A DNA stretch of 64,000 nt from an uncultured Acidimicrobiaceae bacterium (GTDB taxonomy: Bacteria; Actinomycetota; Acidimicrobiia; Acidimicrobiales; RAAP-2). The notes below the pieces were generated by a model that saw nothing but the letters and a program-made list of their open reading frames with translations, was not told the DNA's origin and did not search any database. Both the position numbers and the translations under genes were made by a program. This document shows, in pieces, positions 1 to 64,000 of the stretch (position 1 is the stretch's first letter; each line of letters starts with the position of its first letter). The DNA is taken from contig CAWECY010000004.1 of NCBI GenBank assembly GCA_963807775.1, positions 475,873 to 539,872 on the forward strand. The letters run 5' to 3'.

Positions 1-393
1 GAAGAGCCCGGTGTGGCTGCCGGCGACGGCAGCGGCCAGGGCGGGCGCCAGCGGCTGGCCGGCAGCCAACCCCGGACCCGAGGCCAGCAGCACCACGCCG
101 CCGCGCACGAGGGCCACCGGCGGCGGGCTCTTCCCGAAGAGAGCGTTCACCTCGGTCGCGAACGTCGCCGGTGACGCATTCGTCGCCTGGGCCACGGCGC
201 CGAGGGTTTGGAGCTGCGGCCCCGACGACGTGAGGATGCTCTCGGCCAGTGTGGTGACCTGGGTGGCCTCGCTCTGCAGCTGTGCCTGGTTCTGGTCGTC
301 CACGCTGTGCTCCAGCAGCAGTGCGGCGCCGATGCTCAGGAGCGCGACCAGGCCGCCCACGACCACCGCCAGCCAGACACGCGACCGCTTCAT
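1..393 (-). CDS. N-terminal part of a membrane-anchored protein (gene runs off the window start)
   Basis: Reverse-strand ATG at 391-393 gives MKRSRVWLAVVVGGLVALLSIGAALLLEH..., a basic N-terminus plus one TM helix. The frame stays open to position 1. It is absent from the ORF track because no stop lies in the window. No family recognised. Confidence 0.45.
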   Translation of the reverse strand, partial: MKRSRVWLAVVVGGLVALLSIGAALLLEHSVDDQNQAQLQSEATQVTTLAESILTSSGPQLQTLGAVAQATNASPATFATEVNALFGKSPPPVALVRGGVVLLASGPGLAAGQPLAPALAAAVAGSHTGLF

Positions 394-830
394 CCAGCGA
401 CCCCCCACCCCTCGCTACAGCCTCCTGAGCGCATCGGCTTCCCCAAAAGTCCAGCGTATCAGGAGCGTCACCGGGGTTTCGGCGCGGACAGGCAGACGTT
501 CGTCGGACCGGCTCGGACCCTACGACGGACACGAAGGACACCATCGGGCCGGGTAGCCGCCGGGTCCGGGCACCCATGGCCGGGCCGCGATCGACGGTGG
601 CGAGCCGGCGCTCATCGGCGCAGCTGGAGCGGAGTACACGCCGGTGGCGGGACTGCTCGCCTGATCGGAGGCCGGGCGGCGGGAGACTCGCGTCCTCCGC
701 GGCGGGCTGTGCGACGGGTCCATATGAAGGGTCGGCCCAACGGATTCGACCATATATACAGGCACGACTCCCCACTCATCACACCTGGGCGCCAGCCGGT
801 ACCCATAAGGCTCACAGTTACGCGGGATAC

Positions 831-2006
831 GTGCTTACCGTGCGACGGCACGGAGGTTGGGGGCATGCACTGGACAGCCCCGCGCTGCTCGCTGCAGGGG
901 TCCTCATCGTGGCGACGGCGTTCAGCATCTGCCGCCTCGAGGTGTTCGCACACGGGGACATCACGCGCTTCATCGACGTGGGCTCCGTCTTCACGAAGGT
1001 GTCAGAGATCCCGCGCCACGTCACCGTCGTTCCCGGCAGCGGATACGACGGGCAGTTCTACTACCGCCTTGCACTCGACCCGGCCAACCTGCATCGCAGC
1101 GCGTTCGGCATCACGATGGACAATGCCTACCGGGTCCAGAGGATCACCTACTCGGTGTTGGCCTGGCTCGCCGCCGCCGGCCAGCGGGCCGCCGTCCCGT
1201 ACTCGCTGGTGGCCGTCAACGTCGTCGCCTTGTCCGCGTTGGCCTGGTTGGGCGCCCTCCTCGCCCGTGACTGCGGGAGGCGCCCCGCCTGGGGTCTCCT
1301 GTTGCCCGCGTACTTCGGCTTCTTGTTCAGCCTGGGCCGCGATCTCACGGAGATCTGCGAGGCGTGCTTCGTCGTGGCGGGTCTGCTGTTGGTGCGCCGC
1401 GGCTGGCCGCTGCTGGCCGGGATGGCATGGGCACTCGCCGTGCTCAGCCGCGAGACGGCCCTGGTCGTCGTCGCGGGTGCGGCCCTGGTGGCCGTGGTCG
1501 AAGTGGCCCGGGGGAGACGCCGCTTCAGGCGCGCGGACACGACCTGGCTCATCCCCGTCGCCGCCTACGCCACCTGGCAGCTGGTCGGGTGGGCGTCGCT
1601 CGGATCCATCCCGATCCGAACGGACAGCGAGAACAACCTCACCTATCCCTTCGTCTCGATGGTGCAGGCGCTCTCGCACAACCTGGCGCAACTGCCCTCC
1701 GAGCACGCTGCCATCTGGCTGGCCCAGCTAGCGGTGCTCGGGTCAGTCGTCGTCTGGGCCGCCGTGGCCCTGCCCGGCTCGCAGGCCACCACGGTCGAGA
1801 AGTACTCGTGGGTCGTGGCGGCGCTCCTGGCGGTGTTCCTGACCAAGACCCTCTGGGAGAGCCACGCCGACTTCCGGGGCTTCGAAGACCTCTACCTTCT
1901 GTCGACGGTCGTGCTGCTGGCCTCCGACCGCAAGCTGAGGGTCGTCGCCGTGCTGGTGTCGGTCATGTGGGTGGTGACGTTCGCTCACCGGGTGGTGCTC
2001 TTCTGA
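831..2006 (+). CDS. Polytopic integral membrane protein (possible cell-envelope/glycopolymer biogenesis protein)
   Basis: This is the 3' two-thirds of ORF 576..2006. It has many hydrophobic helices (LLAAGVLIVATAFSI, VLAWLAAAG, VVALSALAWLGALLA...) and a GYDGQFYYRLALDP loop. The region upstream of 831 is Arg/Ser-rich and looks non-coding. The GTG 831 start is a guess. Confidence 0.6.
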   Translation: MLTVRRHGGWGHALDSPALLAAGVLIVATAFSICRLEVFAHGDITRFIDVGSVFTKVSEIPRHVTVVPGSGYDGQFYYRLALDPANLHRSAFGITMDNAYRVQRITYSVLAWLAAAGQRAAVPYSLVAVNVVALSALAWLGALLARDCGRRPAWGLLLPAYFGFLFSLGRDLTEICEACFVVAGLLLVRRGWPLLAGMAWALAVLSRETALVVVAGAALVAVVEVARGRRRFRRADTTWLIPVAAYATWQLVGWASLGSIPIRTDSENNLTYPFVSMVQALSHNLAQLPSEHAAIWLAQLAVLGSVVVWAAVALPGSQATTVEKYSWVVAALLAVFLTKTLWESHADFRGFEDLYLLSTVVLLASDRKLRVVAVLVSVMWVVTFAHRVVLF

Positions 2007-2430
2007 CGTCCACTGCCTGGGTGGGAAGTCCCACGAGCGGGGGGCGGTCCGCCCGCGCGGGTCGCCGTCAGTTGTACTCCGTAGATGTCCCAGGTCCGTC
2101 CATGCCGTCTCGGCCAGCTACATATCCCGGCTCATATAGAGGCACAGCGTCTGCTGAGTCCAACGATCAGCGGCCATGAACAAGCCAGTTGGGAGCACCG
2201 CAACGAACCCACTGGTGAATTGTCGCCTCTCGTATCGGGCTCCCTCCGGTTGTCCGGAGTCGTTCTTGGATCAGACTCCTTCAAACTCGCGGTCGTCGGA
2301 AGCTTGGAATGGTCAAGCCCAAAACGGCACAAGAGCAACTCTGGCCCAGAGCGATGCTTTTTGATCGCTTGACAGCCGCAACGCTTGAAAGGCGTGAGGT
2401 GCACAAAGCCAGGAGTTTGGGCCCGAACGC

Positions 2431-2463
2431 GCAACACCGACCCGCTTGGCGGGCCGGTGTTGC
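2431..2463. terminator. GC-rich hairpin 3' of the minus-strand membrane protein gene
   Basis: GCAACACCGACCCG (2431-2444) pairs with CGGGCCGGTGTTGC (2450-2463) with one mismatch. It lies 26 nt beyond the stop at 2489. There is no U-tract. Confidence 0.4.
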
Positions 2464-2488
2464 TCCTCACTGGGAGGGTTCGCTGGCG

Positions 2489-3103
2489 TCACACCGAGAC
2501 GAGCTCCTTCTCGGGAGTGTGACTGGGCAGAAGCTCCTCGTTCTCGTCCGTCCGCCGGGCGTGGGCGAAGCCGAGACCGACCAGCACCGCCATGACGCCT
2601 GCGAGGCAGAACGCTGCAATGGCGCACCAGAAGGCGATCATTGCGATGAGGCTGAAGCCGTAAGCCTCGAGAAGCAGCCCACGAAGCGTGGTGCCCTGGA
2701 AGACAGTCTGGACCTTGGCCTCGGCCGCCGTGTAGGCCGGCGATCCCTTGGGCAGGGCCATGGCCGCCGCGCTCAACTGGGCGTAGGTCTTGCCGCCGCC
2801 GATCTCACCGAGATGCACGTCGATGAAGTCATTGGCGTAGACTTCGGCCTGCTGCCCCGTGAGGAGCTGCTGTCCGGCGTACTGAGACACGGAGGGGATC
2901 ATGGACTTGGTGATCTCGGTCCCGTTAGGGTGGGCGAACGCCGCCGCCGAGGGGAACGTGATCTGCTGCTCGGCCAGTTGGGTGTGCACGTAGTTGTTGG
3001 CGAAGCTGTAGCCCACGAGCAGCAGTGAGCCGGCAACGGCCAGCACGATGACGATGACCACACCGCCGACACTGGCCAGCATGTCGAAAACCTTGCGTCG
3101 CAT
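2489..3103 (-). CDS. Membrane protein with N- and C-terminal TM helices and an extracytoplasmic central domain
   Basis: Internal ATG at 3101-3103 is preceded by AAGGAG (complement of 3111-3116). The product starts MRRKVFDMLASVGGVVIVIVLAVAG and has a C-terminal TM IAMIAFWCAIAAFCLAGVMAVLVGLGF. The upstream 44 codons of the tracked ORF were rejected. Confidence 0.75.
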   Translation of the reverse strand: MRRKVFDMLASVGGVVIVIVLAVAGSLLLVGYSFANNYVHTQLAEQQITFPSAAAFAHPNGTEITKSMIPSVSQYAGQQLLTGQQAEVYANDFIDVHLGEIGGGKTYAQLSAAAMALPKGSPAYTAAEAKVQTVFQGTTLRGLLLEAYGFSLIAMIAFWCAIAAFCLAGVMAVLVGLGFAHARRTDENEELLPSHTPEKELVSV

Positions 3104-3201
3104 TGTGTATCTCCTTGTTCGTGATCCCTCCCAGTGAGGAGATCCATCTCCATCGTCCACGAGCGAGGTCCCGCTGAGATGAGCGCAAAGGTCCTGTGGG
3201 C

Positions 3202-3216
3202 TAGGGAGAAAGGTCC
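3202..3216 (-). promoter_or_regulatory. Copy of the recurring 15-nt box (TAGGGAGAAAGGTCC on the + strand; 14/15 match to the other two copies)
   Basis: Direct sequence comparison with 7060-7074 and 16611-16625. It lies 98 nt upstream of the minus-strand start at 3103. A second AAGGTCC sits at 3188-3195. Confidence 0.45.
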
Positions 3217-3303
3217 CTTGGTCGGGCGCATCCAAATGGCGTTGGCGCCGAAAGGGGAGGATCCTCCGTAGTCGGGGCTATTCGCCCCGCACAGACTGGA
3301 CGC

Positions 3304-3648
3304 ATGAGCATGTACGTGGAGGTCCTTTCTGGGGCCATGGACCGATGGGACACGGAGCTGTCCGGCGATGCTCTCATCGACTACGCGCTCACCTGCCGAG
3401 CCGCGCTACCCGCTCGGGATTTAGGGGCCGGGGTCTGGTCGGAGGCTTCCTTGGTTGCCGAGGTCGCCTACGACCGAGCTCTCATAAGCCTGGCGGCCGA
3501 GCATGGCATCGACGTGGCTCCGAGGAACTTCGTGCACCCGAGGATCGAGCGGGACCGCCTCGAGCTCGAGTTGGCTCGCCGGGGCGTCTCTCTCGAAGTC
3601 CCGGTTCGCGACCCAACGACTCGGGGAACGCCTAGTCCTGGCTCTTGA
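3304..3648 (+). CDS. Hypothetical protein
   Basis: 114-aa ORF with reasonable composition. No motif recognised. Its 3' end overlaps the convergent response regulator by 17 nt. Confidence 0.45.
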   Translation: MSMYVEVLSGAMDRWDTELSGDALIDYALTCRAALPARDLGAGVWSEASLVAEVAYDRALISLAAEHGIDVAPRNFVHPRIERDRLELELARRGVSLEVPVRDPTTRGTPSPGS

Positions 3649-4270
3649 GCTTGGTGGCGTAGATGGCGGCCTCGGTGCGGCTCGTGACCTTGAGCTTGCG
3701 CAGCAGGCCGGTGATGTAGTTCTTCACCGTGTTCTCCGAGAGGAACATCGCCTCGGCTATCTGTTTGTTGGTCTTGCCTTCTGCGATGAGATCCAAGATG
3801 CGAGACTCTTGGGGCGAGAGGGACGCGATCGACGGATCAATCTGAGGCGGGTTGGCGATCCGCTCGACCACCCGGGCCACGGCCCTGGGATCCATGAGCG
3901 ATACCCCTGTCGCCACCTTCTTCACGTCCTCGACCAGGTCACGGGCCTTGATCTGCTTGAGGACGTAGCCCGCTGCCCCGGCCATCACGCTGGCGTACAT
4001 GGCTTCGTCGTCGGCGAAGCTGGTGAGCATCAGGCAGACCAAGTTGGGCATGGCGGAGCGCAGATCGCGGCACACCTCGATGCCGTCACCGTCTTCGAGA
4101 CGCACGTCGAGGATGGCGACGTCCGGCTTGGCCAAGGGCGCCCGGGTCAGCGCCTCGTCGCCGGTCGAAGCCTCGCCCACCACTTCGATTTCGCTGTCGC
4201 TCTCGAGCAGGCTCCGAATGCCCTCTCGGACCAGTTCGTGGTCGTCGAGCAGGAACACGCGGATGGCCAC
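3632..4270 (-). CDS. NarL/LuxR-family two-component response regulator (DosR/DevR-like)
   Basis: Receiver motifs LLDDHELV and DVAILDVRLEDGDG. C-terminal LuxR HTH LSPQESRILDLIAEGKTNKQIAEAMFLSENTVKNYITGLLRKLKV. GTG start. Confidence 0.9.
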   Translation of the reverse strand: MAIRVFLLDDHELVREGIRSLLESDSEIEVVGEASTGDEALTRAPLAKPDVAILDVRLEDGDGIEVCRDLRSAMPNLVCLMLTSFADDEAMYASVMAGAAGYVLKQIKARDLVEDVKKVATGVSLMDPRAVARVVERIANPPQIDPSIASLSPQESRILDLIAEGKTNKQIAEAMFLSENTVKNYITGLLRKLKVTSRTEAAIYATKLKSQD

Positions 4271-4338
4271 GGGACCATTGTGCCAGTACCGCCTGCGCTC
4301 CTGCGAAACTCCCGCGTACCGACAGTACGATCCGCCTC

Positions 4339-5466
4339 GTGCCCTACACGCGGGTCAACGACCCCGAGAAGCTGCGCCGGCTCATGGGAGCCGTGCTCAT
4401 GATCACGGCCGACGTCGAGCTGGCCGATCTGCTCCGTCACCTGGTGGAGGAGGCCAGGTCCCTGGTTGGCGCCCGCTACGCCGCACTCGGCGTGCTCAAC
4501 GAGACCCGCACCGGCCTCGAGCAGTTCATCACCGTTGGGCTCAGCGAGGCCGAGGAGGCCCAGATCGGCGATCGGCCTACTGGGCGCGGGGTCCTCGGCC
4601 TGCTCATCACGGAGCCGGCTCCCCTGCGGCTCTCCCACCTCGAGCAACACCCCGGCCGCTACGGATTTCCTCCGAACCACCCGCCGATGACCTCGTTCCT
4701 GGGGGTGCCGTTGCGAGTGCGCAACGACGTCTACGGCAACCTCTACCTGACGGACAAGGAGGACGCGACCGCGTTCACCGACGAGGACGAGGCATTGGCC
4801 GAAGCTCTCGCTTTAGCGGCCGGCATTGCCATTGAGAACACCAGGCTCCACGACAGGGTCCGCGTCATGAGCGTGCTCGACGACCGGGACCGGATCGCCC
4901 GTGACTTGCACGACCGGGTCATCCAGCGCATCTACGCCGTCGGCATGAGCCTCCAAGGCGCCACGAGAATGCCCGAGCGTGAGCAGGTCGTCGAGCGAGT
5001 ATCCCGGGCTATCGACGAGCTCGATGACACCATCACCCAGATCCGCTCGGCCATCTTCGAACTGGGGGACGCCGCCCTACCGGGCGGACTGCGCCAAGCC
5101 GTTCTGCACCTCTCAGAACAGTTGGCGGGAACCCTCGGTAGCCGTCCCGAGGTCCGGTTCGAAGGGGCCGTGGACAACGACGTGCCCCAACAGATCGGCG
5201 ACCATGTCCTGGCTGTGGTGCGAGAAGGCCTCACCAACGCCGGAAAGCACTCGGGAGCCACGCGCTTCGTGGTGACTATGACCGTGACTGACGATCTGAC
5301 CCTCCAGGTCGTAGACGACGGGACAGGCATCGAATTGCCCGTGGTCGAACCGGGACTCGGGTTGGTCAACATCCGTGAACGCGCCGAAAAACTCGGTGGG
5401 TCGTTCGAGATCCACCCGAGAGACGGAGGGGGCACCCGCCTGGTGTGGACCGTTCCGCTCCGGTGA
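4339..5466 (+). CDS. Soluble GAF-domain sensor histidine kinase (HisKA_3/HATPase; DosS/DosT-like with a single GAF)
   Basis: GAF-like N-terminus (GVLGLL...FLGVPLRVRNDVYGNLYLTDK), H-box RIARDLHDRVIQRIY, N-box GLTNAGKHS and G-box GLGLVNIRERAEKLGG. No TM helix. Divergent from the response regulator. Confidence 0.9.
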   Translation: MPYTRVNDPEKLRRLMGAVLMITADVELADLLRHLVEEARSLVGARYAALGVLNETRTGLEQFITVGLSEAEEAQIGDRPTGRGVLGLLITEPAPLRLSHLEQHPGRYGFPPNHPPMTSFLGVPLRVRNDVYGNLYLTDKEDATAFTDEDEALAEALALAAGIAIENTRLHDRVRVMSVLDDRDRIARDLHDRVIQRIYAVGMSLQGATRMPEREQVVERVSRAIDELDDTITQIRSAIFELGDAALPGGLRQAVLHLSEQLAGTLGSRPEVRFEGAVDNDVPQQIGDHVLAVVREGLTNAGKHSGATRFVVTMTVTDDLTLQVVDDGTGIELPVVEPGLGLVNIRERAEKLGGSFEIHPRDGGGTRLVWTVPLR

Positions 5467-5528
5467 CGACATGACGTCGCCCTCGTGTGCGTCAGTCGAA
5501 TCGTTCACACTGAACAGTCGGCACTCCT

Positions 5529-6935
5529 TCAGTATTCGCTCGGTGCCGGCCGCGAGGTCAGGCCACGGAACGCTTCGTGTATGCCGTCGCAGAAGGCGTC
5601 GATGTCGGGGCAGACGGTGGGATCGACGAGTACGCCCAGGTTGAGCTGGTCCAGATACGAGAGGACCGCGACGCCGAGTCCCTGGTTTCCCACGAGCGGC
5701 ACCAAGGGGTAGGCCTCCAGCATCTTTGCCCCGATCGCATAGAGAGGGACGCTTGGACCGGGCACGTTCGTCACGATCAGGTTGAAGAAGGGCTGATGCT
5801 GGACCAGCCACCCCAACGCGGCCAGTGCCGACGTCGGCAGCGGCTGGAGGGCACGGAGGGCGGCGTCGGCCACCAGCTCCTGGTGATGCTCCTTCTGCGA
5901 CGCCGTCTGTGAGGAGATGGTCGCCAGGGTGTGCTCGGGGTCGTCGGAACCAACCGGGAGTTTGACGAGCAAGCCCGAAACACGGTTGGCCATACCCCGG
6001 GCAGGTCCGGAGTCCAGGCCGACGGGGATCAGCGCGTTGACCTCTTCGTCGGCCCCTGCTGATCGACCCATCATTTTGTGCAGGCCCTGCGTCACGACGG
6101 TCAGAACGACGTCATTGACGGTGCCACCTCGGGCGTGAGCGATGGTGCGCGCATCCTCGAGTGGCAATCGAACGAAACGAATCTGGCGGTGAGGGCCAAT
6201 CTGATGATTCAGGGGCGACGGTGGAGCCAGGGGTCCGGCGCGGAGCACCTGTGCCGCCGCACCGAGTTCCGCCGTCCAGCCCCGGGCGCGTCGGAGCGGG
6301 TGCAGTGCCGTCCAGCCGGCCCACGCTCCCAACCGGACGCCGATCTCGCCCAGGCGCCAGAGATCCCGTGCGGCATCGACCACGAACGGCACCGGAGCCT
6401 GGGGTTGCCAGGGGGCAGCCGCCGGGCGGGTGGGGCACTCCGGCGACAGATCGAGCAGCACCATGGCGAGCTCGGCGGCGGCGATGCCGTCCGCCATCGA
6501 GTGATGCAGCCTCTCGATCAACGCGATCTGACCGCTCTCGAGCCCTTCAACGAAGGTCAGCTCCCACAACGGCCGGCCCTGGGTGAGCGGGGTGGAGACC
6601 ACCTCGGCACAGAGCTCAAGGAGGTCTGTGTCAGCGCCCGGTGCTGCCAACGGCCGCCGAGTGACGTGGTTGGCGATGTCGAAGGCCGGGTCGTCGCACC
6701 ACACGGGTGGCGCCTCGATCAACGTGCCCGGTCGGGCGATTTGCCGCAATTTTGGAACTAGCTCAAGTCGGGAGGAGATCAGTTGGCGGAGGTCCTCGAT
6801 GCGAAGGTCACCTCGCTCGTCGAGCAGAGGTCCTGCTTCGAAGAACGCGATCGACACCATGTGCATGGGGGTGCGATCGGACTCGACCTGAAGGAACATG
6901 GCATCGAGCGGCGACAGCCCCGAGGCGGGCCTCAC
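5529..6935 (-). CDS. Wax ester synthase/diacylglycerol acyltransferase (WS/DGAT, triacylglycerol synthase)
   Basis: N-terminus LSPLDAMFL and the catalytic HHSMADGIA (HHxxxDG) motif. The 468-aa length is typical. Confidence 0.9.
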   Translation of the reverse strand: MRPASGLSPLDAMFLQVESDRTPMHMVSIAFFEAGPLLDERGDLRIEDLRQLISSRLELVPKLRQIARPGTLIEAPPVWCDDPAFDIANHVTRRPLAAPGADTDLLELCAEVVSTPLTQGRPLWELTFVEGLESGQIALIERLHHSMADGIAAAELAMVLLDLSPECPTRPAAAPWQPQAPVPFVVDAARDLWRLGEIGVRLGAWAGWTALHPLRRARGWTAELGAAAQVLRAGPLAPPSPLNHQIGPHRQIRFVRLPLEDARTIAHARGGTVNDVVLTVVTQGLHKMMGRSAGADEEVNALIPVGLDSGPARGMANRVSGLLVKLPVGSDDPEHTLATISSQTASQKEHHQELVADAALRALQPLPTSALAALGWLVQHQPFFNLIVTNVPGPSVPLYAIGAKMLEAYPLVPLVGNQGLGVAVLSYLDQLNLGVLVDPTVCPDIDAFCDGIHEAFRGLTSRPAPSEY

Positions 6936-6986
6936 GGCGAGACTTCCCTGCGAGGAAGTCGGGTGCGGGGCAGGCGCTGTGTTCCC

Positions 6987-6999
6987 AGGTCACGGACCA
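6987..6999. promoter_or_regulatory. Imperfect inverted repeat AGGTCACGGACCA in the tgs / HTH-PPOX divergent intergenic region
   Basis: GGTC..GACC arms, resembling GGTCCTAAGGACC at 16621-16633. It lies 52 nt upstream of the WS/DGAT start. Confidence 0.3.
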
Positions 7000-7059
7000 T
7001 GAACAGAGTGTGGCGGCATTCGGCTGGAGGCCGCTACCGACTTAGCTCCCTGGCCGGCG

Positions 7060-7074
7060 GGACCTTCCTCCCTA
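7060..7074 (+). promoter_or_regulatory. Copy of the recurring 15-nt box (GGACCTTCCTCCCTA)
   Basis: Exact reverse complement of 16611-16625. It lies 34 nt upstream of the ATG at 7109. It is preceded by a G, giving GGGACC, which is a DosR-type half-site. Confidence 0.5.
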
Positions 7075-7108
7075 GCCGCGGCCGATACCCGAAGAGCACA
7101 CTCGGAAC

Positions 7109-7798
7109 ATGGACACCGCCATCGGAAAAGAGTCTGGAGACCTCGCTCGACGTATCACGCAACGTCGCCAGGAGCTTGGACTGACAGCAGAGGACCTGGC
7201 GCGCCGGGCGGGGTTGGCCCCCGAATTTCTCGACTACTTCGAGCAGCACGCCGACGGGCAGCTGAGCAGTGGGACGCTTACCAGGATCGCTCGCGCCCTC
7301 CAGACGGTCCCGGCCGACCTTCTGGGTGGTGACAGAAGCCGCCCATTGGGCAACGCGGGCGCGCTGCCTGGGGCCATTCTCGAGCCACTGACGCCAGCGC
7401 AGTGTCGGAAGCACCTCGAAGGCGGGGGCGTGGGAAGGGTCATCTTTTGCGCATCCCGGGGTCCGGTGGCGCTTCCCGTGAATTATCGGTTCTCAAAGAG
7501 CGAAGTGCTGTTCAATACGACGATGAAGACGGCGACGGAGCTCGAGTCCCAGGGCACCGTCGGTTTTGAGATCGATCGGATCGACGACGTGTTCAGCGAG
7601 GGCTGGAGCGTCATCGTGACCGGATCTGCTCGCCTGGTGGACCACCCGGACGAGCTGGTCGCGCATGCCGCACACCGGATCGAGCCGTGGGCGGGGGGAG
7701 CTCGGGGAGCGGTCGTGGCGATCACGGCCGACGAGGTCACGGGACGAGTCATCGTCCACGACGGGACAGGTGATCCGACACCCGGACCGAGCCGGTAG
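7109..7798 (+). CDS. XRE-type HTH domain fused to a pyridoxamine 5'-phosphate oxidase-fold (PPOX/F420-type) domain
   Basis: N-terminus LARRITQRRQELGLTAEDLARRAG. C-terminal half GRVIFCASRGPVALPVNYRF...GWSVIVTGSARLV is typical of the PPOX split-barrel fold. Confidence 0.8.
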   Translation: MDTAIGKESGDLARRITQRRQELGLTAEDLARRAGLAPEFLDYFEQHADGQLSSGTLTRIARALQTVPADLLGGDRSRPLGNAGALPGAILEPLTPAQCRKHLEGGGVGRVIFCASRGPVALPVNYRFSKSEVLFNTTMKTATELESQGTVGFEIDRIDDVFSEGWSVIVTGSARLVDHPDELVAHAAHRIEPWAGGARGAVVAITADEVTGRVIVHDGTGDPTPGPSR

Positions 7799-7912
7799 GC
7801 CACCGGCCCCTCGATCACGACAAGGGCTTACGATCAAAGGTGCAGAGAACGATGAGCCAGGGCCCAGCGAGCCGGACCGAAGGCCGAGAACTCCCCGTCG
7901 GATATCCCTTAG

Positions 7913-8841
7913 AACGTGTTTGGTAACCCGTGTCACGGCGGAGCCCAGGGGCGCCGACCTGGTGGGCGTGCAAGGCGATTGAGCATCAGTCCGATCATCG
8001 CCCACTTGACGAACGCCTCGTGCGTCTCGGGCAGCCGCTCGTAGTCGCGCACCAGTCGGCGCCAGCGCATGAGCCAGGCCAACGTGCGCTCGACCACCCA
8101 GCGCCGAGGCAGGACGGCAAAGCCGCGCTGGTCCTTGGGCTTGGAGACGATCTCGACGGTCATCTTCCAGTAGCGCCGGGCCCGCACGACGAGTCGACCG
8201 GCATAGCCACCGTCGGCGAAGACGTGGCGCAGCCGGGGATACCAGCCATGGGCCAGCTTTAACGCGTCGACTCCTCCGTCGCGGTCTTGCACCGAGGCCG
8301 CAGTCACCATCACGACGAGCAACAACCCGAGCGTGTCGGTCACGATATGGCGCTTTCTTCCCTGCACTCGCTTCCCGGCGTCATAACCGCGAGTGTCCTT
8401 TCCGACGGTGTCGGCCCCACGCAGGGACTGCGAATCGACGATCCCCGCACTCGGTTCGGCCTTCCTCTTGGTGCCGTCGGGCTTCTCGGTCCTCTTGCGC
8501 AGCTCCTCGCGCAAGGTGTCGTGGATGAGATCGAGCGTCCCGTCGTCGCGCCAGTCGACGAAGTAGCCGTAGACGGTGCGCCAATGCGGGAGATCCTTGG
8601 GCAGCATGCGCCAAGCACACCCGGCGCGCGTCAGGTACAAGATGGCATTGACGATCTCGCGCTTGGGATACAACGGAGGCCGTCCGCCGGGAGCCACCGG
8701 CACCGTGTCGGGCAACATAGGCTCCACCAACGCCCACTGACGATCGGTCAGATCGGTCGGATATCTGCGGCCCGGCGCCACGCACACCAGTGCAGCGCAA
8801 TCGAGAGTAAATCGCGAGCACCGCGCGCTACCAAACGCGCT
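7913..8841 (-). mobile_element. IS5-family insertion sequence (about 0.93 kb, single transposase ORF)
   Basis: Transposase ORF plus imperfect terminal inverted repeats. The core is GTGTTTGGTAAC at 7916-7927 versus GCTACCAAACGC at 8827-8838 (10/12 as reverse complement). Exact ends and target duplication were not resolved. Confidence 0.75.
7933..8787 (-). CDS. IS5-family DDE transposase
   Basis: RRYPTDLTDRQWALVEPMLP, NAILYLTRAGCAWRMLPKDLP, IVDSQS, HIVTDTLGLLL, FADGGY and VVERTLAWL are hallmark IS5 (IS427/ISL2-like) blocks. GTG start at 8787 or 8781 is inferred. The stop lies inside the left IR. Confidence 0.85.
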   Translation of the reverse strand: MCVAPGRRYPTDLTDRQWALVEPMLPDTVPVAPGGRPPLYPKREIVNAILYLTRAGCAWRMLPKDLPHWRTVYGYFVDWRDDGTLDLIHDTLREELRKRTEKPDGTKRKAEPSAGIVDSQSLRGADTVGKDTRGYDAGKRVQGRKRHIVTDTLGLLLVVMVTAASVQDRDGGVDALKLAHGWYPRLRHVFADGGYAGRLVVRARRYWKMTVEIVSKPKDQRGFAVLPRRWVVERTLAWLMRWRRLVRDYERLPETHEAFVKWAMIGLMLNRLARPPGRRPWAPP

Positions 8842-8971
8842 GGTCACGCGCGATTTTGAAAACTTCTCCTCACAAGTGCTATCGACGACAGCGAGCTACG
8901 TCTTCAGCTGCTCCCATGTCGGCACCTGGTTTCCAAACACGTACTTAGAACTGGAGTTCGACGCAGTATCC

Positions 8972-9541
8972 ATGGAGCAGTTCCGTTTTCTCGTACGTCC
9001 CATTCGTCCGGACGACGTCGGCGCACTGGTCCAGTTCCACGAGCACCTGTCCGACCGCTCGTGCTATCTCAGGTTCTTCTCCCTCCATCGGCATCTCTCT
9101 CCGATAGAAGTCGAGCGGTTCACGCAGGTGGACTATCGGGACCGCCTCGCGCTGGTGGCCGAGCACGACGGCCGGCTCATCGCCGTCGGCCGCTACGACC
9201 GCCGCCCGGAGACGACCGAGGCCGACGTCGCCTTCGTCGTGGCCGACGAATGTCAACATCATGGCATCGGGTCATTGCTGCTGGACGAGTTGGCTGATGC
9301 GGCACGTGACCGCGGCATCACCACCTTCGTGGCCGACACGCTCCAAGAGAACCTCACGATGCTCCAAGTGTTCTCCCATTCGGGGTTCCCGGTTAGCCGG
9401 CACTACGAATACGGCACCGCCTCCTTGCGGTTTCCCATCACGCTTACTCCGTCCTACGAGAAATGCCTCGCGCGACGCCGAACTGGCTGGCAGATCGCTG
9501 CAAGCAATGCCTTGTTGCTCGAGGCTCACGGCGACGGTTGA
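8972..9541 (+). CDS. GNAT-family N-acetyltransferase (Pat-type protein acetyltransferase-like domain)
   Basis: Internal ATG at 8972. LRFFSLHRHLSPIEVERFTQVDYRDRLALVAE...VVADECQHHGIGSLLLDEL is typical of the GNAT acetyl-CoA site. Confidence 0.8.
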   Translation: MEQFRFLVRPIRPDDVGALVQFHEHLSDRSCYLRFFSLHRHLSPIEVERFTQVDYRDRLALVAEHDGRLIAVGRYDRRPETTEADVAFVVADECQHHGIGSLLLDELADAARDRGITTFVADTLQENLTMLQVFSHSGFPVSRHYEYGTASLRFPITLTPSYEKCLARRRTGWQIAASNALLLEAHGDG

Positions 9542-9684
9542 GGCACCCAGGAATCGGGATACCTGTCGGTGGAGTCTCAGGGCGAACATTGCCACTTGGC
9601 GTGCAGATCGGCCCGCTTCGCACGCTTTGTGGCCTGGCGTCAGGCTCTTTAGCGCGATCGAGCACCAGGCCGTCGGCTGTCGTC

Positions 9685-9722
9685 GGGACCACCTTCCCTG
9701 GCCCTTGGGACCTTTTGGCCTA
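9685..9722 (+). promoter_or_regulatory. Two GGGACC boxes 22 nt apart upstream of the alcohol dehydrogenase gene
   Basis: GGGACCACCTTCCCTGG (9685-9701) and GGGACCTTTTGGCCTA (9707-9722). The latter matches the 16-nt extended box GGGACCTTCCTCCCTA at 12/16 positions. Confidence 0.3.
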
Positions 9723-9800
9723 CCCGGACTCAGGGCAGACGTGGACGATGGCTGGGTAAGGGCAAGTCCAAGATCATGAGCACCGAGCGGAGGTAGGACG

Positions 9801-10841
9801 ATGAAGGCACTCGTATACGAGGGACCTGGCCGGAAGAGTTGGAGCGAGATCGCGGACCCGAAGATCCAGCACGACGGCGACGTCATCGTGCGGGTCGACG
9901 CGACGACGATCTGTGGAACGGACCTGCACATCTTGAAAGGGGACGTTCCCGAGACGACCCCCGGCCGAGTCCTCGGACACGAAGCCGTGGGCACCATTGT
10001 CGAGGTCGGCTCCGGCGTGAAGACGCGCCAAGTCGGCCAGCGTGTGCTGGTCTCGTGCATCTCGGCCTGCGGCTTCTGCCGTTTCTGTCGGGAGGGCCAT
10101 TACGGGCAGTGCCTTGGCGGCGGCGGATGGATTCTTGGTCACCTCATCGATGGGACCCAGGCGGAGCTGGTACGGGTGCCCTTCGCTGACACGTCGACCT
10201 ATCTCGTCCCCGCTGGGGTGGCTGACGAGGACATCTTGATGCTGGCTGACATCCTCCCGACGTCCTACGAGGTCGGTGTGCTGAACGGCCGAGTCCAGCC
10301 GGGCGACACCGTTGCCGTCGTGGGCGCTGGGCCAATCGGGCTCTCCGCCATCTTGGGAGCGCAGCTCTTCTCACCGAGCCACATTGTGGCCATCGACCCG
10401 GCTGACACCCGATTGGAAGCCGCCAAGCGCTTCGGGGCCGACGCGACCGTCAACAATGGAAGCGATGACGCCTTATCTGTGGTCCAGGGCCTGACGGACG
10501 GCCTCGGCGCCGATGTCGCCATCGAGGCCGTGGGCGTGCCCGAGAGCTTCGAGTTGTGCACCACTCTTGTCCGGCCCGGAGGACGGGTCGCCAACATCGG
10601 CGTGCACGGAAAGCCGGCCACACTGCACCTCGAATCGCTATGGATCCGCGATGTCACCATGACCACGGGTTTGGTCGACACCTTTTCGACACCCACCTTG
10701 CTCCGGCTGATGACAGCAGGTCAGCTCTACGGTAGCCAGTTCGTCACCCACCACTTTGAGCTGGGCCAGATGCTCGCTGCGTATGACGCCTTCAGGCGCG
10801 CGTCAGAGACGGGAGCGTTGAAGGTCGTGATCAGTAGGTAG
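9801..10841 (+). CDS. Zinc-dependent medium-chain alcohol dehydrogenase
   Basis: GHEAVGTIVEVG zinc motif, structural-zinc Cys cluster CISACGFCRFC and Rossmann VAVVGAGPIGL. RBS GGAGG lies 7 nt upstream. Confidence 0.9.
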   Translation: MKALVYEGPGRKSWSEIADPKIQHDGDVIVRVDATTICGTDLHILKGDVPETTPGRVLGHEAVGTIVEVGSGVKTRQVGQRVLVSCISACGFCRFCREGHYGQCLGGGGWILGHLIDGTQAELVRVPFADTSTYLVPAGVADEDILMLADILPTSYEVGVLNGRVQPGDTVAVVGAGPIGLSAILGAQLFSPSHIVAIDPADTRLEAAKRFGADATVNNGSDDALSVVQGLTDGLGADVAIEAVGVPESFELCTTLVRPGGRVANIGVHGKPATLHLESLWIRDVTMTTGLVDTFSTPTLLRLMTAGQLYGSQFVTHHFELGQMLAAYDAFRRASETGALKVVISR

Positions 10842-10883
10842 AGCCAGGTCGGCGACGGGGTCGACGCCGCCGTCACGCGAGCC

Positions 10884-11979
10884 CTACCCGAGGAGCGAGC
10901 GAACCTCCGATGCGATCTGGAGATCCTCTCTGGCCCGGATCACAAAGATCCTGACCCGCGAATGCGAGCCCGTGATCTCCGTATCCGGTGATGCGGAGGG
11001 AATTCGCCTCCTGGTCAAGCGAGACGCCGAGAAAGCCCATTTTTGACAGAGTGTCGGCGCGCACGAGCGCGGCGTTCTCCCCCGCACCTCCGGTGAAGGT
11101 GACGGCATCGAGACCCCCCATCGCGCTGGCCATTGCCGCAATGGCTGCGCGCAGCCTGTGCACGTAGACGTCGTGGGCCAATTCGGCCGCGTCGTCACCT
11201 TTGACGACCAGCGCCTCGATCTCGGCCAGGTCGGACGACCCGGCCAGTGCGTACAAGCCTGATTCGTGTTCGAGCGTGTGGCCGATATCGGAGACCGAGA
11301 TCCCTCGCTCCTGCGCAAGCCAGAGGATCAGACCGGGGTCTACCGTGCCCGAGCGGGTGGCCATGACCAGCCCCTCCAGGGGGGTGAAGCCCATCGTCGT
11401 GTCGATCGAGCGGCCCTCGACGACGGCGGCGAGGGATGCCCCCGCGCCTAGGTGGCAGGTGACCAGACGGACAGCCGTTCCCGAGTGCCCCATGAGCTCG
11501 ATCGTGCGTCGCCAGGCGTAGGCATGGCTCAGGCCGTGGAAGCCAAAGCGACGCACACCCCAACGATCCCGCCATTCCCGTGGCACGGCGTACGTGGCCG
11601 CCGCCTCGGGCAGGTCGGCGTGAAAGGCCGTGTCGAAGCACCCCACCGCCGGCACGTCGCTCAAGACAGCGCTGACGATCTCGACCGCCTGCAGGCAAGA
11701 CCTCTGGTGCAGGGGCGCCAGCGGGACCAGCTCGTGCAGAGCGTCCAAGGTGGCAGGGTCAAGCAACGTCGGACCGGCGAAGTGAGTCCCGCCATGCACG
11801 ATGCGGTGCCCGACCGCATCGATGGGGCAGGGAGACTCCGCAACGAATCGCCGCAGCGTGGCCGGATCGAACGTTCCTCCGACGGCCCGCAAACTTTCAG
11901 CTCGTAACAGGTCGTCGTCGGAGTTGAGAACGCTCAGTTTGAGGCTGGAGGACCCCGCGTTGACAACCAGCACGTTCAC
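10884..11979 (-). CDS. ackA: Acetate kinase, with an apparent 1-nt frameshift about 35 codons before the stop
   Basis: The N-terminus [14 protein letters not shown] and the body are in the frame of ORF 10873..12948. The canonical C-terminus [33 protein letters not shown] is in the frame of ORF 10884..11318. The switch lies at about 10992-11002. The GTG start overlaps the xfp stop (GTGA). Confidence 0.85.
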
Positions 11980-14399
11980 CGCGCGTAGTCGCTCCACACC
12001 CAGTCGGTGATCTCGGGTGGATCCTCGCCGTGCTGGCGGGTATAGGCGCGGGCTCTGAGCCGCGCGTCCTGCATCTCTTGGCGCAGGCCCGCCGCCCGCT
12101 CCCCGAGGCCGGGAACACGGTCGATGACGTCCATGACCAAGTGAAAGCGGTCGAGGTCGTTGAGCATGGTCATGTCGAAGGGGGTCGTGGTGGTCCCCTC
12201 CTCCCGGTAGCCGCGCACGTGCAGATTGGCGTGGTTGGTGCGGCGGTAGGTCAGGCGGTGGATCAGCCACGGATAGCCGTGATAGGCGAAGATGATCGGA
12301 CGGTCGGTCGTAAAGAGCTCGTCGAACTCGCGGTCGGGGAGCCCGTGGGGGTGCTGGCTCTGGTCGCACAGACGCATGAGGTCGACCACGTTGACGACCC
12401 TTACGCGCAGTGACGGGAGGTGCCGCCGGAGCATCTGGGCCGCCGCCACTGTCTCGAGCGTGGGAACGTCCCCGGCGCAGGCCAGGACCACGTCGGGGAC
12501 CACCTCGGCGTCGTTGCTGGCCCACTCGAAGATGCCCAGACCCCGAGTGCAGTGGGCCACCGCGTCCTCCATCGAGAGGTACGTGAGGGCCGGCTGCTTG
12601 CCGACGACGATGAGATTGATGTAGTCCCGGCTCCTGAGGCAATGGTTGGCGACTGAGAGCAGGGTGTTGGCGTCCGGGGGCAGATAGATGCGCACCCGAT
12701 CCGAATTCTTGTTCACCAGGTGGTCGATGAACCCGGTGTCCTGGTGCGAAAACCCGTTGTGGTCCTGACGCCAGACGTGGCTCGTGAGGAGGTAGTTCAG
12801 CGACGCGATGGGGCGACGCCACGGGATGCCCTGGCAAGTCTTGAGCCACTTGGCGTGCTGGTTCAGCATGGAGTCGACGATCGGGACGAACGCCTCGTAG
12901 CAGTTGAAGAGACCATGGCGGCCGGTGAGGAGATAGCCCTCCAACCACCCCTCACAGAGGTGCTCGCTCAGGACCTCCATGACCCGTCCTTGGCGAGCGA
13001 GGTGCTCGTCGGCGGGGTGAATCTCGGCCTGCCAGGCGCGCTCGGTGGCTTCGAACACCGTTCCGAGCCGGTTCGAGAGCGTTTCGTCCGGTCCGACCAG
13101 GCGGAACGTGGTGGGGTTCGCCTTGATGACGTCCCGGAGCAGTCCTCCGAGCACCCGGGTCGGTTCCACCCACGCCGTGCCCGGACGGTTGACGGGCACC
13201 GCATAGTCGGTGAAGTCCGGCACGGTGAGGTCCTTGAGGAGGAGCCCGCCGTTGGCGTGCGGGTTGGCCCCCATGCGGCGCGAGCCAGTCGGGGCCAGCG
13301 CGGCCAGCTCATGGCGGAGGCGCCCGGCCTCGTCGAAGAGCTCCTCGGGTCGGTAGCTGCGCATCCAGGCTTCGAGAATGGCGAGGTGTTCGGGATTCGT
13401 GCGGACGTCACCGACGGGCACCTGATGAGCACGGAACGTGCCCTCGACCGGCAGGCCGTCCACGATCCTGGGACAGGTCCAGCCCTTCGGCGTGCGGAGC
13501 ACGATCATGGGCCAGGCAGGACGATCACTCGTGGTCCGGCTGCGCGCCGCGGTCTGGATGTCCGCGATCTCGTCGAGGGCTCGATCGAGCGCGGCGGCCA
13601 GCTGCTCGTGCACGTCGAAGGGCTCATCACCGGCCACGAAGATCGGGCTGTGGCCGTAACCCTCGAGCAGCCACCGCAACTCGTCGTCGCCGATCCGAGC
13701 CAGGATCGTCGGGTTGGCGATCTTGTACCCGTTGAGATGGAGGATGGGCAGTACCGCACCGTCACCGACGGGATCGAGGAACTTGTTGGAGTGCCAGGAC
13801 CCCGCCAGCGGGGCCGTTTCGGCCTCGCCGTCCCCGATGACGCAGGCCACGATGAGGTCCGGATTGTCCAAGGCTGCCCCGTAGGCATGCACCAGCGAGT
13901 ACCCGAGTTCTCCTCCCTCGTGGATGGATCCTGGGGTCCCCGGAGAGACATGGCTGGGGATCCCGCCCGGGAACGAGAATTGGCGGAAGAGATGCCCGAG
14001 GCCCTCCTCGTCCTGCGTGATGTGGGGGTAGAACTCGCTGTAGGTGCCTTCGAGGTACGTGTTGGCGACGATCCCCGGCCCTCCGTGCCCAGGTCCGGTG
14101 ACGTAGATCATGTCGAGGTCCCGGGCCACGATGACGCGATTGAGGTGGGCGTAGACCAAGTTGAGCCCCGGCGTCGTGCCGAAGTGGCCCATCAAACGTG
14201 GCTTGGTGTGCTCGGCCCGCAGTGGTTCTCTCAGCAGCGGGTTGTCGAGGAGATAGATCTGACCGACCGAGCCGTAATTGGCGGCCCGCCAATAGGCGTC
14301 GATGGCCCTCAGGTCCTCTGATGCCAACACGGTCCTGCTGTCGTCCCCACCTCGGCGCATCGATCGCCCTTCGACCAGCGATGAGCGGGGTGCCGTCAT
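11976..14399 (-). CDS. xfp: Xylulose-5-phosphate/fructose-6-phosphate phosphoketolase
   Basis: 807 aa. Carries [42 protein letters not shown] and the whole-length architecture typical of XFP. Confidence 0.95.
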
Positions 14400-14818
14400 C
14401 GGGGTCCCGGGAGGACTTTATGGGCGACGGGGGTGGCTACGGCTGCGAACTCCCCCACCAGCCACACGAGCAGGTCGTCGACGGTGATGATTCCTGCCAC
14501 TTCGGAGTCCTCGAGCACCGGAAGCCGGCGCACACCGGCCCGGCGGACGACGGCGAACGCAGCAAGGAGATCCTCAGAACCTTGGATGGTGATGGGAGTT
14601 CCCGTCATGACCCCCTCGACGGGCTCATCTGGTGCGAGCCCCTGAGCGGTGCCGCGCACCGCGAGGTCCCGATCCGTCACGATGCCGACCAGCTCGTCCC
14701 CGCTCACCACGAGGAGCGCGCCGACCACATGGTCCCGCATGAGGCTCGCCGCTTCTTTGAGCGTGCACTGCGGAGGCACGGTAACGGGCGCCTTGCGCAG
14801 ACACTCCCTTACCAACAT
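14396..14818 (-). CDS. CBS-domain pair protein (Hrp1/Rv2626c-like)
   Basis: 140 aa with two CBS repeats ([19 protein letters not shown]). ATGA overlap with the xfp start. Confidence 0.85.
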
Positions 14819-14864
14819 GGCTGCACCTCCTGGCCGAAGATTGCCCGCTGCACGTTTTGCAGCC

Positions 14865-15521
14865 TCATGGCGCGTCGGCGTTTGTCAGCTGCGTCGCGAT
14901 CTCCTGGAGCACACCGCGACGCTCGAGCAGTGTCCTCCGGAACATCGCGTTATCCGTGTCGGCGATCTCCGAGCTGAGGTCGCCGAGCACCGAATGCAAG
15001 ACGGAGGCAAGTTCCTCGACGCCAGCCCGGCCGAGGAGCACGGCCTTCAGGTGCCCGTCCCCTTGTTCGGTCGACCTGGCAGCCAGATCACGTCGCTCGC
15101 CCCGGAGATCGGGTTCGACCGCCCGCCCTGTCACCTTGAACGGGGAGATCTCGAACACGCGGACCCCCGGTACGGTGACGATGGGGGCTGGGAGGTTGCT
15201 CCCGAGTCGCGCCACGTCTTCGTACGGCAGTATGCGGGCGACTCCTTCGACCACGACGCTCCAGCCGGAGTGCCGCGTTGGCGCCACCTCGTCCGCCTCG
15301 AACGTGACCGCCTTGCCGTCCAGACTGTAGGCGGCGAATCCCTTTCCGAGCCGGATGACGATCTTGTCTTCGATGAGCGTGAAATTCACCGGTATCACGT
15401 AGGGCGATCGAGCCCCGTTGATGGCAATTCGTCCGGTGCCGGTCGTCGTCGCTGCGCCCTCCAAGTGGCGCAGGCACGCGTCTTCGCTCAGCACCACCGA
15501 GCCACGTCGGTCGAGCATCAT
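14865..15521 (-). CDS. Pyridoxamine 5'-phosphate oxidase-fold family protein
   Basis: Internal start MMLDRRGSVVLSEDACLRHL...PYVIPVNFTLIEDKIVIRL...GWSVVVEGVARIL. ATGA overlap with the upstream gene's stop. Confidence 0.75.
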   Translation of the reverse strand: MMLDRRGSVVLSEDACLRHLEGAATTTGTGRIAINGARSPYVIPVNFTLIEDKIVIRLGKGFAAYSLDGKAVTFEADEVAPTRHSGWSVVVEGVARILPYEDVARLGSNLPAPIVTVPGVRVFEISPFKVTGRAVEPDLRGERRDLAARSTEQGDGHLKAVLLGRAGVEELASVLHSVLGDLSSEIADTDNAMFRRTLLERRGVLQEIATQLTNADAP

Positions 15522-16096
15522 TGTGCCCCTCTTTCGGTATCGCCATGGTTGACGGTTCTGCGGACCACGCCGACCGCTCTGTGAAGAACGCTCTCGGGCG
15601 TGAGCTGCTCCAGGGTGAAGGGTTCGGTGCGCCGGCTCGCTCCGAGCTTGCGCCACATGTCACCCTCCCAGACCGTGATACGCCGACCTGCCACGTCAAC
15701 CTCGAGCTGGATGTGCGGATTGCGGTCGACACGAGGGGGCACTGCGACAGGACCCTCGAGTGACATCCACAAGGTCACCCGCTGACCGTGACGAGACGCC
15801 GCCGTCTGCTCCTCGACGAGACCTCCACCGCCGTCGTCGTTCAGTCGCTCGGCGACATTCCAGAAGGTGGGTTTCACAACGTGTTCGAACCGACAGGCTG
15901 CGGCGTGGGTGAAGCGTTCACGCTCCAGGAGTACAGCCCGCATGTGGGCCGCTTGCTCCTGCTCGCGACGGGCGTAGGTCGCCAAGAGATCGTCGACGAG
16001 GACGAGGCTTCCGTCGTCGAGCGTCCCGCCGACCGTGGCCAGACGCAGCGGCGGCGTCGTGCACAGGTGCTGGGAGGCGTCGCTTAGCGAGGACAT
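15518..16096 (-). CDS. Hypothetical protein (in the usp operon)
   Basis: Start MSSLSDASQH lies at 16096, 8 nt after the usp stop. Coding-like composition. No family recognised. Confidence 0.55.
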   Translation of the reverse strand: MSSLSDASQHLCTTPPLRLATVGGTLDDGSLVLVDDLLATYARREQEQAAHMRAVLLERERFTHAAACRFEHVVKPTFWNVAERLNDDGGGGLVEEQTAASRHGQRVTLWMSLEGPVAVPPRVDRNPHIQLEVDVAGRRITVWEGDMWRKLGASRRTEPFTLEQLTPESVLHRAVGVVRRTVNHGDTERGAQ

Positions 16097-16103
16097 GATC
16101 AAG

Positions 16104-16547
16104 TCAACGCACCACGATCGTGGTGCAAGTCGCGTAATGCACGACATGCTCGGAGACGGAACCCAAGAGGAGGTCGGTGAGCTCACGGTGGCCACGAGTG
16201 CCGACCACGAGCGCGGTGGCTCCCTTGCTCAGAGCAACGAGTGCCGGCCCTGGGAAGTCCAAGACCGCTTCGCCCTTGACGACGACTGTCGGCTCGAGCT
16301 CCTCGGCCCGGCGGAGAGCATCCGAAACGATGGCCTCCGCCGATTCATGGAAGACGCCCATTCGCACGACGAGAGCCCCTACCGCGGGCATCTCCTGGTA
16401 CACACTCACCACGTAGAGCAGGGCGTCCCATCGGGCGGCCTCCTTCAAGGCGAACTCGAGGGCACGGGTTGCGCAGTCCGAGCCATCGACGCCCACGACA
16501 ATTCGGGCTTCGTTCACGGACTCGTTAGTTGGGTCATTTGGTCTCAC
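16104..16547 (-). CDS. Universal stress protein (UspA family)
   Basis: IVVGVDGSDCATRALEFA...LVVGTRGHRELTDLLLGSVSEHVVHYATCTTIVV. Confidence 0.9.
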   Translation of the reverse strand: MRPNDPTNESVNEARIVVGVDGSDCATRALEFALKEAARWDALLYVVSVYQEMPAVGALVVRMGVFHESAEAIVSDALRRAEELEPTVVVKGEAVLDFPGPALVALSKGATALVVGTRGHRELTDLLLGSVSEHVVHYATCTTIVVR

Positions 16548-16610
16548 GGCCGCCTCCTCGGGTATTGGTCGGGACTCCTGTCATTGTCCTGGTACGCCGC
16601 CCGGTCCGCG

Positions 16611-16633
16611 TAGGGAGGAAGGTCCTAAGGACC
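16611..16633 (-). promoter_or_regulatory. 15-nt box (TAGGGAGGAAGGTCC on +) overlapping the perfect palindrome GGTCCTAAGGACC
   Basis: The box at 16611-16625 is identical to the reverse complement of 7060-7074. The palindrome spans 16621-16633. It lies 63 nt upstream of the usp start. Isolated GGGACT (16571-16576) and AGTCCC (16643-16648) half-sites are nearby. Confidence 0.5.
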
Positions 16634-16945
16634 AGGTACGGCAGTCCCTGATTTGACGGGGAAATGAGCCTCGGGCCTGGTCCTCTAGACAGAAGTGACT
16701 CTGGGCTCGGGCCTCACCGCTGGTCGTGGCACCGAGCACGCCGCCAGGTCATGACGGCCACTGGGAATGGCGCGGGCCGCCACCACTTGGGGACGCTGTG
16801 GCCAGGTGGCGGGGGGCGGGGGACAGTGAAGGGACCTTGGTCCCATCGCCCGATGGCGATTGTCCCTACTCGTGCCGACCTGGGATCCGTAGCCTGCGAC
16901 ACATCCACCGTGGGCCCCGTCGCGCCATCGCCCTGCGAACCTGCT

Positions 16946-18139
16946 TCAGCCCGGCTGGGACCCCACGATGGAGACGAAGGACAGCATCTCGCCGGGATAG
17001 CCACCCAAGTTGTGCACCATGGCCAGGCCGCGGTCGACCGTGGCGATCTGGCGCTCCTCGGGCGCCTCGCGGCGCAGCTGGAGCCAGCACTCGAAGAACA
17101 TGCGCAGGCCCGACGCGCCGACGGGGTGTCCGAAGCTCTTCAGACCGCCGTCGGGGTTGACCGGCAGGTCGCCGTTCAGCGCGAACGTGCCCGCCAGGAC
17201 CTCCTTCCACGCCGTGCCCCGGGGTGCGAAGCCGAGATCCTCCATGAGCACCAGCTCGGTCGGCGTGAAGCAGTCGTGCACCTCGGCCATGGCCAGTTGG
17301 TGTCGCGGGTCGGTGATGCCGGCCTGGGCGTAGGCATCGGTCGCCGCCGCCTCGCACTCGGGGAAGTAGGTGTAGTCGTAGCCCGGGTCGATCAGGCCCG
17401 ACCCGCTCCCCGTGGCGAAGGACAGCGCCTTGATATAGACGGGCTTGTCCGTGTAATTGAGCGCGTCCTCGGCCCGCACCACGATGGCCGCCGCCGCGCC
17501 GTCGGCCACGCCGGCGCAGTCGAAGACGCCCAGCGTGCCGGCCAGGCGGGGTGAGGAGAGCACCGCCTCCTTGGTGATCTCGCGCCGGAACTGCGCCCGG
17601 GGGTTACGCGCCCCGTTGAAGTGGTTCTTGACGGCGATGGAGGCCAGCACCTCGCCCATGGTCTCGTCGTCCACCCCGTACTTCTGTCCATAGGCGGGGG
17701 CGACCATGGAGAACATGGCGGCGGCCGTCAGCGTGCGCGCCGTCCCGTCGCCCGGAGGGTTGTTGGCGTTGAGCCCCTGGAACCCGCTGTCCTTCACCTT
17801 CTCGGCGCCGACTGCCATGGCCATGTCGTAGGCCCCCGACGCCACGGCGTAGACCGCGGCGCGGAGTGCCTCCGAGCCCGTGGTGCAGTAGTTCTCCACC
17901 CGTGTCACCGGCTTGTTGTGCAGCTGCAGCGGCCGGGCCAGCGTGATGCCGCTCATTCCGCTCTGCGCCGTACCGAACCAGTAGGCGTCGACGTCCTCCT
18001 TGGTGACGCCGGCCGAGGCGAAGGCCTCGGTGCTGGCGTCGACGATGAGGTCGTCCAGCCCCTTGTCCCAGTGTTCGGCGAAGGGCGTGCAGCCCATGCC
18101 GACGATGGCCACCCGGTCCGCAATGCCGTGCGAGCCCAT
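16946..18139 (-). CDS. SCP-x/archaeal-type thiolase (acetyl-CoA C-acyltransferase family)
   Basis: VAIVGMGCTPF, VENYCTTGSEAL (nucleophile Cys context), and C-terminal GLKSFGHPVGASG and HNLGG. Confidence 0.9.
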   Translation of the reverse strand: MGSHGIADRVAIVGMGCTPFAEHWDKGLDDLIVDASTEAFASAGVTKEDVDAYWFGTAQSGMSGITLARPLQLHNKPVTRVENYCTTGSEALRAAVYAVASGAYDMAMAVGAEKVKDSGFQGLNANNPPGDGTARTLTAAAMFSMVAPAYGQKYGVDDETMGEVLASIAVKNHFNGARNPRAQFRREITKEAVLSSPRLAGTLGVFDCAGVADGAAAAIVVRAEDALNYTDKPVYIKALSFATGSGSGLIDPGYDYTYFPECEAAATDAYAQAGITDPRHQLAMAEVHDCFTPTELVLMEDLGFAPRGTAWKEVLAGTFALNGDLPVNPDGGLKSFGHPVGASGLRMFFECWLQLRREAPEERQIATVDRGLAMVHNLGGYPGEMLSFVSIVGSQPG

Positions 18140-19602
18140 CAGGCCTCACCTCCCGCGTCTGTGCCTGTGTTTGCGCTCGAACCGGCAGGGTTGCGCACCG
18201 GACGCGCCTTCCAGAAGTAGTCGTGGATGCCGTCGGCGCTGAAGAGCCGGCGGAACGTCATTTCGACGCGGCTGCCGGCGCGGATCTCGTCGGCGTCGGT
18301 GTCGGTCAGCTCGACCGGGTAGCGGCCCCCCTCGTCGAAGTCGACGACGGCGAAGACGATGGGCGGGCTGGGGGAGTAGGCCAGGCGGTCGATGGTGGAC
18401 GTGACGACGGTGCCGGTGGTGTCGGCCAGGGCGACGGGTTCCATGTCGTCGACCGCGCCGCCCTCCATGGACACCCGCGACGGTGGCAGGTGCACCGCGC
18501 CCGACGTCCGGTCCTTGGACCCCACGAAGCCGAACTTCCATTCCTCGTTGCGGTGGGCGGCCGAGCTCGACACGCGGGCCGGCTCGGGTCGCCGGGGCGG
18601 CTCCGGCGTCAGTTGCCCCCGCCAGCTCAGGAATTTGGCGTAGGTGATGGGCGCCCCGTTGGCCACCTGGTCGGCCACGGCCCGGGCCGGGCGCCAGGCC
18701 GCCAGCGCGTCGGTCGTGCGCAGGACGAGCGCGTCGGCCCCGTCGGCCAGGTGCACCACGACGACGGTGGTACCCGCCGGTGCGGCGCCGCCGGCCATCG
18801 ACTCGAGGGCCGAGGCCAGTACGAGGAGGGGGTGCGCGGTACCGCTCTGGCCCACGCTCGAGGTCAGGTCGTCGACGACCACTCCCTCCCCGAGCCCGAG
18901 CTTGCGGGTCAGTCCCGCCACCGCACGGCCGTGCATGCCGGTGACGACCAGCCGCCCGACGTCTCCGGCTTCCAGTCCGGCTGCCTTCAACGCCCGGCTG
19001 AGCGCCTCTTGGCCCAGGGCCAGGTAGCGGTTCTCGCCGAAGCGCTCCTCCCACAGCTTGGAGGTGCGGTCGCCCGGGGCGCGCCAGCGTTCGGTGAATT
19101 CGTCGGTCGCCGAGGCGGAGGCGACCAGCTCGACCAGGACCTGCGGCCCCTCGCCCACCAGCACGGCAGCCCCGGCGTCGCCCCCGGCGGCTTCGTCGCC
19201 GCTCGTCGGCAGCCCGTCACGCAGGTCGGCCGCCACCACCAGCGTCGTGCCGCCACCCCGGAGGGCCGAGAGCAGGCAACCCATGCCCGACCGCAGGGCG
19301 CCCCCGAAGTCATAGGCCCCGGTGTCACCCGGCAGCCGGAGCGCGGCCGCCACCGCCGTCGCGTTCGTCTTGTCGAGATAGGCCGGCACCGATGTGGCGA
19401 ACCACAGCGCCTCCGGGGTGCGCCCGGGCGCCGTGCGCAGGGCCAGTCGGGCCGCTTCCACCCCGAGCGTGGTGCTGTCCTCGTCGTGCGAGGCCACGGC
19501 CCGGGTCCCCTTGCCGCCCCCGCTCCCCATGAAGGAGCCGATGTCCGCCCTCGCGAGGCGCCGGTAGGGCACATAACCCGCCGCGCTGATGATCCCTGGC
19601 AC
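18139..19602 (-). CDS. HMG-CoA-synthase-like condensing-enzyme fold fused to a C-terminal DUF35 OB-fold domain
   Basis: The N-terminal roughly 330 aa align by eye with MvaS-type HMGCS (ATS..DKTNATAVAAAL, GDAGAAVLVG). The C-terminal roughly 140 aa (KFGFVGSKDRTSGAVHLPP...VVDFDEGGRYPVELTD...VEMTFRR) is DUF35-like. 1-nt overlap (TGATG) with the thiolase start. Confidence 0.75.
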   Translation of the reverse strand: MPGIISAAGYVPYRRLARADIGSFMGSGGGKGTRAVASHDEDSTTLGVEAARLALRTAPGRTPEALWFATSVPAYLDKTNATAVAAALRLPGDTGAYDFGGALRSGMGCLLSALRGGGTTLVVAADLRDGLPTSGDEAAGGDAGAAVLVGEGPQVLVELVASASATDEFTERWRAPGDRTSKLWEERFGENRYLALGQEALSRALKAAGLEAGDVGRLVVTGMHGRAVAGLTRKLGLGEGVVVDDLTSSVGQSGTAHPLLVLASALESMAGGAAPAGTTVVVVHLADGADALVLRTTDALAAWRPARAVADQVANGAPITYAKFLSWRGQLTPEPPRRPEPARVSSSAAHRNEEWKFGFVGSKDRTSGAVHLPPSRVSMEGGAVDDMEPVALADTTGTVVTSTIDRLAYSPSPPIVFAVVDFDEGGRYPVELTDTDADEIRAGSRVEMTFRRLFSADGIHDYFWKARPVRNPAGSSANTGTDAGGEA

Positions 19603-19702
19603 GGCGGACGAGCCTACCGGGTGCCCGGAGGCGTTCCTGATGGGTCATCGGGGCGGCGGTCCGTCCGAGCGGCGGGGGTCCCGATCGGACAAGACTGTTT
19701 CA

Positions 19703-21156
19703 ATGGCGGACCGAATGGAGCCCGAGCCCCAACCCCAACCCCAACCCCAGCCCGTGCCCGAGCCGGGCTCCGAGCTGTCCATGCGGGTGGCGGACGCCGA
19801 CCGTGACCGCACCGTCACCATGCTGCGCGAGCACGTGGTCGCCGGGCGCCTGACCCTGGACGAATTCTCCGACCGGATGGGGGCCGCCCTCGAGGCGAGG
19901 ACCCGGGGCGAGCTGGACGCCGTCATGGCCGACCTCCCGGTGGTGCCGCTGCCGGCCGCCGGCACGGCCCAGGCCCAGGTGGTCTCCACGCACAAGGCCA
20001 GCCGCTGGCACGTGGCCGTCATGAGCGGCCACTCGACCCGGGGCCGCTGGCGCATTGGGATCCGGACCAAGGCGGTCGCCATCATGGGCGGTTGTGACCT
20101 CGACCTCAGGCGGGCCGAGATCGAGGGGCCGGAGGTGGAGATCACCGCCTTCGCCTTTTGGGGCGGTATCAACGTCATCGTCCCCGAGGGCTTCGACGTG
20201 GAGCTCCGTGGCTTCTCCTTCATGGGCGGGCGCAGCCTGAAGATGCGCGACGTGCCGATCGTGCCGGGCTCGCCCCACATCGTGGTCCGCGGCTTCGCCG
20301 TCATGGCCGGGATCGAGGTCAAGAGCCGGCCCATCCGCTCGAGCCGCCGGATCACGCGGGCCACCGGAGGCAAGGGGAAGTCCGCCCTCGCCGGCGGGCT
20401 CGATGCCCTCGACAACCCCAGCGATCCGGAGGTCGACCTCAAGGCGCTGGCCCGGGATGTGCGGCGGGAGCTCCAAGAGCAGCGGCGGGCCGAGCGCCGC
20501 TCGGCACCCAGGTCATCACCACCCTCCGCGCCGGGCCCGGTGTCAACACCGCCCACACCCCCGACCCCGCCCCCGCCACCGCCCTCAACCCGGACGGCAC
20601 CCACGCAGGAGGGGACCCGAGCGGAGCCGCCGGCCGCCGCCGCACCCACCGAGGGCACCGTCACCGTCCTCTTCTGCGACATGGTCGACTACGCCGGCAT
20701 GACCGAGCGGCTGGGTGACCGGGCCTCACACCGACTGCTGCAGGACCACCACCGGATCGTGCGCCAAGCGCTGGACCGCCACGGCGGCCGCGAGATCAAG
20801 GTCCAGGGCGACGGCTTCATGATCGCCTTCGGTGGTGTCGCCCGCGCCCTGCGCTGTGCCATCGAGATCCAGCGCTCCGTCGTGGACTACGAGCCCGACG
20901 AGGACGGCGAGCCGATCGGTGTTCACATCGGTGTAAACACCGGGGACGCCCTGGTAGAGGACGATGACGTCCTCGGGCACACGGTCATCGTGGCCAGCCG
21001 TCTGGCCGACGCCGCCGGACCCGGCGAGATCCTGGTGTCGTCCCTGTCGGAGCAGCTCGTGCAGGGCTCGGGCGAGTTCACCTTCGCCGGCCATCGCGGA
21101 CGCGCCTCAAGGGCATGGCCCGCGCCCAGCTGTCGGCCACGCTCTCCTGGGAGTGA
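19703..21156 (+). CDS. DUF1707 / LiaF-C-like (DUF2154) / Pro-rich linker / class III nucleotide cyclase fusion, with an apparent frameshift 18 codons before the stop
   Basis: MRVADADRDRTVTMLREHVVAGRLTLDEFSDRM (DUF1707). AIMGGCDLDLRRAEI...FAFWGGINVIVPEGFDVELRGFSFMGG (LiaF_C-like). VLFCDMVDYAGMTERLGD...KVQGDGFMIAF (cyclase). The canonical end RLKGMARAQLSATLSWE* is in another frame, with the switch near 21095-21105. The tracked 817-aa ORF is read-through. Confidence 0.75.
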
Positions 21157-22289
21157 CGCCAAGAGTGGGGGACACACGCGCCTGGGAGGAGGCCGGCCTC
21201 TACGACCCGTCCGCTCCGGGTGCCGACGAGCGCCGGGCCTTGCTCGAGTACCTGACCGGACGGGGCGCCACGCTCGAACAGATGGTGAAGGGGCATGCGC
21301 TCGGCTCCCTGCCGGGCGTGGCGGGCGATCTCGTCCTTGGTCAGGAGACCGCCGTGATGCCCGTGTCGGAGATCGCCGCCCGCAGTGGCGTGGCGGAGTC
21401 ACGCGTCCTGCGCGCCCTCCTGGCCGCCGGTGTGCCGGCCGCATCGGACACGGACGTCTCCACCAATCTCGTCAGCCTCATGGATGCGTTCGAGCAAGGC
21501 TCCGCACTGATGGGGGACGAGCCCGTCCTCGCATTCACCCGGGTCATGGGCGCGGCGGCCACCAACATCGCCGAGGCCGCCATCGCGCTCTTCTTCGCGG
21601 AGATGGGACCGGGCACCCTACGCGAAGGACCCGACGAGCTGGCCCGGGCCCGTCAGGCCGAGGCGGCGACGCTCGCCTTCATGGCGGTGCCCGACGTCGT
21701 GGCCCGGATGATCGTGGAGGCGTTCGTCCGCGCCGAACGCCGAGCCGAGCTGGCCCGGCACGCACAGGCCGGCCTCGGTGCGGACGGTCCCCCCGACGGG
21801 CCGACCGAGGTCATCGCGCTGGGCTTCGTCGATCTGGTCGGGTCGACCACCTGGAGCCAGACGCTGAATCTGCGCGATCAGAACCTGGCGCTCACCCGTT
21901 TCGAGTCGTTCGCGTGGTCGAGCGCCGTCCTGGCCGGCGGGCGCGTCATCAAGACGATCGGCGACGAAGTCTTTTTCGCGGCGCCCACCGCCGAAGCAGC
22001 ATGCGAGATCGCCCTGGCCGTCTGCCGCGCCACGGAGGATGACCACGTCTTACCGCCGGCCCGGGGTGCCGTGGGCGTCGGGACGGTGGCGCCCCGGGAA
22101 GGCGACTACTTCGGTCCACTGGTCAACCTGCTGGCTCGACTGGTGAAGGCCGGCCCTCCGGGAGGGGTCGTCGTCACCGAGGCGGCAGCGGCGGAACTCC
22201 CCTCGGAGACCTGGTCATTGAGCCCGTTGGAGCCGCTCGAGCTGCGGGGGTTCGACGGCGCAATACCGGCGTTTCACGTGGAGCATTAA
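21153..22289 (+). CDS. Class III adenylate cyclase with an Rv1264-type N-terminal regulatory domain
   Basis: ERRALLEYLTGRGATLEQMV and the helical N-domain resemble M. tuberculosis Rv1264. Catalytic blocks are IALGFVDLVGSTTW, IKTIGDEVFFA and GDYFGPLVNLLARL. GTG 21153 overlaps the corrected stop of the upstream cyclase (GTGA). Confidence 0.8.
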   Translation: MTPRVGDTRAWEEAGLYDPSAPGADERRALLEYLTGRGATLEQMVKGHALGSLPGVAGDLVLGQETAVMPVSEIAARSGVAESRVLRALLAAGVPAASDTDVSTNLVSLMDAFEQGSALMGDEPVLAFTRVMGAAATNIAEAAIALFFAEMGPGTLREGPDELARARQAEAATLAFMAVPDVVARMIVEAFVRAERRAELARHAQAGLGADGPPDGPTEVIALGFVDLVGSTTWSQTLNLRDQNLALTRFESFAWSSAVLAGGRVIKTIGDEVFFAAPTAEAACEIALAVCRATEDDHVLPPARGAVGVGTVAPREGDYFGPLVNLLARLVKAGPPGGVVVTEAAAAELPSETWSLSPLEPLELRGFDGAIPAFHVEH

Positions 22290-22339
22290 TGTTAACGGGG
22301 CTAAGGGTCCCTGTGTTCCTTGCCGAAACTGTAAACGTC

Positions 22340-22771
22340 ATGCCATCGTCCAAGACCACCGTCCTCGGTATCCGGCTCGACCACGAGCGCCGCGCCTGGG
22401 TCGAAGCCGAAGCGGCACGCCATGGCGTCACCGTGCGCGCGCTCTTCGAATACATGATCGACGAGGCGCGCTACGAGGAAGCACTGGACAAGGCGGCGCA
22501 AGATCCAGGAGCGCCCGAGCCGTTGCCTGCGGCGTCTGACCCAGCCCAGGGCGCCGTCGCCCAGGAATTCGAGGACTGGTGGGGTTCCCAGCGCGAGATG
22601 GCGGAGCCCTTCGAAATGTCGCGCACGGTCCCAGACTCGCCGGCAACGCTGTGCGACGAGCTGGTCAACGTGGCCGGTATTCCGGGGCGTCTCGTCCGGC
22701 AGGCACTGTCGATACCCGGTGCTGTGATCAAGGTTGCCGGAGGCTGCGTCCGACGCGCTGCTCGGTCTTAG
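22340..22771 (+). CDS. Hypothetical protein with a ribbon-helix-helix-like N-terminus
   Basis: Internal ATG. TTVLGIRLDHERRAWVEAEAARHGVTVRALFEYMIDEA fits a CopG/RHH pattern. The acidic C-terminal half is unassigned. Confidence 0.5.
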   Translation: MPSSKTTVLGIRLDHERRAWVEAEAARHGVTVRALFEYMIDEARYEEALDKAAQDPGAPEPLPAASDPAQGAVAQEFEDWWGSQREMAEPFEMSRTVPDSPATLCDELVNVAGIPGRLVRQALSIPGAVIKVAGGCVRRAARS

Positions 22772-23131
22772 GAAGGTCAACACTTACTCGCTGGCCGCAT
22801 GACACCGAGCGTCTCATTCAGTCAGGGTTAACACCGAGGCCGCACTTCGGTGTCGGTGAAACACCGTGGTGGGTGCCAGAACTCGAGGCCGTGAGACGGT
22901 TGTTTTACGGACTGCTGGCGTTGGTCCTTCTGACGAGCGTCTGCGCACTCGACACAGAGCAAGCGTGCGCCACCGCGGCTCCGCACGTAGCTGGCCAACG
23001 ACGGCCGAAGCGGGAGCGGCGGGCTCGGCGGCGGCGGGCGCCGAGGGGATCGCTCGTGGGGTCTGAGATACTGGCCGCGTGGCGGCCTCCGTGAGCGATT
23101 GGGCTAACGCGCCGGCGGGTCGTCGGAGCCG

Positions 23132-24214
23132 GTGAGCGACGGGGCCGCCGGTTCCGGCGCCAAGCGGCCCGTGCGGGTGGAGGCGGTGGTCTCGGGGCGG
23201 CTGGCGCCGTCGAGCCGGTTCCGGGTGTTCCAGCACGTGGCCCCGCTGCGGGCCCTCGGGGTCGAGGTCACAGCCCGCCCGCCACGGGTCTCCAAGTACG
23301 CCTCGGTGCCGGCGTCGTGGCGGCGGGGCCAGTTCACCGCCCGCCTGGGTCGCACGGCCCTCCCGGTGGCCAAGCTGGTGGCGCGCCTGCCGGCGGTGGC
23401 GGGGTCGTGGCGGAGCGACGTGACGTGGCTCGAACGCGAGGTGCTGCCGGGGCATCTCACGCTGGAGCCGTACCTGCACCGGCCGCTCCTCTTCGACATC
23501 GACGACGCCATCTGGCTCCTCTCGCCGGGGCACGACCGCGCTGTGCGGGCCACCGCCGGACGGGCGGCCTGCGTCATCGCCGGGAACGATTTCCTGGCCG
23601 ACTACATGAGCGCGCACGCCCGCCGGGTGGAAGTGGTCCCCACGGCGGTCGACACCGAGCGGTTCTCGCCGGCAGAGAGGTCCGGCCGCGGCTTCGTGGT
23701 CGGCTGGACGGGGTCCGCCACCACGTTTGGCTACCTCGAAGCGATCGCCCCGGCCCTCGGCCGGTTCCTCGAGACGGTGGCCGACGCCAGGCTGGTGGTG
23801 ATGGCGAACCACTTCCGGTCGCTGCCGGGCGTCGCGGCCGAGCGTATCGAGTTCGTGGAGTGGAGCCCGGCGAACGAGGCGCCGGTCGTGGCCGGCTTCG
23901 ACGTGGGGCTGATGCCGCTGCCGGATTCGGACTGGGCCCGGGGCAAGTGCGCATTCAAGATGCTGCAGTACCTGGCCTGCGGGGTCCCCGCCGTGGTCTC
24001 GCCGGTCGGGATGAACGCGCAGGTGCTCGCCATGGGTGACGTCGGCCTCGCGGCGTCGAGCGAGGACGAGTGGGTCGAGGCGCTCGTGACCTTGGCCCGC
24101 GACCCCGGGCGTGCCGTCGCGCTCGGCCGGGGCGGTCGGGAGCTCGTCGCCAGCTCGTTCTCGCTCCCCGTCGTCGCCGGCCAGCTGGCCGGGGTAATGA
24201 CCGCCTACCGCTGA
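23132..24214 (+). CDS. GT-B fold glycosyltransferase (GT4/GT1-like)
   Basis: The C-terminal half has GWTGSATT...LMPLPDSDWARGKCAFKMLQYLACGVPAVVSPVG, which is typical of retaining GT-B enzymes. Confidence 0.85.
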   Translation: MSDGAAGSGAKRPVRVEAVVSGRLAPSSRFRVFQHVAPLRALGVEVTARPPRVSKYASVPASWRRGQFTARLGRTALPVAKLVARLPAVAGSWRSDVTWLEREVLPGHLTLEPYLHRPLLFDIDDAIWLLSPGHDRAVRATAGRAACVIAGNDFLADYMSAHARRVEVVPTAVDTERFSPAERSGRGFVVGWTGSATTFGYLEAIAPALGRFLETVADARLVVMANHFRSLPGVAAERIEFVEWSPANEAPVVAGFDVGLMPLPDSDWARGKCAFKMLQYLACGVPAVVSPVGMNAQVLAMGDVGLAASSEDEWVEALVTLARDPGRAVALGRGGRELVASSFSLPVVAGQLAGVMTAYR

Positions 24215-25167
24215 GGATCCCCGCCGGTGCCCCGATGCTCGAAGCGCGGGACCCGGTGCGAGCGCTCGGGCAGCACGCCCATGCGCCGCGCCGTACGGCT
24301 GGGCCCGACGGCGTAGGTTCGGGCCAGAAGCCAGAATCGCGCTCGGCGGTCTCCCTTGGCGAACAGGGCGCGGCGAGCTGCGGTGAGCGTGGCGGCCACT
24401 TGGTAGGAGCGCCAGCCCCAGGGACCGTGCCACTTGCGGATGTAGCGCTCGAGCCCGGCGTGGGAGCGCATCAGCCGCCGATGGTTGTCGTCGTCGGTGG
24501 CGGCGCCCTCATGGAGGGCTTCGGCGTCGGGGCTGAAGCCGATCCGCCAGCCGGCCCGCGTGGCGCGCCGCTCCCAGTCAGTCTCCTCGGCGTAGAGGAA
24601 GAATCCTTCGTCGAAGCCGCCGAGCGCTACGAGGGCAGTGCCCCGCACCAACAGGACCGACGCGATCACGAAGTCCCAGTGCCGGTCGAAGCGCGACAAC
24701 CCGAGCGCCTGGCGCCATGCCGCCAGCGGGGTCGGGAACGGCCAACACACCTGCGAGGCAATCGGAGAGCCGGGCTGGCGCTGGGCCGGAGCGACACAGC
24801 ACAGCTCGGCTGACGTAGCGAGTTCGCAGACGAGCAGCTCGACCGCCCTGGGCTCAATGACCGCATCGGGGTTCAACAACAGCACGTCGAGTGTCGAGAG
24901 GTCGAGGTCGGCGAGTCCGAGATTGACGGCGGCGGCGAAGCCGAGGTTCTCGCCGGGGTCGAGGTAGCCGGCCCCCGCCTCGGCCGCCAGGGACCGGGTG
25001 TGCGTCGACGAGGAGTTGTCGACGACCGTGGCCGGGTAGCGATAGTCCAAGGCGCCGAGACAGCGGGCCAGCGTGTCGGGGTCGCCGTAGGCGACGACGA
25101 GGACGTGCACGGGGCGCCCGGTACCGCCCGCCGAGGCCGCGACCTGGTCGCCGAGTTCGTCTGGCAT
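24205..25167 (-). CDS. GT2-family glycosyltransferase (rhamnosyltransferase-like)
   Basis: VHVLVVAYGDPDTLARCL, VDNSS, ENLGFAAAVN, LNPDA and GFDEGFFLYAEETDW. Confidence 0.85.
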   Translation of the reverse strand: MPDELGDQVAASAGGTGRPVHVLVVAYGDPDTLARCLGALDYRYPATVVDNSSSTHTRSLAAEAGAGYLDPGENLGFAAAVNLGLADLDLSTLDVLLLNPDAVIEPRAVELLVCELATSAELCCVAPAQRQPGSPIASQVCWPFPTPLAAWRQALGLSRFDRHWDFVIASVLLVRGTALVALGGFDEGFFLYAEETDWERRATRAGWRIGFSPDAEALHEGAATDDDNHRRLMRSHAGLERYIRKWHGPWGWRSYQVAATLTAARRALFAKGDRRARFWLLARTYAVGPSRTARRMGVLPERSHRVPRFEHRGTGGDPQR

Positions 25168-25262
25168 GGGCACCAAAATGTATCCCGGCCGCCCGGTCCC
25201 GCCGATCCTCGTCGCTCCGTACAGCAATCCGAAGCGTCAGGATCGCTGCGGCGACGGCTCGG

Positions 25263-26243
25263 CTAGTGGGAGGGCCCAGGGGTCCCCTTCCGGTTCCGGT
25301 TCGTTCTGCTCGCTACGTAGCGCAGCGCCTTGGTGACCTTCCAGCTCCTCGAGTTGTAGACTTCTTTCAAAGCGCGCTCGGCGGTAACCCGCCCGGCCAT
25401 GTCCAACAGCCCGCTGGCCCACGGCGACGCCGTGGGAAGCGGACCGGGGTCAAAGGACCCATGGGCACCGTCGAGGCGCCCGAGGGCGTCGAGCAGCTGG
25501 CGCTGGCTCTCGAGGTAGGGCCAATTCGGATCGCCCGCCTGGTGGCGGTACTGCGTGTCCACCGTGGCCGTCGCCCGTTCCACGTTCCAGCTGCCCCGCC
25601 ACGGCGCGAGCTGCTCGAGGGAGTCGAGCCATGCGGCGATCTGTTGGTAGACGTCGTGGGGTTGGTCGACGAGTGCCTCATAGGAGGTCGCCAGCACTTC
25701 CATGCCCTCGAGCGCGTGGAGCGCGGCGAGGTTGTAGTGCTCCCACAGGGCCACCCCGTGGAACAGGTTGAAGCCGTTTCGCGTGGCCAGGGAGCGGGCC
25801 ACGGCCAGTGGGTCGCGCCAGACGAACACCACGGCGAGAGGCCCGTCGATCCGGCGCTGCCAGTATGGGAGGAGGAGGCACGCCCGGGGGTCCTTCCACA
25901 CGAGCGGCCCCGAGCCGGGGAAGGCGGCCGCCGCCGCCTCGGCCGCCTCGGCGTCGAAGCCTCGGGCCGCCGCGGAGTCCGCCCAGGCCTCGGGGATCTC
26001 GGGGGGTCGCTGCCAGGTGCCACCCAGTGACCGCAGCACCCGCTCGTCGAAGAGCAGCATCCCGACGCTCTCGAAGTGGTCGGGGTTGGACTCATCCCAC
26101 TCCAGGCGGTCCTCGTCGCGGGGCAGGGCGAGCCCGAGTGCGCCCATCCCTCCGGTGAGGGCCGACGTGCCGCTGCGATGGGTTCCGATCACGAGGATCC
26201 AAGGGCCCTTGGGCATGCCGGAAAGAGAGGGAGGTACCGACAT
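25263..26243 (-). CDS. Sulfotransferase-family protein
   Basis: The start at 26243 (MSVPPSL) was chosen. WILVIGTHRSGTSAL is a PAPS 5'-phosphosulfate-binding loop. VFVWRDPLAVARSL is a 3'-phosphate-binding (RDP..S) motif. Confidence 0.75.
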   Translation of the reverse strand: MSVPPSLSGMPKGPWILVIGTHRSGTSALTGGMGALGLALPRDEDRLEWDESNPDHFESVGMLLFDERVLRSLGGTWQRPPEIPEAWADSAAARGFDAEAAEAAAAAFPGSGPLVWKDPRACLLLPYWQRRIDGPLAVVFVWRDPLAVARSLATRNGFNLFHGVALWEHYNLAALHALEGMEVLATSYEALVDQPHDVYQQIAAWLDSLEQLAPWRGSWNVERATATVDTQYRHQAGDPNWPYLESQRQLLDALGRLDGAHGSFDPGPLPTASPWASGLLDMAGRVTAERALKEVYNSRSWKVTKALRYVASRTNRNRKGTPGPSH

Positions 26244-26330
26244 GGATCCGAGACCCGGGCCCTTAGAGCTGTTTAGCGAGTTGTACCATTTGCTGGGCTC
26301 CAGCCGGGTGCCCCGCCACCCCCACACGCC

Positions 26331-26660
26331 TCAGTTGGTGGTCGGCTCCTCGGGGCTCGCCGCCGGAGCGGCGGGCGTCGCCGGGCCCTGTGACGCCGCC
26401 GCCAGGACGTCCCCCGCCGAGGCGATCGGCGACTGATTGCCGCGCTGGATCCGCACGGCCAGGACCCCCGCAACGACGAAGGCGATGATGGCGATGAGCG
26501 CCGCCACCGCCCCGCGCTTTCGGTAGTGGCCGTACTTGATTGCGACGTGGCCGGGGAGGTAGCTCGGCAGTGCGTGGATCTGCACTGTGAAGTACTCGAT
26601 GGCGACGAACGCCGCGATCAGACCGACAACGACCAAGATAATGACCCCCACCCATTTCAT
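26331..26660 (-). CDS. Small membrane protein (two TM helices, Pro/Ala-rich tail)
   Basis: Internal ATG at 26660. The product has MKWVGVIILVVVGLIAAFVAI and AVAALIAIIAFVVAGVLAV. Confidence 0.5.
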   Translation of the reverse strand: MKWVGVIILVVVGLIAAFVAIEYFTVQIHALPSYLPGHVAIKYGHYRKRGAVAALIAIIAFVVAGVLAVRIQRGNQSPIASAGDVLAAASQGPATPAAPAASPEEPTTN

Positions 26661-27030
26661 AGCGCTCAGGGTACCCGACGCTCTGTCGCCCGTCCACAGG
26701 TGTTGCTGCTCCGAGAACCTCACGCAGAGCGGGGCTTTCGTGCCTGGCCCCGCCCGCCCATCGAGCGATGGGGACCAGGTGGTCGGGCCCATGGTCTCGC
26801 CCTCCACCATCACCGGTTCGGTCATGTCGCCGGCCTGTGCTGGAACGTTCTTCTGCTAGACGGCCAGGTGGCGTCGCTTCGCGCTGCGCCGTACCTCGTG
26901 GCCTCGCCGCGACGCGTCGCTGAGACCCTGAGGCGCAGCTCCAACGGCGCGGCCAGCTCGGGACGCGGCGCCGAACTGCTGGCCATCGCCGTCGTTCCGG
27001 ACCGCCAGGGGGCGTGGGTGTCGGCGCGGA

Positions 27031-27058
27031 GGTCACCTCGTCCTGAGATGAGGTGACC
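27031..27058. terminator. Strong hairpin in a roughly 480-bp non-coding gap
   Basis: GGTCACCTCGTC-CTGA-GATGAGGTGACC, with 11 of 12 pairs plus a G.U wobble. It lies 250 nt downstream of the minus-strand methyltransferase stop. Confidence 0.4.
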
Positions 27059-27305
27059 CGCGCGTGAGCAGCGCCCCGCCCACGTCGTCGGCGCAGACAA
27101 CCGGGCGGCCCTCACCCCCTCTGGAAGCCCTTCCACCTCCAGCTGATCTGCGCCGACGCGGTGCTCGGTGGCTCGCTGTGCGCGTCGATCTTCGAACGTG
27201 GTCTGTGACTCGCGAGCGGGTCGACGCTGTGCGAAGACGAACAGCCCGCATCGTGGCCGTCGTGCGCGACGTCGCGCGATAGCGACGCTGCGCGCCCGGG
27301 AGGTC

Positions 27306-28034
27306 TCAGTCGGCCTTGGGATCCCTGGGGCGCACGCCCGAGGGGCGCGAGAACCGCCTGGGCTTCGCCACCGCCACTTCCTCGGGGTTGCCGGTGGTGC
27401 GGTGGTCCTTTTTTCCGTGACGGCCCCGCTCGAAGACGACGATGCTTGGGTAGAAGTGAATCGAAAGTGTCGACGCCGTGAACTCGGTCGGCTCGAGCGC
27501 ACCGCGGGCGTCATCGGCATTCAGCTCGTCGATGAGTTCCTTGGCCATCTCCATGAACGATCCCGGCTCGCGCAGCCCCCCGCCGTACTCGGGCCAATAG
27601 GCGGTGTGGAGGTCTTCGATGAGGTAGACGCCGCCGGGAGCGGTCTTGGGGTATAGGTAGCGGAACGTCGCCGCCACGTGCGCCATGACGTGGCTCCCGT
27701 CGTCAAGGACCACGTCGGGGGGGCCGAATTCGTCTAGGACCGATTGGAGGAACCCCGGGTCGCTCTGGTCGCCGGTGCGGATCGAGATCTGGTCTTCTTC
27801 GTAGCGGCGCTTGTCCTCGATGTCGAGGCCAATGATCTGGGCGTAGGGGCCGAGGAACTGCTTCCACAACTGCAAGGAGCCCCCCCGGCCCACCCCGATC
27901 TCCCAAAAGAGCGTCGGCCGGTTCTGGTACCGCTCGAAATGACGTTCGTAGACCGGGAAGTAGTGAGTCCACTTGTGAGCCGGATGGCCGCTGTGGGTGA
28001 GGAAGTCCCGCCAGAGCTCAGGCACGGGAAGCAT
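27306..28034 (-). CDS. CmcI/rhamnosyl-O-methyltransferase-like class I SAM methyltransferase
   Basis: Internal ATG at 28034. HKWTHYFPVYERHF...EIGVGRGGSLQLW...GLDI...VLDDGSH are blocks characteristic of the CmcI family. Confidence 0.8.
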   Translation of the reverse strand: MLPVPELWRDFLTHSGHPAHKWTHYFPVYERHFERYQNRPTLFWEIGVGRGGSLQLWKQFLGPYAQIIGLDIEDKRRYEEDQISIRTGDQSDPGFLQSVLDEFGPPDVVLDDGSHVMAHVAATFRYLYPKTAPGGVYLIEDLHTAYWPEYGGGLREPGSFMEMAKELIDELNADDARGALEPTEFTASTLSIHFYPSIVVFERGRHGKKDHRTTGNPEEVAVAKPRRFSRPSGVRPRDPKAD

Positions 28035-28078
28035 CGTACATGGGGGACAATCTCGCGCCGACCGCGTTTCTTGTGCTG

Positions 28079-28825
28079 TTACCTGGGGCGCGTGTCCTGG
28101 GCCAGCGCGCTGGGCTCGTGCGGTGCGTTCTTGGTGCCGATGAACAACAGATCGAAGGCCAACGTGTGCAGCGCCGTGTTCGACGACGACCACGAGTTGT
28201 GGCGGTCCAACCAGTAGCCGATCGGTGGGAAGATCTGATGCAGGTGGTAGGTGGGGACCTTCAAGACGTGGAAGGTGAGCGAGGTGTAGTACTGGGCCAG
28301 GTAGCCGAGCGCCTCGAACGTGCCGCCGAACACGCTGACCTCACCGCCATCGAAGACCTCCGAGCACAGCTGGGCGAGGCCTTGGGCGGTGAAGCGCCAG
28401 TAGTCGTGGTCGTCGTGACGCGGGACCGTCGACGGCACCGAGATGACCACCGTGCCGCCGGGCCTTAAGACCCGATGGATGTCACGGAGCACAGTGAGCG
28501 GCTGGGGGACGTGCTCGAGGAGTTCGAGGGCCAAGACGAGGTCGACCGAATCATCGGCGACGGGCAGCGCCGCGGCGTCGGCGCAGAAGTCGACGTTGGC
28601 GAGGGGCCGGATGTCGGTGGCGAGGTAGCGGCACGTAACGACGGGCTCGAAGCGGCGCACGATGCCGCAGCCGATATTAATCACCAGGGCGTCGTCTCCC
28701 AGGGCACCGAGGCGCTCGTTGATCACCCGGTCGCGACGCGCCAGCGCGCCGTTGCGCTCGGGGTCGCGGCCCTTGGGCCGTGGCCGGGAAGCGGGTGAAT
28801 TCACGGTCTTGGCCATCAACGACAC
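28079..28825 (-). CDS. Class I SAM-dependent methyltransferase (Methyltransf_11-like)
   Basis: VINIGCG, DSVDLVLALELLEHV and LRPGGTVVISVP. Confidence 0.8.
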   Translation of the reverse strand: MSLMAKTVNSPASRPRPKGRDPERNGALARRDRVINERLGALGDDALVINIGCGIVRRFEPVVTCRYLATDIRPLANVDFCADAAALPVADDSVDLVLALELLEHVPQPLTVLRDIHRVLRPGGTVVISVPSTVPRHDDHDYWRFTAQGLAQLCSEVFDGGEVSVFGGTFEALGYLAQYYTSLTFHVLKVPTYHLHQIFPPIGYWLDRHNSWSSSNTALHTLAFDLLFIGTKNAPHEPSALAQDTRPR

Positions 28826-28901
28826 TCCAACGTTCCGGGCTTATCCGGCGCAGACCGGCGTCGGGGGCATCGTAACCCTGCCGCTTCGCGTTGGGGCACG
28901 G

Positions 28902-30035
28902 TTAGGAGAGCACCTCGTCCCAGACGTCTTCGGTCTTGGTGACCATGTCGGCAGCGGAGTGCCGCTGCGCTTCGGCCTGTGCGGCCGCCCCCAGCCGGGC
29001 CCGCTCGGCTGGATCGGCAAGCAGGCCGTTGATCGCTGCGGTGATCGAGGAGATGTCCCCGATGGGCACAAGGAGACCGGTGACCCCGTCGTCGATGAGC
29101 GAGCGCGGGCCGGCGGCGTCGGCAGCGACCACCGGCTTGGCGGCCGCCATCGCCTCGATGACGACGAGCCCGAATGGTTCGCGGCGTGCCAGGTGGACCA
29201 CGACGTCGGCCGCTGCCATAATGTCGTCTTTCACCGCGTCAGAGACGAACCCGGTGATGGTGACGGTCTCTTCGAGTCCGAGTTCGGCGCGCGTGCGGCG
29301 AAGCACCCGGGAGTACTCCGACTCGCTCTCCCATCCACACAACACGCCGCGCACGCCGGGATTGGCTTTGGCGACCCGGGCCATGGCGTAGATGAAATCG
29401 AGCTGGGACTTGTAGTAGTCCACCCGGCCGAACGTGGCCACCACCGGCGCGTCGGTAGCGATGCCGAGTTGGGCTCGCGCCCTGGTCCCGTCGCCTTCGC
29501 CGTGGCGGGCGAGATCGATTCCTGGCAGGATCGTCGATGTCGGGATCGATCGCCCGCGTGGCACCCCGCCCGAGGCGACGATCGAGCCGAAGATGATCCA
29601 CGAAGGGCGAAGCGACGCGAGCAGCCTCGAAGAGATGCGGCGCTTGAGCGAGGGTCCGGTCAAAGGGTCATAGATGTTCCACACGACTGGGACCCGGGCC
29701 CACCGGCCCGCGAGGCTCGCATACAGCATGGTTGAGTTCTCGTTGCCATGGACCAGTTCGATCCGCTCGCGGCGGATGATGTCTTTCAGCTGGCGGGCCA
29801 CCTTGACGACGTTTCCGACATCACGCCAGCGGGTTCGTTCCACGACATGGACGCCGAAACCTTCGTCACCGAGGCGCTTCGCCCACGAGCCGTCCTTCAA
29901 GCAGGCGATGGTGAGCGAGACTCGTGTCGGATCGGCTCGGTGGATGACCTCGTCGAGCATCATCTGGGTGCCGCCGTCGATCTCGCCCACCGAATCGACC
30001 AAGAGGACGCGCCGCGGGGCTTGCTCAGCGGTCAA
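28902..30035 (-). CDS. GT4-family glycosyltransferase
   Basis: RVLLVDS...GG N-domain. C-domain EPFGLVVIEAMAAAKPVVAADAAGPRSLIDDGVTGLLV (EX7E region). The start is inferred as TTG 30035, overlapping the upstream stop. The tracked start at 30095 lies inside the upstream gene. Confidence 0.8.
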   Translation of the reverse strand: MTAEQAPRRVLLVDSVGEIDGGTQMMLDEVIHRADPTRVSLTIACLKDGSWAKRLGDEGFGVHVVERTRWRDVGNVVKVARQLKDIIRRERIELVHGNENSTMLYASLAGRWARVPVVWNIYDPLTGPSLKRRISSRLLASLRPSWIIFGSIVASGGVPRGRSIPTSTILPGIDLARHGEGDGTRARAQLGIATDAPVVATFGRVDYYKSQLDFIYAMARVAKANPGVRGVLCGWESESEYSRVLRRTRAELGLEETVTITGFVSDAVKDDIMAAADVVVHLARREPFGLVVIEAMAAAKPVVAADAAGPRSLIDDGVTGLLVPIGDISSITAAINGLLADPAERARLGAAAQAEAQRHSAADMVTKTEDVWDEVLS

Positions 30036-30921
30036 TCCGAGTGCTCGCCTGGTAGAGGCTGGGTGAAGGCTTGCCGAAGAGCAACCGGCGCACACGGCGT
30101 TCGATCCGTCGCCCGTTCAAGCTGTAGCGCAGGTCCGAAACCTTGGAGAAGCGGGTGGCGAGATCGAGCTCGTCGTCGAGCGTCGACTCGCCGAGGGCGA
30201 TGCGATACAGACGCGACAACAGGGTCTTGGAGCCGCGCAGCTCGGCCGCCGAGCGGTCCTCCAAGATCGGGCCCATGCCCTTGTTGTAAAGGGTGATCAA
30301 GATTGGGTCGTCCGCGAGCACCGGGGCGGGGGACTGGAACGGTGAGAAGAAGCGCATCCAGTCGTTCCACAGCACCGGAGCGACCTTCGAGGACGGGACG
30401 TTGGCGTAGCGGTCGTCGTCCATGAACGGGCCGAAGGCGTCCGCGACCAGCGCGCTCCACGAGAGCTGGCCCCAGTCGTCGCTCTCGGCCAAAGCGCGGT
30501 CTTGGGCCTCGATCCACTTCTCGATGAGTGGTGCCCCGGCCCGGGCCACGATCAGGCTCGAGAAGAAGCGGCCGTCGACGTCACGGCCCCAGCACGCCAG
30601 ATCGTGGTCGTCCACGTAATGGGTAAGGGGCTCGAGCGGTGCGATTGCGACGGTATCGGCGTCGAGCCACAGGCCGCCATGGTGGTACGTGAGCCTGGTG
30701 CGGGCGTAGTCCGAGCGCTTGGCGGGGAGCGGGAGCCGCAGCCAGATCGACGGGTCGAGGTCGGGGATCCAGCCGAAGATGGTGTCTTGGTCGAGGACGT
30801 GCAGCTCCATGTTCGGGCCCACGTGACGGCGGATGGTCTCTAAGCACAGGTCCAGGTAGGCCGGGCACGTGCGACCCGGCAGATCCTCCCAATACATGAA
30901 GACCGGCGTGCGCTCGCTCAA
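30025..30921 (-). CDS. Capsular-polysaccharide-synthesis/GT32-like glycosyltransferase
   Basis: MYWEDLPG...SDYARTRLTYHHGGLWLDADT resembles the Caps_synth / Gly_transf_sug DXD region. Confidence 0.65.
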   Translation of the reverse strand: MSERTPVFMYWEDLPGRTCPAYLDLCLETIRRHVGPNMELHVLDQDTIFGWIPDLDPSIWLRLPLPAKRSDYARTRLTYHHGGLWLDADTVAIAPLEPLTHYVDDHDLACWGRDVDGRFFSSLIVARAGAPLIEKWIEAQDRALAESDDWGQLSWSALVADAFGPFMDDDRYANVPSSKVAPVLWNDWMRFFSPFQSPAPVLADDPILITLYNKGMGPILEDRSAAELRGSKTLLSRLYRIALGESTLDDELDLATRFSKVSDLRYSLNGRRIERRVRRLLFGKPSPSLYQASTRIDR

Positions 30922-31371
30922 CGGGGGCCGACGGGGATGAAAGAGGGCTCGCTAATCACGGGGGGCCAGTCATGGAAAAACGTGGGCACCGGTGCTCGAA
31001 GCAGACGAGCCGTCCGGGTCCCGGTAGGCTACCAAAGGAAACTCCAGGGCATCTCGTGGCAAACCGGGGGCGAGCGGTGCGTCCGGCTCGATGAGGAACT
31101 CTTCGGCCCAGGGACGCCGCGACCCGCGCAGCGATCAATGCCCTCAGCAAGTGTCATTCGAGCACCTGGCGCAGATCGACTTGGTTGTGCCCTGGCGGAG
31201 ATTGACCGACATGGGCAGGCGCCAGACCACGTTCGCTGCGCATCCATCCCGAGCAGGACAGATACGTGGAGTTCGGACTTTGCCCCGAATGCGCCCGCAG
31301 GCACGGGTGGAATGAGAGCCTGGCAGCCGAGTTGACCGACTCCAACGCGACATTGGAGACTCGGCCCCGAT

Positions 31372-32187
31372 ATGACGCAGCAGGAGGGGTTGAACGAGCG
31401 GATCAGATGGAGAGCCCAACTCATCCGCGAATGGATTAAGCCCCCCCCTCGGACCGGGATCTTCCCCGAACAAGAGCACCTGCCAATGCCTCCGCCCAAG
31501 CTCCTCCGCCAGGCCGGACCCATCAAGGCTTTCCACGAGATCCCGCTCATGTTTCTCGCCCGGATGAACATGGCAGGACTCAGACCCGACCACCGAATTC
31601 TTGACATCGGGTGCGGGATCGGGCGCATCACCAGATATCTGTGTGCGTATATTGGCGAGTCCGGTTCTTACGAGGGCTTCGACATCCTCCCTGAGTGCAT
31701 CGACTGGTGTAGGGAGAACATCACGCCCGCGTATCCCAACTTTCGGTTCACGGCCACTCCGCTACGCAATACCTACTACAAGCCTGATCCCGAACTTCCC
31801 GACGCTGCGGCTTTCCGGTTCCCCTACGAGGATGATTCGTTTGATTTCGTCTGCGCCAACTCGGTGTTCACCCACCTCATGCCAGAGGTCTCACAGCGAT
31901 ACTTGAAAGAGACCGCTCGTGTGCTTCGTCCGGGTGGAATCAGTTGCACAACGTGGTTCTGGTACAACGACGACGGGTATTCACACCCACTAACAGAGCG
32001 AATGCACCGGCAGCCGCCGGGGAGGTACGCCGTTCTTAATCCCAACAACGAGGACGCGGCCGTGGCGTATGCAGAGGAGGCAGTGCGAGAGATGTTTGAG
32101 ACCGCAGGACTCGCCATCGTTGAGCCTCTTCACCCCGGCTACAGACTGCAAGATTGCTGTGTAGCCGAAAAGACCGCCTTTCCATAA
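31372..32187 (+). CDS. Class I SAM-dependent methyltransferase
   Basis: ILDIGCGIGRITRYL, SFDFVCANSVFTHL and LRPGGIS. G+C is locally lower than in the flanks. Confidence 0.8.
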   Translation: MTQQEGLNERIRWRAQLIREWIKPPPRTGIFPEQEHLPMPPPKLLRQAGPIKAFHEIPLMFLARMNMAGLRPDHRILDIGCGIGRITRYLCAYIGESGSYEGFDILPECIDWCRENITPAYPNFRFTATPLRNTYYKPDPELPDAAAFRFPYEDDSFDFVCANSVFTHLMPEVSQRYLKETARVLRPGGISCTTWFWYNDDGYSHPLTERMHRQPPGRYAVLNPNNEDAAVAYAEEAVREMFETAGLAIVEPLHPGYRLQDCCVAEKTAFP

Positions 32188-32199
32188 ATTTGGCCATCG

Positions 32200-32546
32200 G
32201 GCGGATCTCCTGTGGTTCGACCTCGATGTCGGAGTGCCCCCGAAGTGCGAGCCCCTCAGCGTCGAGGCGGTGGAGCAAGGTGCCGAAGCTGTAAAACTCG
32301 CCGTTGTAGGACACAACCCAGCGCCCGTTCGGGGACGACATCGGTTGGTGGCCCCGGGGCGCTCGCGGTTAACCACCGCCAGGCGCCGATCGGTCGAGGG
32401 CCACGGCACCCTCAGCCTCGCACCACGGCCCCTCGTCGTCCGAACCGCGGTGGCGCAGCGGAGGCCGCCATCTGGCGCGTCGCGTCCCCCAGTTGCTGCG
32501 GCCCGCGCTCGGCGAGCGGATTGATGAGGCCGGCGATGCCGCACAC
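32200..32546 (-). pseudogene. Decayed, truncated asparagine synthase (glutamine-hydrolysing, AsnB-like) N-terminal fragment
   Basis: GTG at 32546 gives (M)CGIAGLINP.... LRHRGSDDEGPW, RRLAVVN and QPMSSPNGRWVVSYNGEFYSFGTLLHRLDAEGLALRGHSDIEV follow in three different frames. Only the GATase part is present, and it ends against the 3' end of the methyltransferase gene. Confidence 0.7.
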
Positions 32547-32710
32547 GGCTCAGACCCCGCCCGACATGGCGCTCCTGACAGCCCCCCCGACGCGGCCCGG
32601 CTCCGAGGTCGGCCTCCCTGGTTCGGCCATCACGAGACCATCGGCCCGCCGTGGGGTGGCGTCAAGCGCCCGGGACCTGGAATTATGCCGGTTGTGAGCT
32701 CCTTGAGCCT

Positions 32711-33640
32711 ATGGCATCCTGCTTCGGTGAGAAGGGGGGCGTTGTGAGCGTGGGCCGTCGCGCATTGCAAAAGCTGCCCCCCTCCTTGCGCCTGGCCACG
32801 CTCCACGCGCTGGGCCGGTACGCCCCCTGGGAGCCCCAATTCGACTTCACGCCCCCGGCGCTTCTTCCGGGCGAGGTCACCGGGGCGCCCGACTTCGTGG
32901 GTATCGGGGTGCAGAAGGCCGGCACGACCTGGTGGTATGGGCTGCTGGCGGCCCATCCCGACGTCTCGTCGCGGCCCGACATCCACAAGGAGCGGCACTT
33001 CTTCGATGGTTTCGCAACCACGGCCTTCACCTCGGCCGAGATCGCCCGGTACCACGGGTGGTTCCCCCGCCGGCCTGGGACCCTGGCCGGCGAGTGGACG
33101 CCGGACTATTTCTCCTCGCCGTGGGTGGCTCCCCTCCTGGCCCGCGCCGCTCCTCAGGCCAAGCTGCTGCTCTTGTTGCGCGATCCGGTGGAACGCTTCG
33201 TATCCGGCCTCGACCACGCGGCGCGTAGCGGTCGAGCGGCTTCGGGTTCGGTCATCGTGGACGCGGTCGAGCGGGGCTATTACGACCGCGCGCTCACCCA
33301 GTGGCTGGAGCACTTCGACCCCGCGCAGTTGCTGGTGCTCCAGTACGAGCGGTGCGCCGCCGATCCCGCTGGCGTGCTGGCGGCGACCTTCGAGTTCCTC
33401 GGCCTGGCGGACGTGGCCGTGCCCGCGGCGTCGCGTCCGCGCTCGGGCGGCCCCGGCTACACCCTCGACGACGACGCCCGGGCACGACTGGTCGAGCTCT
33501 ACGCGCCCGACGTGGCCGCGCTGTGCGCGCAGCGCCCGGAAATCGACGTGAGGTTCTGGGCGAACTTCGCCTACTTGGCCGATGCGGTGTCGTCGTCGCC
33601 GGGACCCCGCGACGAGGGGAGCTCTCCGACCCGACGGTGA
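32711..33640 (+). CDS. Sulfotransferase
   Basis: IGVQKAGTTWW (5'-PSB loop) and LLLLRDPVERFVS (3'-PB motif). The start is uncertain (ATG 32711 or a nearby GTG). Confidence 0.8.
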   Translation: MASCFGEKGGVVSVGRRALQKLPPSLRLATLHALGRYAPWEPQFDFTPPALLPGEVTGAPDFVGIGVQKAGTTWWYGLLAAHPDVSSRPDIHKERHFFDGFATTAFTSAEIARYHGWFPRRPGTLAGEWTPDYFSSPWVAPLLARAAPQAKLLLLLRDPVERFVSGLDHAARSGRAASGSVIVDAVERGYYDRALTQWLEHFDPAQLLVLQYERCAADPAGVLAATFEFLGLADVAVPAASRPRSGGPGYTLDDDARARLVELYAPDVAALCAQRPEIDVRFWANFAYLADAVSSSPGPRDEGSSPTRR

Positions 33641-34572
33641 TAGTTCGGGTGCTCGCCCATCCGGCCGAGCACCCCGTCCCACAGTCCGTGGACGATGGCG
33701 ACGCGCTCGTCGTTGCTCTGGGCCTGCTGGACCTTTCGGGCCGAGTAGGCCACGTGCCAGAAGTGCCATGTCGGGTCGCCGTGGCGCCGGGCCAGGGCGA
33801 AGGAATTCCGAGCGTGGTAGTAGGCGCGCCAGGCTTCGTCACTGTCGGTGGGCCGCCGCGCCGCCAGCACGCCGCGCCGGCCCTCGGTGGTCTGCTGGGC
33901 GGCGACCCTCTCCGCCGCCTCCACGTCGACGAGCACTTCGAGGCCCGCTTCGCGGATGCGGCAGTACCAGTCGAAGTCCTCGAGGCCGAAGTACCAGTCG
34001 GTGTCGGGGAGGATGCCCCGCTCGAACACCCGCCGGGACATGACCGTGGCCCCCCAGGAGCCGACATGGGTCGGGGCCAGCGCGTGCGGCGTGGTGGCCG
34101 GGGGCACGTCGTTGACCGTGTGCGATCCGCGGCCGATGAAGCTGCGACCGAAGGCCACCACGGCCCCGACGGGTCTCTGGCCGTCGTAGGCGGCGATGCG
34201 CGCCATGAGCCCCGAGAGGCGTGGCCGGGGCAGCGGGAGGAGGCCGATGTCGTCCTCGCACAGATACGCCCACGTGGTGTCGGGATCGGAGAACGCCTCG
34301 GTGATGCCCACCTTGAAGCCGCCGGCCGGTCCCAGGTTCTCGGGCAGCCGGACCATCTTCACCTTGGCTTCGAGCCCGGGATCGTCGAGGCCACCCACCC
34401 CGTTCACCACGACGATGATCGACTCGGGAGCCAGCCCTTCCACCCCGAGCAGCGACCTGGTGAGGTCGCCGGCGAGGGTGGGTCGCATGTGGGTGAGGAT
34501 GACGGCGGTGACCCCGTCGAGGTCTCCTCGGCCTTCGGGGCCGTCCGGTGCCGCCGGTTCCGGGCCCCTCAG
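33571..34572 (-). CDS. GT2-family glycosyltransferase (start codon unresolved)
   Basis: VTAVILTHMRP, VVVNG, PENLGPAGGF, CEDD and GLEDFDWYCRIREAG. There is no ATG, GTG or TTG between the wzt stop and the first beta-strand. Only CTG 34572 (a CTGA overlap) or an undetected indel would provide a start. Confidence 0.7.
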   Translation of the reverse strand: MRGPEPAAPDGPEGRGDLDGVTAVILTHMRPTLAGDLTRSLLGVEGLAPESIIVVVNGVGGLDDPGLEAKVKMVRLPENLGPAGGFKVGITEAFSDPDTTWAYLCEDDIGLLPLPRPRLSGLMARIAAYDGQRPVGAVVAFGRSFIGRGSHTVNDVPPATTPHALAPTHVGSWGATVMSRRVFERGILPDTDWYFGLEDFDWYCRIREAGLEVLVDVEAAERVAAQQTTEGRRGVLAARRPTDSDEAWRAYYHARNSFALARRHGDPTWHFWHVAYSARKVQQAQSNDERVAIVHGLWDGVLGRMGEHPNYHRRVGELPSSRGPGDDDTASAK

Positions 34573-35762
34573 TTGATCTCCCAGTCCGCCCGGACGTACA
34601 CCGGCGTCATGATCATCACGCCATCGGGCGCCCGCAGGGGCTCGGCCCCGAAGGCGTCGAAGGAGGCCAGCGGTTGCCACGGGAGGTACACCTCGCTGCC
34701 CAGGGCCGGTGGTCGGTCGATGCAACACCACAGCGAGAAGTGGCCCTTGGGCAGGGGCAGGTGGCTGAGCCGGCACTTGACCTCGAAGTCGCCCTCGGGG
34801 ACGAAGGTGATCTGGCTCACCACGAACATCGGGAAGGCCGTGCCCTGGGAGACGCCGATGAAGATCCGCGCTTCGAGGGGCTCGGGGGCATTCACGGTGA
34901 GGCGGACGTCGACGTCGGCCTCCGAGCGGATCGGGCCGTCGTCGGCCGACTTGATCTCGGCCTTCAAGGCCCGGATCTTGCCGTCGGTCGGCACGATCAT
35001 CGAGGCGCTCTGCTCCACCGAGGTCCGGTACATCTCGACCACATCCTTGGTCGGCCCCTGGGCCTGGACCACGGCGTCGGCGAGCCAGATGGCCCGCTCG
35101 CAGCTCGCCTCGACCGAGGCGAGGTCATGGGAGACGTAGATCAAGGTGGTGCCCATCCGGACGATCTCGCCGATGCGGGCCAGGCACTTCTGCTGGAAGT
35201 TGGCGTCGCCGACCGCCAGGACCTCGTCCACCAGCAGCACGTCGGGCTCCAAGAAGGCGGAGACCGAGAATCCCAGGCGCATCTGCATGCCCATGGAGAA
35301 GAACTTGACCTGCCGGTTGATGGCGTCGGTCAGCCCGGCGAACTCCACGATCTCGTCGAAGCGCTTGCGGATCGTGGCCCGGCTCATGCCGAGCACCGCG
35401 CCGTAGAGGTAGACGTTCTCCTTGCCCGTGAGGTCGGGGTGCAGCCCGCTGCTCACGCTCAGCAGCGCCCCGATATGCCCTTGGACCTGGCAACGCCCGG
35501 CTGACTGGTAGGTCACCTGGCTGATGATCTTTAGCAGCGTGGTCTTGCCCGAGCCGTTGATGCCGACCAGGGCGACCGACTCGCCCGGCTTGACGTCCAG
35601 GTTGACGTCCTTTAGGACCCAGCGGTAGTTGCGGCGTCCCGCTGACTTGAGAGAGCCCTGCAGCCGCTTCAACTGGTCGTAGAAGAGCGGCACCGTGAGG
35701 TCGGCCCGGAACTTCTTCCAGACGTGTTCGACCTGGATCGTCCCGTTAGGCAATGTCGGCAA
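34569..35762 (-). CDS. wzt: Polysaccharide-export ABC transporter ATP-binding protein with a C-terminal extension (Wzt/TagH type)
   Basis: Walker A GINGSGKTTLLK, signature-like FSMGMQMRLGFS and Walker B VLLVDEVLAVGD. About 150 extra beta-rich C-terminal residues sit where Wzt carbohydrate-binding domains occur. Confidence 0.9.
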   Translation of the reverse strand: MPTLPNGTIQVEHVWKKFRADLTVPLFYDQLKRLQGSLKSAGRRNYRWVLKDVNLDVKPGESVALVGINGSGKTTLLKIISQVTYQSAGRCQVQGHIGALLSVSSGLHPDLTGKENVYLYGAVLGMSRATIRKRFDEIVEFAGLTDAINRQVKFFSMGMQMRLGFSVSAFLEPDVLLVDEVLAVGDANFQQKCLARIGEIVRMGTTLIYVSHDLASVEASCERAIWLADAVVQAQGPTKDVVEMYRTSVEQSASMIVPTDGKIRALKAEIKSADDGPIRSEADVDVRLTVNAPEPLEARIFIGVSQGTAFPMFVVSQITFVPEGDFEVKCRLSHLPLPKGHFSLWCCIDRPPALGSEVYLPWQPLASFDAFGAEPLRAPDGVMIMTPVYVRADWEIN

Positions 35763-36655
35763 AGTTCACCTCCAACCGCTTGAAGATGCGATAGCCGACC
35801 AGGACGTACATGATCGCCCCGAGCGTGGCCAGCCCGATGAGTTTCCAGTCGGGTTCCAGTCCGAGCAGCATCGTGCGCCGCACGTTGTCGATGACCGGGC
35901 CCAACGGGTTCAAGAACGAGTAGATGGGCAGGATCCACGTAGGGAGCTTGGAGAGCGGCCAGATGACCGGCTCGACGAAGAGACCCAGCGACAAGATGAT
36001 CGGAAGCACCTGAGCGAGGTCGCGCATCTGGATGATGATTCCGGCCACGGCCAGGGTGACGCCCGCGGCGAAGAGCACCTCGATCAGCATGAACAACGGC
36101 GCCCACAGTGTGGCGATCGCCGGGGCCCGGCCGAAGATGACAAACAAGATGGCGAGCGGGATCCACGAGAGCACCGTGTTCAACGCCGTGACCCCCATGG
36201 TCTCAAGTGGGAAAGCACTCCCGGGGGAACTGGGTCTTGGCCAGCAGGGCTTTGTTGGCCAGCAGCGAGCCTCCTCCGGTCCCGAGCGCGCCGGCGAAGA
36301 ACGTCCAGCACAGGATGCCGACGAAGGCGAAGAGGGCGAAGGGGATGCCCTCGGTACCGAAGGTCTTGGCCCGAGAGAAGACGACGACCATGATGGCCAG
36401 CGTGAGCAGCGGGGTGAGCAGCGCCCACATGATGCCGAGCGAGGCCTGCTTGTACTGGACCCGGAAGTCCCGCTCGGCCAGGGTGTACATGATCTCGCGG
36501 GCGTTCCAGAGCTTGCGGACCGACGCCACCATGGACACCTTGTGGTGGTAGATGAGCTCGGGTGGGGGCTCTTCGGGGATGGCCGCAACGTCGGTCACGA
36601 CGAGAACGCCCTGATCCGACAGATCAGGCTCTACTACCGACACTGCCCCTCCCAT
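35746..36655 (-). CDS. wzm: ABC-2-type polysaccharide-export permease, split by an apparent 1-nt frameshift
   Basis: The N-half (LWNAREIMYTLAERDFRVQYKQASLGIMWALLTP...KTQFPRECFP) is in ORF 36203..36718. The C-half (FPLETMGVTALNTVLSW...RIFKRLEVNFADIA) is in ORF 35746..36588. The junction is at 36203-36211. The start is uncertain (36655 or 36532). Confidence 0.8.
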
Positions 36656-36808
36656 CTCAGACAAAGAGCCCCTGGCAGTCCAGTTCCAGGTGGCGATGTA
36701 TCCCTCCCACCTGGCCAATCGGGCCTAGCCACGAAATTGACTTGTCGGCAAGTTTATCGCCCACGGGGACCAGGAAAGACCGCAGCACACGGCCGGTAGC
36801 ATCGCCCC

Positions 36809-37978
36809 GTGTCCGGGCGGGGGGAGTGCGCTTCGAACGGGCCTGGGGGCCGCCCCCGGGTCTTGGTGGTCATCAAATGCATGGGGTACGGGGGCGCCGA
36901 GCGGCTCCTGGTCGACATGCTGGCGGTACGTGACCGCGAGGGCTTCGACTACGAGTTCGCCTACGTGCTGGCGGCCGAGAACGGGCTTGTGCCGGCGGTG
37001 CGGGCCAGCGGGGTCCCTGTGCACGAGCTGGGGGCCCGCAGCGACTTCGACCTGCGCTGGATGGCGAGGTTCCGCCGCCTCCTGCTCCACGGCCAATTCG
37101 ACATCGTCCATTTCCATCTGCCCTACACGGCGGCCGTCGGCCGGCTCGTGGCAGCTTCGATACCCAAGTCCCGGCGTCCGACCCTCATGTACACCGAGCA
37201 CAGCCTGTGGGATCGGACCCCGACCCCGGTCCGGGTGCTCAACCGAAGCACCATCGGGCTCGACGATGCCCTGGTGGTCGTGTCGCCGGCGGCCCACGAC
37301 GCGCTGCCGTCGGCATTGCGGGCACGGGCCCAGGTGGTCGTGCACGGGGTGGATCTGTCCTCGGCGCAGGCCCTGGTGGCCCGACGAGATGAGATCCGCC
37401 GTGAGGTCCGTGCCGAGTTGGGTGTGAACGACGACGAAGTGCTGGCCATCACCGTGGCCAACCTCCGTGCCGAAAAGGGCTACGACGTCCTCTTGGAGGC
37501 CGCCCACCTCGTCGCCGAGCGGGGCCTACCCGTGCGCTTCGCCGCCGTTGGACGCGGTCCGCTCAAAGACGAACTCGAGGACCGTCACCGCGCCCTCGGG
37601 CTGGGCGGCACCTTCACCTTTCTCGGCCCCCGGGGCGACGTGCTGCGCCTCCTGGCCGGCTCGGACATCTTCGTCCTCCCCTCGCACCACGAGGGGATGC
37701 CGGTCACCTTGATGGAGGCGACCAGCATCGGTTTGGCCATCGTGGCCACCAAGGTCGGTGGGGTGCCCGGCATCCTGACCGACCAGGAGAGCGCCCTGCT
37801 GGTTGCCCCGGGACGTCCGGACCTCATGGCCGACGCCATCGCGCGCCTCGCGGCCGACCCCGAGTTGCGGCGCCGGTTGGGCGAGGCAGCCCAGACCTTG
37901 AGCGCGCAGTTCGACGTGGCTGCCGCCAGCCGCCAGATCGAGGACATCTACCGCCGCGTGAGTCGGCCGACGCTCTGA
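36809..37978 (+). CDS. GT4-family glycosyltransferase
   Basis: RVLVVIKCMGYGGAERL and HHEGMPVTLMEATSIGLAIVATKVGGVPGILTDQESALLV. Confidence 0.85.
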   Translation: MSGRGECASNGPGGRPRVLVVIKCMGYGGAERLLVDMLAVRDREGFDYEFAYVLAAENGLVPAVRASGVPVHELGARSDFDLRWMARFRRLLLHGQFDIVHFHLPYTAAVGRLVAASIPKSRRPTLMYTEHSLWDRTPTPVRVLNRSTIGLDDALVVVSPAAHDALPSALRARAQVVVHGVDLSSAQALVARRDEIRREVRAELGVNDDEVLAITVANLRAEKGYDVLLEAAHLVAERGLPVRFAAVGRGPLKDELEDRHRALGLGGTFTFLGPRGDVLRLLAGSDIFVLPSHHEGMPVTLMEATSIGLAIVATKVGGVPGILTDQESALLVAPGRPDLMADAIARLAADPELRRRLGEAAQTLSAQFDVAAASRQIEDIYRRVSRPTL

Positions 37979-38012
37979 GCCATTCCCGGCCAGCGCAGCA
38001 GGGTTCGTCCCT

Positions 38013-39488
38013 TCAGGAGGGCTGAGCGCCCGGGGCGGGCGACGCCCGACCCTCGTCATTGGTGAAAACAAGGAACGTGATGATCTCGTGGACATCGCGG
38101 ATGGCCCGGACCTGCGCGCCGGGGGCGAGCCGGCCCAGGGTTTTCGACAGCGGTTCGTGGAAGTGGACCATGGGGGACCCCGACGTGCTCGGGTGCTCAT
38201 AGCCCGAGATCAACAGGGCGCGCGACGCCGAAGCGATCAAGCGTCCGACGAGGCTTTCGTACGTCGCCGTGTCGGGCTGATGGATGAGGACGTCCAGACA
38301 GATCGTGAGTTCGGCTTCCACCGGCCAATCGAAGATGGTTCCCACGTGGTAATCGCCGTCGGGGCGGCCGAGTTTGGCGAGGTGCGTGGCTTCCTCGGAG
38401 AGGTCGAGGCCGGTGTAGTGGCCGAGCGGGATCCCTCTCGTCGCCTGGCCGTCGCCGCACCCCACGTCGAGGGTTGAAGCCGGCGAGAGTTCGGCGGCGA
38501 TCCGGGTCAGCAATTCGCGCTTGTCCTCGAGCGCCTGGCCACGGCTGCCGACTCCCGATCCGAGCTCGGGGTCGGTCTGGTACCGCCACTGCCAGAACAG
38601 CGTGTTGGGGAACGACTCCTGCCAGAGCTCACCAATGGCCGCGTTCACCCGGCGGATGCGACGGTCAACGGCGCGCCGGCCCGTCGGCGACAGAAGGCCC
38701 ATCTTGTCGACCCTCGTGTGGTAATGCAGGACTGCCGGCGGACCCGTCCGGCGGGGGAGAAACTGAGGTTCGTTGGTGGCCAGGTTCCAGCGTCGCTTGA
38801 GTCGGACCGCGTCGAATCCTTCCGCGGCGATCGCGAGCGCCATGGCCACCTGGTCGACGAAGGTCCCCCAGTCCCCGAGGAGTTCGCGGCGTTCTAACAA
38901 CCAGCGGGCCCAGTGGGCCCATGCCGCCGCTACCTGGGGCAGTTGCGCGCCGGGGACCAGGTAGAGGCCGCCGTTGCCGTTTCCGGCGATGGTCGACTGC
39001 CCCGACCGACGGTCAAGCGGCTCGAGAGGTGGGAGCGCAAGGGACGCCTCGCTGAAAATGGCACGGAGCGTGTCGAGCCGGGGGATGGCGAAGTCGACCA
39101 GCTTGGAGGCCACGGCGCGATCGGGCAGTGGAAGGGAGCGCGGATCCTCGCAGAAGGTGATGTCGGCATCGGTGAGCACCGCCATCCCCAACACGCCGGC
39201 TTCCGCCAGGCGCAAGGCGCCGGCGATCTTGTTGCAGTGGGGGGAACGGGGATCGAAAGGCTCGATAGGGCGGACGGCCACCCCTTTGTCCTCGAGCAGG
39301 GCCAGGGCCTCCGAGCTCGCGCCACCCACGGCGTGGACGACGAGATCGCCCGGGTCCACGCCGGCAACGCCGTGGAGCGAAGCGAACCAGCGCAGCGCCT
39401 CGAGGTGAAAGCGCGGGTCTTGGTCGACAACACAGGCGAACGTCCCGCGGCCGGTTTGCCCACTGTTCCCCGCTCCTCGCAACCGCAT
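38013..39488 (-). CDS. Two-domain protein: N-terminal GT-A-like nucleotide-sugar transferase and C-terminal class I SAM methyltransferase
   Basis: N-half PHCNKIAGAL...VLTDADITF (DXD-like). C-half TLDVGCGDGQATRG...ICLDVLIHQ...ALLISGYE. Confidence 0.7.
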   Translation of the reverse strand: MRLRGAGNSGQTGRGTFACVVDQDPRFHLEALRWFASLHGVAGVDPGDLVVHAVGGASSEALALLEDKGVAVRPIEPFDPRSPHCNKIAGALRLAEAGVLGMAVLTDADITFCEDPRSLPLPDRAVASKLVDFAIPRLDTLRAIFSEASLALPPLEPLDRRSGQSTIAGNGNGGLYLVPGAQLPQVAAAWAHWARWLLERRELLGDWGTFVDQVAMALAIAAEGFDAVRLKRRWNLATNEPQFLPRRTGPPAVLHYHTRVDKMGLLSPTGRRAVDRRIRRVNAAIGELWQESFPNTLFWQWRYQTDPELGSGVGSRGQALEDKRELLTRIAAELSPASTLDVGCGDGQATRGIPLGHYTGLDLSEEATHLAKLGRPDGDYHVGTIFDWPVEAELTICLDVLIHQPDTATYESLVGRLIASASRALLISGYEHPSTSGSPMVHFHEPLSKTLGRLAPGAQVRAIRDVHEIITFLVFTNDEGRASPAPGAQPS

Positions 39489-39683
39489 GGCGGCTAACTG
39501 TAGACACTCCTCCGAAGGGCGTCCTCACGGTCGTTTCCTCTTGCCACCGCCCAGAGGCGGGGGAGAGCCATCGGTCCGTTGCCCGATTGGCCGCCCCGCC
39601 GGCCGAGTCCGCTTGTCGAGCGCCGATGTTCATCGTGCCTGACTGGATGGGAGAGCGACTCGCACCCGCTAACGTGACGCGCC

Positions 39684-40505
39684 GTGCCGACATTGGCGGT
39701 CGTGATCCCTACTACTCACTGGGTATCCGAGGTGGCCGCACTTGGCGAGCAGGTGCGCTCGTCGTCACCGGTTCCTACCCGGATTGTCGTGGTTGACAAC
39801 GGACCCGAAGCCAGCGCGCAGGACTGGCCGAACGAACTCGAGGTCGTCGTCGATCAGTCCTACCTTGGCTCGGGCGGCGCGTTTTCCCGCGGCGCCGTCG
39901 TCGCGCTCGAGTCACGACCAGACTGGACGCTGCTCTTGGACCACGACGCGGAGATCGCGCCGGAGACCATCGGATCGATGTTGGCTGTCGCCGAGCGCGA
40001 CCCGACCCGGATTTATGTGGCGCGGGCTCACGGGGCGGTGTGGGCGTCCTCGAGTTGGCGCGGCCCTCTCTACCGGGTTCCCGAGGCGGGAGGCTCTTTG
40101 GTTCCGCTGGACTTCGCTCAGTGGTCCGGATTCCTGCTGCCGACGCCGGCGCTCGAGGCATTGAGTGGCTTTCGATCTGACTATTTCTTTGGTTGGGACG
40201 ACTACCAGTTCAGCGCGTACCTGAGAGCCAAGGGATTCACCTTGTCGGGAGTGCCCTCCGCAGTCGTCTTGAATCGACGGCGACCCGGGCAGTGGGAGAG
40301 CTCCTGGCGCCGCTACTACGGTGCCCGGAACCGGATCCTCCTTAGCTCGGACCTCTACGGCCGTTGGTCCTGGGCCGCGATGCGAGCTATTTCGACCGAG
40401 GTCGTTGGCATGCGGCATGAACCTCGAGCACGCGCCCGAGGGATCATGGACGCACTGACCGGGCGTCGGGGGGAAGTGGTGTCGCCAGGCTCAGCCGAGC
40501 TGTGA
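39684..40505 (+). CDS. GT2-family glycosyltransferase
   Basis: LAVVIPTT, VVVDNG, LLLDHDAEI and FFGWDDYQFSAYLRAKG. GTG start. This is the last high-G+C gene before the island. Confidence 0.8.
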   Translation: MPTLAVVIPTTHWVSEVAALGEQVRSSSPVPTRIVVVDNGPEASAQDWPNELEVVVDQSYLGSGGAFSRGAVVALESRPDWTLLLDHDAEIAPETIGSMLAVAERDPTRIYVARAHGAVWASSSWRGPLYRVPEAGGSLVPLDFAQWSGFLLPTPALEALSGFRSDYFFGWDDYQFSAYLRAKGFTLSGVPSAVVLNRRRPGQWESSWRRYYGARNRILLSSDLYGRWSWAAMRAISTEVVGMRHEPRARARGIMDALTGRRGEVVSPGSAEL

Positions 40506-40689
40506 CGGAGTGCCGCTGAATTCGGCTTCGGTCAGAGGATTCCCGCTCGTCTAATCGTTTCAAATGTCATATTCCGCTCGTGCTTCTCATTTTGGCTCTC
40601 GAACATCGGCGCCCGACGATGAATGTGGGGAAACCGGGTGGAAATGTCCTCGTCGAGCGGCTCGCCGGTCGTCGTCACTTAGAGCCGGC

Positions 40690-41213
40690 CTCTCGTTTCA
40701 TGCGAGACGTCGCACTAGTGGAAATGTACATCGACGCCGTGGTTGACAGATACGGCGAAGCGCGGCGGGCCCTCCTCCGCGACGCGCGCCTTTCCCGAAG
40801 CCACGATTTACGCATTCGAACTGAACGATCGTCAGATAATTTCACGGGACTCGAGACCAGAACACATGGAAAGCGCGTCGTCCTTACGAAGGGTGCCGTG
40901 AGCAACCCGTCGGCACACAAACGCTCTATTCCTCGTCCAACTGACCGAAGCTCAACTCAATCTTTCAACGCGATCCTTTACCACTAGGGATCGAGATGAG
41001 CGATGAGGACAGGTTGACGTAACGACGATCGACGCGTTCTGTGCTCTGCATGAAGTGGATCAGATCGACTTCTTGAAGATCGACGCTGAAGGGGCAGATC
41101 TCGCCGTTCTGGACGGTGCTACTCCGATGCTCGCCGGCCTGAAGATCGGCGCTCCAATTCGCCCTGGGGCCCGTTTGTGTCGATTCTCACACCTTCCTCA
41201 GGGGTTTCCTTGA
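40690..41213 (+). pseudogene. Degraded FkbM-family methyltransferase
   Basis: The clear 3' fragment at 41007-41213 reads GQVDVTTIDAFCALHEVDQIDFLKIDAEGADLAVLDGATPML. Upstream, other frames carry ATIYAFELND (AFEP-like) and VVLTKGAVSN. The SAM-binding glycines are lost. Confidence 0.45.
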
Positions 41214-41367
41214 CGCCCTCGGTCCCTCGTTCCGGTGACTTCTCAAGATGCGCGACCGGCTGCTATCAGTGACCTACTCCGAGAAAAGAGGAAGTCTTCG
41301 CCGTTCGGAACTATTCGGCGCTCCCATCCCCGGCATGACGGGCCTACTGCCGGCGCCCGAGGGCATC

Positions 41368-43491
<2,124 letters not shown>

Positions 43492-43571
43492 CTGAGAAAT
43501 TTAGCGGTCAGAAGGGGTGAGCGGGTATCGAGTCGATTCGGTTCCCACGGGCTCCAAAATCGGTAAACGGA

Positions 43572-44342
43572 TCAGCCAAGGGAAATCGAGGTATCGGTCG
43601 CATTGATCCGGACCGATGGCGCGGTGAACACGTGCAATTTAGGGTAGACGACTAAAGGCATTCGAAGCCACCGGATCGACATGAAGATCGGGTACCACTT
43701 CCAATAATTGAAACCCTTGGGATCGACAAGATGTGACTCGGATGAACCGAACCTCTGTGTCAAGACTTGATCGTAGAAAGACTCTGTGTACATAACGACG
43801 AGTGGTTGGTCAAATTTCCCCAAAAACCACCTTGTCAACGGGAGCATGGCTCGTTGAACAGGTGCCCACGCGGGATGGGGGCAATATTCAAGAATAAATA
43901 CCTGGCCGTCTTTGCGAAGCCATCGCTGTGCCCGCTCGACGGCCTGCTCGACGCGAGATTCACATGAGCTCCAGTTCCCTTGGGGCGTGTGATGCAGCAT
44001 TAGTGGGAATACGATCGAATCAAAGGATTCCGTTTCGAATTCGTGCTCGAAAAAGTCGCCCACGACACCAGTGGCCCCATCCGGGCAATAGACCTTCAGC
44101 ATTTCGGGGGAGAGGTCCATCACAGTCAAGCTCTTTAGCTGATTCTGCCACGAGAAGAAATCCCAAATTCCGCCGACACTGAGAACGCGGCCCCGAACCT
44201 TTGAATTGAGAAGGTCCGCTGCTTCGATGTCAAGTCCGCGGGTCATGGCTTTGAGCGACTCGTATTGATGGTCCGCCTGTTGCCGATCGAAGAACTCTCG
44301 GACGTCGTTCGAGGCCGGATCACTCGCCACGGGGCTCCCCAA
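43572..44342 (-). CDS. Class I SAM-dependent methyltransferase
   Basis: RVLSVGGIWDFF, VMDLSPEML, FDSIVFPLMLHH and LRKDGQVFILE. Confidence 0.7.
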   Translation of the reverse strand: MGSPVASDPASNDVREFFDRQQADHQYESLKAMTRGLDIEAADLLNSKVRGRVLSVGGIWDFFSWQNQLKSLTVMDLSPEMLKVYCPDGATGVVGDFFEHEFETESFDSIVFPLMLHHTPQGNWSSCESRVEQAVERAQRWLRKDGQVFILEYCPHPAWAPVQRAMLPLTRWFLGKFDQPLVVMYTESFYDQVLTQRFGSSESHLVDPKGFNYWKWYPIFMSIRWLRMPLVVYPKLHVFTAPSVRINATDTSISLG

Positions 44343-44536
44343 TCTGATTTTTATCGACTCTCTCAGTCAATAGGCGATCCCCTCGTCGCCGCAGAGGACT
44401 GACCGACGGTAGCACCGGCGTCTGACTCCGGCCCGGCGAACGCTCAGTCATCACAGGGAACGGACCCTTCTTCTTCGGGGGCTGACTGTTCGATCCGAGT
44501 CCGTGGGGCATCGAGGTTGGGCCTGGGAAACACCGG

Positions 44537-46720
44537 TCACCGGTTCACGTCTTCGAGCAAGCTGCGGCAAAAGCCCACGTTCGAGGGCGTCGCCGTGGCA
44601 TCCGTCACAGTCATAGGAGGAATTACTCCGCCTCGCTCTGGATCGGTCTGCTGGACCACTGCAGTGCCGCGACTGGGCAAGTACGTTCCCGACCGAGTAG
44701 TTACCTCGCCCCTTGTTCCCTCCCACCAAACCACTATTCGGTTGAGATTCGGATCAGTCCACACGAGAATTGTGTACGTCTTGTGGGGTGCAATGGCCAC
44801 AACCGGACTGGTCGCGGGGGGCCAGGGAATATGAGGAGCATCCGGGTCCTCGACCTTGAAAAGTACCCGTTCGTGCAAGAGAGGCTCCACGACAAGCGTC
44901 GCATCTCCGTAGGTCAAGATGGGAGCGGTCGGTCCCGGCTGTACGGGTTGGTTAAATGTCACCTCGATCTTGTGGACAATCCCTGGGCCCTGTTCGATAA
45001 CGTCCCAATTATCGTGCTGGATCTGCAGTCCCGGTGCGTAGGAGAAATTCTCGCCGGTTGACAGATAAGCACCAGTGCAATCGCCGACGACATAGATATC
45101 TCCTGCAGGGGCCCAATAGGGGAGCGAGGACACCTGTCTAATCTGACTAGCCAGTGGGTGCCCCGTGACGTCGCTTATGGATTTAACGGTCTTCACGTAG
45201 TTGGAGGTCTGTGCCGGGGACCATTGCGGGGTCGGCGTAAGAGCGATCCCGATATTTATGGCGACGCTCAGGAGGCCGAGAAGAATCACGACGACCATCG
45301 CGAGTCGCGTGAATCGTGGTCCGCGTTCCTGCAATCGCCCCCACACTGTGATGAGTCCGATGGCTCCACCCAGAACAAGAAATGGCAGGAAATCACCCAA
45401 ATACCTGGGAGCGATATATCCCAACAAGAAGTCGACGGCGGTACCAGCCGCGGCGACGAGGAGAGGAATTCTCATCAAGATCGCTGCCCGGCTCGCTCCT
45501 CGGCGAAAACAAACGACCATTGCGCAGCAGCTCAAGAGGAAGAGCAAGGGCATCGATGCAGGGACGCTCGGCGTCGGATAGAGGACATCGACGACGTAAT
45601 TGCCGAAGACGTGAGGGGAATGCACTGGGAGAGTGAAAAACGGGAATGTCGTCTGAATCCGCAGCCCGAATGGTTGCAAGTACGCCCATAGAGTCGTGGG
45701 CAGGAAGTGGAAGCTGTAGCCGTTCCCACCAGTAGAAGCAAGAAAAGCGCGGCGGTGGGCGCTTAATCGGGTCCAGACCTGTGTTGCCAATGGCAGGCCA
45801 TTCAACATGGTTCCGAACTTCAGCCAATTTACGAAAATCGATATCAAGAAAGGGACGATCCCCACTCCCAGCATGGGAAGGGCCCACCGCCGATGTTGCT
45901 CCTCGGTGCGACCGAAACGGAACCATCCGGCGATGAGGACGGCGCCGACGATGCAGGCCAGGGCAGGAGGTTCGCGACCAAGTACGCCAGCTGTGACCAG
46001 CAATGCTGCAGCTAGAACCCGACCTCTCGTTGGGCGATCAAGCACACCAAGGAACACAAACAGCGTGGCGATAGTGACCGGGATAGACCAGGCGACATCC
46101 TCGTCGTACACCCACGGTGATGAGGCCAGAAACATCAGAATCGATCCGCCCATAATCGACGCCATCAACACGCTGAGCGCCACCGCCTCGGTCATTCCGA
46201 GTGAGGCGCTGCCCCTGAGGAGTATTCGCACTCGCCAGATGAGGACTGACGAGAACAAGCCTGTGAGGAACCAGGCCACCAATATCGATGGGGCGGTGAG
46301 GTGACCCGCTGCGTGAGGGACCACCAACAGAATCGGAATGCGGAGCAGAGATGGAAGCAGACCAAAGTAGGTATAAGTCCGTCCGTCGTGGATGAACCCC
46401 TCGATTCCGAGGCTTCCTTTAGAAACCGACAAGTGGCCGTGGATGATTGCCTGCGCCTGCAGGTCGTAGAAGTTGGCGGGACTCACGGCTCTGAACGGAT
46501 TCGGGCTGCCGTTCCAAAGGTCCCATAGGATATAGAGATAGGGGAGGGTCACCAGAGCCATCCCAACGATTGCGGCCATGGTAAAGCGACGGCGGCTGCC
46601 GTCGGCCCGCACGAACCGACCAATCTCAAGTGAGGTTTCGGTCTCCTCTAACGACGTTTGAACCGTCAACATCGTTGAGAGTTTCGCATCTGAATCACTA
46701 GGAGGTACATCGGCACGCAA
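44537..46720 (-). CDS. Large polytopic membrane protein, family A paralog 2
   Basis: 727 aa. It shares long identical blocks with paralog 1: LGIEGFIHDGRTYTYFGLLPSL, DVLYPTPSVPASMPLLFLLSCCA and GTAVDFLLGYIAPRYLGDFLPFLVLGGAIGLI. The C-terminal domain is much more divergent. Confidence 0.7.
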   Translation of the reverse strand: MRADVPPSDSDAKLSTMLTVQTSLEETETSLEIGRFVRADGSRRRFTMAAIVGMALVTLPYLYILWDLWNGSPNPFRAVSPANFYDLQAQAIIHGHLSVSKGSLGIEGFIHDGRTYTYFGLLPSLLRIPILLVVPHAAGHLTAPSILVAWFLTGLFSSVLIWRVRILLRGSASLGMTEAVALSVLMASIMGGSILMFLASSPWVYDEDVAWSIPVTIATLFVFLGVLDRPTRGRVLAAALLVTAGVLGREPPALACIVGAVLIAGWFRFGRTEEQHRRWALPMLGVGIVPFLISIFVNWLKFGTMLNGLPLATQVWTRLSAHRRAFLASTGGNGYSFHFLPTTLWAYLQPFGLRIQTTFPFFTLPVHSPHVFGNYVVDVLYPTPSVPASMPLLFLLSCCAMVVCFRRGASRAAILMRIPLLVAAAGTAVDFLLGYIAPRYLGDFLPFLVLGGAIGLITVWGRLQERGPRFTRLAMVVVILLGLLSVAINIGIALTPTPQWSPAQTSNYVKTVKSISDVTGHPLASQIRQVSSLPYWAPAGDIYVVGDCTGAYLSTGENFSYAPGLQIQHDNWDVIEQGPGIVHKIEVTFNQPVQPGPTAPILTYGDATLVVEPLLHERVLFKVEDPDAPHIPWPPATSPVVAIAPHKTYTILVWTDPNLNRIVVWWEGTRGEVTTRSGTYLPSRGTAVVQQTDPERGGVIPPMTVTDATATPSNVGFCRSLLEDVNR

Positions 46721-46940
46721 GAATTCCTATTGAGACGATAGACGTCATCGGGTTCTCGAGGCATCGATACGGAGAACATTGCGCTCAGGACCGACCCCCG
46801 AAATAGCTGATTAACACAGGTGCATGCGAAAAAGTCCATGACCTTGGCCTGACGAGTATCCATCCCGGCGCGCGGATCCATCGGCTGAATGCAGATTGGT
46901 GCGCACTAACGGCTCCGCACCTCGCTGCCACGCAAACACG

Positions 46941-47858
46941 CTAATTCGGAGGGTTCTTTTTTCGGAACCGCTCCACGTAACCGAGGATCTTGAAAGCAGC
47001 ATCGTCCGACAATCCGAGGCGCCTCTTCGCCCAGTCGTATGCGCGCAGCAGTTGCTTATCCGCGTAGATCATCGCTGAGTGCACTCCGTCCCCTGGACGC
47101 GCTCGATACTCGGTGGAGCGAACGAGTGGTTGCACTTCGAGACTGAAGTAATACAGCGCCAAGGATCGTCGGGCTACGCCCGGGGGGCATGTCATCGGCT
47201 CAGGGTGGCCATGAAACGAGTCCGCATCGGTCGTGAAAATGACCGCTCGGTTTCCAAGTGGAGCGATCACTTTTTCGCGCCGTTTCATGTCGGTTGTCCA
47301 GAGTTCAAGATCCCCACCGTATCCAGGGCGCCAATCCTCATTGAGGTAAAGCAGCAGATTCACCCTTCGCCTCCAGTTTCGATGATGAGGGTGAACCGTG
47401 AAGTCAGCGTGGATATTCAGATAGCCCCCGGTCGTGGATTGATGCAGGCCTCCGCCCTCAAGTGAGGGATCCGCGAAGAGGTTGTCGATGCCAGTTAGCC
47501 CTTCTAGAAAGCCGACGAATTCAGAAGAGTTGAGTTCCTCCAATATTGACTGGAGCGTAGACCCCCATGAGGTGGGCTCCGTATGACTGAACTTCCGCTC
47601 GTTTATGTGGACGTAGGAATTCCAGTTTTCTTGATCGAGAGCTGAAAGCTCTTCCATTGCCCGTTGGGCGGCGTCAGGCTCAAGGAAATCGTCCAGAACT
47701 ACGTGGCCGAACGGCCTAGCCCCCCGGTACGTGATGGCGAGTTCTTCCGTGTTCTCCTGAAGGCGCGCCAAATCAAGAATCGGTAGAGGCTGCACTTCCT
47801 GTGGATTAGCACTCAACTCAAAGTCCGCCTTGGCTCGGCTAGAAAAGAAAACGTCCAC
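46941..47858 (-). CDS. 2OG-Fe(II) oxygenase superfamily protein
   Basis: GGYLNIHADF (HxD) and DSFHGHPEP (distal His), with RRSLALYYF (Arg for 2OG). The layout is prolyl-4-hydroxylase-like. Confidence 0.8.
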   Translation of the reverse strand: MDVFFSSRAKADFELSANPQEVQPLPILDLARLQENTEELAITYRGARPFGHVVLDDFLEPDAAQRAMEELSALDQENWNSYVHINERKFSHTEPTSWGSTLQSILEELNSSEFVGFLEGLTGIDNLFADPSLEGGGLHQSTTGGYLNIHADFTVHPHHRNWRRRVNLLLYLNEDWRPGYGGDLELWTTDMKRREKVIAPLGNRAVIFTTDADSFHGHPEPMTCPPGVARRSLALYYFSLEVQPLVRSTEYRARPGDGVHSAMIYADKQLLRAYDWAKRRLGLSDDAAFKILGYVERFRKKNPPN

Positions 47859-47894
47859 GTCAGGGCGTTTTTGATTGACAAGCCCGACTTAGAG

Positions 47895-49358
47895 TCATTT
47901 GGGTTCCAACTCGAACACGAATTGATACGAAAACAGATCAGGCGAGAGCGTGAGTCCGATCTGGTCCACACCGCTCATGATCGCCAACAGTTTCGACGGT
48001 GACGGTCCGCCCCTTCTTGCGATCGCGACCGGCACCCCGGCACTCGAGCGGCGGCGGACTCGCATGCCAGCTTGGTCGGCCATACGCTCGAAGCTTTTCT
48101 CCGTGAAGAAACGTACATGTGCCGCGTCGAAGATGCCGCGACGCTCGTAAGCAAAGTGGCCGGAGACGAGGCGCAAACGCGGATACCAATGGGCGACGTT
48201 TGGCACACAAGCCATCACAACCCCTCGGGGCGCTAGTACGTCGCACAGCTGCGTCAGCAGCTTCTGAGGTTCAATCAACCGCTCGAATACGTGAGTACCA
48301 ATAACCACATCGAAATTGTCACCCACCTCCGCGGGCAAACCTTCGCTCAAATCTGCTTCGACGAAGTCGTCCAAACGCTCACCCACTCCGTCGATTTTTT
48401 GCGAGTGAATGCCAATTACCGTGTGACCTTCCAGCCTCAACAGCTCCCCCAGCCGGCCATTTGAGCAAGCGAGGTCGAGTATTCGTTTGGGGGAGCCGTT
48501 ACTGAGCCAGGTAAGAAGTTTGCGCTGCCCAGGGCTACTGCTTTCGTCGTACTGCTCGTTATCGTCGGAGAATGCCATTTCTCCTGAGCCGAAGCCCATC
48601 TTGTGCACCCTGTAACGGACGACGTCTGTCACGACGTCTTTGGCGTAGCCGAGACCATTGACGCCGCAGACCTCGTTTCCGTAGAACGTCGGGATCGCCA
48701 CTTCCACAATGAGCTTCTTCGCCTCAAGGAGCTGAAGGATGATCTCGGTGTCGAAGTCGAATCCGTCGGAGTTCGACTCAAAGGGGATCTCGTTGAGCGC
48801 CTGAACACGGTAGGCGCGATACCCGCTGTGCCACTCCGTTAGGTCGAGGCCAGTCGCTGCATTCGAGAACTTACTCAAGATCCGGTTGCCGACGTACTTG
48901 TAAAACGGCATGCCGCCGATTCGGGCCGAACCAGGGTCCATCAACCGGGACCCGAACACTGCGTCGCAGTGAGTGGTCTCGAATGGAGCAATCAGGTCCT
49001 CGATCACTTCAGGGGCGTACTGGCCGTCGGCGTGCAGCAGAACGACAATGTCAAGCCCACGTTCAATAGCCCAACGGTAAGCAGCCTTTTGGTTTCCCCC
49101 ATAGCCCAGATTCTGAGGCCTACGAATGACAGTCAGGGGCAGATCAGTCTCTGCCTGGTAGTCCTTGCCGACGCTGTACGTACAGTCGCTGCTGGCGTCG
49201 TCACACACCACCACGTCAGCCACTTTGGACCGGAAGCCCTTGGGGAGCCGATCCAGTACTGCGGCCAGCGTTGATGCCGCGTTGTATGCCACGACAACAA
49301 TGCCGATTCGATCCGAACTCGACGCCTCAAGAGCGCCGTTTTCAGCCACCTTGGTCAT
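47895..49358 (-). CDS. Bifunctional GT2 polyprenyl-phosphate glycosyltransferase-type domain plus class I SAM methyltransferase domain
   Basis: Internal ATG at 49358. GIVVVAYNAASTL, VCDDASSD, VLLHADGQY and GSRL (DPM1/ArnC/GtrB-like). Then ILDLACSNGRLG...VIGTHVFERL. Confidence 0.85.
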   Translation of the reverse strand: MTKVAENGALEASSSDRIGIVVVAYNAASTLAAVLDRLPKGFRSKVADVVVCDDASSDCTYSVGKDYQAETDLPLTVIRRPQNLGYGGNQKAAYRWAIERGLDIVVLLHADGQYAPEVIEDLIAPFETTHCDAVFGSRLMDPGSARIGGMPFYKYVGNRILSKFSNAATGLDLTEWHSGYRAYRVQALNEIPFESNSDGFDFDTEIILQLLEAKKLIVEVAIPTFYGNEVCGVNGLGYAKDVVTDVVRYRVHKMGFGSGEMAFSDDNEQYDESSSPGQRKLLTWLSNGSPKRILDLACSNGRLGELLRLEGHTVIGIHSQKIDGVGERLDDFVEADLSEGLPAEVGDNFDVVIGTHVFERLIEPQKLLTQLCDVLAPRGVVMACVPNVAHWYPRLRLVSGHFAYERRGIFDAAHVRFFTEKSFERMADQAGMRVRRRSSAGVPVAIARRGGPSPSKLLAIMSGVDQIGLTLSPDLFSYQFVFELEPK

Positions 49359-49934
49359 TGCCCCGCCCCTTCCCCCGATGAAGTAAACCCCGAGAGGATA
49401 TCGCAGCGCTATGCATTTGTCTTGCGCGGCCACAATCCAAAGTTACGCCGATGTGGTTTGGAATGTGCCCTTGTGGTTCGGCTGTTCTCCGGCCTGTCAT
49501 GGGCCACACCGGTTATGTTGCCCGCCCCAAAGGCAACGGAAGACTTCCTCGTGGCGGTGGTTACCCAGTCCGACGTCGTAGCGGTCTCGACCACCCGCTC
49601 GACGACGTGGTGTCAATCCGAGAGCGATGTGGTGGTGAATCACTACACCACGTGTTCCGACGTGGCCGGAGTGAGTGTTCACGCGGTGAGGTTCGTGGTC
49701 GGGAGTTCCCCTCTTAAGCAGCGTTGGCGGTCGGAAACTCTGAATCGGTAGCACTTTGGTGTGGAGTTATCCTCTCAAGGTGGCTCCAAGGTTGATGACC
49801 GGGATGCGGTATACGTCGAGCGAAATCGCGGCGGACCAGTTAGATGAGTTGAGGCCGATCTCATGTGGTCGCCGGACGGACCTGAGCATCTATCCGGATG
49901 TGCGGTCGATCCTTCCAGCGTCGGGCATGGCGCC

Positions 49935-51212
49935 ATGACCCGGGCTCAGTTGATCGGTCGCCGCACGATCGGTCAGAGCTTTTCCAGCCGACACAACAGT
50001 CTGAACTTCATTCGCCTCGTGCTCGCGCTGATCGTGTTGGTGTCACACGCGGGGCCCCTAGGCGGATTCTGGAACACGGGATTCCGCATCAACGACACTG
50101 GACTGGATTCCATTGCGGTCTATTGCTTTTTTGGCATTAGCGGCTTCCTAATCACGGCAAGCGTGGTACGAAATCGAGCCGGACGATATGTCTGGCAGCG
50201 GTTTCTGAGGATATTTCCGGGATTGTGGATCTGCCTGCTCGTGACGGCGCTGTTCTTTGGTGTGGTCGCGTGGCTTAGTAACCCCGTACCGCACTGCGGT
50301 TTGTCCTGTTACTTCACTGCCAAGGACAGTCCGTTCGGCTACCTTTACAGAAACTGGCTTCTACCCAACGCGTACAGCGCGCAGTTCTCGATTGCGGGCA
50401 CCCCTCGTGGAGCTGGAGTTGTTTTCCCCATTTGGGACGGCCCACTCTGGACGCTCTTCTACGAGTTTCTGTGTTACCTGCTACTAGTCGCGCTCGCTCT
50501 TTTCGGTCTGGTACGCCGACGCGTGTTCACGCTCGTCGCCGCCCTGTGTGTCTGGCTCACCGTTTTGGTGATTACTACCGACCATTCTTTGGATATTCAG
50601 TTCAATATTCTGGAACAAACGCATTCCGTCATCATGAACCTCCTGAAATTCGCCTCCATATTCTTGGTCGGAGCTGTGATCTATCTCTATCGAGAGAAGA
50701 TCCCTGATTCGGGTTGGCTAGCTCTAGGGTGTACGGTCCTCTTCGTGGCGTGTTTGTTTGCGCCGCTTCACGGATTGGATCCGATCGATTGGTTCACCTT
50801 CTCGGACCTCCTCACCCCTCTCGTCGCATATCCAGTCCTTTGGCTCGGTATACATCTTCCGCTCCAGAAGGTGGGTTCCCGGAACGATTATTCCTACGGG
50901 ACTTACATCTACGCGTATCCAGTGACCCAGCTTCTTGTCATCGCCGGGGTACAGAAGTGGGGATATGCCCCGTTCATCCTGTTGACCGTCCTCGCTACCG
51001 CTCCATTCGCGGTAGCGAGTTGGTGGCTGGTGGAGAAGCGTGCACTAAGTCTAAAGAAGCTGGACGCCGCCAAATTGGTGAGAGGGCTGTTGGGCCATAG
51101 AGAAAGGCGGAGCCACCCATCCGTCATTTCTCCTAAGGGAGTCAAACCTGATTCCGAGGGAGAGCCCTTGAAGGATTCTGCCCACATCGCCACCGCGCCG
51201 GCTGAGCAGTGA
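49935..51212 (+). CDS. Acyltransferase family 3 membrane O-acyltransferase
   Basis: NSLNFIRLVLALIVLVSH...AVYCFFGISGFLIT...RFLRIFPG, with about 10 TM helices. Confidence 0.85.
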   Translation: MTRAQLIGRRTIGQSFSSRHNSLNFIRLVLALIVLVSHAGPLGGFWNTGFRINDTGLDSIAVYCFFGISGFLITASVVRNRAGRYVWQRFLRIFPGLWICLLVTALFFGVVAWLSNPVPHCGLSCYFTAKDSPFGYLYRNWLLPNAYSAQFSIAGTPRGAGVVFPIWDGPLWTLFYEFLCYLLLVALALFGLVRRRVFTLVAALCVWLTVLVITTDHSLDIQFNILEQTHSVIMNLLKFASIFLVGAVIYLYREKIPDSGWLALGCTVLFVACLFAPLHGLDPIDWFTFSDLLTPLVAYPVLWLGIHLPLQKVGSRNDYSYGTYIYAYPVTQLLVIAGVQKWGYAPFILLTVLATAPFAVASWWLVEKRALSLKKLDAAKLVRGLLGHRERRSHPSVISPKGVKPDSEGEPLKDSAHIATAPAEQ

Positions 51213-51239
51213 CTTGAGATTTGAGCACGTGGCGTAGCC

Positions 51240-51700
51240 GGTATCGCTGAGTGAGGATCGCTTCTCCCCGGAGAGTTCCAGAACCGCGGAGTCGGTCCGG
51301 CGACACCACCCAGCTGCTGGTCGAGCCGTGAAACGGAAATGGCCATGGGTGGTGAGGACATGGATGTTGTGCGTGGCAAGAGCTGATCGAGGTTGTAGAG
51401 GCGGTGGGTCTAAAGGTCGTGCCTGTCCGGCGGTGGCGATCTTGTCGATCTCGTCCGGTGGCACGGTGCACGGCTGGTGTCTCGGAGCTCTGCTCGAGCT
51501 CGGCCTCGCCGATGCAGTGCATGATGGTGTGGAAGATACGGATCCTCGGGATCCGCTGCTGATTTTCTGCGGTGCCAGCCGAGTACGGCGTAAGCTTTGC
51601 CTGGCCCAGCACCTCATTACGGGAGCCGTTCGTGCGCGGCTAGTCCGGAGGCGGTCGTGGGCTTGTGTGCGAGAAGTTCGGCGGTTAACGGGGGAGTTGC
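51240..51700 (-). pseudogene. Possible degenerate transposase/integrase (rve-type) C-terminal remnant
   Basis: Overlapping minus-strand frames give LRRTRLAPQK / TPYSAGTAENQQRIPRIRIFHTIM. These faintly resemble the RTRPY.PQTNGKVERFH block of IS481/IS3 integrases. No intact ORF. A weak call. Confidence 0.25.
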
Positions 51701-51868
51701 AGGTGACTGGGTCGACACGGCGACAGTGCGGTGTTCTGTCAGAGATACGTTTTCTGCCGAACCAGCACCCCCCTTCTCCGCACTGGACTGGTGACGATCA
51801 AGCCAGTGGGAACGACCTCCACCGTCCCCCTTTCCTCGCCGAAAAGCGCGCGCTTGTCTGATCGGCTT

Positions 51869-53734
51869 ATGCACCGGGTATCCGAGGCATCGAGCAAGCG
51901 TCGTTGGTTGCCCCCGGGCGTTTGTGTCGCGGCCTATACCGTCCTTGTGCTGTTTGACTTTGGCTCGCTCGGGCCGGGATCAGGAAGGTTCACCGGGACC
52001 GGCACCGCCGACCAGGTCCAGCAGGTCTGGTTCCTGGAATGGGTGCAATTCGCCCTTTGGCACGGACATAACCCCTTCTTCAGTCAATGGGCGAACTACC
52101 CAGGTGGGATGAACCTCTTGGCGGACACTTCGTTCGTGGCGTTGGGCATTCTCGTTGCACCGATCACCGCTGTCCTTGGCCCCCTCGTCACCTGGAGCCT
52201 TATGCTCCGTCTGGCCATTGTCCTCTCCGCGACCTCGATGTGCTTCGTGCTCCGACGGTGGACGAAGTGGTGGCCGGCAGCCTTTGTAGGCGGCTTGGTT
52301 TACGGGTTCTCCTCCTACACACTGTTCAACGGCTCTGATTACCTCTTTCTCGTTTTCGTAGCGATTCCTCCCCTCGTCTTCTTGCTCCTCGACGAAGCGC
52401 TCCGCCGACAACGCTGGCGGCCGATGGTGGTGGGCGGATTCCTCGGGGGTCTATGCGCGCTCCAGTACCTCATCTCGTCAGAGATCCTCGTAAGCACGGT
52501 ACTGATGGGTGTCATCGCCTCGGCGATCTACCTCGTGGCGACGCGAAACGCGCTAAGTGCCAAATGGCCATACCTCAAGGTGGTGGCCGTCTCATGTGCC
52601 ACCGTCGTGATCGTCTTGCTGGCCTACCCAGTGCTGTTCCAGATACTAGGTCCCGCCCACGTTAATGCCGTCTCAAGTCTCCCAGGGCACAACGACCTCC
52701 TCGGGCTGGTGGCTCCTGGACCTGAGCAGTCGCTCGCTCCCGCCTTCTTCGATCGAATATGGGCCGGTCGATTCGACCTTTACTTCAATTCGGCTCCCAC
52801 CTACCTCGGTCTTCCCCTTCTGATCGCCGTTGTAGCCATTGTGGTCTGGCTCCGCCGCGTACGTGCGGTCGTCCTGGCAGGGTCAATGACCGCTGTGGCG
52901 CTAGTTCTATCCCTCGGGCCGACGCTATTCGTCGGCGGCACGAACACCCACATCCCGCTTCCCTTCGCAGTTGTCTCGCATATTCCGATACTGGGCGTAC
53001 TGTCCCCGGGCCGACTGGCCCTGTTCACCAGCCTGTTTGCGGCGGCGGTGCTAGCGATGGGCGTCGACGAGGTCCATCGAAGGGTTCGCGCCGCTAATCG
53101 CCCTGCGTGGCTACCGCACGAGAGGGCACTGTTCGCCTTCGCGGCACCGGTAGCCCTGGCCGCGATCGTTCTGGTTCCGCTCGTGCCTGCCGGAACTCAG
53201 GCGTGGTCAAAGACCGGAGTGCCCTCGTTCTTCACCTCCGAGGCGCTCTCCGCGATCCCTAGGGGGAGTGTCGTACTCACGTATCCCTATCCGAGCCCTC
53301 CGAATAAATCCTTTATCACCGCGTCGACCGCCTCATTCGTCGGAGCGGTCGACGACATGCAGCTCGCCCAGGCGGTTTCTCGGATGCGCTTCAAACTGAT
53401 TGGTGGCTATGGATCGAGGCTCCACCTTCCCGACCCTTCGTCGCTGCCGCCATTCTCGGTGCAGGCGCTATTCGACCTGGCTTTCTACGGCGACGCGACG
53501 GCGGCACAACGCGCTGTGCTGTCGCGGGCCGACGAGGTCGCGAATCTTCGCCTCTTCCTGCGCCGCTACGGCGTGGGCACAGTGATCGCCACGCCCATCG
53601 GTATCCAACCGTCGATAGTCGTCCGGGACCTTACCGCCGCCATCGGATCTCCAGTCCATACCGGGGGAGTCACCGCATGGTTCGATGTCCAGCAACGTCT
53701 TCGGGGCTCCTATCTCCTGGGAGGACCACATTGA
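51869..53734 (+). CDS. Large polytopic membrane protein, family B paralog 1 (YfhO/GT-C-like)
   Basis: Start chosen at ATG 51869. WFLEWVQFALWHGHNPFFSQWANYPGGMNLLADTS loop after TM1. More than 10 TM helices. Soluble C-terminal roughly 170 aa. Confidence 0.7.
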   Translation: MHRVSEASSKRRWLPPGVCVAAYTVLVLFDFGSLGPGSGRFTGTGTADQVQQVWFLEWVQFALWHGHNPFFSQWANYPGGMNLLADTSFVALGILVAPITAVLGPLVTWSLMLRLAIVLSATSMCFVLRRWTKWWPAAFVGGLVYGFSSYTLFNGSDYLFLVFVAIPPLVFLLLDEALRRQRWRPMVVGGFLGGLCALQYLISSEILVSTVLMGVIASAIYLVATRNALSAKWPYLKVVAVSCATVVIVLLAYPVLFQILGPAHVNAVSSLPGHNDLLGLVAPGPEQSLAPAFFDRIWAGRFDLYFNSAPTYLGLPLLIAVVAIVVWLRRVRAVVLAGSMTAVALVLSLGPTLFVGGTNTHIPLPFAVVSHIPILGVLSPGRLALFTSLFAAAVLAMGVDEVHRRVRAANRPAWLPHERALFAFAAPVALAAIVLVPLVPAGTQAWSKTGVPSFFTSEALSAIPRGSVVLTYPYPSPPNKSFITASTASFVGAVDDMQLAQAVSRMRFKLIGGYGSRLHLPDPSSLPPFSVQALFDLAFYGDATAAQRAVLSRADEVANLRLFLRRYGVGTVIATPIGIQPSIVVRDLTAAIGSPVHTGGVTAWFDVQQRLRGSYLLGGPH

Positions 53735-53820
53735 GCTTTCAAGGTTCTGAAGATGGTTGGTCCGAAGAATGGATTCGGGCCTCTATCGGTTCTATCGTTC
53801 GATTGTGGGGAACGGGGCGA

Positions 53821-54129
53821 TCAGCGAGCAACTCTCCGACCGGAACACAGCTTGAATTTCCTTCGACTGTTCCTTGCCCTCACGGTTGTCGTTGCCCATG
53901 CGATCCTGCTCAGCACCCCGGTAATGACGAAGCCCGAGATGACGAAGAAGACGTCGACGCCGACATAGCCACCGCTCAGGGCGGAGACGCCGCTGTGGAA
54001 AAGGACAACGGGCAAGACGGCGACGGCTCGAAGACCCTGCACGTCCGGCCGGAACTTTCGGTCTTCGGGAGCCGTGCCTGATTCGTCCCCCGACGCGACA
54101 TGTCGAGGGGTGAGCCCCAGCCGAGACAT
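53821..54129 (-). pseudogene. Truncated acyltransferase-3 N-terminal fragment
   Basis: FRPDVQGLRAVAVLPVVLFHSGVSALSGGYVGVDVFFVISGFVITGVL is the canonical family N-terminus. The reading frame collapses after about 100 codons and abuts the convergent gene's end at 53734. Confidence 0.6.
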
Positions 54130-54851
54130 GCACGACGTTATCGCCAACGGGCATGGTCGTTTTGGCTTCCGTTCCCACCGCTCTTGCAGACTCCTCGAAG
54201 GCCCTTCGTCGTCTCTTGGACGCGATTGACGCGGGGAAGATTCATGCCGACCCAAAGGCCCGCGCACTCAGACGGCGGTTGTAGGGGGCAGCGGCGGCGT
54301 GGGAGGAGGCGTCGCCAGGGAGTGAGGAGGACCCGAAGAAGGGATCGCGATGAAGACGTGGACCCCTGCCCCATATCGCAGGCGCCCACCATGGGGATAC
54401 CACCTCTACCCCAATCACTGGGGTAGGCAAGTTAGATGTATCTCCCCTTTGCCCGCCGCGTGTGAAAGCGATGAGGGCGAGTGTCACGGCGACGACTCGT
54501 TCGCACTGACCGCCAGCCTGATTCACCAACCGCTCCAATCCGAACATCGCGCCCCGCGAGTAGGCCATGCTGGCGCAGAAGGCCGGCGAGCATCCGAAGG
54601 TCGTCGCCGAGGGCTCGGGCACTCATCCACCGCAGGACGCAATGTTGCTTATCCCTTGAACATCATCCCGTGCTACGGCCAGTGCGAGTCCTGCCACGAT
54701 CCTTCTCGTTACGGAACGCGTCAACGAACCAAGGGTGACCAGTCAAGCGTTGGAAGTTTTGGAAATCCAATCCGGACGACTGTCGAGCCGAGGTCATCGC
54801 GGCTGGCTACCTAAAACGCACGAAGCGACGATCTGAGTGGCACGGATGCCT

Positions 54852-56769
54852 CTAGGTGACAGGCCTACCATGCAGCGAGAGAACTGTGACGTTGTTGGCG
54901 TCAACGCGCCTGACGGGTCGACTCACTCGATTCCACACCCACGCGCCTCTTTCGTACGATGGGGCCCTCCCGGTGGCTGCAGCAATCAGCGCGTTGGCTT
55001 CTGTCGTCGAAGCGATCTGGTCATACCGCGGAAGTTGTGGATTGTTTGGCACTACCACCTTTGTCACCCCCCAAGCAGTCAGCGCTTGCCTGACCTCTTC
55101 GATTGAAGCAGGGGTGATTGGAATGGGCGCCGGATAGGGGTACGCAATGCTCCAGAGCACTACAGCACCCGCTCGCGTTTCAATAGGAAAGCGCGGCAAA
55201 CCAGCCGGCTGGGCCCCCTACCCCGACAATCGAGAACCGCATCCCGCCAATCGCCTGCCAGATCATCGCGGTTTCAAGGGCCCAGTTGGGTGGCGGAAAT
55301 ACCAGCAGCACGTCGTTTCGCTCCACAGACGACGGGGGATGCTGGAAGAAGGTAGGCAGCGTGACGGCCTGAGTCGTGATCGGCAGCCCTTGCACCGAAT
55401 AAATCGCAATCGGGAGTAGAGCAAGTGCCGCAACTCCGAGCGCGGCGATGCCGGCTCTCTCTTGGCTTCGATCTCGTCGGCTCTCAGCCGCCGATGCGGA
55501 ACGTCGACGAACAGATTCGTACACGTGATCAACGATGAGGCCCAGCATGATGGCCATTGCGAGGTAGGTTCCGAGCAGGAATCTTGTCGGCCAGATGTTT
55601 TGCAGGAGCGGTGCATTTGAGAACTCACGCCAAGGAAGAGGCGTGTTGCTACTACCTGAACCGAGGGAGATGACCAACGTGCAGAGCCCGACGGCACCGA
55701 ACAACCAGAGTCTCCGATCCTTCCGCCAGATGATGAGCCCGAGCACGAGCACCAATGCGAGTCCGAGTCCGATGTACTGGTTGGACAGAAAGGGACCTTG
55801 GTAGCCACCGGCCAGATGCCGACTTGCGACCGCGACAGCGTCCCCTGGTGCCGGTACGAAGAAGTCCCTGAGGTTCGTGTTCCACTGGAGAAATTGAGAT
55901 CCTCCCCAGATCTGACCCGATAGATGCTCGGGCCCGGCCAGAGCGAACCACGCCGGGTAGGCCAGGAGCACCACGGAAGTCCCGGCTCCCCACATCAAAC
56001 CAACGACAGCGTGTCGCCAGTGGCGCTTCAACGCCTCTTTCTCCCGCCAGGCCGCGAAAATGAGAATGAACACGAGGCCAATGGCAACCGAAATCGCCAT
56101 TATGAGCAGCATCTCGATACCAAGAAAGAACTGCAGGAAGACCAGTACGCCGAGGCCCACTCCGACCTTGATGGGACTGCGCCGCTGCCGGAACAACAGC
56201 TCATCGAGAAAGAGAACCACCAGCGGGGGCACCGGGGCCATGCCCACCATAAGCCACACGTTCGAGAGACTCACGAGCAAGAGGGGCGAGAATCCATAGA
56301 GGAGACCTGCGACGAAGGCGGCCGGTGCCCATCGCACCCACCGCCTGACGAGGATGAACATTGCCAGGGCCGAAAGCAGCGGGCTCAGAGTCAGCGCGAC
56401 GTTGAGGCTCGCAACAGGACCGAAGAGCCACGTGATGGGAGCGAGCACGATCCCGATCGCGGTGGAACTCGCGTTCGCCAACATGTTGACACCCTGGGGA
56501 TGATTGGCGAACGTCGAGAAGAACGGATTAAGGCCGTGAGTGAGTGCGTACGCCGGCCACGCAAGGAACCATGTGACCAGGGAGCCGTCGCCGCAACCAC
56601 AAGTGGTGACTGATGTTGGATGAGTAGTCCAGATGCCGGACCAAACAATTAGCGACAACACAGAATAACCGACGGCGGCGTAGAAGATTGAGCGCCAACC
56701 TCGTGCGGAGTGACCTGCTTTGGCGAATCTGGTGAGTCCCGCTTCGGGCAGCTCTCTAGGCGTAGCCAA
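54852..56769 (-). CDS. Large polytopic membrane protein, family B paralog 2, split by an apparent 1-nt frameshift
   Basis: ORF 55180..56769 (WFLAWPAYALTHGLNPFFSTFANHPQGVNMLANAS, RRWVRWAPAAFVAGLLYGFSP) parallels paralog 1. Its missing C-terminal domain is ORF 54852..55199 (ITPASIEEVRQALTAWGV...). The junction is at a TTT run near 55195-55203. Confidence 0.7.
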
Positions 56770-57265
56770 TTTCTCTCGGTACTGCCGACACTCATAGCTC
56801 GCTCCCGTGGCTTAAGCGGGACGATTGTAGGTGCATAGGACGTGGAAGCCGAAATGTTCCGGGTCAGGCGGGGAGAAGCGGTTTGGTGAGATACCGGGGG
56901 GCTGCGCCGTTACCAAATCCCAGGATTGTCTTGACCTCCGCGTGGACGCCGTTCCGAATGGTCAAAGCATGGCAGGCAAGCACGCGGACATGCGGGGGAA
57001 TCTCGACGTTTCGTCCCATCCTTCAGCCTCGTCCCGTTGTCGAAGGACCGAGTTGGCGGAGCACCATGCACGTCCTAGCCCAACCCGGTACTCCGTGAAG
57101 ATGGTTTTGTTAGGGGCCGCCGGGCGATGCCCTTACGCTGCATGCTCAATCGGGTTCGCCGCCCACCCATGGACGTCGTGAGGCCGGCACCGCTACCCTT
57201 CCGCTACATTGCCATCGCCATCCAGATCGGGTGTCTGGGTCCTGAAAATGTAGAACGGCAGGGTC

Positions 57266-59727
57266 ATGCAGGTCCTCCATGGAACGGCGACCGGTGGTGG
57301 GTCCTCGTCGCAGCGATACAAGCCATCGCACTCCTGGCTACCCGACGCCTGTGCGCTGCTCTGGGTTCTGATTGCGGGCCTGGTCTCACTGGTTCCCGCA
57401 CTTGTGCACGGAACGCACCTTGGACCCTTCGACCTCTTGGCCCAGTTTGGTCTGACGCAACGACCCGGTGTCGTAGCCCACAACGGCTACGTCGGTGACC
57501 AGATCAACGCAATCATGCCGTGGACGACGCTCGCAGCCATGCAAGTCCATCACGGTCAATTGCCGTTATGGAATCCTTATAACGGTCTCGGCTCGCCCCT
57601 GGCGTTTAATTGGCAATCGGCGACCTTTGGTCTGCCCGCCTTGATTGGTTATCTCGGGCCAGTTCAGTATGCGTACACAGTAGGAATTGTCGTCACTATC
57701 GTTGTGGCCGGCACGGGAGCCTACGTTTTCGGGCGCACCCTTGGCCTTTCGCCGCTGGCTTCGGCGATGGCTGGAACGGTTTTCGAACTCAGCGGTCCGA
57801 TGGTCATGTGGCTTGGATGGCCTCACGCAGCCGTTGCGTCTTGGTCGGGGTGGATCTTCACCGCCGCCTTGCGCGTCATCAGAGGAAAACGGCGGGTCCG
57901 CAACGTCGTGTTCTTCGCCGTTGTTCTCGCCTTTGCATGCTATGCAGGTCAGCCGGAGATACTCGTTGTACTTCTCTTCAGCTTGGCCATCTTCCTTGCC
58001 ATCACATTGGTCGTCATGGCTTGGAAGAAGAGGTCATGTAAGACGGCCGTCGTCGACCTCGGCATCGCCGGGTTCGCCGGGTTCGCTCTTGCCGCTCCCC
58101 TCTTGCTTCCAGGACTGCAGCTCTATCGCCAGTCGGTCCATAGTGCGACTCGCGGCGTCTCGTCACTCCCCCTCCATTACATCGTTTACCTCGCACTGCA
58201 GGGCTTCGATGGGCTCCCCCTCGCGGGCAGCAAAATGTTCGGCCCGCTTGGACCTTTTTACTTCGGCGGCTACGTGGGCGTCATCGCGCTTGTCCTCGCC
58301 GCTCTGGCCGTCGTGATGCGCCGACGATCAACCGAAGTGATTGCCATCGTGGGTGTCGCACTTGTCTGCTTCCTTCTCGTCTTCGCCGGAGCGATCCCCC
58401 ATTTGGTAGGTATCGTGACCGAAGTCCCGATCCTCGGCGCCAACATTTCACGATTGTTGCTCCCACTGGCGTTCGCTCTCGCGATGTTGGCCGGGGTTGG
58501 ATTCGACTCCCTCGTGACTTCACAAGGGCGCCGCGTTGGAAAGCTACAGGCGCCGGGTTTGCCGCGATTGGCGCTGGTCTCTTTCTTCTGTTTCTGGCGA
58601 CAACCTGGACCTTTTCCGGCCACATTACGTTTGAAGATCGCTTACGAGTTAGAAGTTTTATTTGGCCATCCATTGACGTCGTCGTTGGCCTCATAGTGGT
58701 GGCGACATACCTTGTTTGGACCCGATCCGTACCGCGAGAAAGACGGTCGGGGACGGACAGTGCTGGCAGAACGTCCAACGGCGACGCGGCGTCCTCAGCC
58801 TTGGGCAGAGTGGTCCGGACGTCCCCTGCGAAGCGCTTCGGCCCGGCGAAATGGGCCGGGCTGGTCATGTTGGCCGCCGAGAGCGTCTTTCTGATCACGG
58901 CCGGCGCCCCCCTCTGGTCGTCCAGCAGCACCTTCTTCACTCCGACGCATGCGATCACCCGGCTGGAGCGCTATGTGGGAGAGTCGACCGTGGGAACAGG
59001 GGCTCCGACTTTGCTCTGTTTCGGACTTGGCATTGATGCCAACGTGAATGCCATGTACGGCGTGCACGAACTGGCTCTCTACGATCCGTTGGAACCGAAA
59101 GACGACTTCTCATCTTTTAAAAAGATCACTGGTCAGTCTGCCGGGTTTCCTTTAGAGAACGAATATTGCCCATCCCTCACCTCCGCCAAGTTGGCTCGGC
59201 GATACGGCGTCGTGTACATCCTCGACCCCCCGACGACTCCGATTCCGAACGGGACGCAATTCGTTGCCCGAATCGGCGGAGAGGACCTGTACCGGGTGCC
59301 CGACTCCTCGGCCGCGACGCTCACGGCCCTCGCTGCGGGCGGAGCGCTGCCACCCGACACCGCTCAGGGGCGGACTGTTCGTGTGGACCACCCAAGTCCG
59401 TCCAGCTGGAAATTGGTGACCGACTCCGCTCAAGCTGAGGTCCTGAGGCTCCATCTCTCGAACGTCCCCGGCTGGCATGCATCCATCGACGGCCGCCCCC
59501 TGGCGCTGTCCACGTTTTCGGGGACGATGATGCAGGCCCGTGTCCCCGCCGGCCGGCACCTGATCGAGCTCACCTACTGGCCCGACACACTGAGCGTGGG
59601 GTTGGTGCTCGCCACTGCGAGTGCGATCGGCCTGGCCGGCGCGCTGCTCGTTTCGGAGCGCCGACGTCGGGTTCGGGGTCGAACAACATCGGCCTGTGGT
59701 CCTTCGACGAACCACCTCTCACCATGA
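57266..59727 (+). CDS. YfhO-family-like membrane protein (GT-C type), split by an apparent frameshift
   Basis: GDQINAIMPWTTLAAMQVHHGQLPLWNPYNGLGSPL and C-terminus VPGWHASIDGRPLALSTFSGTMMQARVPAGRHLIELTYWPDTL plus a final TM fit YfhO. ORF 57266..58696 continues in the frame of ORF 58696..59727, which is open from about 58540 (KATGAGFAAIGAGLFLLFLATTW). Confidence 0.75.
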
Positions 59728-60698
59728 AGCCATCGTCGCCCCACGGCGAAGTTAGACGGAGGCTCGTGATCGTCGCTCCCAGCTACCACGACGTGCCGTC
59801 GTTCACGATCCTCCGCGACCGGGTCCGTGCCGTCGTGGCCTCTACTCCCCTCCTCGACGATCTACTCGTTCGCTTTGTCCTCGTCGACGACACGGGCGGA
59901 CTCGACCCGGAAACCGGCGCCCTCCGAGATCTTGACGACGTCACCATCGTGACGCCCCCTTTCAACCTAGGTCACCAGCGAGCGATCGTGTGCGGGCTCC
60001 GGGTCGTCCTGCCCGATCTGGACCCGTCCGATCTTGTGGTCACCATGGACGCCGACGGAGAGGACCGCCCGGAGGACATCCCCGTCTTCTGGCTCCCCTC
60101 ATAGAGGCGTCGGGTCAAACCGGCACGCTCTGTGTCGCCCGGCGAACACAACGGCAGGAGTCGGCCAGCTTCCGGGTGATGTACTTCTTCTTCCTGATCA
60201 TGTTCAGGGTACTGACCGGGACAACCGTGCGGAGCGGCAATTTCGCCGCCTACGACGGCTGGCTCGCGCAGAGAATCCTGCGTCACCCACACTTTGACTT
60301 GTGCTACTCCTCGTCGCTGGTGAGTTTGTCGATCCCGGTCACGTCCGTCCCGTGCCCACACCGGCAGGCGCTACGCCGGGCGCTCCCGCATGAACCTCCT
60401 CCGGCTGATCATGCACGGCACCCGGATGTTGATGCCGTTCACAGACCGGATCGCCACGCGGGCGCTGGTCACCTTCTCAGCCATCTTCGGAGCGGGAATC
60501 TTCTTCGCCCTGGTCGTGCTCGGAATCCGGATCTTCACGTCGAACGGCGTGCCCGGCTGGGCGACCGCCACCCTGCTCGGCATTTTCATCCTCTCGTTCA
60601 TCGCGCTAGGTAACTTTGTCGTGCTCTTCGTCGTGTTCTCGCATTCCCGAGGCGTCTCGATGGTTGGATTGGAGGATGATCTTGACCGAAGCGCTTGA
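59724..60698 (+). CDS. GtrB/DPM1-type GT2 polyprenyl-phosphate glycosyltransferase with two apparent frameshifts
   Basis: Piece 1: LVIVAPSYHDVPS, VLVDDTGG and VTMDADGEDRPEDIP. Piece 2, in another frame from about 60080: RLLAPLIEASGQTGTLCVARRTQRQESASFRVMYFFF. Piece 3 from about 60365: GRRYAGRSRMNLLRLIMHGTRMLMPF plus two C-terminal TM helices. Confidence 0.8.
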
Positions 60699-61412
60699 GG
60701 CACATCTGCGTAGGCAAATCGAACACTCGCGGCGGTTCTTCTGGCAGAGGCTCCGCTGGAGGGTGGTCCGTGAATACCTGCCTGCCGGAGCTCCTTTCAC
60801 GCTGGTGGACGTAGGAGCGGGAGCCGGGCTCCTGGCGGAATTCCTGTCCAAGGATCGCCCAGAGGTCACGTATCAATTCGTCGAGCCCCTCGAGTCCCTA
60901 CGGGAATTTCTGAGGGAGCGGCACGGACCCGGCGCCGACGCTTCAGCCGCAGCGACCTTCGGGTCCGCCCACGCCGTGACGCTGCTCGATGTGCTGGAGC
61001 ACCAAGAGAACGATGCAGAATTTCTCAGGCAGCTGGTGGCCAAGATGGCGCCAGGCTCGAAATTGCTCCTGACCGTCCCGGCCCAGCAGCGCCTGTGGTC
61101 GCAGTGGGATGTCGTGCTGGGCCACTACCGCCGGTACGACCTCGCGTCCCTGGCGGCGTCCGCGGAGAACCTGCCGCTCGTCATCGATGAGATGAGCTAC
61201 CTGTTCCCGGAGATGGTCCCGTTGGCCCTGGTTCGAGCCCGCCGACGCAGCGGCGGCGAAAAGAACAGCGGGGTGTCCGAAACGCCGAGTTCCCGGATCT
61301 CCCCGGATTCATAAACGACGCTCTTTACGGACTCGGCAGCGCATCGCTCGCACTGCGCAGGCGGTGGAGGACGGGAACATCGCTCTTCATGGCGGCGAGG
61401 GTGCAGGGCTGA
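60676..61412 (+). CDS. Class I SAM-dependent methyltransferase with an apparent frameshift near the 3' end
   Basis: LVDVGAGAGLLAEFL, VTLLDVLEHQ and MAPGSKLLLTVPA. The expected C-terminus EFPDLPGFINDALYGLGSASLALRRRWRTGTSLFMAARVQG* is in another frame from about 61275, at a GAAA run. Confidence 0.7.
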
Positions 61413-61850
61413 GCGCCACGGCTGGTGACGGTCAGCCTCACTGTCACCGGCCACGGGCCCAGATCGACACTCTCTCCACATGATCTTGGACGCCGAGATC
61501 GGCGAGCAAGGGATTGAGCCCACTCGACCGGGGGCCGGCTCAACGAGGACGAGGGCAGGGCGGAGGACGATGCTGCCCGAGGACGGTCCACACCGTGATC
61601 TGATCAAGTGGTCGCTGGCAGATACCCAATATTTCAGCCAATGGTTACGAACCGGCCTCTTTGATGTTCGGCGGACCCGGTGCCTCCTGCGTCAATCTCG
61701 AGCTGATGTATCGAACAGATCGATAAGCCAAAGGTTTTATGCCACAAATCGCTCGCCGGGCTTTCAAGATCCTGCGACTTGATTTTCGGAACGGCTAAGG
61801 AGGCAAAATCGACTTTACCGTGTGCCAATCACACCCCAGCGCACCTTAAG

Positions 61851-62726
61851 TTAAGGGCCCTTCTTGTGGAGGCTGGAAGTGGCCCGATGGACCGATCGAC
61901 GCGCCAACGGCCCAACGGCACATGTGGCTCGGCGGGCTTTGAGCAACTCGATGTTCGCGTTCCGAAAGCGCGCAGCAGGAAGCCGAGACTTCACCGTCGG
62001 CCAGTCCCCTTCGATTGTTCCAAGCAACGAATGCTTCGACCCCTCGAGAGCGCTGAACGGCATGGCCATGTAGTGGTTCACGATGTCTTCGAAATTTTCG
62101 CTTAAAACCGTTGAATGTGGATCGAGTCTTCGAACCAATCCTAGCCCCGTTGGAGCAATATCGATGACGGATATGTCCAGGTCGGGACGCCGTTCTCTCA
62201 GAAGCAGGATAAGGCGCCAGACATCTCCACTCCAGATGGTTGTTGCTTGATCCCGAGCCGCGCTGAGCTCGTCGACGGGTAAGCAGTCATGAATCAGAAG
62301 AACAGTCCCGGGAGATGATGCACGTTCGAAGTTGATGAAGTCACGAAGCGCAAACTCGAAGCGATGCATTCCGTCTATGAAACCGAGGTCAAGGGGAAGA
62401 CCGCCAAAAAGTCGCCGGAGGTCATGCTGTGCGAAGAAATCGTCGCTGGTTTGATTGAAGATCCGAGTGCCCCGCCGCAAGGGAAATTGCAGGTTCGGAG
62501 CAGGATCCACACCGATTGACACAGTTCCAGGAAGCGCCAGAGTCAGTGAACGCCCCAACGACACTCCAATTTCTGCGTAGGTTCGCGGAACGAGGTGCTG
62601 ATGGATCTTGTCGAGCAACCCAAAATAGGGCTGCCACGGCGGGATGCGTTGTTCGTATACCCAATCGACGAGTTGCAAGAACAGGATTGTAAGGCCCGGC
62701 GCCATAGGTTTGGCAACTGTCCTCAA
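61851..62726 (-). CDS. Class I SAM-dependent methyltransferase (Methyltransf_24-like)
   Basis: YAEIGVSLGRSL...VSIGVDP...LGFIDGMHRFEFALRDF...VLLIHDCLP. Confidence 0.7.
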   Translation of the reverse strand: MRTVAKPMAPGLTILFLQLVDWVYEQRIPPWQPYFGLLDKIHQHLVPRTYAEIGVSLGRSLTLALPGTVSIGVDPAPNLQFPLRRGTRIFNQTSDDFFAQHDLRRLFGGLPLDLGFIDGMHRFEFALRDFINFERASSPGTVLLIHDCLPVDELSAARDQATTIWSGDVWRLILLLRERRPDLDISVIDIAPTGLGLVRRLDPHSTVLSENFEDIVNHYMAMPFSALEGSKHSLLGTIEGDWPTVKSRLPAARFRNANIELLKARRATCAVGPLARRSVHRATSSLHKKGP

Positions 62727-62849
62727 CGAAGTGCTCTGGCCACCAAGGGGACGAAGGACGGGAACTCGTGCACCCCGTTCCGCTGGATCTATAACGGCGA
62801 GCTTCTACGAGTCGCGTAACCTGGGAGAGGACGAGGATTGCCCCCGGCC

Positions 62850-64000
62850 TCAGCTCACTGTCAGGGAGAACGTCTGGGCCCCGTGGGTGATCGGCGTGAT
62901 CGCCAGGAAATGCAAGCTGTACGGGGCGATCCTGGCTGCCGTGGGTTCGCCCGCCAACACCCCCGTTCCGTTGCCCAAATACGTGAAGGTGACACCAGGG
63001 GGAAGTGTGCCGGTTTGCTCGATGTTGGTCACGGCCGGGTACACGTGCGAGGTCTCTACGGTGATGCTGTTCTGCGTGCCGTGTGTGAAGGTGGTTGACG
63101 CGGCGCTGGTGATCGTGGGCTTCTCGTCGACGGTGAGGACCACCGGCTGCGTGGCTGTGCCAAGGACATTGGTCGCCGTGAGAGAGATGTCGTAGACGCC
63201 ACCGCTGCCCGGTTGGGGGATCCCGACGATCTCAGCGCGCCCGTTGGCCAGCGGGCTGAAGGACAGGCCATTGGGGAGTTGGCCCGTCTCGCTGACCGTC
63301 GGCGCCGGATAGCCCGAGGTGCGGATGGTGAAGATCTGGGTCAATAGCGAGCCCACTTTGAACGTCTTTGCAGCAACTGAAATGAAGGCCGGCGCGTAGC
63401 CGACGGTCAACGTGAAGGTCTGTGTGGCGAAGGCCGTGTTCGTGGCCTTCACTGTGAAAATGTAGATGTGCTTCGTGCCCACCGGTGGGGTGCCGCTCAG
63501 TGTCGCACTGCCCAATCCTGGCCTCACCGAGAGCCAGGTCGGCAGCCTGAGGCCCGACGCCAAAGCGGCCGTGACCAGCGGCGTCGGAGTCCCGGTGGCC
63601 GTGAAGGTGAACGTGTTCGGGGACCCGTCGAGGAACGCGTCATCGGGGGCGTTCGATGGGGCCATCACGGTCGGCATGCTGACCATCAGGGTGAAGTCCT
63701 GGGTACCCGACGGCGCCGGTGTCACGCCGTTGGACGCCGTGATGACGATCGGATACGTGCCGACGGCGAGCGGCAGGTGGCGTGCCCGACAGGACCCCGG
63801 CCCGGTTCAAGGTGACGCCGGCCGGGAGGGCACCGGTTTCGGTGAAGATCGCTGCGGGCTCGGCAGAGGCGGTGAACTGGAAACTCGAAAACTGGCTCAC
63901 GTCGAAGGTCGCTTGGGCGATGTTCGAGATGTTCGGGGCGAAACCGGGGAAGCTCTCGACCGCACCAATGTTGCAGGACAGTTCCGCCAAACGGTCGGTT
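62850..64000 (-). CDS. Surface protein with tandem Ig-like (He_PIG / cadherin-like) repeats. It is partial (runs off the window end) and has an apparent frameshift.
   Basis: At least four repeats of about 90 aa follow the pattern F.FTA.G.P.P...(E/Q)TG.LP.G(V/L)(S/T)F...G...(L/I).G.P...G.Y....A.N..G...Q.F.LTV. ORFs 63640..63990 and 62850..63725 join if one base is corrected near 63770-63785 (LSGTP / LPLAVGTYPIVITASNGVTPAPSG). Confidence 0.75.

Follow-up and report, generated by a model that had tools for sequence, protein, structure and literature searches.

In Mycobacterium tuberculosis (Mtb), tandem Dev boxes are obligatory; at tgs1-Rv3131 they lie at -42.5 and -63.5 and serve the two divergent genes (PMC3177182). 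The base-reading residues of Mtb DosR (also called DevR) are K179, K182 and N183 of helix alpha-9 (PMC13486717). Outside the mycobacteria, Streptomyces coelicolor has a DosR ortholog, OsdR, with a related 16-nt palindromic box and with usp, adh and PPOX genes among its targets; the OsdR-OsdK genes are surrounded by stress genes for usp, adh, PPOX-family and nitroreductase proteins (PMC5069765). A similar neighbourhood is found in the 64,000-nt stretch of DNA analysed here (the window), which comes from an uncultured Acidimicrobiaceae bacterium and thus, unlike Mtb, from the class Acidimicrobiia. With a probability of roughly 0.85, the sequence evidence identifies a family of boxes in this DNA as operator sites of a DosRS/DevRS-type two-component system, the DosR-like reading already put forward in the initial annotation and one with which all the available sequence and comparative evidence agrees.

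That annotation had also noted a locally encoded DosR-like regulator. Its closest PDB match is indeed Mtb DevR (3C3W, E=1.3e-65), the next family being VraR at 7e-44, and this NarL-family protein is 52 % identical to DevR in an ungapped comparison. In the alignment, the phospho-acceptor D54 is kept together with T82, Q153, N167, K168, T180, K182, N183, Y184, R197, T198 and T205 of DevR. In contrast, the K179 position is N (N or H across eight related Acidimicrobiaceae loci, L001-L008, and K in more distant relatives), and R196 of Mtb DosR is S. The GAF domain of the neighbouring kinase matches the heme GAF-A domain of DosT/DevS (2VZW at 2.8e-42) and retains both the HPPM motif, with the heme histidine, and the LYLTDK motif, with the distal tyrosine. 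However, whereas Mtb DosS and DosT have two GAF domains, this kinase of 375 aa has only one.

Unlike the autoregulated devRS genes of Mtb, the regulator and kinase genes are divergent here and predicted to be leaderless, with -10-like hexamers about 7 nt before their start codons. Comparison with L001-L008 found no conserved box at either gene and there is, therefore, no evident autoregulation, whereas the osdR gene has a box upstream (PMC5069765). One box-like site does occur in this region. It had been placed at 4271-4286, immediately upstream of the kinase gene, and counted as a looser relative of the boxes, but it actually abuts the start codon of the regulator gene. Only its CCATTGTGCCAG part is kept in the eight relatives, the GGGAC being absent in all of L001-L008, and this stretch overlaps TGgCACAAT, the -10 of the regulator gene itself. 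The site is thus probably not a conserved member of the box family.

The family itself became apparent through a repeated 15-mer, GGACCTTCCTCCCTA, which a search located at 7060-7074 (+) and 16611-16625 (-), with a third, 14/15 copy at 3202-3216 (-), all as first reported. The distances to the start codons ATG 7109, GTG 16547 and ATG 3103 (34, 63 and 98 nt, respectively) were confirmed, as was the common orientation of the copies, each of which aims at its downstream gene. At up to two mismatches, the window holds three matches where 0.08 are expected, and none of 100 shuffles gave three. The assignment of GGGAC(C/T) to a DosR-type element stands; its designation as a half-site does not, the 15-mer comprising a whole box and, on the promoter side, TA. 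All three copies, taken with the preceding base, yield a complete 14-nt box of the GGGAC-N4-GTCCC class, which has the 5-4-5 core of DosR. The half-site is GGGACC, as opposed to GGGACT in Mtb, and differs again from the OsdR consensus AGGGCCGATCGGCCCT, in which the half-site is GGGCC and the centre GATC (PMC5069765).

The core motif occurs seven times in the window at no more than one mismatch, six of these matches being intergenic and located between 3.2 and 16.9 kb. A scoring matrix was built solely from L001-L008, with strong sites defined as those of at least 12 bits. Where 1.6 strong sites would be expected, it detects 10 in the window. Intergenic DNA, which makes up 17.9 % of the window, holds six of them (Poisson P about 6e-7), and the four in coding DNA are roughly at chance level. 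The intergenic enrichment on which the earlier proposal depended is thereby borne out for the window. In contrast to the Mtb box, the consensus, GGGACCTTCGTCCC-TA, is directional through its strong promoter-side TA and its TT centre. Since the motif is directional and the copies lie close to its consensus, the three 15-mers resemble one another almost exactly and have the same orientation. A dispersed repeat (MITE or REP-like), or chance in GC-rich DNA, could also have produced them, and the three have even the non-palindromic CC at positions 9-10 in common. However, the variant that they share is near the directional consensus derived from other genomes. In addition, similarity between the copies ends at 19 nt (95 %) or 26 nt (81 %) and the flanks are unrelated, the copies stand at fixed distances from -10 hexamers and partner boxes and are conserved upstream of orthologs, and the expectation of 0.08 argues against chance. 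Repeat or chance origin is already contradicted and retains practically no probability.

The boxes follow a fixed promoter design, for which statistics were taken from the 54 strong sites of the window plus L001-L008. A partner box is found at exactly 22 nt for 33 % of these sites and at each of the remaining offsets between 10 and 45 for only 0-9 %, and NANNNT occurs at a 24-nt gap in 22 % of site-directions, compared with about 3 % elsewhere. Within a pair, the start of the distal box precedes that of the proximal one by 22 nt, and 23-24 nt separate the end of the proximal box from an NANNNT -10 hexamer; the layout is kept in relatives, and all six window promoters fit this spacing. The partner box is recognisable in five of the six, several proximal boxes being weak (3.0-9.8 bits); at the small-ORF promoter none could be recognised at 22 nt (-16.9 bits). 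The -10 hexamers mostly start with C or G (C at 0.65) rather than the canonical T, and the predicted +1 position is enriched for A. The box centres would thus fall at about -43.5 and -65.5, resembling the -42.5 and -63.5 of the tandem Dev boxes in Mtb. As in Mtb, the tandem boxes are in helical phase, with starts 22 nt apart here and 21 nt there; the available part of the OsdR report was not found to describe a fixed tandem or -10 spacing (PMC5069765). At least six promoters between 3.1 and 16.7 kb appear to share the design, namely those of the usp string, tgs, the HTH-PPOX gene, adh, the membrane protein and the small ORF (Table 1). The boxes at 16831-16844 (a palindrome), 7037-7050, 16635-16648, 3182-3195 and 3255-3268 had been missed in the initial annotation.

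Table 1. Coordinates of the boxes, promoter elements and genes discussed in the text
Feature	Position	Strand	Score or basis
Predicted target gene, 204-aa protein, two TM segments	2489..3103	-	ORF, homologs
Predicted -10 hexamer GACGAT, membrane-protein promoter	3152..3157	-	24 nt past proximal box
Weak proximal box, membrane-protein promoter (AGGACCTTTGCGCT)	3182..3195	-	3.0 bits; 22 nt after distal start
Distal box, membrane-protein promoter (GGGACCTTTCTCCC)	3204..3217	-	19.4 bits; contains 3202-3216 copy
Proximal box, divergent small-ORF promoter (GGGAGGATCCTCCG then TA)	3255..3268	+	9.5 bits
Predicted target gene, conserved 114-aa ORF without assigned function	3304..3648	+	conservation
Response regulator (REC + LuxR/GerE HTH), DevR/DosR-like, presumed box reader	3632..4270	-	Pfam domains
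Box-like GGGACCATTGTGCC	4271..4284		13.8 bits; probably no conserved regulon site
Sensor histidine kinase, single GAF + HisKA_3 + HATPase, divergent from regulator	4339..5466	+	Pfam domains
Predicted target gene, WS/DGAT triacylglycerol synthase (tgs1-type)	5529..6935	-	Pfam domains
Box common to the divergent tgs (as proximal box) and HTH-PPOX (as distal box) promoters	7037..7050		9.8 bits
Proximal HTH-PPOX and distal tgs box (GGGACCTTCCTCCC)	7059..7072	+	16.1 bits; core of 7060-7074 copy
Predicted target gene, XRE-type HTH fused to PPOX-family domain	7109..7798	+	Pfam domains
adh distal (9685-9698) and proximal (9707-9720) boxes	9685..9720	+	15.4 and 7.2 bits
Predicted target gene, zinc alcohol dehydrogenase	9801..10841	+	Pfam domains
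Presumed target operon: usp, unknown ORF, PPOX, CBS, phosphoketolase (xfp), acetate kinase (ackA)	10873..16547	-	Pfam domains
Proximal box, usp-operon promoter (AGGACCTTCCTCCC)	16613..16626	-	17.1 bits; core of 16611-16625 copy
Distal box, usp-operon promoter (GGGACTGCCGTACC)	16635..16648	-	9.6 bits; start 22 nt upstream of proximal
Perfect palindrome GGGACCTTGGTCCC (16831-16844) and weak box 16853-16866	16831..16866	+	20.7 and 5.6 bits

Within this design, the 15-mer copy at 3202 takes the distal position in its promoter, while the other two are proximal boxes. The distal membrane-protein box is kept upstream of the ortholog in L001, L002, L003, L005, L006 and L008, and the GGACCTTTGCGC half of the weak proximal box is also conserved in relatives. 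Transcription is predicted to start near 3145; the 204-aa product matched no Pfam or NCBIfam family. On the opposite strand, a 23-nt gap leads from the small-ORF box to CAGACT at 3292-3297, the predicted start coincides with ATG 3304, and the 114-aa ORF is probably leaderless. L001, L002 and L006 carry stronger boxes at this position.

As in Mtb, a single pair of boxes lies between tgs and a divergent neighbour gene, here HTH-PPOX, each box being proximal for one gene and distal for the other. On the tgs side, CACACT (7012-7007, minus strand) lies 24 nt from the 7037-7050 box, of which L001 has an identical copy (CCGACTTAGCTCCC). On the HTH-PPOX side, CACACT at 7097-7102 lies 24 nt downstream of the 7059-7072 box and the predicted start coincides with ATG 7109; this spacing is repeated in L001, L005 (twice) and L008. 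The GGGACC sites noticed upstream of adh were confirmed as a tandem pair whose starts are exactly 22 nt apart, followed after 23 nt by GACGAT at 9744-9749; in L001 and L003 the boxes are conserved with a 24-nt gap. The usp promoter has GACAAT (16588-16583) 24 nt downstream of its proximal box, a layout repeated in L003, with counterparts of the distal box in L003 and L081. The latter, a metagenome contig, carries the exact 15-mer upstream of a 65 %-identical usp. The genes from usp to ackA share one strand with short or overlapping junctions and are probably co-transcribed.

The palindrome at 16831-16844 and the box at 16853-16866 also start 22 nt apart, the latter being followed by TA and, after a 23-nt gap, by TAGCCT at 16890-16895. 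A putative plus-strand transcript from these boxes would run antisense to the thiolase gene at its 3' end; their target is uncertain.

The position of a dimer site by the -35 region, combined with a weak core promoter, recalls class-II promoters of NarL/LuxR-family activators, where the site lies near -41.5 to -43.5; the likeness is a mechanistic analogy only, the box position here being predicted. DosR-type boxes could instead serve chiefly in repression, as operators or as roadblocks. The transcription starts are, after all, predicted from -10-like hexamers, the 4271 site overlaps the -10 and start region of the regulator gene, and the 16831 palindrome lacks an obvious promoter when taken as a proximal box. 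However, the fixed 23-24 nt gap puts the boxes upstream of the -35 region and not over the -10 or the start site, the departure of the hexamers from the canonical T would fit a dependence on an activator, and these are the positions from which the Mtb homolog activates. A mainly repressive role is thus very unlikely.

Conservation upstream of orthologs, another expectation of the initial annotation, is seen for the membrane-protein, HTH-PPOX, usp and adh boxes, which are kept while their flanks diverge. Only 2.4 % of random windows hold a box of at least 12 bits, compared with 5/6 upstream regions of HTH-PPOX homologs (83 %), 5/7 for the 114-aa ORF, 9/13 for the membrane protein (69 %), 3/6 for tgs (50 %), 43 % for adh and 26 % for usp. 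Neither a lack of enrichment or of conservation at orthologs nor a dispersed repeat, any of which would have spoken against the proposal, was found in the window and 81 related loci.

Which protein reads the boxes is a separate matter. L003 and L040 lie on one contig, which means that relatives carry paralogous DosR-like regulators, and the assignment of the boxes to this particular regulator rests on adjacency for that reason. Another transcription factor might bind them, either a paralogous LuxR-family regulator encoded elsewhere or the XRE-HTH-PPOX protein as an autoregulator, given that one 15-mer copy sits in the promoter of the latter's own gene. However, the motif core is the GGGAC/GTCCC of DosR, and K182 and N183 are both retained in the local regulator. 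Moreover, in L002 and L006 the membrane-protein boxes accompany the regulator-kinase pair with no HTH-PPOX gene within 10 kb, and even if a paralog with an identical recognition helix were the reader, the regulon would be of the DosR type. We therefore regard a different reader as unlikely.

For the DosR-type system, the following scheme can be proposed. By homology, the heme-GAF kinase would sense O2, NO, CO or the redox state and phosphorylate the DevR-like regulator. Regulator dimers would then bind the 14-nt tandem boxes, whose starts are roughly two helical turns apart. At the proximal box, abutting or overlapping the -35 region and preceding a weak -10 (C/G-A-N-N-N-T), the regulator would recruit RNA polymerase as a class-II-type activator, the distal box being bound cooperatively. 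The sequences, spacings, enrichment, conservation and protein homologies are observed, whereas the transcription starts, binding, activation and hypoxia signal are inferred.

The predicted regulon would place usp-PPOX-CBS-xfp-ackA, tgs, HTH-PPOX, adh, the two-TM protein and the small ORF under common control. Several of these have counterparts in the Mtb DosR regulon: the USP is closest to Rv2623, the CBS protein matches Rv2626c (hrp1), and both regulons include a tgs1-type WS/DGAT and PPOX proteins. Unlike that of Mtb, it would also include phosphoketolase and acetate kinase. The known DosR system would thus be extended to a new bacterial class, a solid but expected result.

The 15-mer described in the initial annotation, GGACCTTCCTCCCTA, is present as an exact copy at 7060-7074 (+) and 16611-16625 (-) and as a 14/15 copy at 3202-3216 (-), and reading of the sequence bears out both the common orientation of the three copies and their respective distances of 34, 63 and 98 nt to the start codons. 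With up to two mismatches allowed, 3 matches are found in the window vs 0.08 expected, a number that none of the shuffles reached. The initial annotation pointed to GGGAC(C/T) as the half-site of the mycobacterial DosR box; counted with its preceding base, every copy amounts to 14 nt, [G/A]GGACCTT[C/T]CTCCC, and has the length and the 5-4-5 layout of a complete box, not of a half-site. The copies at 7060 and 16611 are proximal boxes, i.e., the ones nearer to the -10 hexamer, while the copy at 3202 is a distal box. A dispersed-repeat origin of the 15-mers is rejected: the longest stretch common to the copies is 19 nt, and they are therefore not fragments of a mobile or dispersed element. Their near-identity and shared orientation follow from the high information content and directionality of the motif.

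The core GGGACNNNNGTCCC occurs seven times in the 64 kb with at most one mismatch, and six of these occurrences are intergenic, between 3.2 and 16.9 kb, the perfect palindrome at 16831-16844 (see below) being one of them. A matrix from all 80 related loci was dropped since chance hits in GC-rich DNA diluted it; the eight closest loci (L001-L008) were used instead, whose 34 sites alone gave the consensus cTAGGGACCwwGGTCCCTAg. This matrix finds 10 sites of at least 12 bits in the window vs 1.6 expected (null maximum 6). Within the window, 6/10 of these sites lie in intergenic DNA, which makes up 17.9% of the sequence (Poisson P ~6e-7 against the null rate). The four coding sites (15190, 55792, 58415 and 63163) are at about chance level. 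The site at 15190-15203, GGGAGGTTGCTCCC (12.8 bits), falls within the PPOX gene of the usp operon and could be due to chance or be an internal site ahead of CBS-xfp.

The boxes are organized in a stereotyped manner. Of the 54 strong sites of the window and L001-L008, 33% are accompanied, at an offset of exactly 22 nt, by a partner box scoring 6 bits or more, and no other offset between 10 and 45 exceeds 9%. Likewise, a NANNNT hexamer is found exactly 24 nt past the box core in 22% of site-directions vs about 3% at other gaps. Six promoters of the window match this box-gap-hexamer design, and no distal box is recognisable at that of the small ORF. Assuming that transcription starts 7 nt after the -10 hexamer, the box centres are predicted at -43.5 or -42.5 (proximal) and at about -65.5 (distal).

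Genes of the locus (called by GC3 and Pfam), their predicted box-containing promoters, and the frequency of boxes scoring 12 bits or more in the 250 nt preceding homologs in all loci
Feature	Coordinates	Strand	Proximal box	Distal box	-10 hexamer	Remark	Homologs with upstream box
Two-TM membrane protein gene	2489-3103	-	3182 (weak)	3204	GACGAT 3157-3152		69%
Conserved small ORF	3304-3648	+	3255		CAGACT 3292-3297	predicted start = ATG 3304; gap 23 nt	71%
REC + LuxR response regulator gene	3632-4270	-
GAF-HisKA_3-HATPase kinase gene	4339-5466	+					3%
WS/DGAT (tgs) gene	5529-6935	-	7037	7059	CACACT 7012-7007	HTH-PPOX box pair on opposite strand	50%
HTH-PPOX gene	7109-7798	+	7059	7037	CACACT 7097-7102	predicted start = ATG 7109, leaderless	83%
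IS5-type transposase gene	7933-8847	-
GNAT acetyltransferase gene	mechanically called start 8876	+
Zinc alcohol dehydrogenase (adh) gene	9801-10841	+	9707	9685	GACGAT 9744-9749	gap 23 nt	43%
usp operon (usp, unknown ORF, PPOX, CBS, phosphoketolase, acetate kinase genes)	16547 down to ~10873	-	16613	16635	GACAAT 16588-16583		26% (usp)
xfp						operon-internal	0%
Random windows							2.4%

The 80 loci were obtained by scanning genomes with the regulator. The eight nearest to it, at 78-87% identity, belong to Acidimicrobiaceae/Acidimicrobiales MAGs that all carry the divergent regulator-kinase pair. L001 is syntenic over xfp-adh-GNAT-HTHPPOX-tgs-HK-RR-membrane protein. The boxes are kept upstream of orthologs in related loci. 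The box pair upstream of the membrane-protein ortholog persists in L001, L002, L003, L005, L006 and L008 while the flanks diverge, and the HTH-PPOX homologs of L001, L005 (two copies) and L008 are preceded by the box-gap-hexamer layout, as are usp in L003 and L008 and adh in L001 and L003. The exact 15-mer itself reappears in L003 as the proximal box ahead of a permease gene, and on the metagenome contig L081, the single locus returned by a metagenome scan with the USP, where it lies upstream of a 65%-identical usp together with a distal box 22 nt upstream and a GACGAT at a 23-nt gap.

The best solved relative of the response regulator (RR) is M. tuberculosis (Mtb) DevR/DosR (3C3W, E=1.3e-65, 52% ungapped identity), with VraR and NarL far behind. 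The DosR residues involved in DNA reading, DNA-backbone contacts and dimerisation have been listed in a 2026 paper on the transcription-activation complex (PMC13486717); compared with this list, the RR keeps Q153, N167, K168, T180, K182, N183, Y184, R197, T198 and T205, and departs from DosR at K179 (N) and R196 (S). K179, in the recognition helix, is N in the window and N or H in L001-L008; the sequence AEKTVKNY is retained in relatives that are more distant. In the L001-L008 clade, the boxes still have the GGGAC core, yet favour GGGACC and TTCCTCCC variants. The single GAF domain of the sensor kinase (HK) matches the heme GAF-A of DosT/DevS (~1e-42), with the proximal-His (HPPM) and distal-Tyr (LYLTDK) motifs kept. 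From this homology and the sequence geometry we infer regulator binding and activation, the signal that induces it and where transcription begins. Since relatives encode DosR-like paralogs (L003 and a further locus, L040, are on one contig), assignment of the boxes to the RR at 3632-4270 rests on adjacency and co-conservation.

The regulator and kinase genes themselves are differently equipped. A looser relative of the box had been proposed immediately upstream of the HK gene; the site at 4271-4284 reaches 13.8 bits, but 8/8 close relatives have no GGGAC half there (alignment of L001-L008) and conserve only the CCATTGTGCCAG part, and the site was discarded as a conserved box. The complement of CCATTGTGCCAG, TGgCACAAT, reads as an extended -10 situated 6-7 nt before the GTG of the RR and thus implies a leaderless, box-independent RR promoter. 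The HK gene has a TACGAT about 7 nt ahead of its GTG. Both elements are kept in L001-L008, and both genes (4270-4340) look leaderless, with putative box-independent promoters. Given the non-conserved GGGAC at 4271 and the -10-like elements at the two GTGs, the pair has no conserved autoregulatory box in the window and L001-L008, whereas Mtb devRS has one. Among more distant regulator genes, about 22% have an upstream box.

The top-scoring site of the window (20.7 bits) is the perfect palindrome GGGACCTTGGTCCC, which occupies 16831-16844, some 285 nt ahead of usp. It was rejected as a proximal box as a -10 hexamer is found in neither direction. The only reading that fits is a distal box on the + strand, followed by a weak proximal box at 16853-16866, a TA and, after a gap of 23 nt, TAGCCT (16890-16895). 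Such a promoter (16831-16895) would yield a putative transcript running antisense into the thiolase gene (16946-18139, -) at its 3' end. Thiolase matches among the fetched loci numbered 0, and the thiolase-usp junction was found in none of them.

To derive a logo, 60 boxes from 31 relatives' loci, the window being excluded, were oriented solely by the side carrying a -10 at the 24-nt gap. The result is directional: GGGAC-[C/G]-T-T-[C/G]-G-T-C-C-C-T-A. The centre favours T at positions 7-8 (0.63 and 0.77) and C at 9, with less constraint at position 10 (G 0.65, C 0.22). The promoter-side TA, predicted at about -36/-35, is strong (0.75 for T and 0.53 for A), and its distal-side mirror is weak. 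The -10 reads C(0.65)-A-N-N-N-T, with A enriched at the predicted +1. GGACCTTCCTCCCTA matches this directional consensus save for the C at position 10. A tentative, rather doubtful interpretation is that the Acidimicrobiaceae DosR box is a directional composite activator-promoter element and not a symmetric operator, accompanied by the clade-specific K179N/H change and a minimal single-GAF heme kinase. If so, the regulator and sigma region 4 would jointly read the promoter-side half-site and TA, hypoxia sensing would be wired to the phosphoketolase and acetate kinase route to ATP, and the regulon might also drive the putative antisense promoter against the thiolase operon.

As to the gene products, the USP resembles Rv2623 most closely and the CBS protein matches Rv2626c, both members of the Mtb DosR regulon. 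DosR-specific models gave no match above cutoff in NCBIfam or Pfam, where the membrane protein, the small ORF and the ORF at 15518-16195 are also without a family. The two-TM topology of the membrane protein is presumably reminiscent of Mtb Rv1733c. Its 5' UTR contains, just upstream of an AAGGAG Shine-Dalgarno, a conserved inverted repeat, GGATCTCCTCACTGGGAGGGATC (3112-3137, -), also present in L001, L002, L003, L005 and L008, whose CCTC stretch pairs with an SD-like GGAGG; RNAalifold gave 5 invariant pairs only and no covariation, and Rfam gave no match to it, nor any over 1-20 kb of the window at E up to 0.1. An IS5/IS4-family element (7908-8948) with 21-nt terminal inverted repeats (7908-7928 and 8928-8948) separates HTH-PPOX from GNAT; it is missing from the syntenic L001 and is therefore a recent insertion. 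The called GNAT start falls within it, and the true start is probably near 8969. Elsewhere in the window, a large ORF (19589-22042) just past lipid-metabolism genes encodes DUF1707 (SHOCT-like) and adenylate/guanylate cyclase domains together with a LiaF-like C-terminal domain. At 40000-64000, GC falls from 0.63-0.73 to 0.56-0.62 and GC3 to about 0.6-0.7; this region may be a horizontally acquired island.

In Mtb, each promoter under DevR control carries two or more tandem Dev boxes whose helical phasing is required, and at tgs1-Rv3131 two boxes at -42.5 and -63.5 drive divergent genes (Chauhan et al. 2011, PMC3177182). The arrangement here, with its predicted positions, is alike except for a period of 22 nt as opposed to 21 nt. 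For the Streptomyces ortholog OsdR, Urem et al. (2016, PMC5069765) described a related palindromic box, with usp, adh and PPOX genes as targets. A full-text search of the searchable literature for DosR and Acidimicrobi* together found no paper. With the predicted system, the DosR/DevR dormancy circuit known from Mycobacterium and Streptomyces is extended to uncultured Acidimicrobiaceae of soil and bog. Sensor type, operator core, tandem phased boxes, box-promoter position and much of the gene content are carried over, which suggests that the promoter architecture is older than the split of these actinobacterial classes. None of these findings overturns current understanding. The matrix and spacing rules provide a regulon model ready for annotating hypoxia responses in MAGs, and the natural K179N/H variant and single-GAF kinase can usefully be set beside the tuberculosis proteins in structure-function studies. 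For these bacteria, oxygen limitation, the signal suggested by homology, may be met by triacylglycerol storage, USPs, alcohol dehydrogenase and substrate-level phosphorylation via phosphoketolase and acetate kinase.
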